NCBI GenBank assembly: GCA_963745035.1
Contig: CAVUVW010000013.1
Span: forward strand, 832,001 to 896,000
Direction: 5' to 3'
DNA from: an uncultured delta proteobacterium
GTDB taxonomy: Bacteria; Desulfobacterota; Binatia; UBA9968
DNA: 64,000 bases
Shown in pieces: positions 1-64,000 of this stretch. The position numbers and the translations under genes were made by a program. The first letter of the stretch is position 1, and each line of letters starts with the position of its first letter. A model generated the notes under the pieces. The model did no database searches and was not told where the DNA came from. It worked only from the letters and a program-made list of their open reading frames with translations.

Positions 1-1316
1 GCCGCGAACGTGCGTGTGCGCTTTTCCTGGGGCTCCAGATTGTGAAACCGGGCAATCGCGCGGCCGGTCTCCGCCTCGTCATTGTCCTCGCCCGTCGGCA
101 GCGCATCGAGCAGCGTGAGCACCGGCGGGATTGCATCGCGCAAGGCTTCGTCCAGCGCCGATATCTGTTCGACGACCTTGTGCCGAATAACGGCGCCGTC
201 TTCCGCCGCGGCGATGCCGAAATAGTTGCGCAGCAATTCGATCACGGGCAAAAAGGCCGTCGCCTTGCCGTAGGACACCGAATTGGCTTCGAGCACTCGG
301 CACGTCGGCGGCCGATGCCGCTCGAGAAACTCGCGCACCAACCGCGACTTGCCCATGCCCGCCTCGCCGACCAATGCCAGGATACTGCCGCTTCCGGAAT
401 CCGCTTGGGCGGCGAAACGTCGAAACACATCGATCTCGGCTTGTCTGCCGACGAACGTGGAAAGCCCGCGCGCCGCCGCCGCCTGCAAGCGGTTGCGCAC
501 TCCCGTGGCGCCGAGCAGCTCGAAGGCCTCCACCTGGTTGGAAAATCCTTTGACCTGCACCGCGCCAAGCGGGCGGACCTCGACAAAGCCCTCCACCTCG
601 CGCAAAGTGTCGGCGGTCAGCAGAATCGATCCCGCGCCCGCCAACGACTCCATGCGCGCCGCCATATGGGTGGTCTGGCCGAGCGCCGAGTAGTCGATAT
701 TGAGATCGTTGGTGATCGAGCGCACGACCACTTCGCCGGAGTTGATGCCCACGCCGATCTTCAACGAGTCGTGTCCCGCTCCCGACTCTTCGGCGTAGCG
801 CCGCATGTTTTCCTGCATCTTGAGAGCGGCATAGCAGGCGCGCACCGCATGATCTTCGTGCGTGAGGGGCGCGCCGAACAGCGCCATGATACCGTCGCCT
901 AGTACCTGATTGACGGTGCCTTCGTAGTGATTCACCGCAGCCATCATGTTGTGAAGGATCGGATCGAAGTAACGGCGCACTTCCTCGGGATCGAGCTTTT
1001 CGATCACGCCGGTTGAGCCGCGGATATCCGCGAACAAGACCGTGACCTGTTTCCGCTCGCCTTCGATGAATCGCCGCGAAGCGAGAATTTTTTCCGCCAA
1101 ATATCGCGGCACCACCGCGCTCGCCGGACCGGCGTCGGCGGGCGCGCTCGGCGTCGCCGGCGCGTCGGCGAGCCGCTGGCCGCATTTCTTGCAAAATTTT
1201 GCATCCGCGCGGTTCGCGCTGTCGCAGCGCGGGCAGCGCGCCTCCAGCCGCGCGCCGCACTCGTCGCAAAAAGCCGAGTCGCCGGAATTCTCAGCTTGGC
1301 AGTGGGAACAGATCAT
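1..1316 (-). CDS. Double zinc-ribbon + class III adenylate/guanylate cyclase + AAA ATPase protein (3' end runs off the window)
   Basis: Hand translation from ATG at 1316: MICSHCQAEN...FCDECG...CPRC...FCKKCG, then RKQVTVLFADIRGST, LGDGIMALFGAP, GINSGEV and Walker A GEAGMGKS. Absent from the ORF track because there is no stop in the window. Confidence 0.9.
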   Translation of the reverse strand, partial: MICSHCQAENSGDSAFCDECGARLEARCPRCDSANRADAKFCKKCGQRLADAPATPSAPADAGPASAVVPRYLAEKILASRRFIEGERKQVTVLFADIRGSTGVIEKLDPEEVRRYFDPILHNMMAAVNHYEGTVNQVLGDGIMALFGAPLTHEDHAVRACYAALKMQENMRRYAEESGAGHDSLKIGVGINSGEVVVRSITNDLNIDYSALGQTTHMAARMESLAGAGSILLTADTLREVEGFVEVRPLGAVQVKGFSNQVEAFELLGATGVRNRLQAAAARGLSTFVGRQAEIDVFRRFAAQADSGSGSILALVGEAGMGKSRLVREFLERHRPPTCRVLEANSVSYGKATAFLPVIELLRNYFGIAAAEDGAVIRHKVVEQISALDEALRDAIPPVLTLLDALPTGEDNDEAETGRAIARFHNLEPQEKRTRTFA

Positions 1317-1510
1317 TGAAGCTTATTTGAAATATAAAACGATGCGCACCGGTTTCGACCGCAGGATACATTACGAAAGAACGTTAAGACAAGTAACCGC
1401 AAGCCGATGTCGGGAAAAGTTTATCAGGAGAAAGAAGATCGAACGAGGACCGCGAGCAGAGTCATGCCGGAGTACCCCTTCAATCCTCCATTACTCCAAA
1501 AGCTGACTCA

Positions 1511-3727
1511 CTACATCGTCAACTTCCGATACAACTGCGGCAACCGGCGCGGTAACAAACTTACGTCGGCCAAGACTTCGTAGCTGAAGTCGTCCATCAT
1601 CTTGCGCAAATAGTCGTTGCCTTCCTTGTCGACGGTCAGACAAAACGGATGAATGCCCTCGCGCCGCGCTTCGATGAGCGCCATCCGGGTGTCCTGCACG
1701 GCGTAGTCTTTTTCGGAGCTTTCCTGGGAATAGCCACGATCCTGCGGGCGACCGTCGCTGATCAGGAACAGAAACTTCGCGCGCGACTGTTCCTGGCGGA
1801 GCTTCGTCGTCGTGTGCCGGATCGCCGGTCCCATGCGGGTGGCATGCAGCGGACCGATGCGGCCGAAGCGTTGAGCGACCTCCGCCCCGAAATCTTCATT
1901 CAGGTCCTTGATGACGTAGAATTCCACGTTGTCGCGTCCGTGACCCGAGAAACCGTAAACGCCGTAGCGGTCGCCGATGGCCTCCAACGCGTCCGACATC
2001 AAAACGATCGCCTCTTTTTCGACGTCGATGATCCGCCGCAGGGTTCGCTCGAACGCGGTTCCGTCTGGCGTGCCGAACGATTCCGGCGGCTGGGCGATCG
2101 CTTCGCCGGTGGACCCGCTCATGTCGAGGAGAAACGCCACCGCGACGTCGCGGTCGATCTTGTGCTGCCGCCAGAAAATTTTCTCCGACGGCGTCTTACC
2201 GACGCGTAGGTCGGTGAGCGCTTCGATCGCCGCATCGAGATCGTGCTCCGCGCCGTCCGGCAAGCGCTTTTCTTTTCGATAAAGCTCCGGCATCACCTGC
2301 TCGAACTCGCCGCGAATTTGCTTGAGCAGGCCGCGCCGGTTAAGCAACGTGTCCTTATAAAAATCCAGATCGCCCGGCAGCATGACCCTTTCGTAGACTT
2401 TGCACCACGACCGGCGAAATTTGTTTTCGAACGCGCTCCACTCGTCGTAGACGAACGTATTGGGCTGGCTCGCCGAGAGCGGGCCGCTGTCGTCTTCCGC
2501 CTGCCCCGACGGCCGCCGCGCTACGCTTTGCATCCGCGGATCGCGCCGGTCGAGCTCGCGCAAGAGATTTTGCGCCATCTGGCTGGTTTGCGGATCCTGC
2601 TCTTCGCCTTCTTCGTCCGAATCCCGGCGCTTGGGAGTCCTTTGACTGCGCAGCAAATCGGCCAACTCCTCGGCGGTCAGAGATTTGCGCTGCTCTCGGG
2701 AATTTGCCTCGGGCCGCGACAACAACTGCGCCAGCTCCGGCCTGAAGTCGCCGCGATAGTCTATCCCCTGCGGCGAAAGATACTCCCGCTCCCGCCCCGC
2801 AAGGGATGGCAGCGCGCCATCCTCGCTCAGCGATTCAGCGTTACCGATGGAGCGCTTGGAATCCCTCTCCCGACTTGAACGTTTTGAACGGTTTGAACGA
2901 TCTAAATTGCCATAGAATTTCTCAAAGCCGGTTTCGTCAAGATGATCGTTTTGGACCTTCGCCAAGCGGCTGTAAAGCCGCAAGGTGGCTTCCGCCGCGT
3001 CCTCCACCGTGGCATCCGGCTCGGCGAGCAACCGCATGATCGCGCCGATTGCCCCGGCCACGGTCCGGTGCGCCGATGGAATCTTCATTCCGCGTCCTTG
3101 CCCCAGGCTTAGCCGCACGGCGAATTCGAGCAGCGCTTCGCGCGCCGGCAACAAAGTCATCTCCGGGCGGAGCTGCAGCGCGCGACGGCGCATTTCCTCA
3201 TAAGCCTTCGCGATCCCGCGGTACTCGTGCATGACGCGCGCTTCGACTCGGCTGCTTTCCACAATGGAGAAAATGTCCAATGCGAGGCGTTTGTTCGGAA
3301 ACAGCCTGAAAAAACGCGTCAGCTCCGTCACGCTCGGACGCTCTTGATGACCCTCATGGCCGTGATCGTGGTCGTGGTAATCCGGCGGCTCCTTGACCTC
3401 TGGCCGAAGGTCGTCGAGCTTCGCCGCCGGACGGCCGAACTCGAACGCGAAGCTGCCGAATTCGATATGGCCGGCCTGCTGCGTGAGCATAACCTTGAGA
3501 AAATCAAAGTTGTCAGCCTGCGCGTTGAAGCGCTCGATCACTGGCGGCAGAAATATCGCCGCGCCGTCACTGGTCGCGACGTCGTTCTTCGACCAGCCGA
3601 TGTTTTTATCGACGAGCTGCTTCAGATCTTGAAGATCGACGTTTCGCTCCGTCAGCGCATGGCAATAAAAGCGCAGCATGTCGCGGATCGGCGCAAGCTC
3701 AATGGCAGGAGATTCAGTGGATGGCAT
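1511..3727 (-). CDS. NorD/CbbO-like von Willebrand factor A domain protein
   Basis: C-terminal MIDAS motifs LLDMSGS, TRMGPAIRH and ISDGRPQD; lies directly downstream of a CbbQ/NorQ ATPase; His-rich segment YHDHDHGHEGH. Confidence 0.88.
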   Translation of the reverse strand: MPSTESPAIELAPIRDMLRFYCHALTERNVDLQDLKQLVDKNIGWSKNDVATSDGAAIFLPPVIERFNAQADNFDFLKVMLTQQAGHIEFGSFAFEFGRPAAKLDDLRPEVKEPPDYHDHDHGHEGHQERPSVTELTRFFRLFPNKRLALDIFSIVESSRVEARVMHEYRGIAKAYEEMRRRALQLRPEMTLLPAREALLEFAVRLSLGQGRGMKIPSAHRTVAGAIGAIMRLLAEPDATVEDAAEATLRLYSRLAKVQNDHLDETGFEKFYGNLDRSNRSKRSSRERDSKRSIGNAESLSEDGALPSLAGREREYLSPQGIDYRGDFRPELAQLLSRPEANSREQRKSLTAEELADLLRSQRTPKRRDSDEEGEEQDPQTSQMAQNLLRELDRRDPRMQSVARRPSGQAEDDSGPLSASQPNTFVYDEWSAFENKFRRSWCKVYERVMLPGDLDFYKDTLLNRRGLLKQIRGEFEQVMPELYRKEKRLPDGAEHDLDAAIEALTDLRVGKTPSEKIFWRQHKIDRDVAVAFLLDMSGSTGEAIAQPPESFGTPDGTAFERTLRRIIDVEKEAIVLMSDALEAIGDRYGVYGFSGHGRDNVEFYVIKDLNEDFGAEVAQRFGRIGPLHATRMGPAIRHTTTKLRQEQSRAKFLFLISDGRPQDRGYSQESSEKDYAVQDTRMALIEARREGIHPFCLTVDKEGNDYLRKMMDDFSYEVLADVSLLPRRLPQLYRKLTM
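2875..2908. repeat. 9-bp-period TTGAACG repeat inside the VWA gene
   Basis: ttgaacg at 2875, 2884 and 2893; the 14-mer aacgttttgaacgg recurs at 10235 and 55677. Confidence 0.6.
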
Positions 3728-3754
3728 CGCCTGAATGAAACAGAGAATTCGATT

Positions 3755-3824
3755 TCACCACGAAGGTCACGAAGTTAAAAATTTACTATTGATCCTTTCG
3801 TGACCTTTGTGTGCTTCGTGGTGA
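3755..3824. repeat. REP-like intergenic inverted repeat (CACCACGAAG...CTTCGTGGTG)
   Basis: tcaccacgaaggtcacgaag ... ttcgtgacctttgtgtgcttcgtggtga. Confidence 0.65.
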
Positions 3825-3833
3825 GTCCTGAAT

Positions 3834-4721
3834 TCACGGAAAGATCGCCGCGACGACTTCGTCCAGACTGCGCTGCACCTGCGGATCGTCGGTGATACCC
3901 CACGTCACCGCCACGTGGCACGCGCGGCGCGGCGAGACACCCTCCTTGATCAACCGGCCGGCGTAAATCAGCACGCGCGTGCTGGCGCCCTCCTTAAGGC
4001 CGTGTTCGCGCAGGTTGCGCACTTTGTGACCGAGCTTGGCAAGCTGGCGCGCGCTCGTTTCGTTCACGCCGGACTCGTGCGCGATGATCATCGCCTCGCG
4101 CTCCGGCTCGGGAAATTGGAACTCCAAGGCAACGAAGCGCTGGCGCGTGCTGTGTTTCAAGTCTTTCAAGGCATTCTGGTAGCCGGGATTGTAGGACACC
4201 ACAAGCAGAAAACTATCGGCGGCCTCGACGACTTCGCCGAGCTTGTCGATGGTCAGCAGACGCCGGTGGTCGGTCAGCGGATGAATAATCACCGTGGTGT
4301 CTTTGCGCGCTTCGACGATCTCATCGAGATAGCAGATGCCGCCGGTTTTCACCGCGCGGGTCAGTGGCCCGTCGATCCACTGCGTGCCGTTGGCGTCGAG
4401 CAGGTAGCGGCCCACCAAGTCACTGGCGGTCAAGTCTTCGTGACAGGCGACCGTGACCAGCGGCACTGCGCCGTTCGCATTGGAATTACTTGATCCCGTT
4501 TTTGCCTGATCTTTGACGACGGTCAGCGGCTGGCCGAGCTTCCACGCCATGTACTCGACGAAGCGGGTCTTGCCCGTGCCCGTGGGCCCCTTCAACAAAA
4601 CCGGAACCCGCTGCCGGTAGGCAGCCTCAAAAATCTGAATCTCGTCGAAGCTTGGAACGTAGAACGGCTCGTCGTCAATGACGTAATCTTCGATGCGATA
4701 TTGTTTGATCGGTGTATCCAT
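3834..4721 (-). CDS. CbbQ/NirQ/NorQ/GpvN-family MoxR AAA+ ATPase
   Basis: Walker A GPTGTGKT, ACHEDLTASDLVGR, Walker B YLDEIVEAR, NPGYQ, STRQRF, GASTR. Confidence 0.93.
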   Translation of the reverse strand: MDTPIKQYRIEDYVIDDEPFYVPSFDEIQIFEAAYRQRVPVLLKGPTGTGKTRFVEYMAWKLGQPLTVVKDQAKTGSSNSNANGAVPLVTVACHEDLTASDLVGRYLLDANGTQWIDGPLTRAVKTGGICYLDEIVEARKDTTVIIHPLTDHRRLLTIDKLGEVVEAADSFLLVVSYNPGYQNALKDLKHSTRQRFVALEFQFPEPEREAMIIAHESGVNETSARQLAKLGHKVRNLREHGLKEGASTRVLIYAGRLIKEGVSPRRACHVAVTWGITDDPQVQRSLDEVVAAIFP

Positions 4722-4737
4722 TGCTAATGAAGAAATT

Positions 4738-4829
4738 TACCGCGAAGACCGCGAAGAAGACTCTCTCTATGTAGGGGCGGGTTTGAAACCCGCCCCTACG
4801 CCGTGTTCTTCGTGCGCTTTCGTGGTGAG
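4738..4829. repeat. GTAG-type REP hairpin nested inside a CGAAG...CTTCG inverted repeat
   Basis: gtaggggcgggtttgaaacccgcccctac (4771-4799) flanked by accgcgaag ... ttcgtggtga. Confidence 0.7.
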
Positions 4830-4850
4830 TAGGTCTTGCTTGAATTTGGT

Positions 4851-6527
4851 TTACGCCGGGCTCGTGCTGCGCGCCACTTTGCCGGGATACGCGCCGGTGT
4901 GCTCGCCTTTTTCGATCAACACTTGGCCGTTCACCACGGTCATATCGATTCCCTTAGCGAGTTGCTTGCGCCGGCGCGAGCCGCCGGGCAGGTCATAAGC
5001 TTCTCCGGGCTCCAGCGGCGCGATGGTCGCCGGATCGAACACCATCAGGTCCGCAGCCATGCCCTGCCGCACCAGGCCACGGTCGTACAAACCGAAGAGC
5101 GCTGCGGGAATGAACGTGAGCTTACGGATCGCGTCCTCCAGGGACATGATCTGTTTTTGCCGCACCCAATGCGACAAAAGATACGTCGAATAGCTATAGT
5201 CCGTGCGAAAAACCACGTGGGCGCCGCCGTCCGACTGGCCGATGATCGTGTACGGGCTCGTGAGCAATGCTTTCATCGCGGCTTCATCGCTGTTCACCTC
5301 GCGCCGCTCGAATTCCGTTTCGAGGTTTTCCTCCAGCACGAGGTCGAGCAATGTATCCAGGACATCCTTGTTTTGCTCCCGGGCGATCTCGGCGATGCTC
5401 TTTCCTTGTAAGCGTTCGTTCTGCGCCAGTGCCGGCTTGAATACGAACTGCAGATCCCAGCGCCGCGTAAAGTCGCCGGCGAGGTTGGGATTCATCGGCG
5501 TCTCGACGGCTTCTTTGCGCAGCTTGGCGCGCGTCGCCGGATCACGAAAAGCTTCCTTGCGCATTTCCAACGGCAGCAGCATGACGTTTTTCCACGTCGG
5601 CATGGCGTCGAAGTGCTGCGCGGTCTTGAGCGTGTAGCGCAGGTCGCCGGGCCGCGGCATGACGAACTGATAGGCGCGATGCCCCTGGCGCATCAGGCTC
5701 TCGGTTTCCTCGAGCTGCTTGCGCCACCGGTCGGGAGCCACCGCCGCCTGCGTGATATTGCCATAGAAAACGGGACACCGAGTTTTCTTCGCGACCTCCG
5801 TGCCGAGCTTGCGATCGCCGCCGAACTGAATCACCCCGCGTCCCACTTCATCGATCACGCCCGCCACGGCGAAAATCTCCGAATCTGCGGCGAGATTGGT
5901 CGGCGCCAGCCGTCCGTCCCAATCGAAATGGCGCGGGTTGCGCTCGAAGGACACGCCCACGGCGCCGGCTTCGACGCCTTCGCGCACGATCGCTTTCATC
6001 GCCGCTATCTCTTCCTCGGTCGCATGCCGTTCCTGCGATGCTTCGCCCATGACATAGCGCCGCACTGCGGAATGGCCGATCAGCGATGCGACGTTCAAGC
6101 CAAGCCGCTGATCCAGCGTGTCGAGATACTGCGGAATCGTTTCCCACGACCACTTGACCCCGGCTTGGATGGCTTCGAGTGGAATCGCTTCGACGTGCGA
6201 CAAAACTCCGGCGAGGTTGTCGCGGTCTTCCTTGTGCGCCGGCGCCAGCGCCAGCGAACAGTTGCCGATGACGACCGTGGTGACGCCGTGATAGCAGGAA
6301 TAGGTACAGAGCGGGTCCCAGGTCACCTGGGCATCGTAATGCGTGTGGTTGTCGATGATGCCCGGAGCGACCACCAACCCATCCGCATCGACGACCCGCC
6401 GCGCCTCCCCGCTCACCCGCCCGATTTCGACGATCTTACCGCCGCTCACAGCCACGTCGCCGTGAAATCCCGGCAACCCGGAACCGTCGATAACTTTTCC
6501 GTTTTTGATAATCAGATCATACGCCAT
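4851..6527 (-). CDS. Amidohydrolase family protein (N-acyl-D-amino-acid deacylase-like)
   Basis: DLIIKNGKVIDGSG, PGIIDNHTHYDAQ, GVTTVVIGNC, SDGGAH, G..ADLMVFDP. Confidence 0.9.
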   Translation of the reverse strand: MAYDLIIKNGKVIDGSGLPGFHGDVAVSGGKIVEIGRVSGEARRVVDADGLVVAPGIIDNHTHYDAQVTWDPLCTYSCYHGVTTVVIGNCSLALAPAHKEDRDNLAGVLSHVEAIPLEAIQAGVKWSWETIPQYLDTLDQRLGLNVASLIGHSAVRRYVMGEASQERHATEEEIAAMKAIVREGVEAGAVGVSFERNPRHFDWDGRLAPTNLAADSEIFAVAGVIDEVGRGVIQFGGDRKLGTEVAKKTRCPVFYGNITQAAVAPDRWRKQLEETESLMRQGHRAYQFVMPRPGDLRYTLKTAQHFDAMPTWKNVMLLPLEMRKEAFRDPATRAKLRKEAVETPMNPNLAGDFTRRWDLQFVFKPALAQNERLQGKSIAEIAREQNKDVLDTLLDLVLEENLETEFERREVNSDEAAMKALLTSPYTIIGQSDGGAHVVFRTDYSYSTYLLSHWVRQKQIMSLEDAIRKLTFIPAALFGLYDRGLVRQGMAADLMVFDPATIAPLEPGEAYDLPGGSRRRKQLAKGIDMTVVNGQVLIEKGEHTGAYPGKVARSTSPA

Positions 6528-6674
6528 CGCTCCTCCTGTATAGCCAGCAAGTTGCCGCCGATGTCATTATCTATCGATAACTATTTGTTGCGACGCTCGC
6601 TGTCAACATGAACTGTCCCTTCATGTTTTGCTCCGCTCATCGAAGTTTTGTTTTCGGTAGAGCGTCCCCAAACG

Positions 6675-7085
6675 CTAACTGCTCCGTTGCTTAGGGAACT
6701 GTTTTATAGAATGCAGATCCATCACCCAGTCGCGCGCCGATCGGCACCAGCCTTGTGACTTTGGCCGGAGCTCGGCTCGCTGCCGCGCCGTGCCGACGCG
6801 GATATTGAATATATGAGGGTCGGTGACGGCTGCCGAATAAATCGAAGTGCCGCACTCGGGGCAGAACGCTTGGGCGCGCTTGGTGCCGCTTTCTGCGGTC
6901 TTTATGTAAATCTTTGGTTGACCGCCGCTTAAAGTGAACGCTTCTTTGGCAGCGGGAACGCTCATACGAAAGGCGGACCCGGAAAGAGTTTGACAATCCG
7001 TGCAATGGCATATCCCGGCTTTGTCGGGATCGATTTCCGCCTCGTAGGTAATATTCCCGCAATGGCATGCCCCGTCGATTTTCAT
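6675..7085 (-). CDS. GFA (glutathione-dependent formaldehyde-activating/Mss4-like) family protein
   Basis: GACHCG...CHCTDCQ...FCPECGT zinc motif. Confidence 0.9.
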   Translation of the reverse strand: MKIDGACHCGNITYEAEIDPDKAGICHCTDCQTLSGSAFRMSVPAAKEAFTLSGGQPKIYIKTAESGTKRAQAFCPECGTSIYSAAVTDPHIFNIRVGTARQRAELRPKSQGWCRSARDWVMDLHSIKQFPKQRSS

Positions 7086-7136
7086 AAACAGCCTCCGTTC
7101 ACGTTTTCAGTCGAAGTGATCTCCGCTTTTTTCGTC

Positions 7137-7808
7137 TCAATGGCCGTGCGGGTGGATGCCGGTGAGGTGTAGGACGGCAAACAGCAGGACCAAGCCGATG
7201 GCGTGAAGTCCCACCACGTACAACCAGCGGGGCGCAATGGTGGCGGATCCAAGGATGGGCCGCACGCCGCTGTCCGGATACACCAGGTCAGTTTGCGCCA
7301 CTGTACGCCGTTCGTTCTGCTTACGCCGCCCGTACGGCGTCATTCCCCACGGCTTGTAAATCGACAAGATCGTAATAGCGAGCAACACCAGCAGGCCACC
7401 CACGGCGTGGACGACGAGTTGAATCTGGAGCGCGCGGAAATCGCCGCTGGACAATGCCGTCTCTGCCGCTATTTCTGCCATGCGGCTCACTGCCGGCATG
7501 TGGCGCAGCAACACGACGGTGGCAACGGCGGTCAGCAGGAACTTCGCCAGGATCCAATAGTATCGGAGCAAACCCCACGCTGTGCCCAGCGACTGGACAA
7601 GGCCTGTCATCAGCGCGGCGAGGCTAAGTGGGACGATGACGAGCCAGCCGATCAATTCCAGCGAGAGATAGACGGCGCGTGCCAGCGAAACATCGCGTGT
7701 CATCAGGCCAACGATCGCGAGAGCCAGATAGGCAACGACCGCGCCGAGCCAACCGACCGAGAAAGTGACATGCGCGGTAAGCGCGAACTTGCGAAAAGGG
7801 GGTGTCAT
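7137..7808 (-). CDS. Integral membrane protein (DUF2269-like)
   Basis: AHVTFSVGWLGA, LGTAWGLLRYYWILAKF, LSIYKPWG; about five hydrophobic helices. Confidence 0.65.
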   Translation of the reverse strand: MTPPFRKFALTAHVTFSVGWLGAVVAYLALAIVGLMTRDVSLARAVYLSLELIGWLVIVPLSLAALMTGLVQSLGTAWGLLRYYWILAKFLLTAVATVVLLRHMPAVSRMAEIAAETALSSGDFRALQIQLVVHAVGGLLVLLAITILSIYKPWGMTPYGRRKQNERRTVAQTDLVYPDSGVRPILGSATIAPRWLYVVGLHAIGLVLLFAVLHLTGIHPHGH

Positions 7809-7974
7809 AAGTTGGCTCTCCTGCGGATCTTACAATCATCGCATCGAAAAATGAAAATTCATAGCATTCGGCGCCCTCGAGATCCTGTCGTGGCTCTCAA
7901 CGATAACGGTCCGATGAACTTCTCTCTGAACTTCCTCTGCCACGCCAAGCCGCCCGCTTTCTTTCTATTGCCTG

Positions 7975-8619
7975 CTAAGTATCTCGCGCAAACGCTCGCC
8001 GCAGCACCCAATGGGTCGCTATGTAAAACCCGACGATGTTGATCGCCATCACCGACAGCAGCCAGAGCCAAGGCGCCATCATCGTTTGCGGATGCGTGTC
8101 CGTGAAGCCGTAGACGTAATTAATATTCACCGCGCGGTTCGGATCGATGGGGGAAGGCGGCGGCGCCGGAGCAAAGAGATAGGACACGAGCAAGACGGCG
8201 ATCGCAACCACGGACTGGAGCGCGAGCGCCCGCCGGTCATATCCCAGGCGCGACAGCAGCCAGAGCAGGAAGAACGGCAACCAGCCGTGAAACAGCGAAA
8301 GGCTCCGTAGGTAGAGCGGAATGCTTGGCTCGAGCATATACGCAGTCACGCCGGTAATTTCGACACCGGCGACAACCCGCGCCAACAGATCGAGCACCCA
8401 AAGCATTTGCGGCGCCACGATCGCCACTGCCTGCATGCTGATGAGCAACGGACTTTCGATCCAGAGCGCCGCGGCCGTCACGAGCAGGGCAATATCGCAG
8501 AAGTAGAGGAAGTTCCACGGCCCATAGGTCATCCAATAGAACGGCACGAGCACGGCGACGAAGGCAGTGTAGAGGAGCTTGGTCCAGAGGGGAACCCGCG
8601 CGTGAGTCGAAGTGGTCAT
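7975..8619 (-). CDS. Conserved hypothetical membrane protein
   Basis: Multiple TM segments with NFLYFCD, LSLFHGWLP and NINYVYG motifs. Confidence 0.65.
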   Translation of the reverse strand: MTTSTHARVPLWTKLLYTAFVAVLVPFYWMTYGPWNFLYFCDIALLVTAAALWIESPLLISMQAVAIVAPQMLWVLDLLARVVAGVEITGVTAYMLEPSIPLYLRSLSLFHGWLPFFLLWLLSRLGYDRRALALQSVVAIAVLLVSYLFAPAPPPSPIDPNRAVNINYVYGFTDTHPQTMMAPWLWLLSVMAINIVGFYIATHWVLRRAFARDT

Positions 8620-8967
8620 GATTGCATCGATCCAGGCTATTCAACCGTCATCCACAACGGCTATTTCCCTTCGCTCCGATGAAGATCTCGATCCCCCGAG
8701 CCATCCCGACCAAAGTCGAGACGCGCCGGCAGCGGCATTCGCGAAAAGCCGGGGGGCGTAGCGGCGCCGGCGTAAAAGTTTTAGCATGATTACAGAGCAA
8801 CAAGAGCGACCCGGCTGGAAAGATTCCAGCGCCGCTAAAAAATATATCTTGTGCATGTCCCGCAAACCATCAGACTCCGCACCTCGCCACTTCCGCTCCC
8901 CGCATGTCGAGAACGGCAATGGCTCGTACCGGCGATTTTCAACCAGGCATTCAACAGGAGTTTTTCC

Positions 8968-10225
8968 ATGGGCGTTCGTTTCGTTGTGTCGATGCTAGCC
9001 GCACTGAGTCTCTGGAGCTGGCTCGATGCAAGCGGCGGAGTATCAATATCCCTATCGCGATCCCTACCTGGCGACCGCGACCACCGCGATCTTGAGCGCC
9101 GACTACGCCGCGCCGCGCGCGGACTCGATGATCGTCCACGTGCCGGGGCTTCCCGGCAGAGATAATTTGTCTACTCTCGAAGGACGCGGCAACGTGAGCC
9201 TCGCGCTTTATCGCCAAAGCCGCGCGGCGCCGTTGCTGTTCATCCTCGCCGGTCTCGGCTCCACTCCCCACTTCGGCGTCGGCACATACTTGGCGAGCCT
9301 GTTCTACCGAGAAGGTTTTCATGTGGTCATTTTGCCGTCGCCGATGAGTTGGAATTTTGCGTTGGCCGCGAGCCGCAGCGGCGTGCCCGGCTTCCCGCCC
9401 GAAGACGCCCGTGATTTATATGCGGTCATGCAGACAACTTTGACGGAGTTGCGCTCACGCCACGGCCTCCAAACGACTTCGATCCATTTTATGGGCGTAA
9501 GTCTGGGCGCCCTCGAGGGCGCCTACCTCAGCGTCATCGATGCCGACGAGCGCAAGCTCGGCATCGAAAAGTTTCTTCTCGTCAACCCGCCCCTCGATCT
9601 CGCTTACGCGGTGAGAAGAATCGACGAGTGGGGCGCGTTGGGAAAAAAATTCGGTTTGGAAAAATCCCAGCAGATCGTCGCGAAAGCGCTCGGCATCGTC
9701 GAGTCCTTCGCCGATGTGAGCGACGATCCGGCGGTCTTTCATCGATTGGCCAAAAAGTTTGCCGGATTCACGACCGAGGAAATTCAATTTCTGATCGCCG
9801 TGAATCTGCAAAGCCAACTTCCCGAGCTCGTCTACATCACCCAGGTCATTCACGATCAGAACCTTTTTACCGCCCCTAAAGACGAACTGCGCAAACGTCT
9901 GGAGGAAGCCAAGCGCTTCACGTTCACGGATTATGATCGGAAGATCGCCCTATCCCGGTGGCGCAAGCACCTCGGCGATCCCCAAGCCGATCCGGATACT
10001 TTCATTCGGCGCGGTTCCCTCTCCAACATAGTCGACCGACTGCGCGACAACCCCAAGGTGCACGTCCTGCACAACGCCGATGATTTCCTCGCCGAGCGCA
10101 AAGCCATCGAAGCGCTCAAAGACAACTTGGGCAATCGAATGACTCTCTACCCTCACGGCGGCCACCTCGGCAACCTCTGGTATCCGGAGAATAAAAACTA
10201 CATCCTGAAATTCTTTCGCCGTTGA
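8968..10225 (+). CDS. Secreted alpha/beta-hydrolase fold protein (indel near 9030 separates the signal peptide)
   Basis: AGGAG RBS, then MGVRFVVSMLAALSLWSWLDA; body has the nucleophile elbow GVSLG, NADD and GGHLG. Confidence 0.75.
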
Positions 10226-10290
10226 GTTAAGGGCAACGTTTTGAACGGAACGTGGCGAGTGAATTATTTGAACGCTTGGGATGTTTTTTG

Positions 10291-11478
10291 CTATTGCCTG
10301 TATTCGATCACATCCAGCCCGCGCTCCTTGTCGGTCACCCACAACAAACCGCGGTCGTCTTTGAAAACGTCGTTGGTCAGCGGCGCCGCCACCCCGTCGC
10401 CCGGTTTTGGAATGAAGTAGCCGCACTCTTTGGGCTGCGCCGGATCGCTGATGTCGATAATGCGCAGTCCGCCGGCGAACCACGTAACGTAAAGTAGATT
10501 GTCCTCGTCGATTTTCTCGCGCAGTTGGTGCGTGCCGAAACGGACCTTGTTCGCGGGATAAGGCGTCGCGCTCTCCGGCAGGAAATAGGAATGGAGCAGC
10601 TGCGGCTTTTTCGGATCGGTCACGTCCCAGGTGCGCAGCGGCGCGTGCGGCTTGCCGGTGTCGGCGCCGCGCTGCGAGCGCTCTTCCTCGGTCGATACCG
10701 CGATCTGCCTGCCGCCGATCGGATGCGGCGCCTTAAGAAAGGTGTGGGTGGGCTCGGGACAGGGCGGGTCGTACTCGTAGCGCGACAAGGTGCGCGGTGC
10801 GCGGATGTCGCTCACGTCGATGATCGAGATACCCGACATCCAGCAGCCGGCGTACATTTCGGCGCCGCAGCGCATCGCGTGGTGCAGGCGATGCTCGGCG
10901 CGCTTGGGATGCGGCGCGGCGCCGCCCGCCACGTTCTGCTGCTCCATCGACCAGCGCGAAACCTCCACGGGTTTCGCTGGATTGCGGATATCGTAGATAA
11001 CCAGAATGTTGCCGACGAAGCCCTCCGCCTCGGTCGAGATATAGGCGTAGTTCTCGTCGACGTCAAAGCGATGGACGCCCTTGCCGTGGGTCTTTACGAA
11101 AGTCATGAGCTTGGGCCTGGTCCGGTCTTTGACGTCGTAGATGCGGAAGCCGCCGTCGGGATATTCCTCGCGCCGGCCGTGGCCGCGCTCGAACTCCGAA
11201 TTGACGAACAAAAGATCGCCAACGATCCGCGCCTTGTGCGAATGCGACGACGGGTGGCCGGGCTCGATCGTGCTGATCACCTTCGGCTTGCGCGGATCGG
11301 CAACGTCGAGGATCGTTGTTCCCTGCGGCCGGTGTTGATGTCCGATGTAGGCGTAGTTGCCGTCGATGACGATCTGCCCTCCTCCGGCAAGCTCCATCCT
11401 GCAGAGATGGCGAATGTTCGACGAACCGCGCGGTGCCGTGCCGCTAACGCTCTCAATGCCAGGCAAAACTCCACTCAT
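10291..11478 (-). CDS. LVIVD-repeat (beta-propeller) protein
   Basis: Repeated ILDVADP, IYDVKD, IYDIRNP, IIDVSD, WDVTDP and IIDISDP units; His-rich; GGAGG upstream of MSGVLP. Confidence 0.82.
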   Translation of the reverse strand: MSGVLPGIESVSGTAPRGSSNIRHLCRMELAGGGQIVIDGNYAYIGHQHRPQGTTILDVADPRKPKVISTIEPGHPSSHSHKARIVGDLLFVNSEFERGHGRREEYPDGGFRIYDVKDRTRPKLMTFVKTHGKGVHRFDVDENYAYISTEAEGFVGNILVIYDIRNPAKPVEVSRWSMEQQNVAGGAAPHPKRAEHRLHHAMRCGAEMYAGCWMSGISIIDVSDIRAPRTLSRYEYDPPCPEPTHTFLKAPHPIGGRQIAVSTEEERSQRGADTGKPHAPLRTWDVTDPKKPQLLHSYFLPESATPYPANKVRFGTHQLREKIDEDNLLYVTWFAGGLRIIDISDPAQPKECGYFIPKPGDGVAAPLTNDVFKDDRGLLWVTDKERGLDVIEYRQ

Positions 11479-11536
11479 ATCGCCCTCCCGATTTGTTCTT
11501 TCGTTGAAATCCAAAGCTCTTCGATCTAAGGCCGGC

Positions 11537-11935
11537 TTAGTTTCTCTCGCGCGGATACTGCGGGAGCCGGTCGTTCAAAGCAATCCAGGAAAGGCGGTTT
11601 TCCGTCCAGGTATGATCCTCCGGCTTGAGCACTTCCGGATCATCCATACTGCCCAAGGTCACGTCGATCGACCCGGGCACATCAGCGCGCTGGTAGGTCA
11701 GCGCAGTCCCACACGTCGCGCAGAAAGCGCGGAGAACGTCGGGCGATGACGCGTGGGATGCCGGCTGACCCTGGGTGAATGCGAATTTGTCGCGGTCGAA
11801 TCCCGCCCAGGTGACGAAGGGCGCGCCGCTCGCGCGCCGGCACGTCCGGCAGTGGCAATGGGTGATCCCGTACGCCGAGCCTGACGCGCGGTAACGGATC
11901 GCGCCGCAAAGACAGCCTCCTTCGATCGCGTCCAT
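11537..11935 (-). CDS. GFA family protein
   Basis: GGCLCGAIRY...CHCRTCRR...FCATCGT. Confidence 0.9.
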   Translation of the reverse strand: MDAIEGGCLCGAIRYRASGSAYGITHCHCRTCRRASGAPFVTWAGFDRDKFAFTQGQPASHASSPDVLRAFCATCGTALTYQRADVPGSIDVTLGSMDDPEVLKPEDHTWTENRLSWIALNDRLPQYPRERN

Positions 11936-12014
11936 GGACTTCTCCTTTAGTTGAAATCCCGTCGGGCGTCCTGAGTCGAAGGACTCCGAGAACGTCTTTC
12001 AGCACCCTAAGCGT

Positions 12015-14102
12015 CTAGTTGGTGCGAGCAATGCCGAGCTTTTTCATTTTCGACTGCAGCGTGGTGCGCTTCATGCCGAGCTTGATGGCGGCGCCGTCCG
12101 GACCGCCGATAATCCAATTGGTCTCGCTGAGGGCGCGCATGATGTGCTCGCGCTCCGCGTATTCGAGAGTGCCGACGCCGTCTCCGCCGATGATCGCGGC
12201 AGGCTTGCTGCGCGCCTTGAGCTCGACCAAAGGAAGCTGCAGCTCGGCGCCGCGCGACAGGATCACCGCGCGCTCGATGAAATTTTCCAGTTCGCGCACG
12301 TTGCCCGGCCACGAGTAGTCCGTTAGCGCGGCCATTGCCTTGGCCGGAATCCGGTCGATCGGCCGCTTCATGCGGCGCGCGTACTTCTGCGTGAAATAGC
12401 GAACCAGCAACGGAATATCCTCCCGCCGCTGGCGCAAAGGCGGAATCACGATGGGAAACACGTTGAGCCGGTAATACAGGTCCGTGCGGAATTGGTTGTC
12501 CGCCACCTTCTGGACGAGATCCGAGTTGGTAGCGGCCACCAGGCGCACGTCGACGCGAATCGTGCGCGCGCTGCCGAGACGCTCGAACTCCTGTTCCTGA
12601 AGGACGCGCAGCAGCTTGGGCTGGAGCTCGAGCGGAATGTCGCCGACCTCGTCGAGAAACAGTGTGCCGCGATGCGCCAGCTCGAACCGGCCGACCCGTT
12701 GCCCGATAGCGCCGGTGAATGCGCCCTTCTCATGGCCGAAGAGCTCGCTTTCCAGCAGTCCGGTGGGAATCGCCGCGCAGTTGACTTTGACCAGCGTCCG
12801 CTCGCGCCGGCCGCTCAGGTTGTGAATGGCGCGCGCGATGAGCTCCTTGCCCGTGCCGGTCTCGCCCAGAATGAGAATCGTCGAGTCCGTCGGCGCCACG
12901 GTTTCGAGCTGCCGCAGGATTTCCCTGAGCACCGCGCTTTCGCCGATGATCTCCTCGAAGTTGTATTCAGTGCGAATCTCGTCCTGGAGATAGAGCTTTT
13001 CCTCGCTCAGTTTGTTGGCGCGGTCGACCACCTTGCGGAAAGCGAGCGAGTTCTCCACGGCGATGGCGATCTGGTTGGCGATATGCTGCAGCAGCTCGGC
13101 GTCTTTCTCCGGGAAGTTCTCATCGGTCTTGCTCGCGACGACCAGCGTGCCCAGCGGCCGGCCATGAGAAATCAAAGGCAGGCAATAAGCGGACTTGAGC
13201 CCCTCGGCTAAAATGCGCCGGGCGATATCGGAACCGAACTGCTCGACATCGGCGGCAGTGATGAGAACCGGCTGGCGCGTTTCGATGGCTCGGCCGGTGG
13301 GCGACCCTGCAACCGGAATCACCAGCCCTTCTTGGAGCAATCCCTTGCTCACCGGGAAATCGAGAGCGTGAATCTGCAAGGTGCGGGTTTCCGCGTCGTA
13401 GAGCGAAAGACTCGCATACTCGTGGGCGACCAGGCGGCGCAACGATCGCGACACCGCGTTCAGCAGCTCGTGCAAGTCGAGCACCGAGACCACGGCGTTG
13501 TTGACCTCGAGTAAAATACTCAAGCGGTCGCGCTCCGCCTTGAGCTGCTCCTGCACCGACTGCGCCTGCTCGAAGTGGAGCGCGTTGTCCACTGCCACGG
13601 CGACCAGGCGCGCCACCTGTTGCAGGAAGGTCACGTCCGTTTCCGAGTAGGCGTCGCGGTTCCTGCTGCCAAAGGCCATGGCGCCGAGATTTCTGAGCGC
13701 CGTCGAAGCAGGGATGACGCAGAGCGACTCGACCCCGCGATCGCAGAGCCAACGGGAGAGATCCGGGAATTGGGTATCGGCGGCGAGATGGGACACGACC
13801 CAAGGCTGCTGCGTCTCATAAACCCAACCGCCGGGAGTCTCCATCGGACATTCGCCGGCGGGGCAAGCATAGGACGGATCGGGCGTCTCCAGGACATGAG
13901 ACTTCATCACATTACGAGAGGGATCGTAAAGAATCAGATTAGCAAAATCGAACTGCACGACGCTGTGCAACCGGCGCGCCAGCTCGGCGAACAGCCGGTC
14001 GAGCTCGCGGTGCGACGCAATCGCCTCGGAAATCGCCAGCAGCGCCTCGTAGCGGCCGTGCAGAGGAGCGAGTGCTTGCAAATTCATGTCGTTGTCCTTC
14101 AA
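12015..14102 (-). CDS. FhlA-like sigma54-dependent activator (2 GAF + AAA+ + Fis HTH)
   Basis: [40 protein letters not shown]; C-terminal [21 protein letters not shown]. Confidence 0.93.
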
Positions 14103-14371
14103 GCACCCAAAATATCCGGCAGGTCGCGGCGGATCAAGTGGGAAAATTCATCGGATCGTAACCGGCGGATGAAAAAAAATCTGGATCTTGTAACGCCCTA
14201 GTTGTACCATCCGAACTGCGACTTTGCTAATCCGTTTTCGCATCTCGATCTAACAACATTTGGTTCGGTATGGGGCCCTTGTTAATTATTCGCCCGGTGG
14301 ACGGACAGATTTAACGATCTTTCTTTCCCGCAGCCCGCCTCCATTTTTCGCAAGCGTCGCAGGCCGGTATT

Positions 14372-15506
14372 GTGATCCGAATTTGGCGAATGCTGATTCT
14401 CGCCTTCTGTCTCTGCCCCCTCTCGGCGTGGGCCGAAGAGGAGCCTGAGATCGAGGCGCCGACCGACGTGCCGGCCAGCGTCGATCTCTATCCGTTTTCG
14501 TTTTCACGCGTCGACGGCGTGATGCGCGATTTCAATCGGCCGTCGAAAACAACTTTTGCCTTGCAGTTCGGCCCCAAACTGCTGGAGTTGCGCGCCAGCT
14601 ACTGGGAAAAGCGCCAGGATGGGAGCCTTTCGGTCGGGAACTCAGACGATCCCAACGCAAGCAGATGGGGCAGATACTTCGATCTCTTCGCCGTGATCCT
14701 CTCAATTCGACGGCAAGTTGGTCGGCGAGAGCGAGATCGCTTACAGCACTTTGGGATTTTCGCCGCTCGCCGAGCAGCAGCCGCTGATGGCACGGCTCGG
14801 CGTCAATGGAAAGTGGGGGAAAGCTGGCTATGGGCTGTCGTACCGGTCGTTCGGCCAGGGATTTGTTCCGTTGGCCGGCGCGCGAGTCGAGCATGATCGC
14901 GACGAGAGCCAGTTTTGGGGTGAATACGATTTTGGCCTTTTCCGCTTGCGCGGCGCCGCCGGCGAAACCTTTGAGAAGGATTCGTTTACACAACAACTGA
15001 CCCTCACCAGAACCGCCGCCACCTCATTCCAGGTCAACAAACCTTCCTGGAGTGTGCTGCTCTCCTCCAGCTATTCGTCGATCGGGCGCACCCAGCCAGT
15101 GAGCGCGAAGAGCCTTGCGGTCGCCAACGGCCTAGCGCTGATTTACCGCCCCGTACATTTGCTGACCTTCGAGCCCAACGTAAATTTCAAACACGAATGG
15201 GAGCCCGGCGCGGGACTGAAAACCGACACGCCATCGGCCGGCTTTGTCTTAGCCTACACGCCGCTGCGCGAATTCCAACTGGTCGGGCGCGCATCTTTCA
15301 GCAAGAACGTGAGCGAAGACCCGCTGCGCGACGCGTCCATCGTTAGCACCACTGCCGGGCTGAACTGGAAGCTCGGCAAATCTTTTTTCGGCGAACAGTC
15401 GTTGTCGCTGCAAGTGGAATACAAAAACGAATCCAGACCGACCCTGCCGGAAAACCAGCAGACCCATCTCACCGGAACGGTGCAGTTCAAAATCGCCGGT
15501 TTCTAG
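14372..15506 (+). CDS. Exported protein, probable outer-membrane beta-barrel (indel near 14700)
   Basis: Signal peptide ending LSAWA; amphipathic aromatic beta strands; C-terminal Phe (VQFKIAGF); two consecutive ORFs join. Confidence 0.55.
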
Positions 15507-15686
15507 AAAGACCCCCGCCCGCTACGCCTTGCGTGAAGCACGTGCCTCGCGGGAGCTCATCCGCGTGCGATCAACTAAGTTCGTTCACCGCGATTGTGCC
15601 CGAGTTTAAACGGGTGGAACTGAATGAACCCCTTTTCGGGTTTTTCGAAGGGGCGAAAGATTTCAACTCTATGAAACGGAAATGAA

Positions 15687-16083
15687 TCAAACCAAAAGAT
15701 CCATTCCATACTGCCGGAAGTGAGGATCGAAGCCGAACGCCGATCGAATCGCAAGACGCTCCATGACTGCGAAACTCGTGGCGTCTGTGTAAGAAAAAGT
15801 CTTGTCAGTGTACTTGCGGATGATTTCTTTTGCCTTCTCCTCGTCTCTCGGGTTGACCGGCTCTATCGGCCAAACGTGAGCCATAAGCCAACGCCAAGCG
15901 ATATCCGCGCCCAAGCGGGACAACAACAACGCGTGCGACTCAGCGACGATAAAATTGGTTAGCAAGGGCGTCAGGCTCCGCCGATGAAGCGCGCGGTAGT
16001 ATCGCGACAGCTTTGCGATGGTAAGCATCGTCCGCATCCAAAAGCGCGTATATGGCGCTCGTGTCCACTAAGACTTGCGCCAT
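15687..16083 (-). CDS. vapC: VapC PIN-domain toxin (indel near 15997)
   Basis: True start MAQVLVDTSAIYALLDADDAYH in a different frame from the track ORF, then TNFIVAES, FSYTDATSFAVMER and FDPHF. Confidence 0.88.
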
Positions 16084-16337
16084 CTCTTCCGCTCCCCCTC
16101 CGCCAAGTAGCGGTCATGATGCGCAGACACGTCTTTTTTCCCGCCAGAACCTCCGCCCACTAGGTCCCAAATCGGATCTTGTGGTCCCAACGCTTTCGCG
16201 TGGACGACCTTACTCAATTTCAGATATTCTCCTTCGCTGTCCACCACCAGGTAATCGTCCTTGCCGATACCCAGCTGCTGACGCAAGCTTACCGGGAGAG
16301 TGATCTGACCCTTTTCAGTAACCTTGACGATTGGCAT
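16068..16337 (-). CDS. AbrB/SpoVT-type antitoxin (VapB-like)
   Basis: VKVTEKGQITLPVSLRQQLGI; C-terminal DVSAHHDRYL; overlaps the vapC start. Confidence 0.88.
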   Translation of the reverse strand: MPIVKVTEKGQITLPVSLRQQLGIGKDDYLVVDSEGEYLKLSKVVHAKALGPQDPIWDLVGGGSGGKKDVSAHHDRYLAEGERKRWRKS

Positions 16338-16349
16338 ATCTGGCTCCTT

Positions 16350-16379
16350 GTAAGAAATTCCTACCTAAGGTGTACCTTA
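16350..16379. promoter_or_regulatory. Tandem palindromic operator of the vapBC module
   Basis: gtaagaaattcctac (16350-16364) and taaggtgtacctta (16366-16379), immediately upstream of the antitoxin RBS. Confidence 0.55.
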
Positions 16380-16441
16380 CGTCCATTCAGGTCAAGGCAT
16401 TTCGAAGAGCAGCCACGATTAACCGCGTTCCGAACCTAGAG

Positions 16442-16960
16442 TCAGAGACTCAACTTCTTGAGCGCCTCTTCCAACTGCGCGAGCGCTTCTTTCTCCAGAG
16501 CCGCAGCGGCCTTGGCGTCTTTCAGGCTGGCTTTCGCCGTCTCGCCGATCTTGTCCAACTGTTCTTTCAGCTCGGGCGTTTGAGCGGCGAAATCTCGTAG
16601 CTCGCGATTTTTGAGCGCTTCGAGGGTGGCGTTCACTACCGACTCGCTCGTGTCCACGGAGCGGCCGATGACGTCGGCGGATTCTTTGACGGCGATCTTC
16701 AGATGATCGTCCAGTTCGGCGCCGACTCCTGCGGTCTGCGGCGCGCGCACGGCAGGATTGTCGGGCAAGTCGGGGATGACGATGATCGTTCCGGGCGGAA
16801 CTTTAGAGAGATCCTTGAGGTGGGGATTGGCCGCAAGCAGGGCCGCGGTAGTGCGCTTGGTGGTTTCAGCCGTGCCCTGCCCTTTGATTTCGAAAATGCG
16901 AGTGGTCAAATCCGCCGCGCTGGTTTCGCCTTTGGATACTGCGAATCTCATAACCTCCAA
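16442..16960 (-). CDS. Last eCIS gene: LysM-like domain + helical/coiled-coil C-terminus
   Basis: ALLAANPHLKDLSKVPPGTIIVIPD resembles the LysM C-terminal signature; Ala/Glu/Lys-rich tail. Confidence 0.55.
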   Translation of the reverse strand: MEVMRFAVSKGETSAADLTTRIFEIKGQGTAETTKRTTAALLAANPHLKDLSKVPPGTIIVIPDLPDNPAVRAPQTAGVGAELDDHLKIAVKESADVIGRSVDTSESVVNATLEALKNRELRDFAAQTPELKEQLDKIGETAKASLKDAKAAAALEKEALAQLEEALKKLSL

Positions 16961-17016
16961 CCTTTCTTCAGCCGGCCGACGACTGCTCGAACCGTGCCTC
17001 CGAGTTCTCTCATTTA

Positions 17017-17090
17017 GTCATTCCGGCGCACGCCGGAATCCAGGCGATTCTTCGACCCGAGCCTGGATGCCGGTCTTCACCGGCATGACG
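17017..17090. repeat. CGTC/GTCAT-type REP-like hairpin
   Basis: gtcattccggcgcacgccggaatccagg...cctggatgccggtcttcaccggcatgacg. Confidence 0.7.
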
Positions 17091-17151
17091 AATTCTCGCC
17101 CCGAAAATCTTTCGATGCAACCGTGCTTGTTTCAACTCCCGGCCGAAAAAC

Positions 17152-20100
17152 TCACGCCCCCTGCACGTTCAAAGGCGCCCACGGCGCGGCCAGCACCGCT
17201 CCGTTGATCTCGATCGCGTTGGTCGTGATGTTGCCGAGCACAGTAAACGGTCCGCGGTCCGGCAGCTTGAGCGCCACGGTGGTTCTCCCCTGCGTGCCTT
17301 GCACCTGGTTCGAGCTCACGATCGCGCTCGCCGCCGCGCTTTGAATCGTCGGCTGCTCTCGGCCGCGCAGCAAGCAGCGATTGTCGCTGATCGCGCAGGC
17401 GCCGGTCACCGCGATCATCACGGCTTCGGCGACGCCGTAGGCTTCGAACCGATTGTTGCGCAGGGTAACCGACTCGCGCCCCGCCGCGCGCGCCACCAGA
17501 CGCCCAGGAGAAAGTAAGAAGGCCATGTTGCTCCGCGCCGCGAAAAAGGTCGTGATCCCGCGCAGGCGCGGCGGCGCCGCCTGGGCGCCGGAAATCAACA
17601 CGGCGTACCATTCGGCGCTGTCGATCGTCTGGCTGACCGCCGCGCTCCGGCGCACGGTGTTGCCGCTCACGTCCAGCTCTTCGAATACGCCGATGCTTTC
17701 AACGCCAGCGGAGGTCTGGGCGCTGCCTTCGGCCGGGCCGATATCGACGATTTCGTTGCCGGCGACCCGCACCTCGCTGGAAGCGGCGAGTTGCACACCG
17801 ACGCAGCGATGGGTCGGCGCCTGCAAGCCGACACCGGAAATCGTGTTGTTCACCACTTCGCCGCGCGCGGCGTCGAACAGGCGCACACCGACTACCGGGA
17901 CGATCTCGTTGTCCGGCCGCGGCCGGATGTTAGCGATCCGGTTGTTTTCGACGGTGATCACCTGCGCCGAACTCTTATCGCCCATCACGATTCCGCCGCC
18001 CACAGCGCCGTCGATGAAGTTGTTCTTGATCATCGCCGACTTGACGATGGTTTCCATGACGATGCCGATACCCGCGGCATTGGTGACGCGATTGGCGATC
18101 ACGTGGCACTGATCGATGCCGGTCGTGTCCATTCCTGTAGTGAGCACGATGGCGTCGTTGCCGGTTCCTTGATCGCTGAAGCTGATGCTGTTTGCGCTAA
18201 CACGCGTGCCGCTGGTGCCAATCACGATGCCCCGACCGCCGGCGCGGAGCTCATTGCCGTGCACATCGAGACTCGATCCGGCGAGCACAAATCCGGTGGC
18301 AACGATGCCGCCTTGGGCGCTGTCGTTGATGAAATTTCCCGCGATGCGGGTTTCAAGGGCATGCAAACTCACGCCGACGAAACTGACGCCGCGCCGGCTG
18401 CAGAGCAGCATGTTGTCTTCGATCGTGAGCGCGAGAGTTCCTAACGGCGCCTGCTGCGCGGCGAGCACTGCGCCAGTGGCGGCCCTCACGGCGACGTTAC
18501 CGATGCCGACCGGCCCGAGCAGCGAATTTTCTCGGATCGTCGTGCCGACGAGAATGCCGCCGAGGCCGACGACTGCGCTGCTCGATCCGCTGACCCCGAT
18601 CCGCAGGCCGGCGCAGCGCTGCAACGTGACGCTGTTGCTGTTGGTGAAGAAAATTGCTGGCAGCGGATCACTCTCGACCGCCGCCGTGACCAGCATCAAT
18701 TTCTCAATCGTGACGCCGGTGGAATCGCCGACGACGATCGCCGGGCCACGTCCCGCGTAGACGAGGTTGGTCTGCGCGCCTTGACCGCGCAGGGTCAGCG
18801 AGCGAGCGCCGCTTATGTTGATCGGCACCGGCGCCTCACCCAAGTTGTAAGTTCCGACGCCGAGACAGATCGTGCCGCCGCCGGCGGCCTTCACCTGCTC
18901 CACCGCCATTTGAATCGTCAGTGTGCCTTGATTGTGCGACTCGGCGCTGACGCACACCGTGCATTCGCAGCCCTCGCCGGCAACTTCCGGCGGCCAGAGG
19001 GTGCGGCAATCGGTCACCGAGTTGGGAAACGAAACCAAGCCGAGACGGCAAAAATGATGATGCACGCCGAGCGGCGGTGCTTCTTTCAGCTCTTCCACCG
19101 ACGCATCCGCGGTGCGCGCCGCAAAGTTCCAGTAGTCGCCAATTTTGTATTTGCCGCCCGCCGGCGTATTGAAAGTGATCTGCACGCCGTCTTCGAGCAC
19201 GATCGACATGCCCGCCGCCGGCACGGGAATCACCCCTTTGCTTCCCGGCGCATTGAGATCGACCAGCAAGTTGCCGTTGGTGTCGCGCACTTGGCCGCTC
19301 TGGTCCCAACGCCGCACCCGCGTGTGGCGGGCCGGATCGGTGTTGCCCTGCGCATCCGTGGCGAAAACGTTGGCGGGAATCGACGTCATCAAAGTCAAAA
19401 TGCGGTTGGCGTCATCCACGCTTTTGATCTGCGCCAGCACGCCTTGCGGCTGGGGGCTCACGCCCGGTTGGCGCGCGAACTCCAGCCAATCGTCGGTGAT
19501 CTCGATCCAGTCGCCGATTTTGAAATGCATGACCGAATCGCGTCCGACGCTTGCGACGGTGAGTTTGTCCAAGGCAGTGATCGCGGTGACACTCGTTGCC
19601 ACGGAAGCATTGTCGCGCGACCATTTGAATGTCGCGAGACCGTTGGTCCCGCCGTCATGGATCTCCACCCGATACAAACGGTTCTCCAAACCGCGATAGC
19701 CGCCGCTCGGCGGCAGCAGGCAGGGATCGGTGTTGGTCGGCACGCCGACGGCCTTGCTGCTGAGCCTGCCGTCCGAAGGCGCGATGAGACTGTTCCATGC
19801 TTCGAGAGGCGACCCGCAGGTCGCGCCCGAGCCGACGTTGGGGAGAATTTTTACCTGCCAGACGGTTTGCCAGCGTGCCGTCGTATCGACGCCCACCGCT
19901 TTTTCGACGAGGTCCGGATCTTCGAGAAACGTCACCTCGCGCTGCCAGACGTCGACGTAGACGAGATGCGGCCCGCCGGTCGTCGGCGCAGGCGCAACTA
20001 CACTCACATTGGGAAAATACGGCTGTTCGTTGTAAGGCACGGCCAGGGTACCGCGCTGCTCGGCGAGCACCGCATCGAACTCCACCGGCGCTCTGCCGTG

Positions 20101-20367
20101 ATTCTCCGCGAGCAAGCCGTCGACGTAAATCCGGCCGCGTCCGATGGTGAGGCCGCCGGCGGCGATTTGAATACGGAAACCATCGGGAGTTTCTTTCGGC
20201 ACGGTGCCTTTGCCGATGATGTCAACGGTCTCGGCGCGCCAGCGGCGATCGAGCAGCGCCGCGAGTTCGTTCCAATCGGAATCGAGCTGCACCCGCCCCT
20301 GCTGCATCAGCACCGCAGCAAAATCGTTCTTCGGATCGAACCGTACCCGGCTATAATCACCGCTCAT
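17152..20367 (-). CDS. DUF6519-domain protein with C-terminal right-handed beta-helix (putative eCIS fibre/baseplate appendage)
   Basis: MSGDYSRVRFDP...QQGRVQLDSDWNE, GRIYVDGLLAEN, GYRGLENRLYRVEIH, FKWSRDNAS; many IxxN ladder repeats after GGTICLGVGTY. Confidence 0.85.
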   Translation of the reverse strand: MSGDYSRVRFDPKNDFAAVLMQQGRVQLDSDWNELAALLDRRWRAETVDIIGKGTVPKETPDGFRIQIAAGGLTIGRGRIYVDGLLAENHGRAPVEFDAVLAEQRGTLAVPYNEQPYFPNVSVVAPAPTTGGPHLVYVDVWQREVTFLEDPDLVEKAVGVDTTARWQTVWQVKILPNVGSGATCGSPLEAWNSLIAPSDGRLSSKAVGVPTNTDPCLLPPSGGYRGLENRLYRVEIHDGGTNGLATFKWSRDNASVATSVTAITALDKLTVASVGRDSVMHFKIGDWIEITDDWLEFARQPGVSPQPQGVLAQIKSVDDANRILTLMTSIPANVFATDAQGNTDPARHTRVRRWDQSGQVRDTNGNLLVDLNAPGSKGVIPVPAAGMSIVLEDGVQITFNTPAGGKYKIGDYWNFAARTADASVEELKEAPPLGVHHHFCRLGLVSFPNSVTDCRTLWPPEVAGEGCECTVCVSAESHNQGTLTIQMAVEQVKAAGGGTICLGVGTYNLGEAPVPINISGARSLTLRGQGAQTNLVYAGRGPAIVVGDSTGVTIEKLMLVTAAVESDPLPAIFFTNSNSVTLQRCAGLRIGVSGSSSAVVGLGGILVGTTIRENSLLGPVGIGNVAVRAATGAVLAAQQAPLGTLALTIEDNMLLCSRRGVSFVGVSLHALETRIAGNFINDSAQGGIVATGFVLAGSSLDVHGNELRAGGRGIVIGTSGTRVSANSISFSDQGTGNDAIVLTTGMDTTGIDQCHVIANRVTNAAGIGIVMETIVKSAMIKNNFIDGAVGGGIVMGDKSSAQVITVENNRIANIRPRPDNEIVPVVGVRLFDAARGEVVNNTISGVGLQAPTHRCVGVQLAASSEVRVAGNEIVDIGPAEGSAQTSAGVESIGVFEELDVSGNTVRRSAAVSQTIDSAEWYAVLISGAQAAPPRLRGITTFFAARSNMAFLLSPGRLVARAAGRESVTLRNNRFEAYGVAEAVMIAVTGACAISDNRCLLRGREQPTIQSAAASAIVSSNQVQGTQGRTTVALKLPDRGPFTVLGNITTNAIEINGAVLAAPWAPLNVQGA

Positions 20368-20406
20368 GAGTGTCTCCCTGCTTGCTCGTTTAATGCAGGA
20401 ATCATC

Positions 20407-20478
20407 TCACCGCTGAGACGCTGAGGACACGGAGACAATAGTCTAAAACACTCTGCGACCTCTGTGCCTCTGCGGTGA
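20407..20478. repeat. REP-like inverted repeat (CACCGC.GAG...CTCTGCGGTG)
   Basis: tcaccgctgagacgctgagg...cctctgtgcctctgcggtga. Confidence 0.65.
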
Positions 20479-20487
20479 CATCTTCTC

Positions 20488-22549
20488 TTATGTCTCGTAA
20501 AAATCCCCGCCTCCAACCCGAAGCGCAGATATTCTTCCAACCGCACTTTCAAATTGGTTTCCCGCTGGGGCTGAAAAAGATCGTGGAACGCGCCCATCTC
20601 GGACTCGTCGCCCGCGCCGGCGCGGATCTGCGCCGGGCAGGAGCCGCGCAGTTGCGCATAGTCCGGCGCGCCGTAGCGCAGCGAGGAAAAACTCGGCGCG
20701 AGCCAGCTCAACACTTCGGCGCGGATCGCGTTGACCTGCGCCTGCGGAATCGGTCCGTTGGCGGCTTTTTCCGCCGCGTCGATGCGCTGAGCGATCTCGA
20801 GGTCCGGCTGGCAGCGGTAACGGCGCGGCGTCAGCGATCCCGGCGGCACGTAGCTGAAGCGCACGCAGCCGCTCTGCTTTTTCTCCGAGCGCACCGGCGC
20901 GGTCCAGGTGTCGCCTGTCGCGAGCGCGGCGAAGAATATGGAGTTCGAGACCAGCTCGAGCTCCACCGTGCGAACTTTGCCGACGACAGTCGAGTTTTCG
21001 ATCGACACCGTCCCGCCCGCGGTTTCGCGCGCGGCATCAATGCCAGAATAGGCCACCGCCGTCTCGCTCGTCGCATCGACGATCGAGTTACGAATTTTCA
21101 CCTGCGATCCCTCGGCGATCTGCAGCCCGCCGAGGATGCAATGATCGATCTCCACCTCGACGTCGGGTATCGCCACGATCAGGCTCGCCTGCGCCGACGG
21201 CGCCAGAGTGCAGTGGCGCAGATGCAGGCGGCGCAGCTCATTTCCCGGCGCGCTGGCGACGCGCAGCGTGCCGCCAGCAAGCAGCAAACCATTCAACGTG
21301 ACTTCGGCTTGCGCGCCGCCGCTGATGTCGAGCTCGGCTGAAAGGATGACCGTCGGGCGATGCTCGTTGGCGGCGCGGAGCTCGATGCGCTTGCCCGGCA
21401 TCGACGGCGATCGCCGGCGTTTCCTCGTAGCGTCCGCTGTCGGCGATCTCGACCACGCCGCCGGCTTGCACCGCGTCGAGCGCGTCTTGAATCGTCGCGT
21501 GCGGCGCCGGAACAAACTCGATCGGCGTCGCTTGCGCGTCCAAGGTCGCCGCGCGATCGTACTCGCCGCCGCCCATGTCGGCGCTGAAGCCATAGTGAAA
21601 AGTCGCCAGCGGCGGCGCCGCTTGCGGATCGCCGCAGAAAATCCGCCCGAGCACCGGATCGATGGCGACCCGCCCTGCCGGCGGCGTGTGCGCCCAAGCG
21701 CCGCCGCCGGCATCGCTCAAATCGCAAATATTGATCGCCGCGATATCCACGCCGTCGAGCGCCAGGCTTTTCCCTGCGCCGTAATAGCGCGGCAGAGTAC
21801 TGCGCCAGCACCCGCCGGCTGATCGGATCGGGCACGTTGATCGGCTCGGCCAGATGCGTGATCTCGTTTTCCCGCTCCGGCCGGGTGAAAAGCTGCGTGT
21901 CCCGCCCGAGCGGATCGAAGAGAAACCGCTGGGTATCGCCCGGCGCCGCCGGCACGGTGGGTGATCCGCGCAGGCGATAGGCGCCGAGCCGCCAGAGATA
22001 GATCGCGATATTGGGAATATTGTACTTGCCGGCGCCTTGGGCGATCCGCCGCACGTCGATCGTGTGCAGGTTGCGATCGAAGGGCCGGTTCAGACGCGCG
22101 ATCTTTTCCCAATCGCGCAGATTGGGCGCGTAATGGGCTTCCGGGCGAATGTGATTCATGTTTTGCGTCCAGCCCAAAATCTGAAAGCACTCGACCACCC
22201 GCGCCGGCCAACCGGTCACGTCGCGCGCCAGTTGTTCGAGCATGGTCGCGGTGCCCTTGCGCCGGCGAAAGGCGATGGTGTGCGCGACTTCGGCGCGCGG
22301 GCTCGCGACTTTCGGCACCACGCCGTGCAGGCTCCGGTAGCCGATCAGGTCGCCGATGTACGGCACGACCCAATCGCCGCAGGTTTCGATGAATTGATCG
22401 TCGTAAAGCTGATCGAGGTTCTCTTCGAGCACGCCCGCCTGCTCGGCGATCACCGCAAGCAGCTCGCGCAGCGGCCCGCCCTGCTCGGCGTCGCGCGCCC
22501 GATAGATCGCCGGCAAAAGCTCGTACAGTTTCTCCGCGTCGAAGCTCAT
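20488..22549 (-). CDS. eCIS baseplate wedge/phage tail protein I-like (several indels)
   Basis: LYELLPAIYRARDAEQGGPLRELL...LDQLYDDQFIETC..WVVPYIGDLIG...RRRKGT; C-terminus GCVRFSYVP..TPRRYRCQP, SEMGAFH, EYLRFGLEAGIF. Adding one T to a homopolymer gives IFYET-stop at 20488. Confidence 0.82.
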
Positions 22550-25020
22550 GCCATCACTCCCAATTGATCGAGCGGCGCCGGATCCAACGTCAGCAGCTCG
22601 GCGGCCGGCAGTTGGCCGTTGGCCGTGAGCACCGGCAGCTCGGCGAGGAGACGCTGCTGTAAACTCGGCGTCGCGCCGCTGCGGTAGAGTTTGTCGACGT
22701 CCACCGCAATCACGCCGGCAACCGCTTGCACCGCGGCGATCACTTCGCTCAGCATGACCGGCTGGCCGAAGGCGCGCGCAGCGAAGGAAAATTGCTCGCG
22801 CAGCGCCTGTTCCACCGCGGCCAGCACCTTGTCGATCTCGAATTCAGCGGCGATCTTGATATGGCCGGCGAAACGAAAATACGCCGGACGAAACGTCTTG
22901 ACCCGCAGCTCGACGAACGGATCGCCGGCGGCGCGCATCGCTGCGAGCAGATTGTCGAACGTCGCGCTGCCTGGAATCACCGCGGCGCCGTTCGGACCGG
23001 CCACAGTGACCAGCACGCCGCGGCTTCGCCCGTCCCAAGTCCAGGTCGCCAAGGCCTTGGCGATGCCGCCGAAGGCGCGCGCGAAATTTTCATAGTCGCT
23101 GAGCGAAACGATCCGCTCAAGGGTCAATACTTTGAGCGGCGCGTTGGCGCGCGCGTCATCGAGCTGCTCGGGGTCCTGCGCGCCGCCCGCGTCCAGCGGA
23201 TTGGTCACGCCTTTGACACCGAGCGGCCGGCTGAGAAGCATGCTCAATTGGCCGGACTTGACCAAGCCTTCGACGCCGATGCCTTTGCGATACTTGGCGC
23301 GGATATTATTTTGACCGCTCGGCAGCCGCGCGCCGGTAAGGCCGTCGCCGAACTGCACGGTGGTACTGCCGTCATCGGCGCGCCGCGCGATGTACACGTG
23401 GTCTTTGCTTTTCTGTCCGTACAACGTCGGCGCTTCCTGCCAGAGCAGATCGTTGACCCGCACTTCGAGAGTCGATGCCGCGCCGCTGGCGTTGGCTGCG
23501 CTCGTGTAAGTCAACGGCGGCTGGCGCAGCTTGAAGCGTTGAAACTTTTCACTGGCATCGCCGCCGCCGAGAAGTTCCTGGACCGTTTCGCCGTGGGTTC
23601 CCGCGGCGACGTTGGCGTTGAGGGCGAAGCTCGCCCGCGCATAGCTCTTGGCGAGCGCCGGGGTCACCGTGACCGCCGCGCCTTTGACCGAGCTCACTTT
23701 CACCACTTCGTTGATCGCTTCTCCCGTGGCGCTGTCCTTGCCCGACGCCGCGAGCTGTTGTCCGGGAACGAGGCTCCCGGCATCATTCCCAAGCTCAATC
23801 ACCGCGCCACTGATCGGATCGTCGATCGGTTCTTCGGCCATCTCGAGAAACTCACTCTGCGCAAACACCATCGTGTCGCGGTAGTCCGCGCTATCGAATA
23901 AGGTCAAATTCTCATTGGTGTCGAGCTGAATGCGCGTGGTTTTCCCGGTGACCGTGAACTTGGCGCCGGAAGCTTCGGTGACTTTGGACGCCCGGTAGAG
24001 CTCTTGATAGCTCGGCTTGGACAACACCAACCAGCTTCGCTCGACGATCGCCGGATAGGTGGTGTCGAGATCGATGGTCTGACCGGAGATCGTAAAATTC
24101 CAGTCGCTGCCCGGCTGCTGGTTGTAATGGCCGAGAGTCTCGTTAGAGAGCGTCGCCGGATGCGGCGCATTGGCACCGAACAGCGCGGCCCGCTGGCGCA
24201 GCGCGAAAATTTTCGGCTCCACTGCCGGCAGTACCTTATGCGGCGAGGTGGTCCCCAAGCCTTCAGACCATTCGATGCGCGTGCGATTGGCTTCCGCGTA
24301 GGCGCTCACTTCGGTGAGCCGGCGAAAATCCCAACGCTCGCTGCCGGGATCGTTTTCCCGTTCCTTGCCGACGAGCAGAATCGCATCGCCGGGTTTGAGA
24401 TTGGTGGCGATGCCCTTAAGGTAAGCCACCCGGTTGCCGAACTTGGGCACATTGATCCGCGTCATCTTCGGTCTGAGCGCGTTCCACTCGACCCGCGCGG
24501 TGATCTTCTCGATGGTCTCGAAGGTCTGCGGCTTTTCGCCGGGACCGGGAATGCTTTGCACGCGGGTGCCGACGTCGATCACCGTTTCGCGCGGCGCTCC
24601 CGGGGCTTCTTCGAGAGTGAACGCCAGCGCCGCGCTCGCCGCAACGCCGGGATGGAGCTCGTAGCCGATCAGGCGCGCGAGCTCCAATACCGAACGCCGC
24701 TCGGTGGCGGTGCGCAAAAACGATTCGTTGACCAGCCGCTCTTGATAGAAAGTCAGAACGTCGGCGACAACGGCGGCGGCATCGAGCAACGCGATCGTGA
24801 AGTCGTCGTCCGCGCGGGTACGGAGCTCTTTGAGCGCGGGAAACTCGGCGCTCGACAGCGCCGCGAGCATCGACGCTTTGAAAGAGGAATGTGTGCCGGC
24901 GCGATAGGAGACCGCCGACAGGCCAGGACGATTGACCACGACCGCCGGCGTTTCCGCCGCCAGTCCGGCGCAGCAGCCGCAATCGTTGGGATGGCTCGGA
25001 GAAATCGATCCGGCGCTCAC
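22546..25020 (-). CDS. Putative baseplate assembly protein (baseplate J/gp6-like, Afp11/12 class)
   Basis: DVLTFYQERLVNESFLRTATERRSVLELARLIGY, VQFGDGLTGARLPSG, ERIVSLSDYENFA; GTGA overlap with the upstream gene. Confidence 0.9.
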   Translation of the reverse strand: MSAGSISPSHPNDCGCCAGLAAETPAVVVNRPGLSAVSYRAGTHSSFKASMLAALSSAEFPALKELRTRADDDFTIALLDAAAVVADVLTFYQERLVNESFLRTATERRSVLELARLIGYELHPGVAASAALAFTLEEAPGAPRETVIDVGTRVQSIPGPGEKPQTFETIEKITARVEWNALRPKMTRINVPKFGNRVAYLKGIATNLKPGDAILLVGKERENDPGSERWDFRRLTEVSAYAEANRTRIEWSEGLGTTSPHKVLPAVEPKIFALRQRAALFGANAPHPATLSNETLGHYNQQPGSDWNFTISGQTIDLDTTYPAIVERSWLVLSKPSYQELYRASKVTEASGAKFTVTGKTTRIQLDTNENLTLFDSADYRDTMVFAQSEFLEMAEEPIDDPISGAVIELGNDAGSLVPGQQLAASGKDSATGEAINEVVKVSSVKGAAVTVTPALAKSYARASFALNANVAAGTHGETVQELLGGGDASEKFQRFKLRQPPLTYTSAANASGAASTLEVRVNDLLWQEAPTLYGQKSKDHVYIARRADDGSTTVQFGDGLTGARLPSGQNNIRAKYRKGIGVEGLVKSGQLSMLLSRPLGVKGVTNPLDAGGAQDPEQLDDARANAPLKVLTLERIVSLSDYENFARAFGGIAKALATWTWDGRSRGVLVTVAGPNGAAVIPGSATFDNLLAAMRAAGDPFVELRVKTFRPAYFRFAGHIKIAAEFEIDKVLAAVEQALREQFSFAARAFGQPVMLSEVIAAVQAVAGVIAVDVDKLYRSGATPSLQQRLLAELPVLTANGQLPAAELLTLDPAPLDQLGVMA

Positions 25021-27716
25021 TTGCCACCTCCGACCGACAGATGAAACACGCCATGCTCGGCAAAGTTGGGGTCGTTGTCACAGCGCGCGATCTCCAGCCG
25101 CCCGAGCTCGAGCTTGCCCGCCGCGAGCGCTTTGTTATCCGGTGTGCCCTGGCGCTGAAATTGATTCACCTGCACCGACATCACGCCCGGCACCGCCTGC
25201 GCCGCGGCGATCAGCGGGCTCGAGATAGACAGTCTGACCGAAGGTGAATCGGTCGGGGTGAAACACGCCGAACCTGCCGTCGGAAAGCGCGCGATTGCTG
25301 AAGAGCTTGAGCAGCTCTTCTTTCACGTGGGCGCGAAAATAGTCGGGCTCGGCGCAGACGTGCATGTCGATCTCCAGCGACACATAGCGCGGCCCGTCGA
25401 CTTCGAGATCGTGTCCGGCCATGCGATAGCGCTCGACATGGCGGCGAATCGAATCCTCGAAGTCGTCGTCCATCGGCGCGCCGCCCAGCCGATCCACGGT
25501 GATGAACACCGTGTGCCAGCTGCCGGTCCAGCGAAACGTCGCGATCGCGCGCTGCACGCCCGCATGCCGCTCGGTTACCGCCGCGTAATCCGCCTCGGTG
25601 ACGGCGCGCTCCTGGGTGCGAAATGCCGCCGGCGCATAGGCGCGCACTTCGGCAGTCGTCTCCGGTTCGATGCCGCCAGCGGCGGGCAGAGGGTTTCGCA
25701 CCAGGCGGGTCTCGGCGCGGAGCGCCGCGTCTTTCGTGAACAGATGCGCGATCGCTTCGGCGCCGACGTTGCCGGCCGCGCCGTTGCCGATGCGATACTT
25801 CGCTGTGAAAGCGCTCAACTCTTGCGGCCGCGCGCCGAGCCGGCCATCGCCGAAACGCAGCCGCGCGGTGCCGTTGTCTTCGATCTCCGCGACGAAATGC
25901 GGATCGATGGCGCTGCTGTCGAGCAGATCGCGCACCGGCGTCCATTCGATCTCGTCGAGATTCAGTTTGCTTGCCAGCCGCGCCGCGGGGAGCGCTCGGC
26001 GCGGTTCCTGCGCTGCGGCGCCGCGCTGCCGGAGCCGGCAGCGGATAGACGTTCAACTTTCCCTGTTCTTCCTTGATGCTGAAGCCGCGCCGGCTATCGC
26101 TGATCGACCAGAACGGTTGCGTTCCTTGGATCGAAGCGCCGCCGGGGAAGCCGATGCCGACGGCTTCGAATTGCTCTTGCAAAGCAGTTGGCAAAATCTT
26201 GTTATCGAGATCGGCGGCGTCCTGCGCGCCGGGTGTAAAGCCGAAGAGCAGCGAGCTTTCCGTCAACGTAGCGAACGTCAAGGGCCGCGCCACGAATTTG
26301 GGACGGAAGCGCACCGGCAGCGCGATCGGATCCTTGGGCTCGCAGCGATCGCAAGTCGAGGCGGTTGTTTTTGCCAGCGGCGCCTTCGGCACTTCGCCCA
26401 GCGTTTGCTCCACCGTCCTGCCGTGATCGGCGAGGACGATGTTGCCGCGCGCCACGCTCACGTCTTTGATGAATGTCCCGCCGTGGGTGCTGTCGGTCTG
26501 GGCCGAAATGCACAGCGGAAACGGCAGTGCGTCCGCTTCGCCCCAGAAAATTTCGCTGATCGCCTCGCCGGTCAGCAAATCAGTCAGCGGCTGTCCGTCC
26601 AGCATCCAAAGTCTCCACGTGGGTAAGTCGTACGGCGCAGCGGTGCGCCGGGTCGGCATCCTCCGCTCGCCCGGTGCGCGGGCCGATGACCTCTTCGAAG
26701 ATAAGCACGTCGCCGGCCTTGAGGTTGAGCAACGCGCCGCGCAAGGTCGCGTGGGTCGCGCCTTTGGGCAAGCAACAGCGCTCGTCGCCCCAAGTATAAA
26801 AATGAATCTTGTTGTGCGCCTCGAAGAGCGGAATCGCCTCCATGGTTTCGAACACTTCCAGCGCCTGCGGCGCGCACGGTGGCGTCGTCGGCCAAAGCCG
26901 GCGGCTCGCCGGGGATGCGCGTAAAGAGCTGGGTCCCCGCCTCGATCACAGCCACGTCGGAGTGGACCTGCACCTGCACCCAGGCGCGCGCGTTGCAGCC
27001 GTCGTGCATCGGGTAATCGACCAGCCGCGCGTGGCGGCGCACCGAAACGCGCCGGCGCGCGGTGCCGAGATAAGCCTCCGTCGCAACGGCGTCCTGCTGA
27101 TAGCTTAAATGGTCGCCGACGTAGGCGAGCGTCTCGACCAGGGCGACGCCGAGATCCGCCGCATTGCGCTCACGCCAGTTCGGCATCAGCACCGTCATGC
27201 GGTCGAGCATCAGGCGGCGAAAGCTCGCATAGTCCTTGGCGAGATAATCGATCTCCGGTTCCGCGCGCGCGGCCGGCGGGCAATCGCATTTCGGCTGGCA
27301 ATCGAAGTCTGCCGGGCAATCGACCTTGAAAGAAAAATCCACCGCCGCGAACAATGGATCGATGCCGTCGGGCGGCGCCGCATTTTGCGCGTTCTGCACC
27401 AGCCGCAGAGTATAGATCGAAAAATCGCCGTACTTGTCGAGATCGACGCGCAGCGCCCGCGCATTGATCGTGTCCACCGCCGCGTTCGACCGCGACGATG
27501 CCGCGAATGCGCTCGCCGCCTTCGATCTGGATATTCGCCGCAGCCGAGCGCATTGGGCGCAAGATCGTTGATGAAATGCACGACGAGCTTCTTTTGCCGA
27601 TTGGCCGGATCGCTGAGCTCGATCTCGTGGTCGAGCACTTCCAGATAATCGATGCCGTTGAGCGCGCTGCCGACGAGTTGGTTGCGCCGCAGTGGGTCGC
27701 AGCAAAAATAGATCAT
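25017..27716 (-). CDS. Second baseplate J-like assembly protein (multiple indels)
   Basis: MIYFCCD...NGIDYLEV, IDYLAKDYASFRRLMLDR, YQQDAVATEAYLGTARRRVSVRRHARLVDY, RFGDG, QERAVTEADY; ends HGVFHLSVGGGK-stop at 25017. Confidence 0.85.
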
Positions 27717-28081
27717 GCGCCCAAGCCTCCGCGGCTGAACTCGGCGGTCTGGCGCGTCTGGGTGCGCCGGACGATGTACTGGATCGTCACCCGCAACGTC
27801 GCGTCGTCGTTTTCCACCTGCACCGACTCGACGGCGATCAGATCGCCGAGCCACTGCTGCAGCGCGCCTTGAATCAGGAACTGCGAAGTCGCCGCCAAGG
27901 CGTCGCTGTTGGGCGCAAAGACGAGCTGCATCAAGCCGCAGCCGAAGGTCGGCCGGTTCACCCGCTCGCCCGGCGCGGTGAACAGCACCTGCTCGATCAG
28001 GTCGCGGATGTGCGCGTCTTCGGCCGCTTCCGCCGTGCGCCCGCGCGTGTCGAAATGAAATGGATAATCGAGCTGGCTCAT
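27713..28081 (-). CDS. GPW/gp25 baseplate wedge protein (Afp9-like)
   Basis: MSQLDYPFHFD...HIRDLIEQVLFTAPGERVNRPTFGCGL. Confidence 0.9.
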   Translation of the reverse strand: MSQLDYPFHFDTRGRTAEAAEDAHIRDLIEQVLFTAPGERVNRPTFGCGLMQLVFAPNSDALAATSQFLIQGALQQWLGDLIAVESVQVENDDATLRVTIQYIVRRTQTRQTAEFSRGGLGA

Positions 28082-28399
28082 AGTCCGGTCACCCTGGTTT
28101 GCGTAAGAACGATATTCAGCGGCGTCGCCGTGGGCGACGCACGTCGCGACGCTCGATTGCAGCAGCACCGGCATGCCGCCGGCCATGATCCGCGTGGCGC
28201 CGATCAGCCACTGCGCCGTGACGCAGGGCCCGTTGCCGCCCGGCGGCGCGAACGGGCAGCCGGTGATCACGTGCGGGCTCGCCATCGTCGCGATCGCCAT
28301 ACCGTTCACCGTCACGCGCGGAAACGGCACCGCCGGCTGCGCCTGCCCGCCGTGCGCGCACATCACAGTCGCGTTTGTGTGGAGCAAAAATCCCGGCAT
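28078..28399 (-). CDS. PAAR-like (DUF4280-type) spike-tip protein (indel near 28135)
   Basis: ATVMCAHGG...GCPF...PCVTAQW...PVLLQSS..C; the corrected frame reads TPLNIVLTQTRVTGL-stop, overlapping the gp25 ATG (ATGA). Confidence 0.8.
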
Positions 28400-28460
28400 G
28401 TTGTTTTCTTCTCTTAACGTCTGTCTGCGAGAGTCAGTTGGAAAGTCGATTTTTCAGTTC

Positions 28461-28549
28461 CGTCATTGCCGCGAAAGCGGCAATCCAGGTTTATTGAGTT
28501 TCCTGGATTCCGGGTCGCGCCAGCTATCGCCGGCTTGCCCGGAATGACG
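28461..28549. repeat. CGTC-type REP-like hairpin
   Basis: cgtcattgccgcgaaagcggcaatccagg...cctggattccggg...cccggaatgacg. Confidence 0.7.
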
Positions 28550-28578
28550 CTCTTTTCTGAATCCTTCCGTCCACGGCA

Positions 28579-29145
28579 TCACGTCACCACCAGAGCGACT
28601 TTGTTGATCATCACGCTCGGCCCCATCATATCGATCGATGCGCCCTTGCCATTGTTGATGTAGATGCCCGTGTCGTTGACCACGATCATCGCGCCCGTCG
28701 GGCTCCGCAGCACGATGCCGCCCGTGCCAGGCGGCGCGGGCGCGGGGACCGGCGCCTGCATCGGCACCGGCGTGGCATCGCTGATGATGATCGCGTTCTG
28801 CAGCGTCGATTGAATGACGATGGTTTGTCCCGGCGGGATCGGCGGCGGCGCCAAGGCCGCAGGCGGCACTTCCGCGAACGCGCCCCAGAAACCGCCCACC
28901 CAGATCGGATATTCGGGATCGCCCTGCTCGAATTCCATCCACACCGCGGCGCCGACCTGCGGCACCATGTAGACGCCTTCCTGCTTGCCGGCGATCGGCA
29001 TGCACGGCAGCGCCCAGGTCGTCGGCACCAGCCCCTGCACGTCCGGCACGATCGCTTGGATGCGCCCGCGCTGCTCGGGATCGACGTTGTTGATCACCGT
29101 GCCGCGGTATTTGCCGTAGTAGCGGGTGGTTTTCTCTTCGCTCAT
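28579..29145 (-). CDS. Baseplate assembly protein V / gp5 OB-fold spike (VgrG C-terminal half)
   Basis: YYGKYRGTVINNVDPEQRGRIQAIVPDV...WALPC...PQVGAAVWMEFEQGDPEYPIWVG. Confidence 0.9.
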   Translation of the reverse strand: MSEEKTTRYYGKYRGTVINNVDPEQRGRIQAIVPDVQGLVPTTWALPCMPIAGKQEGVYMVPQVGAAVWMEFEQGDPEYPIWVGGFWGAFAEVPPAALAPPPIPPGQTIVIQSTLQNAIIISDATPVPMQAPVPAPAPPGTGGIVLRSPTGAMIVVNDTGIYINNGKGASIDMMGPSVMINKVALVVT

Positions 29146-30272
29146 GCGGCCACCTGCGGCACCGTCGAGATCAGCCCGTTGCGGCTGAGCTCGAAGCTTT
29201 GCTTGTATTCGCCGGCTTTGATTTTGTGGGTCACGCTTTTCACGTAATAAAGTCCGTCGTAGGCCGTCCCGGCGCCGCGCACGCCCACCAGCCGGCGCGG
29301 CTTCAGCACGCTGCCGTAGCGCAGCACGTCGAGCTCGCCTTTGCCGGTGACCGCTTCGGCCATCTGCGCCGCTTTGGCCAAGCCGATCATGATCGACTGC
29401 GGCACCGGTCGCTTGGACAGATCGTCGCTCACCGGTTTCAAGTGCGTCGGTATGGGCGGAATCAAACCCAGCGGCGGGTTGAGCGGCGTGATCGGCGGCA
29501 GCGGAATCGCGATCACCGCTTTGGATAATTCTTCGTAGTAAAAGACCGTGGGAATGCCGTTCAAATTGTTGTTGAAGCTGAACGACAGCGACTCGACGTT
29601 GGTGTGCGCGTCCATGTTGATGTTGAGCGCGCGCTGCGGCTGGCCGACTTTGATCTGCGGTCCCCAGTAAGCGACGTTGGCGCCCGGCGCCGGACCGGGA
29701 TCGAGATAAAACACGTAGCCGACCTTGGAAGCGAGATCGTTGATGTACTCGAGGTCGGTGCCCTTCTGCGCCGGAATGCGCGTGGTCGGAATCGGCACGT
29801 CGATGAGCACGCTCGGAATGATCAGCGGAATGAGACCCAGGAAAGCGTACTTCAAAAGCAGCAGCGCCACCCGTCCCTCGGCCGGCGTCGCCGGAAAAGG
29901 AAAGCCGCTGAAATCGATTTTGTCCATCAACACCGTCAAGTCTTCGCCGGTGATCGACAAGGTCGATTGCCCGGGCGCGCTTCCCGGCGTGATCTCGTGA
30001 TTGGTCACGACCCCGTCCATGATCACGTGCGGCGTGCCGCTGACGATGACGACGATGACGACGCGGAGAATATTGATCGGCGCGCCGCCGGTCAGAAGAA
30101 ACAGGGTGTGCAGCGGCGACTGATTGCTCACGGTGAACGAGAGTTGAAAACCGCTGCGGCCGACGTCGTTGACCGTAACCGAAAGCTCGGTGAGCGCGTC
30201 CATTACCGCCTTGGGCGCCGGGATCGGCACCAGCGGCCCGATGAAAAGCTGCAGGGTCACCCCTTTAAGCAT
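29142..30272 (-). CDS. Probable gp27/late-control-D-like baseplate hub (VgrG N-terminal half)
   Basis: Lies between the LysM and gpV genes; GEDLTVLMD, Q.GTDLEYI..LA...GY.FY, G.LD..RYG.VL, YDGLYYVKSVTHKI. Confidence 0.7.
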   Translation of the reverse strand: MLKGVTLQLFIGPLVPIPAPKAVMDALTELSVTVNDVGRSGFQLSFTVSNQSPLHTLFLLTGGAPINILRVVIVVIVSGTPHVIMDGVVTNHEITPGSAPGQSTLSITGEDLTVLMDKIDFSGFPFPATPAEGRVALLLLKYAFLGLIPLIIPSVLIDVPIPTTRIPAQKGTDLEYINDLASKVGYVFYLDPGPAPGANVAYWGPQIKVGQPQRALNINMDAHTNVESLSFSFNNNLNGIPTVFYYEELSKAVIAIPLPPITPLNPPLGLIPPIPTHLKPVSDDLSKRPVPQSIMIGLAKAAQMAEAVTGKGELDVLRYGSVLKPRRLVGVRGAGTAYDGLYYVKSVTHKIKAGEYKQSFELSRNGLISTVPQVAA

Positions 30273-30636
30273 TCTTCGGCCCCGGAATGCCCTGCGGCAA
30301 GGTGATGCGCACGGTGGCGCCGATGGTTTCGGTCAATTCGTCCGGACGGATCGCGCCGTTGGCATCGCACAATCGCCAGAACTGCTCCGGATCGCCGAGA
30401 TACTTCGCCGCGAGATTGTCGAGCCGGTCGCCCTGCACGACGGAATGCTCCTGAATCAACACGAACTCTTCCGGCGACGGCACGAAGCGCCGCTTGAGAA
30501 ACACGACGGTTCCCCCGTCCACCGTCGCAAGCTTCGCGGTGCCGGCGCCGTGATAGCGGCTGTTCGGCGGAAACTCCGCCGCGTCCGCACCGCCGGCCTG
30601 CAACATCGCCTGTAATGCCTGCATGGGATCGTTCAT
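30265..30636 (-). CDS. LysM-domain protein (tube-initiator C-terminal module, Afp7-like)
   Basis: HSVVQGDRLDNLAAKYLGDPEQFWRLCDAN. Confidence 0.82.
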   Translation of the reverse strand: MNDPMQALQAMLQAGGADAAEFPPNSRYHGAGTAKLATVDGGTVVFLKRRFVPSPEEFVLIQEHSVVQGDRLDNLAAKYLGDPEQFWRLCDANGAIRPDELTETIGATVRITLPQGIPGPKNA

Positions 30637-31289
30637 GGGATGCCTCGTATTCCCAGAAGGCTGAGCGCGCCGCCGAGACTCCTGCCGGCGAGTTGCTCCT
30701 TCTGCTGCTGGTAGGCCATGAATAGACTGCCGCCTTTGTTGTCGAAGCCGAGATCGGTCACGCTCAACACGCGCATGCCCAGACTCACCTTGGCGCGGAT
30801 CGGGTTGAGCGCCGGGTCGAAGGCCTCTTCGGTGATGCTGAAATCGGTGATGCGCACCGGCACGATGCGGCTTTTGCTCCAGATGAATAGCGGCAGCGCC
30901 GCCATCATCGGCAAAATTTCCAGCATGCCGGCCTGCGCAAGAGAATTGTTCGACAGCAGCTGGCTGCTCGCCGGATAGACGATCGTCTCCAACGCCGCCA
31001 GTTGCGGCTGGATGCCGAACTCCACAATGGCGCTGTTCTGATCGGGAAACTCCAACTGATCGGTGGCGTCGATCTCGGCGTCGAGCTTGATCGTCTCCAC
31101 CGGCGGCCCGGTGAGCCGCATCGCCTCGGCCCGGTCGCCGCTTTCTTTGACGGTCTGCGGCTGCAACGTGCGGCTCAAGGTATCGGGATTGTATTGCAGC
31201 ACGATGATGCGCCGCACCGCGGCGGTTTCCGCATCGATCAGCACGATGCCGCCCTTGAGCACGCGCGGCGAGTTGGGAAACGTGGTCAT
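30633..31289 (-). CDS. CIS tube-initiator/tube-like protein (Afp7 N-terminal-like)
   Basis: IVLQYNPDTLSR, LFIWSKSRIVPVRITDFSITEEAFDPALNPIRAKVSL. Confidence 0.75.
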   Translation of the reverse strand: MTTFPNSPRVLKGGIVLIDAETAAVRRIIVLQYNPDTLSRTLQPQTVKESGDRAEAMRLTGPPVETIKLDAEIDATDQLEFPDQNSAIVEFGIQPQLAALETIVYPASSQLLSNNSLAQAGMLEILPMMAALPLFIWSKSRIVPVRITDFSITEEAFDPALNPIRAKVSLGMRVLSVTDLGFDNKGGSLFMAYQQQKEQLAGRSLGGALSLLGIRGIP

Positions 31290-31304
31290 GATAGTTTCAC
31301 TCGG

Positions 31305-32930
31305 CTAAAATCGCCGCACGAACCCAAACTTTACGTCGGCCTTGCGCACGTCCGTCGGATCCTGCGGATTCACGCCCAGTCCGATGTTGGTTTCGAATTT
31401 TACGCCGCGGCCGATATCTACCTGGAAATCCAAGACGAATTCACCTTTGCGCACGAAGGTTAGTCCTTTAAACAGAACGCCGGTGCCGACAGCTAATTTA
31501 TCAGCCGTATCGCCTTTGAAACCGGCATAGCGGAAACTCGTCTTCAACACGTTTAATCCGAGAGCGTAGCGGGACAGCGCGTCTTGCAGAACTTCAGGCT
31601 CATCCGAATGCAGAATCGCCGCTTGATACAAATGATGCCCGTAGTCCTGAAGATTTTTTCCAACGTCGAGTTCGAGCTTGTCTAGAAATAGCGGAAGATC
31701 ACGAAGCTTCGGCTCCGGCTCGGGCTGGCGCTGAATTAGACCGGAGCGCATGGGATGAACAGGCTGAGAAGTATTCCCAATTGCCGCTGCGTCGCCACCA
31801 CGAGGTTCTGGCGTTGCTTCTGAAGCTTCCGGCGCGCCGACGCCTTGTTGGACAACGTGGGTCAATTCGTGGGCGAGAAGCCGCTGACCGGCGCGGCTGC
31901 GTGGCGCATATTGACCGGCGCCGAAGACGATGTCCTCACCCACCGTGTAAGCGAGCGCGTTGACCGCGTGCGCCGATTGCGCCGCGGCAGCGTCCGCATG
32001 CACGCGCACGCTGCTGAAGTCGTGGCCGAACCGCGCAGCAAAAAAGCGCCGCGTCTCTGCGTCCAGCGGCTCGCCTGGCGACGACAGCACGCCGCTGACA
32101 AGCGGCGCCGCATCCACCGGTCCCGCCGCGCCGAAGCTTGAGGCTCGTTGCACAATTGTCGTCGGACCGCTCGGCCGCGCGCTCCTGCATTCCCGTTTGG
32201 TTAAGACCAGATCTTCTTTCGGACAGGCGTAATCGTAAAAGCACAACGGCGTCGCCGGCGGCGGAGTCCAGGTGTTGATCGGCGCGGTCCCCACCACGAT
32301 GTCGCGCTTCCGCACAATAACGCGAATCACGAGGCCGTCGTCGAAGTGAACGTAACAGCCGTAGTTGCCGTTGGCCCGGGGTGGTTCGCAGTCGATGCTG
32401 GTTACCTTCGCCTGCGACGGCGGCGTCATGTCGTTGCGCACGTAGTGCTCGGCCGCCCGCTTGCTGATGCTCTGCGGATCGTTGAACCAGCTTGGACAGG
32501 GACTTTCTTCCTCTTTGTCCGCGCCGCCTTCGGTTTGCGCAACAGTCTCCGTCGAACCGTCCCCGCTCGGCGTTTCTTCCTGGCGCTGGACATTTTCGGT
32601 GCCGGCCATGCGTCGTTGCACCAGCGCTGTCCCGCCGAAATTCGATGGTTCGGATTGCTGATTCGGCTCCGCCGTCCGCATGACCTGATCCGCCACCCGG
32701 TCCGCTTCTCGCTCGTACGCGTCCCCGGGCTCATTGATGCGCAATTTGGTTTGCAACGGCTGCCCAAGGAGCTTCTTTCGTTCACACTCAGAACAATTCC
32801 CGCTAAGGTCGCTCGGGCCGCCGCAGGGACACTTGCGCCGTAGCAGAGCGCCATGGATCGGCACGAATCGCGAATGCGAGCTCTGCGTCCTTTCCGTTGG
32901 TGACCTGCCTTCGCTTAACCTCATCGACAA
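31305..32930 (-). CDS. DUF4157 (eCIS core) protein with an internal Cys-rich domain and an unknown C-terminal domain
   Basis: Leader RKCPCGG..CSEC, EREADRVADQVMR; core GEPLD..TRRFF..RFGHDFSSVRVH, ALAYTVG, LLAHELTHVVQQ. Confidence 0.88.
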   Translation of the reverse strand: MSMRLSEGRSPTERTQSSHSRFVPIHGALLRRKCPCGGPSDLSGNCSECERKKLLGQPLQTKLRINEPGDAYEREADRVADQVMRTAEPNQQSEPSNFGGTALVQRRMAGTENVQRQEETPSGDGSTETVAQTEGGADKEEESPCPSWFNDPQSISKRAAEHYVRNDMTPPSQAKVTSIDCEPPRANGNYGCYVHFDDGLVIRVIVRKRDIVVGTAPINTWTPPPATPLCFYDYACPKEDLVLTKRECRSARPSGPTTIVQRASSFGAAGPVDAAPLVSGVLSSPGEPLDAETRRFFAARFGHDFSSVRVHADAAAAQSAHAVNALAYTVGEDIVFGAGQYAPRSRAGQRLLAHELTHVVQQGVGAPEASEATPEPRGGDAAAIGNTSQPVHPMRSGLIQRQPEPEPKLRDLPLFLDKLELDVGKNLQDYGHHLYQAAILHSDEPEVLQDALSRYALGLNVLKTSFRYAGFKGDTADKLAVGTGVLFKGLTFVRKGEFVLDFQVDIGRGVKFETNIGLGVNPQDPTDVRKADVKFGFVRRF

Positions 32931-33054
32931 CCCACCCTCCGATAAAAAGTGCGCGTCATGCGTGCATATCCCACAAATCCTTCACCCCTCGAGCCGTGCC
33001 TTAGGATGGGTGCGACTCACAGCCCCCGCTCCTGAAAGCGATAAATATCTGCAA

Positions 33055-34488
33055 CTAAAAAGTGATATCCGAAGTTTGATTACCCGCGATACTCTTCCAC
33101 CGAGTATCCGCATCTCTCAACTCTTTCGTTGCCCCGCATTTCACTGTTGGCACCGCAGGAGTGAAATGAGGCTTGCCTGAGCTATCGATGAAGTAGCCCC
33201 AGAACAGACAGGCCAGTACCTTTTTTGAACCCATCTTGTCCTCACAGACTGCACAAGTTTGAAACGTCTTACCGACATTGATCGCGGTAATGTCATCACC
33301 AGGGGCATCCCACATGATCGCTGGCTTGGTGGCTGATCCGAGAACACTCATGTCTGTCTCACCCCGCGGTGCCGGCGTAAAAAACGGGTCTATGTCCTGA
33401 TTGGGTACGTCCACTCGCCAGCCTCTGGAGGATTCGTTCGGATCGTTCCACCCCGAACGAAGCTGACGCAATGGGTCCAACGGATCAGCTGTGATCAAAC
33501 GAGACGAATGAGGCGGCGGCAATCTCGGGTTCATTTTCGTGTTGCGCACGGTCTGAATCAAATGCAGATGAGTGCACGGACATTGAGAACGATCGTGTTG
33601 AGCCGAAATTTCCAGATATACGCCCCGTTTTTTATTGGCGTCATTGTTAAAATAGGGATATTCCCCCGCAAAGGCCCTGCCAATTTTAAACTCGACATCG
33701 CACCCGCCGGAATCAGTGCTACAGACTGCCGTATAAGTCTGTTCAAGAGTCGTCTGCTGCTGAAATAACGGGGTGCCGTTTTCATCCTTGGATCTCATGC
33801 CCTTAGATACACCTGAGCGCTCTTCGAACATTCCCCGAGTTTGTCTTCGAAGGACTGGTTGCTCGTCCGACAATGCGGCCTGCTGCACGATATGCGTCAG
33901 TTCGTGAGCCAGCAATTGTTTGCCTCGCAAAGTACCTGGCTGGTACTGCCCATCGGCGAAAGCCACATGGTTATCGACGGTATATGCGAACGCCTTCACC
34001 GCTCGCGCCGATTCCGCGGCACGTGAATCCGAATGCACCCGAACACGGCTGAAATCATGTCCGAAGCGTGGCTCGAAAAAGGCACGGGTCGCGGCATCCA
34101 GCGGTTGACCCGGCGAAGAAAGCAGGTCTCCGAAGATCGCTAGCGCGGTGGTGGGCCCAGCAGTGCTCGCGCTCACATCACGTTGCAGGGGTAGGGGCAT
34201 TGGGACCTTTGAAGCAGCCATCTCAGAAGCGGGACCTGCCATCCGCATGACCTGGTCCGCCACCCGGTCCGCTTCTCGCTCGTATTCGTCTCCCGGCTCG
34301 CCGATGCTCAATTTGCCCTGCAGCGGTTTGCCGGTCAGCCGCTTACTCTGACACTCTGAGCACTCGCCGGTCAGATTTGCCGAGCCGCCGCAGCCGCATT
34401 TGCGCTGCAAAATTCTCGGGTGCATCAAAACCGGCGAGCTCGGTGACGCCATGGAATTTTTTTGGGTCTGCAATTGCGTTTCCAACAT
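33055..34488 (-). CDS. DUF4157 protein with an unknown lower-GC C-terminal payload
   Basis: LQRKCGCGG..CSEC, EREADRVADQVMR, RFGHDFSRVRVH, LLAHELTHIVQQ, then a Cys-containing domain after LRRQ. Confidence 0.88.
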   Translation of the reverse strand: MLETQLQTQKNSMASPSSPVLMHPRILQRKCGCGGSANLTGECSECQSKRLTGKPLQGKLSIGEPGDEYEREADRVADQVMRMAGPASEMAASKVPMPLPLQRDVSASTAGPTTALAIFGDLLSSPGQPLDAATRAFFEPRFGHDFSRVRVHSDSRAAESARAVKAFAYTVDNHVAFADGQYQPGTLRGKQLLAHELTHIVQQAALSDEQPVLRRQTRGMFEERSGVSKGMRSKDENGTPLFQQQTTLEQTYTAVCSTDSGGCDVEFKIGRAFAGEYPYFNNDANKKRGVYLEISAQHDRSQCPCTHLHLIQTVRNTKMNPRLPPPHSSRLITADPLDPLRQLRSGWNDPNESSRGWRVDVPNQDIDPFFTPAPRGETDMSVLGSATKPAIMWDAPGDDITAINVGKTFQTCAVCEDKMGSKKVLACLFWGYFIDSSGKPHFTPAVPTVKCGATKELRDADTRWKSIAGNQTSDITF

Positions 34489-34558
34489 TTCACCCGTTGG
34501 CGCCCGTCATGCCGCCACGATCCAAGCTTCGCGCCGCCCGCCAAACCGCCACAAACTC

Positions 34559-35522
34559 TTAGCCATCCGGCGCCGCCTGTTTTGCCGCCGGCGCCTTGTT
34601 CACGGCGACGCGGGTCACATTGATATTTTTCGAACCCGACTTCACCACATCGCGTGTCATCGTGTAGGTGATTATGAAAGCCGGCCCGAAACGTTTGCCG
34701 CCGCAGCTGAAAGATTGCTGGCATTGAACCTCGCAGCTGTCCTTTTTGAGTTCGTGCAGCAGGCTGGCATCTTTGTTTGCGAACACATGCAGGTCGTAAA
34801 ATCTATTTTGCCCTGCAGCCAATTTAGCTTTGCCGAGAAAATTGGATTCCGCGCCGACGACGAATGAGCTGCCGGCCGTGCTCCGCGCCTGATCGCTGCT
34901 GACATTCGAGCAGGCGTTTTTCCCTTTGTCGCCGCAGGTGTTCTTGGTCCTTTTGAGGCTCTCGTGGATTGCCGTGCCGTCCCAAACTTTGCCGCTGGGA
35001 TCGGAAACTTCCATCTCAGCGATACCACCCCAGCCGTTCAGAAAACCGTTCTTGCCAAAATCGACGTCGTTTGCAGGATGGACAGCAGCAACTTGGATGT
35101 CCGACGGGCAAGTTGGGCCACCTTTGCTTCGGCGGCGGGTCCTTTTTAACTGGCGCGGGTTTGGGCGCGTCATCGGGCCCATTGATCACGATCTCTCGAC
35201 GGGCTTCCGGCGACCCGTATTGCTCCCGATACTCAAGAGCGCTGCTGTGACGAAGATGAATCACGCGTCTCGGAACGAACCGGGACACGGCTGAAGTCAT
35301 GCGTAAAACGAGCCTCCGCGCGCTGCCCATGCTCGATAAATGTCTGCGGAACAGTTGACCTTCGGGTATCGCCGAGTTGAGTTGCAGTCTTTTGCTTTGG
35401 CACTCCCCACAAACGCCGCTCATTCCCGGCGCCGCGCCGCAGGCGCATTTGCGCTGCAATAGCCCGGGAGCGGCGTGCGCAGAAAACGCTTGTCCGGTTC
35501 GTATGTGGGATTGAGCGATCAT
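34559..35522 (-). CDS. DUF4157-type leader fused to an unknown payload, without the HExxH core (several frame changes)
   Basis: MIAQSH...LLQRKCACG..CGECQSKRLQ, then RFTHDFSRVPV in a second frame, then a ~190-aa Cys-containing domain (GGPTCPSDIQ...). Confidence 0.6.
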
Positions 35523-35524
35523 CG

Positions 35525-36767
35525 TCAAACCTGCATCGCGTAGCCCGCATAGCTGTCGGGGTTGTTGATCGTGTCGTTGTTCCCCGGCAGAGAGCGAAAA
35601 AGAATTCCCAGCACCGGAATCTTGCCGAGAAAATTCAGTACGCTGCCCCAAAATCCGCCGCCTCTCGGCTTGAGCTTCTTGAAATCTGCTTCGTTGGAGT
35701 AGGCGCGATCGGTCGTCAATAACGCGTTGTGCACCGATTCGTGAATGATGGTTTCGATCTTGAAGTCGGGAGTCGCTGCTTTGTAGGCGGCGGAACAGAC
35801 GTGGAGAGCGCCAAAGCAAGTCCACATCAACCGCCCTCCGGTGCACCAGCGCTTTGACGTGCCACACAGTGTCCAAGAGCTAGGATTACAGTCAAAGCGC
35901 AGCGCGCGCATGTTGGCGCGGATGAATCGATACTTTTGCCGCACGTCGCGGACAAAGCCGTCGTCGATCTCGCCGCTGCCTGCCGGATCGAAGTATTGAT
36001 TGAATGCGGCCTTGTCCGCCGGAACCATTTTCTTCCAACCCGGATCCAGGCTGGTGATGGCGCGATCGAGATGATTCGAGTGCCGGCTGGTGCATCGCTT
36101 TCAGATCATTTTGCAGAGCCGGCTCGCAGTCTTCGGTTTCGGTGCGCGGTTGATTCGCCGGCTGCCGGCGCAAGAACGCCGGAGCTTGGCTGAGTTGCGT
36201 CTGCGCAGCGGTCGGCTCGCCGCTCGTCACCTGCGCCGCTACGCGATCGGCTTCGATCTCCGCGGCATCGTTCGCCGCGCCGATTTCGAGACCCGGCTGC
36301 ACGCTCGCGGCGCTACCGGACTGCTGCACGACGTGCGCCAGCTCATGGGCAAGCAAACGCCGCCCCTCGGTGCTCTCCGGCGCATAACGCCCCGCATCGA
36401 AGGCGATGTGCGCTCCGACGGTGTATGCCTGGGCACCTACCTCCTTGGCGGAGTTGGCTGCGAGGTCGTCCGCATGAATCTGTACTTGGCTAAAATCATG
36501 GCCGAACCGCGCCGCAAAATATTCTCGTGTCGCGGCGTCGAGAGGTCGGCCGGGCGCGCGCAGCACTTCGTGTACGCTTGCCGGCGCCAAGCCCTGGGTT
36601 TTTCTTCCTTGGTGCAAATGATTTTTTTGGCACGCATCGCAGTCCCCGCTCAGGCCGGCAGTCCCGCCGCAGGCGCATTTGCGCTGAAGCAAGGCTGCAT
36701 GAGGCGCCGCCGACACTCGCGCCCCATGTCCGTCGAGTTGATTTGCGCTTTGTCGCTGTAGTTCCAT
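35525..36767 (-). CDS. DUF4157 protein fused to an M35/aspzincin-like metallopeptidase (indel near 36070)
   Basis: LQRKCACGG, RFGHDFSQVQIH, LLAHELAHVVQQ; C-terminal TIIHESVH, TTDRAY and NNPDSYA. Confidence 0.82.
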
Positions 36768-36770
36768 GGA

Positions 36771-37135
36771 TCAGCGCTTCGAGCTCTTCGTTGCGCCGAG
36801 ACTCGGCATGGGTTCGACAAGACTCCGCTGCACGGCCTGCGCGATTTCCCGGCCGATGGCCGGCGCGCCGCTGCTCGCTTCGAGGAAAATTGCGCCGCCG
36901 TCGACCCGCGCGCGCGCGCCCGCGCGCAGCGCCTGCGCCAGCTCGCCGTCGCCGAGCACGGACACGAGCTCGCGCTCCAACGTTCCGGCGAGCATGTTTC
37001 CATCGCGCACGTCGATGCCGCGCAGCACCACCTCGCCGATTTCGAGCGTCACGGCGGGCCGCGCCGGCGCCGGCTCGTCGATGCGCGCGCGGAAATCGTC
37101 TTGCGCCATGCCGCGGCGCGCGCGGCGTCGTAGAT

Positions 37136-37139
<4 letters not shown>
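36771..37139 (-). CDS. Conserved small eCIS-associated hypothetical protein
   Basis: VTLEIGEVVLRG...LERELVSVL...IGREIAQAV; ATGA overlap with the ATPase stop. Confidence 0.65.
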
Positions 37140-39095
<1,956 letters not shown>

Positions 39096-39099
<4 letters not shown>

Positions 39100-40337
39100 G
39101 GTAAAGTCACCGTCGGACCGAAATTGGCGCTCGCCGGGTCGAGATCGACCACGCTTTCCGCGCCGTCGATCTGCAGCCGAACAAAATACTCGCCGGCGGC
39201 GGCGCCCGGGACCGGGATCGTGACGACGTTGGTGTCGGCGAGCCGCGGCGGCAGCAAAAAACTGTACGACGGCGCACTCCCCGCGGCGGTGGAATTGAGC
39301 AGCAGCACGACGCGCTGTTCCTTGCCGACGGTCAAATCGACGGTGAGCTCCAAGGCCGGCAACGGCGGCCCGCCCTGCGGGTCCGGAGCGTTCGTTTTCA
39401 CGATCGGCAAGTTGATCTGCGGCCGCAGGACAAACGTCGCGACGTTGGACTCGAATCCGCGGTGGGGCGTCCCGGGCGGCGGGCTGCCCAGCAGGAGCTT
39501 GTGAATAACCTGGAGCGCGCGCGCTCCAGCTTGTAAATCGCCGGGCACCGGCAAAGTAATGCGCGTTGCGCCCACCGACGCAGGCGCGCGCTCGATGCCT
39601 CCGAGCAAAACTGTCGTCACGTCGCCCTGCAGTTGCTTGCCGTCGATCTGCAAGGTGCTCGTGGCGAAAATCGGCGCCGTCTCGCCCGCGGTCGAGCTTA
39701 CCTTGTCGATCACCGGCTGGCGAAACGGCATGACGTAGAGATTGCGCGTCTGCACCGGCAGCGCCGGCTGCGCCGTCTCGTCGGTTTCGATCAATACCGC
39801 GCTTCCCTGGTACGCCACGGAGAGGACATAGGGCGATTGAAAAAAAATCGACCAGACTTTGGACAACTCCTCGAGCGACAGTCCCAGCGGCGTGAAGCGC
39901 ACCAAATCGAGTTGATCGGCCAGGTTCGAGGTCGCCAGCAAGGTGTCGAACGGCGGGTTGGCCAAGGTTTGGACGATGTCTTGATGGGTCAACAGCGGCT
40001 TGGCGTGGAGCTGGCGCACCAGAGCGCCGAGCAGGCGCTGGGGCTCGAGATTGTTCTCGTCGCCGTAGAAGCTGAATAGATAATGCAAGGTGAGCGCCGC
40101 TTGCGGCCGCTGGACGACTTGACCGTTGGACCGGCGGGTCGGCAAATCGGCGTTGCGATAAGCGCCGTTCGGCATCACCTGATAGAGAAATATATTGATG
40201 GCCGGATCGCGTGCCGCCGGCGCTGCTCCGTCGGGTCGCGCCGTGCTGACCTTCGCACCCGGCACCGCCGCGGCCGCGCTCGAGAGCACATGCTGCAGCG
40301 CGCCGGTCACGGTTGCGACGGCGAGATAATTGCTCAT
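39096..40337 (-). CDS. DUF4255/Pvc16-type tail terminator (cap) with C-terminal Ig-like domains
   Basis: MSNYLAVATVT..L, INIFLYQV..N..YRNADLP, LTLHYL, LSLEELSKVWS, SVAYQGSAVLIE. Confidence 0.88.
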
Positions 40338-40954
40338 CGCCGCCCCTCGTTGCGCTCGCGCAGATATTGTTCGAGAGAAAGCCGCGCCGCGGCGCGCCGC
40401 TCCGGCACGCTCGGGCGGGGCGCGGGCGCCGTAACCGCGCGGACTTCGACCCGGCCGATGCTCACGTGGATCGCCGGCGACACTGCCGTGAAGCGTTCGA
40501 AACCACGCGACTCGCTCTGCCCGCCCCGCTGGGGCGCGGGCGGCGCAATGACCGGCTCGTGGCGTGCGAACAGACTCGCAACTTCGGTGGCGGCGGGATT
40601 TTTTCCGACCTTAGCGGCGCCGTCACCGGCCCGCGAAATCTCCTCCGCCGCTAAGGACGCCGGCGACTGCGCGCGCGGCGAACCGTCGGCAGGAACGGCC
40701 AAATCCGAAGTCCGCGAAGTTTGCTGTTCCACGTTCGCTGCCTCGCCGCGGCGTTCAACCTGCGCACGCTCCGCTCCGAAGGGATCGTCCGGTCGCCCGA
40801 AGGGGCGTAAACCAATCTCCTCGCGCGCGGCGGCGGTCGGCGCGCCGGCGCCTTCTTTTTCCGGAGCTGCTGCGACAAGCGGCGCGAAATCGGGACGCGC
40901 GACCGGTCCCACGCCCAAAGTTCGTTCGGCAAGCCTGGTGAAAAAATCGCTCAT
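40334..40954 (-). CDS. Low-complexity eCIS-associated hypothetical protein
   Basis: MSDFFTRLAERTLG; Ala/Pro/Glu-rich middle; C-terminal IHVSIGRVEVRA...LSLEQYL; ATGA overlaps on both sides. Confidence 0.7.
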   Translation of the reverse strand: MSDFFTRLAERTLGVGPVARPDFAPLVAAAPEKEGAGAPTAAAREEIGLRPFGRPDDPFGAERAQVERRGEAANVEQQTSRTSDLAVPADGSPRAQSPASLAAEEISRAGDGAAKVGKNPAATEVASLFARHEPVIAPPAPQRGGQSESRGFERFTAVSPAIHVSIGRVEVRAVTAPAPRPSVPERRAAARLSLEQYLRERNEGRR

Positions 40955-41691
40955 CCTTCCACCCTGTCGAGATAAAAGCGCCGGCGCGCCGGGCTCATGG
41001 CCAAAATATCCGCCTCGCGCCAGCCGTAAGCCCACGCGAGCGTATGGACTTCGTACAGATAGCGCTTTGCCAGCAGACTCACTTCGCTCCATAGAAATGA
41101 TGCGACGTCGAAAGCCAAATCCCAGGAATGAGCGCACGCGGCGCATTGGAGAGCAAAGGAAATGTCCGCGCAATTTTCCGATGCGCCGAGAGTGGACGAG
41201 AGCTCATCGAGCGCCTGCGCGGAAATCTCGGCGAGCGCCAGCGGTGCGTCGCCGCACCTGGCTTCGAGCACACAGCGCTCGAGCAGCAGGCTCCGCGCCG
41301 CCGCGGCATCGGCGCAGTGCGCGACCACCGCGAGGTCGGCGCTGTCCGGCGCGCGAAACGTGAGGCGCACGTCGCCGCAGACGAGCTCGCGCCGGCTCGG
41401 AGGGGCGCTTTCCCCGGTGCGCGTCAGCAGCTCACCTACGTCGGCGCGGAACTCGAGGCGCTCCTGGCAGCGCGGGCACTCGGCGTAGCAATAGAGCGCC
41501 GGCCCGAACAGCGCTTCGCGCAACTCGAGCAGGCAGGCATCACGCCGGCCCACCGGCAACGCGGCGAGCTCGGCAAAAGTCATTTCAGGATAAGCCGCAG
41601 CGAGCAGAGTCAGCGCCCGGTCCACCGGACGGTGCGAGACTCCCGCTTCCCACGCGCCTATAACTTGTGCAGCACTTGGTGGATGCATCAT
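40951..41691 (-). CDS. Phage baseplate protein-like / tail assembly factor with CxxC motifs
   Basis: LPVGRRDACLL.LR...FG, CPRC, CAAC, EVHTLAWAYGWREADILAMSPARRRFYL. Confidence 0.72.
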   Translation of the reverse strand: MMHPPSAAQVIGAWEAGVSHRPVDRALTLLAAAYPEMTFAELAALPVGRRDACLLELREALFGPALYCYAECPRCQERLEFRADVGELLTRTGESAPPSRRELVCGDVRLTFRAPDSADLAVVAHCADAAAARSLLLERCVLEARCGDAPLALAEISAQALDELSSTLGASENCADISFALQCAACAHSWDLAFDVASFLWSEVSLLAKRYLYEVHTLAWAYGWREADILAMSPARRRFYLDRVEG

Positions 41692-41700
41692 GGACCTCGA

Positions 41701-42226
41701 TTATGCCGGCACGGTGAAGCTCGGCTCGGTCGGCTCGGGCACCTCGTTGTCGCGCAGCCAACCTTCGTTTTCGAGCTTGATCGACTGAATCGCCACGGCG
41801 TTGGCATTGGCGTCCAAGATCCGGCTGGGCCTGGAACTCGGACACCCAGCAGCGAAACACCTTGTAGGCGATCGCGAGCTGGCCGGCTTCGTTGTACATC
41901 TCGATGATGATGTCCTTGCGGAAATCCTTGAGCGAAACTTCCGCGCCCAAGCCAGCGCCGAAGTTCCAAACCTTATTCGCCCAGAGCTCGAACTCTTTGT
42001 CGTGGGTCACGCCCCGTTCCAGCGTGATCGCTTCGTATTTGGTCCGGCCCGGCGACTTTCGCCCGGTGCTCGGGTCGCCGCCCTCGCGGTGCTCGACCAC
42101 TTCGGTGGTGCGCTTGAGCGCGCCGACCTTGTGCACTCCGGCGACGTATTTGCCGTCCCACTTGACCCGGAACTTAAAGTTTTTGTACGGGTCGAAGCGC
42201 TGCGCATTGACGCTGAATTGAGCCAT
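41701..42226 (-). CDS. Tail tube protein (T4 gp19-like; indel near 41817)
   Basis: RFDPYKNFKFRVKWDG, VVEHREGGD, PGRTKYEAITLERGVT, FRKDIII; the corrected end reads DANANAVAIQSIKLENEGW...TVPA-stop. Confidence 0.93.
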
Positions 42227-42250
42227 GACCTATCTCCTTGATTTAGACCT

Positions 42251-42308
42251 GAGGGGCGACCGCCGGTCGCCCCTACATTCTTTGTGTTCTTTGCGCCTCT
42301 GCGGTTAA
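42251..42308. repeat. GTAG-type REP hairpin plus half of a CTCTGCGGT repeat
   Basis: ggggcgaccgccggtcgcccctac followed by tttgcgcctctgcggtta. Confidence 0.6.
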
Positions 42309-42320
42309 TTCGGATTTTCG

Positions 42321-43956
42321 CTATGCCTCGATCTGTCCGGCGATCTGCTGGATCTTGATGACCACGAACTCGGCCGGTTTGAGCGGCGCGAAGCCGACGA
42401 CGATGTTGACCACGCCGCGGTTGATGTCGTCCTGGGTCGTGGTCTCGCGGTCGCATTTGACGAAGTAGGCTTCCTGCGGCGTCTTGCCCTGAAACGCGCC
42501 CTGGCGAAACAGGTTGTGCATGAACGCGCCGATGTTCAGGCGGATCTGCGCCCAGAGCGGCTCGTCATTGGGCTCGAACACCACCCACTGGGTGCCGCGA
42601 TACAGACTTTCTTCAAGGAATAGCGTCGTCCGTCGTACCGGCACGTATTTCCATTGCGACGCCAGCACGTCCGAGCCTTCGAGAGTGCGCGCGCCCCAGA
42701 CCACATGGCCCACCGCCGGAAAGCTGCGCAGGCAATTGATGCCGAGCGGATTGAAATCGCCGTTCTCTTTATCATTGAGCGCGATCGCCACGCCGGCCAC
42801 CGAAGTGCCGGCGACGCCGCGCAAGCTCGCTTCGAGACCGGCCGGCGCCTTCCACACGCCGCGCTCGGCGTCAGTGCGGCTCATGACGCCGGCGACGATG
42901 CCGCAGGGCGCGAAGTCGTCGAGGCTGCCCTCCTGCAACGGATCGGGAATCTTGACCGTGGGGAAGTACAGCGCCGCGTTTTTGCGTACGATGCCGCTGA
43001 AGTCACCGACCTTTTTCGCCGGATAGTTGGCGCTGGAGGAATCGAGCACCCAGCCGCGCGGCGCATCGACGATCAACAAGGCGCGCCGGTCTTCGCAGAG
43101 CTTGGCGGCCTTCTCCAAGGTCCCGGCGATCGGTACGTCGACCACCGTATTGGGCACGGTGCTCGGCGCGGTAACGATGGTGAGCGGTGGGATACACATC
43201 AAATTGAAAATATCGGCCTTGAGCAGCGCGTAGATGCCGGTTTTCGCGGTTTCACTGCCCTCGATCTCCGCGGCAGCCGCCGCCGGCGTGGTCGCCGCGA
43301 CGCCGTCGTTGCCGCCGGTCGCGGTCGCGGGAACGGTCGTTTCAGCGGGCCGCGCGGTGCCGGCCGAAACCAGACGAACCAAGGTCGACTGTTCTTCCAA
43401 GATCTTGCCGACATAGCGCCCGCTGTTGGGATCCCGCGAGACATTGAGAAAAACTTCTCGCGCGCCGCTGCCGCCGCGCTTGGCGCCGTCAAGAAACTTC
43501 GCCGCATCGTCGAGAACCGTTAGATTGAAAAGATTGTCGTCCGGCGGCGGCGTGACGCTGGTCGCGTCCTTGGTCTTGTGATCCACCGTGGCGACTAGAT
43601 TGCGCCCCCAGGTGCCCGGGCTTGAGGCGCGCAGCATATTGGTGCCGCCGAGATCGATCTGCGCCGGTGCTGCGGCGTCGCCGCCGCTGCGCGCCGCCAC
43701 CCGCACCACCAGCGCCTGGCTGCCGCCGTTGGTGAAATACTGCCGCACCGCATAGCTCATCATGCTGGCGCGCCACAGGCCGCCGAAGATGCGCTCGTAG
43801 TCGGCCGCGCTATTGATTTTCACCGGCTCGTCCATCGGCCCCTTCCAGGCGCGGCCGATAAATGCCGTGATCGCCGTCGGCACGCCGGTGATCGTGCGCA
43901 CGCCGCTCGGTAATCTCCTCGATGTAAACGCCCGGATAACTCAGTGCTGCCGGCAT
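42321..43956 (-). CDS. Tail sheath protein (indel near 43910)
   Basis: GAGGAGG RBS, then MPAALSYPGVYIEEI; RGVWKAPAG, NPLGINCLRSFP, VWGARTL, WKYVPVRR, WVVFEPND, GFAPLKPAEFVVI. Confidence 0.95.
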
Positions 43957-44000
43957 GAATCGCCCTCCTCTTGGTTTTGCGGCACTCCGCGAATGTTCGG

Positions 44001-44313
44001 CTATTTCGACATACGCGCCCGAGCCGCTCAAGAACGCTTGGATCTCCGTCATTTTTTCTTTGCTGATCCCGTAGATTTCTTCCGCTTGCTGAAGCTTGCG
44101 GCTGATGAGCCAGCCGTTGGCCGTCAAACTCTTTAGCGCCGCTTTGACTTCATCCACGCGCCAGCGCGCTTCCCCCGCCGGAAACCACCAGCGGAGAATT
44201 CCGTCGACGGTGTCCTTGGCGTCCGGATGCTCGACACAATATTTCAGTATGGCGCGCGTCAATTCTTCTTGGCGTTGGCTCTCGTCGTCGGCGTGCGTCG
44301 GTTGTCCCAACAC
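44001..44313 (-). CDS. Small winged-helix-like leader protein of the eCIS operon (both ends uncertain)
   Basis: AILKYCVEHPDAKDTVDGILRWW...VKAALKSL...GWL. As given it reads in frame into the sheath ATG; the nearest off-frame TAG is at 44001. Confidence 0.6.
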
Positions 44314-44335
44314 ATCTTTCACTCGCATCGAGCAG

Positions 44336-44352
44336 AGCAAAGCGAACGCCAA
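44336..44352 (-). promoter_or_regulatory. Sigma54 (-24/-12) promoter of the eCIS operon
   Basis: Minus strand TTGGCGTTCGCTTTGCT has TGGC and TTGC at the spacing of consensus YTGGCACGRNNNTTGCW. Confidence 0.7.
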
Positions 44353-44414
44353 CGAAGATTTTGGCGCAACGTATGAATGCAGCGAAAATTATTTTTCGCG
44401 CCATCGAACCCGCA

Positions 44415-44519
44415 GCGGCGCAAGCGCCGCAGGCGAAGCGATCAGATTAGAAAAAAACTAAGAGGATTGATGATTTGGCTCTGCGGCATTTTCACCGCGC
44501 GGCGCGGCGACACTGCCGC
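44415..44519. promoter_or_regulatory. Candidate upstream activator sites GCGG-N8-CCGC (three copies)
   Basis: 44415-44430, 44483-44498 and 44504-44519; the last two are 21 bp apart. Confidence 0.5.
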
Positions 44520-44697
44520 AGCGGAATGCGAGCCAATTTACAGTGAAGATGGTAGTGATCCGAAGTGAAGCACACGCCGCGGGAAAAATGTAGCAGACCG
44601 GAAGGTAGCCTGTCTGAGCGAGCCGAAGGGAATCATGAACGTGTTTTCATACAGTCTGGCGTAAAGCACGGCAGCGGCCATGATCAAACACGCTCAG

Positions 44698-44910
44698 CTA
44701 TGCATCGTCATCGGTCCTTAGCCGAGCGTTCCATAACACCGCCACGGCGATCAGCGTAGTCAGCACGGAGGCGGCGAAGACCGCGACCTTGGCGGCGGCG
44801 AAATCGGCCGCCTCCGGAAACGCCTGTCCGGCAATGACCGCCACATCGTAGCCGGTGCCCGCCAACGCGCCGGCCCCACCGAGTTGGCGTTGGAACCAAG
44901 AATATGGTTC
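44698..44910 (-). pseudogene. nhaA: C-terminal remnant of an NhaA-type Na+/H+ antiporter
   Basis: Hand translation [19 protein letters not shown]...[25 protein letters not shown] resembles the last two NhaA helices; no upstream body. Confidence 0.65.
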
Positions 44911-45040
44911 CGCGCGTCGTCAACTGGACGATCGAGACGAGTGCTCATGCCATGCGCACTCTAGCAAATTTGCCAAAGGGATTCTCCGGGTATGTCGGCG
45001 CACGGCGGCGCCAAAAGGTAGGACGGCGAGCTCTTGCCGG

Positions 45041-46039
45041 CTATCTCGGCTCATAGAGCCGCTTGATGAATCCGCTTTTGTCGAGCTCGGCGACGAAGCT
45101 GGTATCGACGAATTCTTCCGGTTTGTGGTTGCGGATCTCGGGTCGTCTCGCCGCGGCGATTTCGTAGATGGCGTCGAGTCCTTTCGTAATCGGATAAGGC
45201 GCGGCAATGAAGTCTTCTTTGAAAATGGCGTACGCGCCGTCCAAATACTCCGCATCGCTGGTGCGGAAATATTTGGCCAAGACTTTCTGGCTGAAGTTTT
45301 TGTTCTGCTTCAAATAAGCGATGCCTTCAACATAAGAGCGGACCACGCGCATCACCGTGTCGCGGTCTTCGCGGATCGTTTTGCGCCGCGTCACCACCGA
45401 TGCGGTCGGATAAACGATTTCCTTCCGTGCATCGAGCAAAGGACGAAAACCCCTGCGCTCCGCCTGGGCATCGGCCGGATATGTTAAATCAGCAGCATCG
45501 ACCGCGCCGTTGAGCAGCGCCTGGAGGCGCTCACCCGTGTTGCCGACGGCAAGCCAAAACACTTCGCGGTTGGTGTCGATGCCGTTCTTGCGGAGCACGT
45601 ATCCAAAGAGTAAATCGCCCGCAGATCCCAGGCTCGATATACCGATCTTTTTGCCTTTGAGATCTTCGATCTTGCGAATTTCGGGCTTCACCATCAGCTT
45701 GCTGCTCTGCACGGCGATGCCGTGAGCGACATTCACCAGATCGGCGCCGTTGAGATTCGCCAACATGACGGCGGGCAGCGCAACCGAGGACGCAAACAGG
45801 CTGCCCGCCACCATCGCCTGCGAGGTCTGGCCCGAGCCGCGCAGCAAAACCAACTCGACGTCGAGGCCGTTTTTTTCGAAGAGCTTGGCGTCTTTGGCGA
45901 CGTACGGGATCCACAAGGTCGGCGACAGTGTCGAAACGCCCCAATAGATTTTTTTCAGCGGCTTGTCCTGCGCCGCGCTCTGTTGCACAACCGCCGCCGC
46001 AAGAAGTAAAGCGATCCAACTGAATTTCATTTGGCGCAT
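45041..46039 (-). CDS. ABC transporter substrate-binding protein (NMT1/SsuA-like)
   Basis: Signal peptide; LFEKNGLDVEL, IEDLKGKKIGISSLGS, LLNGAVDAA, FVDTSFVAELDKSGF. Confidence 0.88.
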   Translation of the reverse strand: MRQMKFSWIALLLAAAVVQQSAAQDKPLKKIYWGVSTLSPTLWIPYVAKDAKLFEKNGLDVELVLLRGSGQTSQAMVAGSLFASSVALPAVMLANLNGADLVNVAHGIAVQSSKLMVKPEIRKIEDLKGKKIGISSLGSAGDLLFGYVLRKNGIDTNREVFWLAVGNTGERLQALLNGAVDAADLTYPADAQAERRGFRPLLDARKEIVYPTASVVTRRKTIREDRDTVMRVVRSYVEGIAYLKQNKNFSQKVLAKYFRTSDAEYLDGAYAIFKEDFIAAPYPITKGLDAIYEIAAARRPEIRNHKPEEFVDTSFVAELDKSGFIKRLYEPR

Positions 46040-46213
46040 CACGGCTATCTTAATATGGTCTTGCCGCTGAGTGTTTGCGACATTGATCATTCACTAATCG
46101 AGATCGCCGCGCCCTGTCAATATTGCACCGCCGAATTGGTTTGATCGGAGTACGGAGCGAGCAGGCCTTAGGAGTTTGGCAGGTACACGTTGCTGGTCTA
46201 AGACTTAGTCTGC

Positions 46214-46252
46214 TTGCCACCCTTGCCGGCGTGTGATTACAATGTAACCACA
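46214..46252 (+). promoter_or_regulatory. mazEF promoter with overlapping palindromic operator
   Basis: TTGCCA-18 nt-TACAAT; TGTGATTACA-A-TGTAACCACA (46232-46252, one mismatch). Confidence 0.6.
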
Positions 46253-46261
46253 GAGGGTCAA

Positions 46262-46513
46262 ATGAAAAGCCGCATTGTTCAGATCGGTAATTCGCGGGGC
46301 ATACGCCTGCCAAAGACGCTTTTAGAACAAGCCCAGCTCGTCGACGAAGTCGAGTTGGAGGCCGAGCCTGGTCGTATTGTGATTCGCAAAGGGAGGCGCC
46401 CTCGTGCGGGCTGGGCCGCTGCAGCTCGCCAGATGCATGAACGAGGCGAAGACCAGCTTCTTGATCCCACGACGCCAACACAATTTGACGAGAAAGAGTG
46501 GAAGTGGCGATAG
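46262..46513 (+). CDS. mazE: AbrB/MazE-family antitoxin
   Basis: MKSRIVQIGNSRGIRLPKTLL...PRAGW...FDEKEWKW. Confidence 0.9.
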   Translation: MKSRIVQIGNSRGIRLPKTLLEQAQLVDEVELEAEPGRIVIRKGRRPRAGWAAAARQMHERGEDQLLDPTTPTQFDEKEWKWR

Positions 46514-46842
46514 AATACCCAGTGGCAGCGCGGGGTGAAGTCTACCTCGTTCAGCTTGATCCGACGCGGGGTAGCGAAATTCGTAAAACGCGCCCTTGTC
46601 TTGTGGTATCACCAGACGAGTTGAATGACCATCTGCGCACCGTGATCGTTGCGCCCATGACGACCGGAGGGCAAGCTTACCCATGGCGCGTTCAGTGTCG
46701 ATTCCAGGGCCGAAGTGGATTTGTCGCCACGGACCAACTTCGTACGGTCGATACTGCGCGACTAACGCGGCGACTGGGACGCTTGGCTCCCAACTCGGTA
46801 ACGGCGGTCTTGTCCATCTTGGAGGAGATGTTTGCGCCGTGA
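46504..46842 (+). CDS. mazF: MazF/PemK-family endoribonuclease toxin
   Basis: RGEVYLVQLDPTRGSEIRKTRPCLVVSP, VIVAPMTT, DQLRTVD..RL. Confidence 0.93.
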   Translation: MAIEYPVAARGEVYLVQLDPTRGSEIRKTRPCLVVSPDELNDHLRTVIVAPMTTGGQAYPWRVQCRFQGRSGFVATDQLRTVDTARLTRRLGRLAPNSVTAVLSILEEMFAP

Positions 46843-46869
46843 ACAAAATACCGCGCTACCCGGCGCTTC

Positions 46870-47151
46870 AGACGATCGCTCTCGCTCGCAAAACCCAGCG
46901 AATACATGACCGGCGGCTGCTTCTTCGCCAGCCTCGTGATTCACGAAGGCGAGAAGATGGTGAAAATGGTCACGGACTTCCTCGGCGACGGCGTGCTAAT
47001 GTACTCGTCCGACTACCCCCACGCCGAATCCCGCTTTCCCGAGTCCACAAAGAAAGTGCTCGCCTGGAAATCTCTCGGCGCCGAGGTCATGCGGAAAATG
47101 CTCTGGGACAACGCGACGGAGTGTTTCGGGAGCCGTAGCGGAAGCCGGTAG
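46870..47151 (+). pseudogene. C-terminal remnant of an amidohydrolase_2 protein
   Basis: LMYSSDYPHAESRFP...KMLWDNA; the first ~270 codons are missing and mazF lies directly upstream. Confidence 0.72.
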
Positions 47152-47167
47152 TGGTTCAGTTAGGGAA

Positions 47168-47266
47168 GGATCTCTCACGGAGTCTACCCCGAGCCCGTAC
47201 CGAAGGGTTCGAGATGACAGCTCATTATTCTGTTGTCATTCCGGGCGGATGCGAGGAATCTTTCCC
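47168..47266. repeat. Pair of GTCAT/ATGAC-type REP-like elements
   Basis: gatctctc...ttcgagatgacag and tgtcattccgggcggatgcgaggaatct. Confidence 0.5.
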
Positions 47267-47460
47267 TTAGGTACGATTCACAGAAAAGTCAAACGGCACT
47301 ACTACGCGAAACCCCCTCCCATGCCCATGTGGTCGGGTATATTAGGGTTTCGCAGACCTGGATATTACGGCAGGAGAGAAGGGGACAAAACATTCGACAA
47401 GGGGTTGGAAACTGAGGAGAATCCAACCGCTCTATTAATCTAAGAATCGTTAATCGCAGA

Positions 47461-47483
47461 CCCTGTAAACTCACAAGTTAGGC
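47461..47483 (+). mobile_element. attI-like integron recombination site
   Basis: CCCTGTAAACTCACAA-GTTAGGC resembles the attI1 end (CCCTAAAACAAA-GTTRRRY); no attC-type stem upstream. Confidence 0.55.
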
Positions 47484-47514
47484 TGCATCGCGCTCGCGTG
47501 AATCTGGACAACAC

Positions 47515-48211
47515 ATGACCAACGAACAGAGGCTCACAAAGATTGAGGCGAGACACGCCGCCAATCCGACTTGGCAGTGGTTCAATCGGGCCAGCAATGC
47601 TTATTGGAGATTTGCGGGCCGAGTCGCTGGTTACTTTCCTCGAGCGCTAGGGCGAGTTCGGAGCACCAACCCGATTGTCGGTATCGCTCGGCTCACTTTT
47701 GTATTGGTTGCTGGTTTTCTTATCGTGCCTCCGCTTTACTTAGTGCTTGGCCCTCTTGTTCAGATTATGCTCGTCATCATCGCACTCATATGGACATGTA
47801 TGGCTGGTGTATTTGGCTGGAATCGTCCGACTACACAGTTGGCAGAGCCCATCGCACGGGAGGAAACATTACAGATGACAGGAAAGCACTTGATATCTAT
47901 ACCAAGAGTGCAGTCCAGGGCGCCAAACAAGAATACCATTTGAGTGGAAAATTCCTGGAAAGGTCTCAGTAGGCTTTATGTTGGTCGACAGAGCAGGGTA
48001 TTTCGTTTTTATGAAGATCAGGGTTGAGAAAAAACATTGGTGGAATCGTTCTTGGATAACTTGTACGGCAAAATCTCATGATCCCGCTGAAGCCGTGATT
48101 AATGCTTTAGGTATTTTAGAAACGCATGGATTCTACATCGATCATGACACAATTCAACTTGGAGAAGAAATTGGAGACCCCGCCTATTTCAAAAAGATTG
48201 GACTCAAGTAG
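47515..48211 (+). CDS. Integron cassette 1: AT-rich membrane protein (one gene with two frameshifts, or two ORFs 47515-47943 and 47978-48211)
   Basis: Starts about 30 bp after GTTAGGC and ends 2 bp before attC; two TM helices; three consecutive reading frames. Confidence 0.6.
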
Positions 48212-48213
48212 GC

Positions 48214-48295
48214 ACCTAACCAAGCGGCTTGAAACGGATCTTCGAACCCGCTCGCTTCGCTCGCTAGCCTTATCCGTTCAGCCTTCGCGTTAGCT
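48214..48295 (+). mobile_element. attC site 1 (82 bp)
   Basis: R'' ACCTAAC ... R' GTTAGCT; ggc[t]tga[a]acggat pairs with atccgttcagcc, leaving two unpaired bases. Confidence 0.88.
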
Positions 48296-48314
48296 TGCCC
48301 AGTCCGACGTGCAC

Positions 48315-49196
48315 ATGGAACAGAATAACACGCCTCCTCTCAACGAGTTTTTACCACAACAAAATCCACACAGGTACGCTAGTCCTGGCGAGTGTATATA
48401 TTGTGGTTCCGGAGAAAAACTTTGTGAGGAACATATAATTCCATATGCCCTCGGCGGCAAATTGGTTTTTGAAAATTCTAGCTGCGCAAGATGCGCCAAA
48501 GAAACAAGTAAATTTGAATTAACATGCATGAGAACGATGTATGGGCCACTCAGGTTGCTATATGAGATGCCGACGAGAAGGCCGAAAAAGAGGCCCAAAA
48601 GATTACCTCTGAAAGTGAAGTACACTCCGGATCAAAAAGTATGGGACATAGCTCTAGTCGAGCAAGAAAGATATCCGTTTTTAGTGACATTTCCGCAATT
48701 TGAAGCGCCTGGAATCATTGCTGGAAAGCAAATTCATGAGTCTGGTGGTCCGGCAACAAAGAAACTCTGGATTCGAGGTGCGTGCCCATACTCTACTTTC
48801 GATCAGCTGTTACCTAAATTGCTCAAAGACCTAAATGCCTGCGCAGCATTCCCGAATTCAAAGGCAGATGTGCCTGCTTTCTGTAGATTAATATGTAAAA
48901 TTGCTCACTCATACGCTTATGCAGAACTCGGAAACAATTTAGAATGGTATCTTCCTCCCATCATCAAGGAAGGCGCCTTGGATAACTGCATGCACTTCAT
49001 TGGATCAGTCAATAATTCGGAGCCGCCGGGCGATGATTTGCATAACCTGAATATAGTGCAATTCAGCAACTCCAATGCGGTGCTTGTTCGAGTCCGACTG
49101 TTGAGCAAACTTGGCACTCCATCGTACTTTGTTGCTGTCGGCGAATATAAGCAAGCTAACAAAGCGATTCAGGCGGACCCCCTGACAGTCCGCTGA
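48315..49196 (+). CDS. Integron cassette 2: HNH-endonuclease-like protein
   Basis: CIYCGS..LCEEHIIPYALGG...CARC; CKIAHSYA; AT-rich; stop codon inside attC. Confidence 0.78.
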   Translation: MEQNNTPPLNEFLPQQNPHRYASPGECIYCGSGEKLCEEHIIPYALGGKLVFENSSCARCAKETSKFELTCMRTMYGPLRLLYEMPTRRPKKRPKRLPLKVKYTPDQKVWDIALVEQERYPFLVTFPQFEAPGIIAGKQIHESGGPATKKLWIRGACPYSTFDQLLPKLLKDLNACAAFPNSKADVPAFCRLICKIAHSYAYAELGNNLEWYLPPIIKEGALDNCMHFIGSVNNSEPPGDDLHNLNIVQFSNSNAVLVRVRLLSKLGTPSYFVAVGEYKQANKAIQADPLTVR

Positions 49197-49211
49197 TCGT
49201 TAGTGTTAGAG
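49154..49211 (+). mobile_element. attC site 2 (58 bp)
   Basis: R'' AGCTAAC ... R' GTTAGAG; cgat[t]cag[g]cggac pairs with gtccgctgatcg. Confidence 0.88.
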
Positions 49212-49302
49212 AGTTTTTCTTCTGGTTTTGATCGATGGTTCCTCGGTTGTTAGCGGACTACTGCATTCAATAACGGCTCTCTTTCAGCCTTTCGGACCTG
49301 TA

Positions 49303-51320
49303 TTAGTCCTCCCGTCCCGCAGTCACCAGTGGTTCGATCACCACCGAAGGATCGAGCGGATTCTTCTTGCGCGCCGCTTCGATGTAGCTCTCGCCGTCTT
49401 CCGGCAACAGAAATCCTTCCTTGACCAATTCATCGACGGCGCGTTTGACGATGTCGACGTATGCCTGATGGGTTGGGTAGCGCTCTTCGATCGACAAACG
49501 CGGATCGCCTAGTTTTTCGCGCTCGGCTTTGGTGCGCGCGAAGGCTTTGATGCAGCCGTTGGTCATCATCAGCTCGCCTTCGGCGAAGCCGGCTTTTCTT
49601 AATCGCCCAGCCGATATAGGTTGCGATAGGCGCCTGCATGTCCGGATAGCGCACGCCGCCCAAATCATTGCCGTCGGCATCCACCTGCGGCACCTGGATC
49701 GGATACTCTTTTCCCGGCACCGCCTCGGGCGGGAAGATGCTCATGATGCCTTTGTCGTCGAAGTCGGGACCGTAGTTCCAGAGCGGCAAACGGCTCGGCG
49801 TTCTGGGCAGGTTGACACCGGGAATCTTGGGAAATTTTTTCAGCGCTTCTTCCGGCCATACCAATTCTCCGGCGTCGCGGCGCGGCACGCGGTTCGCCGG
49901 CGGCGCGACTCCTTCGCTCGCCCAGCGATCCATCAAGACAAAGCACGCGCGTAAGAACGGCTGCGGTGAAAAGTTGCTCGGCGGTAATTGTCCGACCCAG
50001 CGCGGATTGTCGGCGGCGATGGCCGCATGTGGCGAACCGGCGAGCATGTACATGCGCACATTGGTCGGAATCTCGGCGTCGCTGCCGTCGCGCGGATCGG
50101 TGTGGGTCATCGAGCCGTGCCGTTCCCAATACTCACTCGAAGTATGACAGTGCACGATCAGCGGGTCGGTCTCCGGACGTTTGAGCACGGCATCGACTTT
50201 GCCGGTGAACGGATCGGGGATGGGATTGAAATTGAACGGGTAGCGCTCGGAGGGATAGGAATGTTCCTCATGCTGGCGCGGATAGCGGCCGATTTGCGCG
50301 AAGCGCATGTTGCAGTACAACCGGCCGATGCCGGTATGCGTCTGCACCGCGTCGAAAACTTTGCGACCTTCGGCATCGCGGTTCCAGCCCTCGTAGATAA
50401 ATTCACGCACGACGCGGCCGGCGAGCGACGCGCCGTAGCCGTAGACCTTGTCCATTGAACCCGCGAGCGGATTGGCCGTGCCCGACGGAATCTTTCGTGC
50501 CGTACCGCAGAAATGAAACCAGATCGCGCAAGCCGAGAAATCCCAACCCCATCACGCGGGAGCCTTCGGTGTCGTAAATCAACTCATAAATCCAGCCGGT
50601 CTTGAATCCGCCTTTGACATAGAGATCGACGTTCGACGGCGTGAGCTCGACTTTGCCATCCTTTTCTTTTGCCTTGGCCAATTCCCAGTCGCTTGCCGGC
50701 ACCGGCACGCGCGGGTCCGCTTCCTTCTCGCGCATCGTCAATGTCGCCGTGGCGCGATCGAGCACGGGATAGCATTGAATATTGGCAGCGCCGCTGACTG
50801 GCATCGACAGCACACCCTTCTTGTCGGAAATGAATTCCTGACGTACCTTACCGCGCAGGGGTTGGCCGTTCCGGCGCGCCTCCGGTAAGAAGGCGATCAC
50901 GTTGGTGCCCGTGTAGATGAGATCGCCTTGCCAGCCTGCGGTGACCACGGTGTAGCCTTGTTTATTGAGGAACCCGTTACCGGCCGCGCTCGCTTTGGAA
51001 TAGTCGCCGCCGCCGTCGTTCAATCGGGTGAACGCTCCGCGCCCGCCGCGATTGGAGAAATCGAAAAGCAATTTCCGGTTGCCGCGGCTCAGATCGACGG
51101 GTTTCACGATGTCCAGAACGGCTTTGAACTCTACCAAGCCATCGGGATTGCGTGGCGCAAACTCCAGGTCGCAGACAAACGGCAGGTTTTTTTCATCAGG
51201 ATCGATGGCGAAAGAAACCATGCCGAGCAGGCGCTCATAGGGACCGGTGTTGCCGAAAGAAGCGCCGCCGCCAAAAGGCGATTTGCTTTCGAACTCGATG
51301 TGAATTTGATTGCGCGACAT
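49303..51320 (-). CDS. Large alpha/beta-hydrolase-domain protein (indels near 50470 and 49600)
   Basis: FGNTGPYERL, GNRKLLFD..NRG, GWQGD, GWIYELIY, GASLAGR, SSEYW, PQVDADGNDLGGVR, DPRLSIEERYP across three ORFs. Confidence 0.82.
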
Positions 51321-51595
51321 GATGCTGCTCCAAGAAAGTGAATTGACATCTCCCGCCGGCTTCGCTTCGACACGAATTCACGGCGAAGCTTGCGATTGCC
51401 GTTCGGGCGGCTTCCGTTCTACCCGAAGTTTGCAATTGATTACAACACATTCTTGCGGCCATGTGCTGCGCTATGCTATCGGCATGCTAATAACTCGCGA
51501 ATAGAAATTTCAGAATGCTTCGACAAGTCTCAGCACGAACGGAAAATGCTTGCACACGTGCTCCCCCGTTCGTTCTGACAGTCAGGAGAACCAAC

Positions 51596-52787
51596 ATGGC
51601 CACTTCGAAAAAATACAACGTCGGGGGCGTTGAGCTGGACCGGCCCTTCAAGATTCGCCGCCTCGGTCACTTCGGTTTCAACGCAAACGATCTCGAAGCA
51701 AGCCGGCGCTTTTACTTCGATCTGCTCGGTTTTTTCGTTACCGAGCCGGCGGGCGCGGGCTACTTCGGCCGGCACGCCGGCGATCATCACTCCTTCGCCT
51801 TGTTCGACAAAAAGAAATTCAACGAGCGTCAATACGCCGGCGACAACGCCAGGCACTTTCGTTCCGAAAACGACATCAACCAGATCACCTGGCAGGTCCA
51901 GAGCATCAACGAAATGGCGGAGGCGAGCAAATATTTTCGCGATCTCGGCGTCGAAATCATGCGCGAGGGGCGGGCGGGCGGAGGCGGCTCGCAATTTCAC
52001 CTTTACGTCTGGGCGCCGGACGAGCAGATTTTTGAGCTTTACTACGGCATCGAGCAAATCAATTGGAACGGCTACGCCCGTCCCGCGGCAATGCGTCACG
52101 GCACCCCCGATCCGCCCAACGAGCCTCAGCTTCCCGACTACGAGCTGGTGCGCGCCGATATCGAGAAAGGCATCAGCGTGCTCGACGGCCGGCGCGTGGT
52201 CAGCGCCATGCCGCTCAAATACAACGTCGACGGTTTGCTGCTGCCGCAACCCTTCAAAATTACCCGCGTCGGACCGGTGAACTTATTCGTCGATGACTAC
52301 GAAGCTCTGAAGCGCTGGCACCAAGAAGTGATGGGCTTCACGCTCACCGAGGAAGTCGAATGGCAAGGCGAGCGCTGCGCGTTTCTGCGCTGCGATAACG
52401 AGCATCACTCGCTCGGTTTGTTTCCCAAGTCGTGGCGCAAGAAACTGGGCCTGAGCCCGAATACGTCGAGCATGTCGTTCGGCCTGCAGCTCGCCAACTA
52501 TCAGCAACTCAAAGCCGCGGTCGATTTCCTGCGCGACAACGGTGTGCGCGTGGAAACCGATATCATTTCGCCGGAGCTTGCATCCCGGCATCGACTACGC
52601 CGCCTATGCCTTCGATCCCGACGGGCACTGCTTGGAGCTTTACTGTTACATGGAGCAACTCGGCTGGGACGGCAAGCCGCGGCCCAAGGAACTGCGCCGC
52701 AAAGTCGATCCGAACCGCTGGCCCGAGACGCTTGAACCGCTTTCCGACACCTACACCGGTGAGCCTTTTATCGGTCCGTGGGCGTGA
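51596..52787 (+). CDS. Multi-domain VOC/extradiol-dioxygenase-like protein (indel near 52580)
   Basis: AGGAG RBS; KIRRLGHFG, DHHSFALF, AFLRCDNEHHSLGL, YAFDPDGHCLELY. Confidence 0.85.
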
Positions 52788-52811
52788 TCCTGAATTAAAA
52801 CGAATGAGAAC

Positions 52812-52976
52812 CTAGCCGAAACGTTGACAGAGGCCGTCAAATAGTGCGGACGCATCGGCGCCGCGCAGCCCTTCGCGCACCACCCACGTGTGCAAGTCGA
52901 CGATCTGCCGGCCGAGCGCGTCGTTGAAATTCAACGGTGACAACGGCACCGAAGCTTGGGTTGTTGGGTTTCGCAT
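52812..52976 (-). pseudogene. 54-codon ORF resembling the N-terminus of a cyclase-domain protein family
   Basis: IVDLHTWVVREGLRGADASALFDGLCQRF then stop; resemblance recalled from memory, not searched. Confidence 0.35.
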
Positions 52977-53266
52977 GAGAACCAGAAAATTGTTGTAGAT
53001 GCGGTCGCAACCGCAAGATGCTGTCGTGATTTTTGAAGTTTTTCCATCGCAGCCGCCCCTACTCGCCCACGACGCCGTCCGTGGAACGAAAGCTGGGGAA
53101 TGTCCGGAGAGTTTAGGGTGTTATGCCTTGCGGGGCACGGACGACGGCAGTCATACACTGAACCAACCGCGACCGAAGCCCGCGAGCCCCGACGGTATCG
53201 ACCACGGTATCAGCATTGCTTGATGCCGCAGGTCAGCAGTCTTTGAGAACCCGATTTATCTCCTGG

Positions 53267-53476
53267 TCAATCGTCGAGGCGAAAGCCGAGCTTCACTGTC
53301 ACCTGCCAGTAGTCGACTTTATTGTCGGCGATATAACCGCGGGTCTCGGTCACCTGGAACCAGTGAATATTGTGCAGCGTCTTGCCGGCCTTGGTGATGG
53401 CATTTTGAATGGCGTCTTCCATGCTGTTTTTCGACGAGCCAGTTAATTCGATCTGCTTATAAATATGCTCTTCCAT
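53267..53476 (-). CDS. Dodecin (flavin-binding protein)
   Basis: HIYKQIELTGSS..SMEDAIQNAI...WFQVTETRG...WQVTVKLGFRL. Confidence 0.95.
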   Translation of the reverse strand: MEEHIYKQIELTGSSKNSMEDAIQNAITKAGKTLHNIHWFQVTETRGYIADNKVDYWQVTVKLGFRLDD

Positions 53477-53621
53477 CGCAGCCTCCCTCGCGTGAGTGAT
53501 CCGTCCAGTAATCCTTTTCGCCGCGGCCGAATGCCGCTAACTATCAGTCAAACACCGAAGAACAGGCGGCTCAAGATGTGCAGAGGATTTAATTACGAAT
53601 GAAGCGCGAGTAAAAGACAAT

Positions 53622-53785
53622 TCAGGAACTCTCGAATTTTCCACTGGTCTGGATCGAGACGAAACGCAGGATCATCGTCGCGACGTACATAATGCCGATC
53701 ACCGCCTCGATCAGACTCAACGCCCGGGCAGCCGGGGACGCCGCCGGGCACGTCGCCGTAGCCGACCGTGCTCACTGTGAAACAT
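53622..53785 (-). pseudogene. Remnant of a potassium-channel-family (Ion_trans_2) gene
   Basis: TVSTVGYGDV filter motif, then after a frameshift ARALSLIEAVIGIMYVATMILRFV; no N-terminus. Confidence 0.65.
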
Positions 53786-53952
53786 CGCGCGCTTGGATGG
53801 CGTCAAACATTCGTTTGGAACACGCTAGCCGTCAACCAGAAACGTGGGAACGATTGTTCCGCCTCCCTCACGGCTCATGCCTTTTTTGAGTTTGACAGGT
53901 AGAGCGCATCAATAGTAACACGAACGAGTCGCCCTCTTATCAGGATTTTATT

Positions 53953-64000: not shown

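Follow-up and report, generated by a model that had tools for sequence, protein, structure and literature searches.

Four neighbouring DUF4157-type genes of a soil bacterium as probable cargo genes of a phage-tail-like injection machine

Introduction

The closest described systems include AlgoCIS, in which the proteins Cgo1 and Cgo2 fill the tube lumen (PMC8894135). Loading there requires the region N-terminal to DUF4157 and the AAA+ protein Alg15, DUF4157 itself being dispensable (10.64898/2026.05.27.728243), and the toxicity of Cgo1 is reported to be independent of its HExxH motifs (PMC8894135). Loading regions are described in the PROCIS preprint (10.64898/2026.05.27.728243) as disordered and unconserved between systems. 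Like the products of the array described here, Cgo1 and Cgo2 combine an N-terminal region, DUF4157 and a variable C-terminal domain, and are neighbours within an eCIS cluster equipped with an AAA+ ATPase; one payload is a predicted metallopeptidase there and a candidate metallopeptidase here. The array differs in comprising four genes (A to D), placed between ATPase and tube initiator. By the papers' descriptions it is further set apart by a cross-phylum four-cysteine (Cys4) motif and Q-R punctuation, by an ExEAD helix before the core in C and D, and by one member (B) without the catalytic helix.

Polymorphic cargo is already a published concept (Zhang 2012, PMC3482391; Geller 2021, PMC8213781) and the array layout is known in outline; the motif-level detail, that is the leader and the Q-R punctuation, was not found in the literature. 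Zhang 2012 (PMC3482391), where autoproteolytic release was proposed, describes PVC-metallopeptidase toxins in which, as in the array, a constant zincin (HExxHxxQ..E) at the N-terminus precedes hypervariable C-terminal toxin domains; genomes hold several paralogs, and adjacent immunity genes are frequently lacking. That description contains neither the leader motif nor the cleavage motif, and most of the array's subfamily departs from it in carrying the Glu-bearing helix N-terminally. The VgrG2b domain (6H56; PMC6899460) resembles the array core as a DUF4157-annotated gluzincin with HExxH and Glu as third ligand, but it is itself the toxin, fused to a T6SS spike, its third ligand lies 44 residues past HExxH and, as described, it has no leader or payload. 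The PVC and Afp cargos Pnf, Pdp1 and Afp18 carry an N-terminal tag that can load foreign proteins with the aid of a Pvc15-type ATPase; these signals are described as disordered and system-specific and, unlike the array products, the cargos are described without DUF4157 or a Cys motif (PMC11297309). Two Streptomyces proteins, Tme (BN159_7576) and Sle2 (SLIV_17110), are DUF4157 proteins of CIS clusters as here, although their CIS is cytoplasmic; Tme is a giant protein related to tape-measure proteins, Sle2 serves a separate effector as a small adaptor, and DUF4157 proteins of Streptomyces co-elute with the tube initiator or spike (10.1101/2025.11.06.686954, PMC11126660).

We analysed a 64,000-nucleotide stretch of DNA (the window) in which four neighbouring genes most likely encode the injected cargo of such a phage-tail-like machine in a soil bacterium.

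Results

The array lies within a complete eCIS operon

The operon has the following features:

17152..43901, minus strand: eCIS (Afp/PVC-like) operon enclosing the array (Pfam hits, TIGR02243)
43901-42321, minus strand: sheath (Pfam)
42226-41585, minus strand: tube (Pfam)
40337-39096, minus strand: Pvc16_N cap-like gene (Pfam)
37136..39099, minus strand: AAA+ ATPase, winged-helix domain at its N-terminus, immediately preceding the array (Pfam WHD, AAA)
36767-31305, minus strand: array of four tandem genes
30633..31289, minus strand: tube-initiator-like gene, starting 15 nt past the stop of D (Pfam CIS_tube at 5.3e-5, under cut-off)
29145-28579, minus strand: spike (Pfam)
28399-27713, minus strand: gp25 (Pfam)
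between gp25 and fibre, minus strand: baseplate genes (TIGR02243; Baseplate_J in the ortholog of genome G006)
20367-17152, minus strand: DUF6519/beta-helix fibre (Pfam)

The genes that define an eCIS (sheath, tube, gp25, spike, Pvc16_N or DUF4255, and AAA+ ATPase) are present together, no capsid gene was found among the ORFs scanned near the operon, and the array occupies the interval between ATPase and tube-initiator gene. Gaps along it, up to the tube-initiator-like gene, are 2, 70, 124 and 15 nt, and hence no cognate immunity gene fits beside the array toxins.

Four leaders, three zincin cores and four payloads

The sequence-only reading had described four tandem genes with a common Cys-rich leader. 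Four leaders do stand in tandem, each of the form L[QR]RKCxCG-x9-10-CxxC at the start of its gene, but in the assembly A and B are each split over more than one ORF:

35892..36767, minus strand: gene A N-terminal ORF (leader, PF13699, EIEADRVAAQV helix, FLRRQ)
36689-36630, minus strand: gene A leader, LLQRKCACG..CDAC (regex)
36350-36324, minus strand: gene A AHELAHVVQ, within the PF13699 domain
35525..36076 (ORF 36028-35525), minus strand: gene A payload in another frame, candidate aspzincin/M35-like, HESVH
35364..35534, minus strand: gene B leader segment, first ATG at 35522, LLQRKCACG..CGEC at 35459-35400
35263..35316, minus strand: gene B remnant of the DUF4157 N-terminal strand, RFTHDFSRVPV, second frame
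34559..35182, minus strand: gene B payload ORF, 207 aa, third frame, no assigned family
33055..34488, minus strand: gene C, 477 aa, intact (leader, helix, PF13699, 263-aa payload)
34410-34351, minus strand: gene C leader (regex)
33909-33883, minus strand: gene C AHELTHIVQ, within PF13699
31305..32930, minus strand: gene D, 541 aa, intact (leader, insert domain, PF13699, C-terminal module)
32843-32784, minus strand: gene D leader (regex)
31874-31848, minus strand: gene D AHELTHVVQ, within PF13699

A six-frame search of the whole 7.4-Mb genome with the leader expression [LIVM][QRK]R[KR]CxCG..CxxC returned these four matches (window positions 36689, 35459, 34410 and 32843, minus strand) and none outside the array locus. 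HDFSxVxxH likewise occurs three times, always within the locus, and AHExxHxxQ four times, three at the locus and one on a different contig. The pairing of HDFSxVxxH with AHELxHxVQQ in three genes was borne out: A, C and D carry AHELxHxVQQ and belong to PF13699 (DUF4157/eCIS_core; 105.9, 106.4 and 112.2 bits respectively, against a gathering cut-off of 22 bits). The downstream domains also look unrelated, as claimed, the four payloads having no mutual BLASTP match at E<=1e-5.

The products share one order of parts: a short polar N-terminus, then a knuckle of four cysteines (LQRKCxCG-x9-10-CxxC), the ExEAD helix, the small zincin core (PF13699, HExxHxxQ), a linker with hydrophobic-Q-R at its end, and the payload. 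The invariant ExEAD helix comes after HExxH in A and is N-terminal to the core in C and D. With HExxHxxQ and a conserved Glu on a further helix, these three genes match the PVC-metallopeptidase signature of Zhang 2012, and this Glu would be the zinc ligand.

In the N-terminal ORF of A, the EIEADRVAAQV helix and then FLRRQ lie downstream of PF13699; mapped against the ortholog, its frame holds to about 36075 and changes at about 36075/36076. The payload scores against PF14521 at E 5.4e-4 and 20.8 bits, and the G006 ortholog, which is one ORF, at E 6.6e-5 and 23.8 bits, both under the family cut-off of 30 bits; a PDB sequence search gave no peptidase match for the A payload, which we regard as a candidate aspzincin-like peptidase.

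Gene B is split over three frames, holding the leader, the HDFS remnant and the payload ORF in turn. The HExxH helix is absent after the remnant and none of the three ORF pieces matches PF13699, so that B is a leader-bearing derivative and not a PF13699 member. Its payload had no match in Pfam, PDB or Atlas, and it resembles the C-terminal residues 209-380 of P0014, which has an intact leader plus DUF4157 (34% identity, tblastn E 1.4e-24), as well as the C-terminus of P0200.

Gene C runs from the leader through the LQGKL..EREADRVADQVM helix, PLQRD, PF13699 and VLRRQ to its 263-aa payload, which is carried by merely six proteins, all with PF13699, and has no family assigned. Gene D begins with the leader, the EAD helix, LVQRR and NVQRQ and a Cys-rich insert domain of about 170 aa, and continues with IVQRA, PF13699, LIQRQPEP and a 147-aa C-terminal module. 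This alpha+beta module is widely conserved: identity spans 63-100% over 98 proteins and 63-96% in 95 of them, with records labelled Nitrospira and Binatia among the carriers.

Predicted fold of the constant region

An AF2 model of C residues 1-215 has a mean pLDDT of 78.6, with 78-84 for the Cys motif, 93 for the EAD helix and 90-97 for the core, and every Q-R site within low-confidence linker (54-64). The PF13699 core is predicted from this model to have a zincin fold: the solved structure closest to it is 6h56_B, the DUF4157 effector domain of VgrG2b (Z 6.7, rmsd 3.5, 96 residues), ahead of minigluzincins, M1 peptidases and HtpX (Z 2.9-3.7). Foldseek by itself gave no match for the core at E<=1e-3.

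Relatives keep the constant region and vary the payload

A leader-only profile matched 3,636 protein clusters. The order ATPase, cargo array, tube initiator is kept in 39 of 39 loci with both flanks detected and spans at least 10 phylum-level labels; the leader lies downstream of the ATPase in 11/11 loci with that flank only, upstream of the initiator in 4/4 with the initiator only, and at the operon 3' end in five further loci. Among the 71 related loci, 35 have arrays of at least two leader ORFs and 44 conserve a tube-initiator-like neighbour. Nothing in the design of the array is thus peculiar to the window, leader and gene order being widespread.

Among 87 relatives of the N-terminal region, 86 bear a precomputed PF13699 annotation. 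Their layout is stereotyped: the leader lies near residue 23 with ExEAD about 40 residues on, a hydrophobic-Q-R stands exactly 94 residues ahead of HExxH and another 15-55 residues past it. The N-termini are constant, whereas 116 payload regions fall into 88 clusters (70 singletons), and arrays differ even among same-genus genomes; together with the complete operon, this strongly supports the polymorphic cargo system proposed from sequence. The notion that the leader is a portable tag fared less well. Leader and DUF4157 occur together in 83/85 and 109/115 cases, the exceptions retaining a remnant, so that in nature the leader is part of the constant region and not a free tag; one natural chimera (n=1), with its crossover inside the constant region, does swap leaders between cargo bodies, and portability is weakly supported.

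Hydrophobic-Q-R motifs mark the module borders

Short motifs had also been noted to recur at module borders, and both their enrichment and their placement proved real and conserved. With the caveat that the counted sequences are homologous, so that shuffles overstate their independence, the four window proteins hold 9 hydrophobic-QR (1.3 +/- 1.1 in shuffled sequences, 0 of 1000 shuffles reaching 9) and 13 hydrophobic-[QR]R motifs (3.1 +/- 1.7; 0/1000), the 87 relatives hold 298 hydrophobic-QR (40.1 +/- 6.2), and 108 cargo ORFs from the 71 loci hold 233 in the N-terminal part (18.1 +/- 4.0), 69 in the 60 residues past HExxH (6.0 +/- 2.3) and 21 in the payload (19.3 +/- 4.1). Enrichment of hydrophobic-Q-R is about 7-fold in the window proteins and 11-13-fold in relatives. 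In the window the motifs are confined to the constant N-terminal stretch and to the linker that follows HExxH, apart from one payload case, VRRF at the C-terminus of D. Codons from every Q and R family encode them, and the constraint therefore acts at the protein level.

Discussion

We put the probability that the four products are eCIS cargo at roughly 85%, from the operon context, the conserved position of the genes and the analogy with AlgoCIS. That they are modular pre-effectors, whose constant region loads and whose zincin may release the variable payload, we consider somewhat better than an even bet. Following Cgo1 and Cgo2, the constant N-terminal region would address the protein to the AAA+ ATPase encoded upstream, which would load it unfolded into the tube lumen. 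As motif placement suggests, the zincin would cut at exposed hydrophobic-Q-R linkers, a neighbour's zincin acting in trans for B, and cleavage would release the payload from its addressing part. The hydrophobic residue would occupy P1', the usual arrangement in gluzincins. Against a role of the peptidase, AlgoCIS cargo is reported to load without DUF4157 and Cgo1 to be toxic independently of its HExxH motifs.

Within this scheme the leader is a plausible loading signal by the same analogy, and the odds that the Cys-leader region takes part in loading are about even. It may not be the signal, because its sequence is kept from phylum to phylum and moderate order is predicted for it, unlike the loading regions of the PROCIS preprint; moreover, genomes of the same genus share only 63% identity in the ATPase N-domain but 91-98% in structural proteins, a divergence not expected of a receptor for an invariant leader. 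A competing account, appreciably less probable than the pre-effector scheme, makes the Cys4 knuckle and ExEAD helix putative structural parts of this zincin subfamily: the helix with the third ligand would have moved to the N-terminal side as ExEAD, the knuckle would be a lid or pro-segment stabilised by zinc, and the loading signal would be the first 20-25 residues, which are polar and poorly conserved, in the manner of PVC and Afp cargo. Danov 2024 (PMC11297309) locates the features of eCIS signals within the first 35 residues. The near-constant company of leader and DUF4157 fits it, as does the confidently modelled EAD helix; E70, E72, A73 and D74 are invariant while no residue past HExxHxxQQ is conserved in C/D-type proteins, and the helix of A lies past HExxH like the third-ligand Glu of VgrG2b (E983; PMC6899460). 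Retention of the leader in B and in the L037, L055 and P0200 forms despite loss of the catalytic helix would, however, be odd for a mere enzyme part. Cleavage at the Q-R motifs, for its part, we hold to be doubtful. A shade more probable, and still a minority view, is that they are short linear motifs marking the junctions. Such motifs might be places where the AAA+ unfoldase grips or pauses, contacts to the lumen or the tube initiator, or conserved module caps, and would persist because cassettes are exchanged at module borders. Consistent with this, L[IM]QRQPEP is kept ahead of the D-type module in most of 23 relatives without any peptidase domain (21 of the 23 keep a hydrophobic-QR), the chimera's crossover falls within the constant region, and the published accounts of Cgo1/Cgo2 report no processing. 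The fixed distances of -94 and +15 from HExxH point the same way, and such sites could be structural ends of the domain. Free codon usage, on the other hand, argues against a recombination signal at the DNA level, neighbours could cut peptidase-less cargo in trans, and a peptidase domain with the same exposed tripeptide on both sides is what an autoprocessing enzyme is expected to look like.

Two further alternatives concern single genes and the strain. D above all might be a conserved accessory or structural cargo and not a toxin, for example tape-measure-like or a membrane- or lipid-binding helper, anchored at the tube initiator and aiding delivery of other cargo. We think this unlikely: although its module is far better conserved than other payloads, D is the final gene ahead of the tube initiator, 15 nt away, and DUF4157 proteins of Streptomyces are described as binding initiator or spike, some being related to tape-measure proteins (PMC11126660, 10.1101/2025.11.06.686954), the module occurs in none of the 71 related loci and is therefore no core part of this eCIS lineage, and its fold has no clear structural match (best Z 5.8, one of five AF2 models confident). 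Less probable again is that array and operon are decaying, with A, B, the ATPase and one baseplate gene, all intact in relatives, as pseudogenes and the particle not made. Against intact same-genus orthologs A shows one frame change, the ATPase two and the baseplate gene at least six, and B spans three frames; the ATPase is two overlapping ORFs broken between 38416 and 38377 relative to the G006 ortholog, yet a single open frame in 41 of 44 related loci having both parts. At the break sites, contigs from three independent metagenome studies show indels of one base; in the ATPase they have one base fewer at 38377 and one fewer at 38414. Every frame segment nevertheless keeps 53-85% amino-acid identity to its ortholog with no decay besides the shifts, C, D and the sheath are intact, the D ortholog is likewise split in another few-contig genome of the genus, and at least six shifts per 2.8 kb were judged typical of uncorrected long-read assembly; assembly indels are the most likely cause.

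Finally, the Cys4 leader and Q-R punctuation may form an addressing-and-processing code that one major eCIS lineage shares across phyla, a proposal that we regard as quite improbable, more so than a helper role for D. The four-cysteine knuckle would then be the handle recognised by the machine, and a zincin with its Glu helix moved N-terminally would cut the exposed hydrophobic-Q-R linkers in cis, or in trans for cargo that lacks a peptidase such as B, shedding the handle and freeing the payload. If true, thousands of natural systems would share a single short tag and a single cleavage rule, which could also be carried over to engineered cargo.

Genomic context of the probable cargo array

Genes A, B, C and D, four tandem genes for probable cargo on the minus strand (window 36767-31305), are embedded in a complete Afp/PVC-like extracellular contractile injection system (eCIS), which a Pfam scan of the window placed on the minus strand from approximately 43.9 kb to 17.2 kb. 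Baseplate families are also present in this operon, and the four genes occupy the interval from the ATPase to the tube initiator.

Principal eCIS genes identified by Pfam in the window (coordinates, strand, assignment)
43901-42321, minus, sheath
42226-41585, minus, T4 gp19-type tube
40337-39096, minus, Pvc16_N
39099-37136, minus, winged-helix and AAA ATPase
31289-30633, minus, CIS_tube-like tube initiator
29145-28579, minus, gp5/OB spike
28399-27713, minus, gp25
20367-17152, minus, DUF6519/beta-helix fibre

The observation of four tandem genes sharing a Cys-rich leader was confirmed. In six-frame pattern searches of the source MAG (7.4 Mb in 28 contigs, 92.6% complete, 5.8% contaminated), the leader, L[QR]RKCxCG-x9-10-CxxC, was found in all four genes and has four copies genome-wide, each at this locus; the search for further copies that the sequence-only reading had proposed returned none elsewhere. 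HDFSxVxxH and AHELxHxVQ, which that reading had ascribed to three of the genes, each occur three times at the locus, and one additional AHExxHxxQ lies on a different contig. The peptidase domain PF13699 (DUF4157, with an HExxH zincin motif) scores 105.9 bits in A, 106.4 in C and 112.2 in D, where the cut-off is 22. Gaps in the array measure 2, 70, 124 and 15 nt and therefore leave no space for immunity genes. A scan of the array for promoters and terminators found no more sites than in shuffled sequence.

Several features beside the array were considered separately. A 139-aa open reading frame (ORF) at 36771-37190, between the ATPase and gene A, was rejected as a part of the system; homologs were found in none of 71 related loci and in neither of two same-genus loci, and it may be no true gene. 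[quoted passage not shown] G+C content falls to 0.50-0.54 at window 46000-50000, compared with approximately 0.64-0.67 in the eCIS operon, and an HNH endonuclease ORF (48309-49196) lies inside this stretch, which may mark an island boundary. The closest named relatives of the sheath are 90% identical and are labelled Candidatus Binatia and Chloroflexota.

Frame breaks and the status of gene B

The sequence-only reading overlooked that neither A nor B is a single ORF in this assembly. Compared with its ortholog in G006, a genome of the same genus, gene A changes frame at approximately 36075/36076; the G006 ortholog is one ORF comprising leader, DUF4157, ExEAD helix motif, LLRRQ and an aspzincin-like domain. 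Gene B is spread over three frames, containing the leader, a RFTHDFSRVPV remnant and a 207-aa payload ORF respectively, with several breaks in 35126-35364. Nor is the damage confined to cargo. The ATPase frame is broken between 38416 and 38377 by two single-base changes relative to a same-genus ortholog, and in 41 of the 44 loci with both ATPase parts these are read in a single open frame; a Baseplate_J-type gene (window 25216-27562) has at least six frame changes, where its G006 ortholog is one ORF of 927 aa. Genes C, D and the sheath are free of frame changes.

These breaks are very probably assembly indels, and genuine decay is improbable, because every frame segment retains 53-85% identity to its ortholog and because the D ortholog is also split in another few-contig genome of the genus. 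Contigs from the Logan collection, 90-99% alike and drawn from three independent studies (soil, rhizosphere or winery metagenomes), have one base fewer at 38377 and at 38414, and the net effect of their indels in gene B would join the leader, remnant and payload frames. Such dense single-base changes look like the uneven indel error of long-read assembly.

Gene B lacks HExxH even after frame read-through. The same form, with a leader, an HDFS-type remnant and a payload, recurs in two Acidobacteriota loci (L037 and L055) and in the protein P0200, the payload of which is similar to that of B, while a payload like B's stands behind an intact DUF4157 in another protein, P0014. Judged by sequence comparison, gene B represents a natural variant class of leader-bearing cargo.

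Distribution of the leader and conservation of gene order

When residues 1-110 of C were used as query, 87 proteins matched, of which 86 contain PF13699; the strict leader pattern is present in 56 of the 87 and the CxCG..CxxC core alone in 12 more. These relatives have a stereotyped layout: the leader at around residue 23; a second hydrophobic-Q-x-K-L followed by xIGxxxDxxExEADRVAxQVM; a hydrophobic-QR tripeptide exactly 94 residues before HExxH; and a further hydrophobic-QR 15-55 residues past it. At E<=1e-3, a profile of the leader alone (33 positions) matched 3,636 cluster representatives out of 1.84 billion.

A pattern scan of one genome per species gave at least 642 matches, among them 377 confirmed relatives, and defined 71 loci. 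At least ten phylum-level labels are represented, namely Nitrospirota, Pseudomonadota, Cyanobacteriota, Acidobacteriota, Chloroflexota, Verrucomicrobiota, Deinococcota, Planctomycetota, Actinomycetota and Patescibacteria. Probed with the eCIS proteins of the window, 63 of the 71 loci contain a core gene (the ATPase being the sole match in four) and eight gave no core-gene match. [quoted passage not shown] Two or more leader ORFs are found in 35 of the 71 loci, with a maximum of six. Six of 31 genomes of the genus carry the leader, each in a single cluster of one to four genes, and cargo gene content varies among them. Cultured isolates with the same leader class include Pseudoduganella flava, Denitromonas halophila and D. 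iodatirespirans, Nitrosomonas sp. HPC101, Nitrosovibrio sp. Nv6, Nostoc sp. WHI, Methylocaldum sp. GT1BB and Aquipseudomonas alcaligenes RU36E. Cyanobacterial cargo genes, and some of those in Nitrospira (loci L004, L005, L018, L066), have a second N-terminal motif, of LQ[RK]xxGNQAxLR type, before or instead of the Cys leader; the cargo N-terminal region appears to be built from a small set of short modules.

QR motifs bracket the peptidase domain

The proposal that QR/RR motifs mark module borders was borne out by their enrichment and position. The window proteins contain nine hydrophobic-QR tripeptides, compared with 1.3 +/- 1.1 in shuffles, and 13 hydrophobic-[QR]R, compared with 3.1 +/- 1.7; none of 1000 shuffles reached either number. 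The QR sites fall within the leader, after the ExEAD helix, ahead of the zincin core and after HExxH, and none falls in a payload. Counted over 108 cargo ORFs of the 71 loci, hydrophobic-QR occurs 233 times before HExxH (18.1 +/- 4.0 shuffled), 69 times in the 60 residues after HExxHxxQ (6.0 +/- 2.3) and 21 times in the payload (19.3 +/- 4.1), and other ORFs of the same loci have 288 (180.7 +/- 12.2), although these shuffle controls overstate independence because the counted sequences are related. The motif lies within 70 residues past HExxH in 68 of the 108, and for 32 of those the distance is +15 to +19. By itself, hydrophobic-RR is not enriched among the 87 relatives (53, compared with 56.1 +/- 7.0).

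The sequence-only reading had taken these motifs for processing sites. A role as a DNA-level recombination signal was rejected on codon usage, which is free: every codon family is used, with both CGN and AGR for Arg and both CAG and CAA for Gln, and constraint therefore acts on the protein. Where its spacing to HExxH is fixed, the motif may mark a structural domain end. The QR pattern extends to 31 DUF4157 ORFs without a strict leader match. Hydrophobic-QR is kept in 21 of 23 relatives without any peptidase domain, most of which have a HPLLRLQQxIGNRAVAR-type N-terminus and a CARDB-like domain. L[IM]QRQPEP, which forms the junction to the C-terminal module of D, is the same in most of these 23; peptidase-less proteins of this type carry the D module too.

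Predicted structure and a putative relocated zinc ligand

An AF2 model of C residues 1-215, built on a 39-sequence alignment, has a mean pLDDT of 78.6. Confidence is 61 over residues 1-30, 78-84 over the Cys motif (31-50), where a helix begins at CxxC, 93 over the ExEAD helix (68-82), 56 over residues 91-110 and 90-97 over the core (121-200), dropping to 54 in the last residues; in this model, therefore, all QR sites of C are in low-confidence linkers. The best structural match of residues 108-207 is the DUF4157 effector domain of VgrG2b (6h56_B; Z 6.7, rmsd 3.5 over 96 residues), followed by other zincins at Z 2.9-3.7. Foldseek gave no match at E<=1e-3 for the models of C and the D module, and the best PDB sequence match to the N-terminal profile was BepA, at E 0.38.

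The third zinc ligand of VgrG2b is described as a Glu 44 residues after HExxH (PMC6899460), and Zhang 2012 (PMC3482391) gives HExxHxxQ-E as the family signature. Gene A has an EIEAD helix after HExxH (approximately window 36240-36275). In C (~34270-34310), D (~32700-32745) and most relatives, by contrast, ExEAD is invariant some 120 residues before HExxH, and no conserved residue follows HExxHxxQQ. Since the published Glu lies after HExxH and ExEAD lies upstream in C and D, we infer that the putative third-ligand helix of the gluzincin has moved to a position N-terminal of the core in the C/D type; both positions coexist in one array.

Payloads

As the sequence-only reading maintained, the four payloads do not resemble one another. 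That of A is aspzincin/M35-like, scoring 20.8 bits in the window and 23.8 bits in G006, below the Pfam cut-off of 30. The B and C payloads have no match in Pfam, NCBIfam, PDB sequences or the ESM Atlas, no NCBIfam model matches any cargo gene, and PDB sequence searches found nothing meaningful for any of the four. The C payload occurs in six proteins, all containing PF13699. Of 98 proteins with the C-terminal module of D (147 aa, 31305-31748), 95 match it at 63-96% identity, the full range being 63-100%, and Nitrospira- and Binatia-labelled records are among them; the module was rejected as a core part of the lineage, none of the 71 related loci carrying it. Its predicted structure combines three helices with a four-stranded sheet; a single model out of five reached pLDDT 84.2, the rest 54-60, and a wide structural search reached Z 5.8 at most, with NTF2/cystatin-like entries near Z 4 and no clear fold. 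Domains found in relatives of the N-terminal region include M35, OmpA-like and PG_binding_1, and DUF922 is present in G006, which hints, no more, at bacterial envelopes as one target.

Is the leader a loading signal and a portable tag?

According to Zhang 2012, DUF4157 is a PVC-type releasing peptidase preceding polymorphic toxins; Geller 2021 (PMC8213781) treats it as a core eCIS marker, fused or adjacent to toxins, and Xu 2022 (PMC8894135) describes DUF4157 proteins as cargo of the tube lumen. A PROCIS preprint of 2026 (10.64898/2026.05.27.728243) reports that the N-terminal region of DUF4157 cargo is a loading sequence, that the AAA+ ATPase is needed and that DUF4157 itself is dispensable in loading. 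Streptomyces DUF4157 proteins are reported to contact the tube initiator or spike (PMC11126660; 10.1101/2025.11.06.686954). The locus fits this published picture as an additional member. A full-text literature search found no description of the conserved Cys4 leader, of QR punctuation bracketing the peptidase or of the N-terminal ExEAD helix position, each of which may be shown in supplements.

The sequence-only reading as a whole, a polymorphic cargo system in which the leader is a loading signal and hence a portable packaging tag, is partly supported. Leaders are swapped from one cargo body to another: the protein P0003 is a natural chimera, residues 1-80 of which match C (73/80 identical) and residues 81-260 D (~155/160), with the crossover inside the invariant EADRVADQVMR helix. 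The free-standing tag fared less well. HExxHxx[QH] is present in 109 of the 115 leader ORFs of the 71 loci, and the other six comprise one HExxH with a different next residue, three that look truncated or frame-broken and two of the B-like remnant form. Among the best 150 of the 3,636 leader matches, 85 extend for 230 residues or more beyond the leader, and HExxHxxQ is present in 83 of that subset; the leader is hardly a free tag in nature. Counting against a loading signal, moreover, is the divergence of the ATPase N-domain: its winged helix (window 38323-39099, compared with loci L080 and L081) shows 54-63% identity between same-genus genomes and the AAA part 69-76%, where the range for tube, spike, sheath, hub and tube initiator is 83-98%. 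The putative loader changes faster than the machine, and among conserved parts the ATPase N-domain changes fastest, with 63% identity where structural proteins have 91-98%. The leader is also conserved, whereas published loading signals are described as specific to each system.

The motif-level hypotheses that arise from the array are worth testing. The locus and its relatives make the role of DUF4157 and the recognition of cargo concretely testable, through a 33-residue Cys motif and the tripeptide that stands on either side of the peptidase domain and closes the constant region; in cultured carriers, each can be altered by mutation and traced by MS. If they are not a handle and a cut site, the array is just another DUF4157 cargo cluster. 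If they are, they would account for what the most frequent marker domain of eCIS does, and the leader would provide a general tag for loading chosen proteins.
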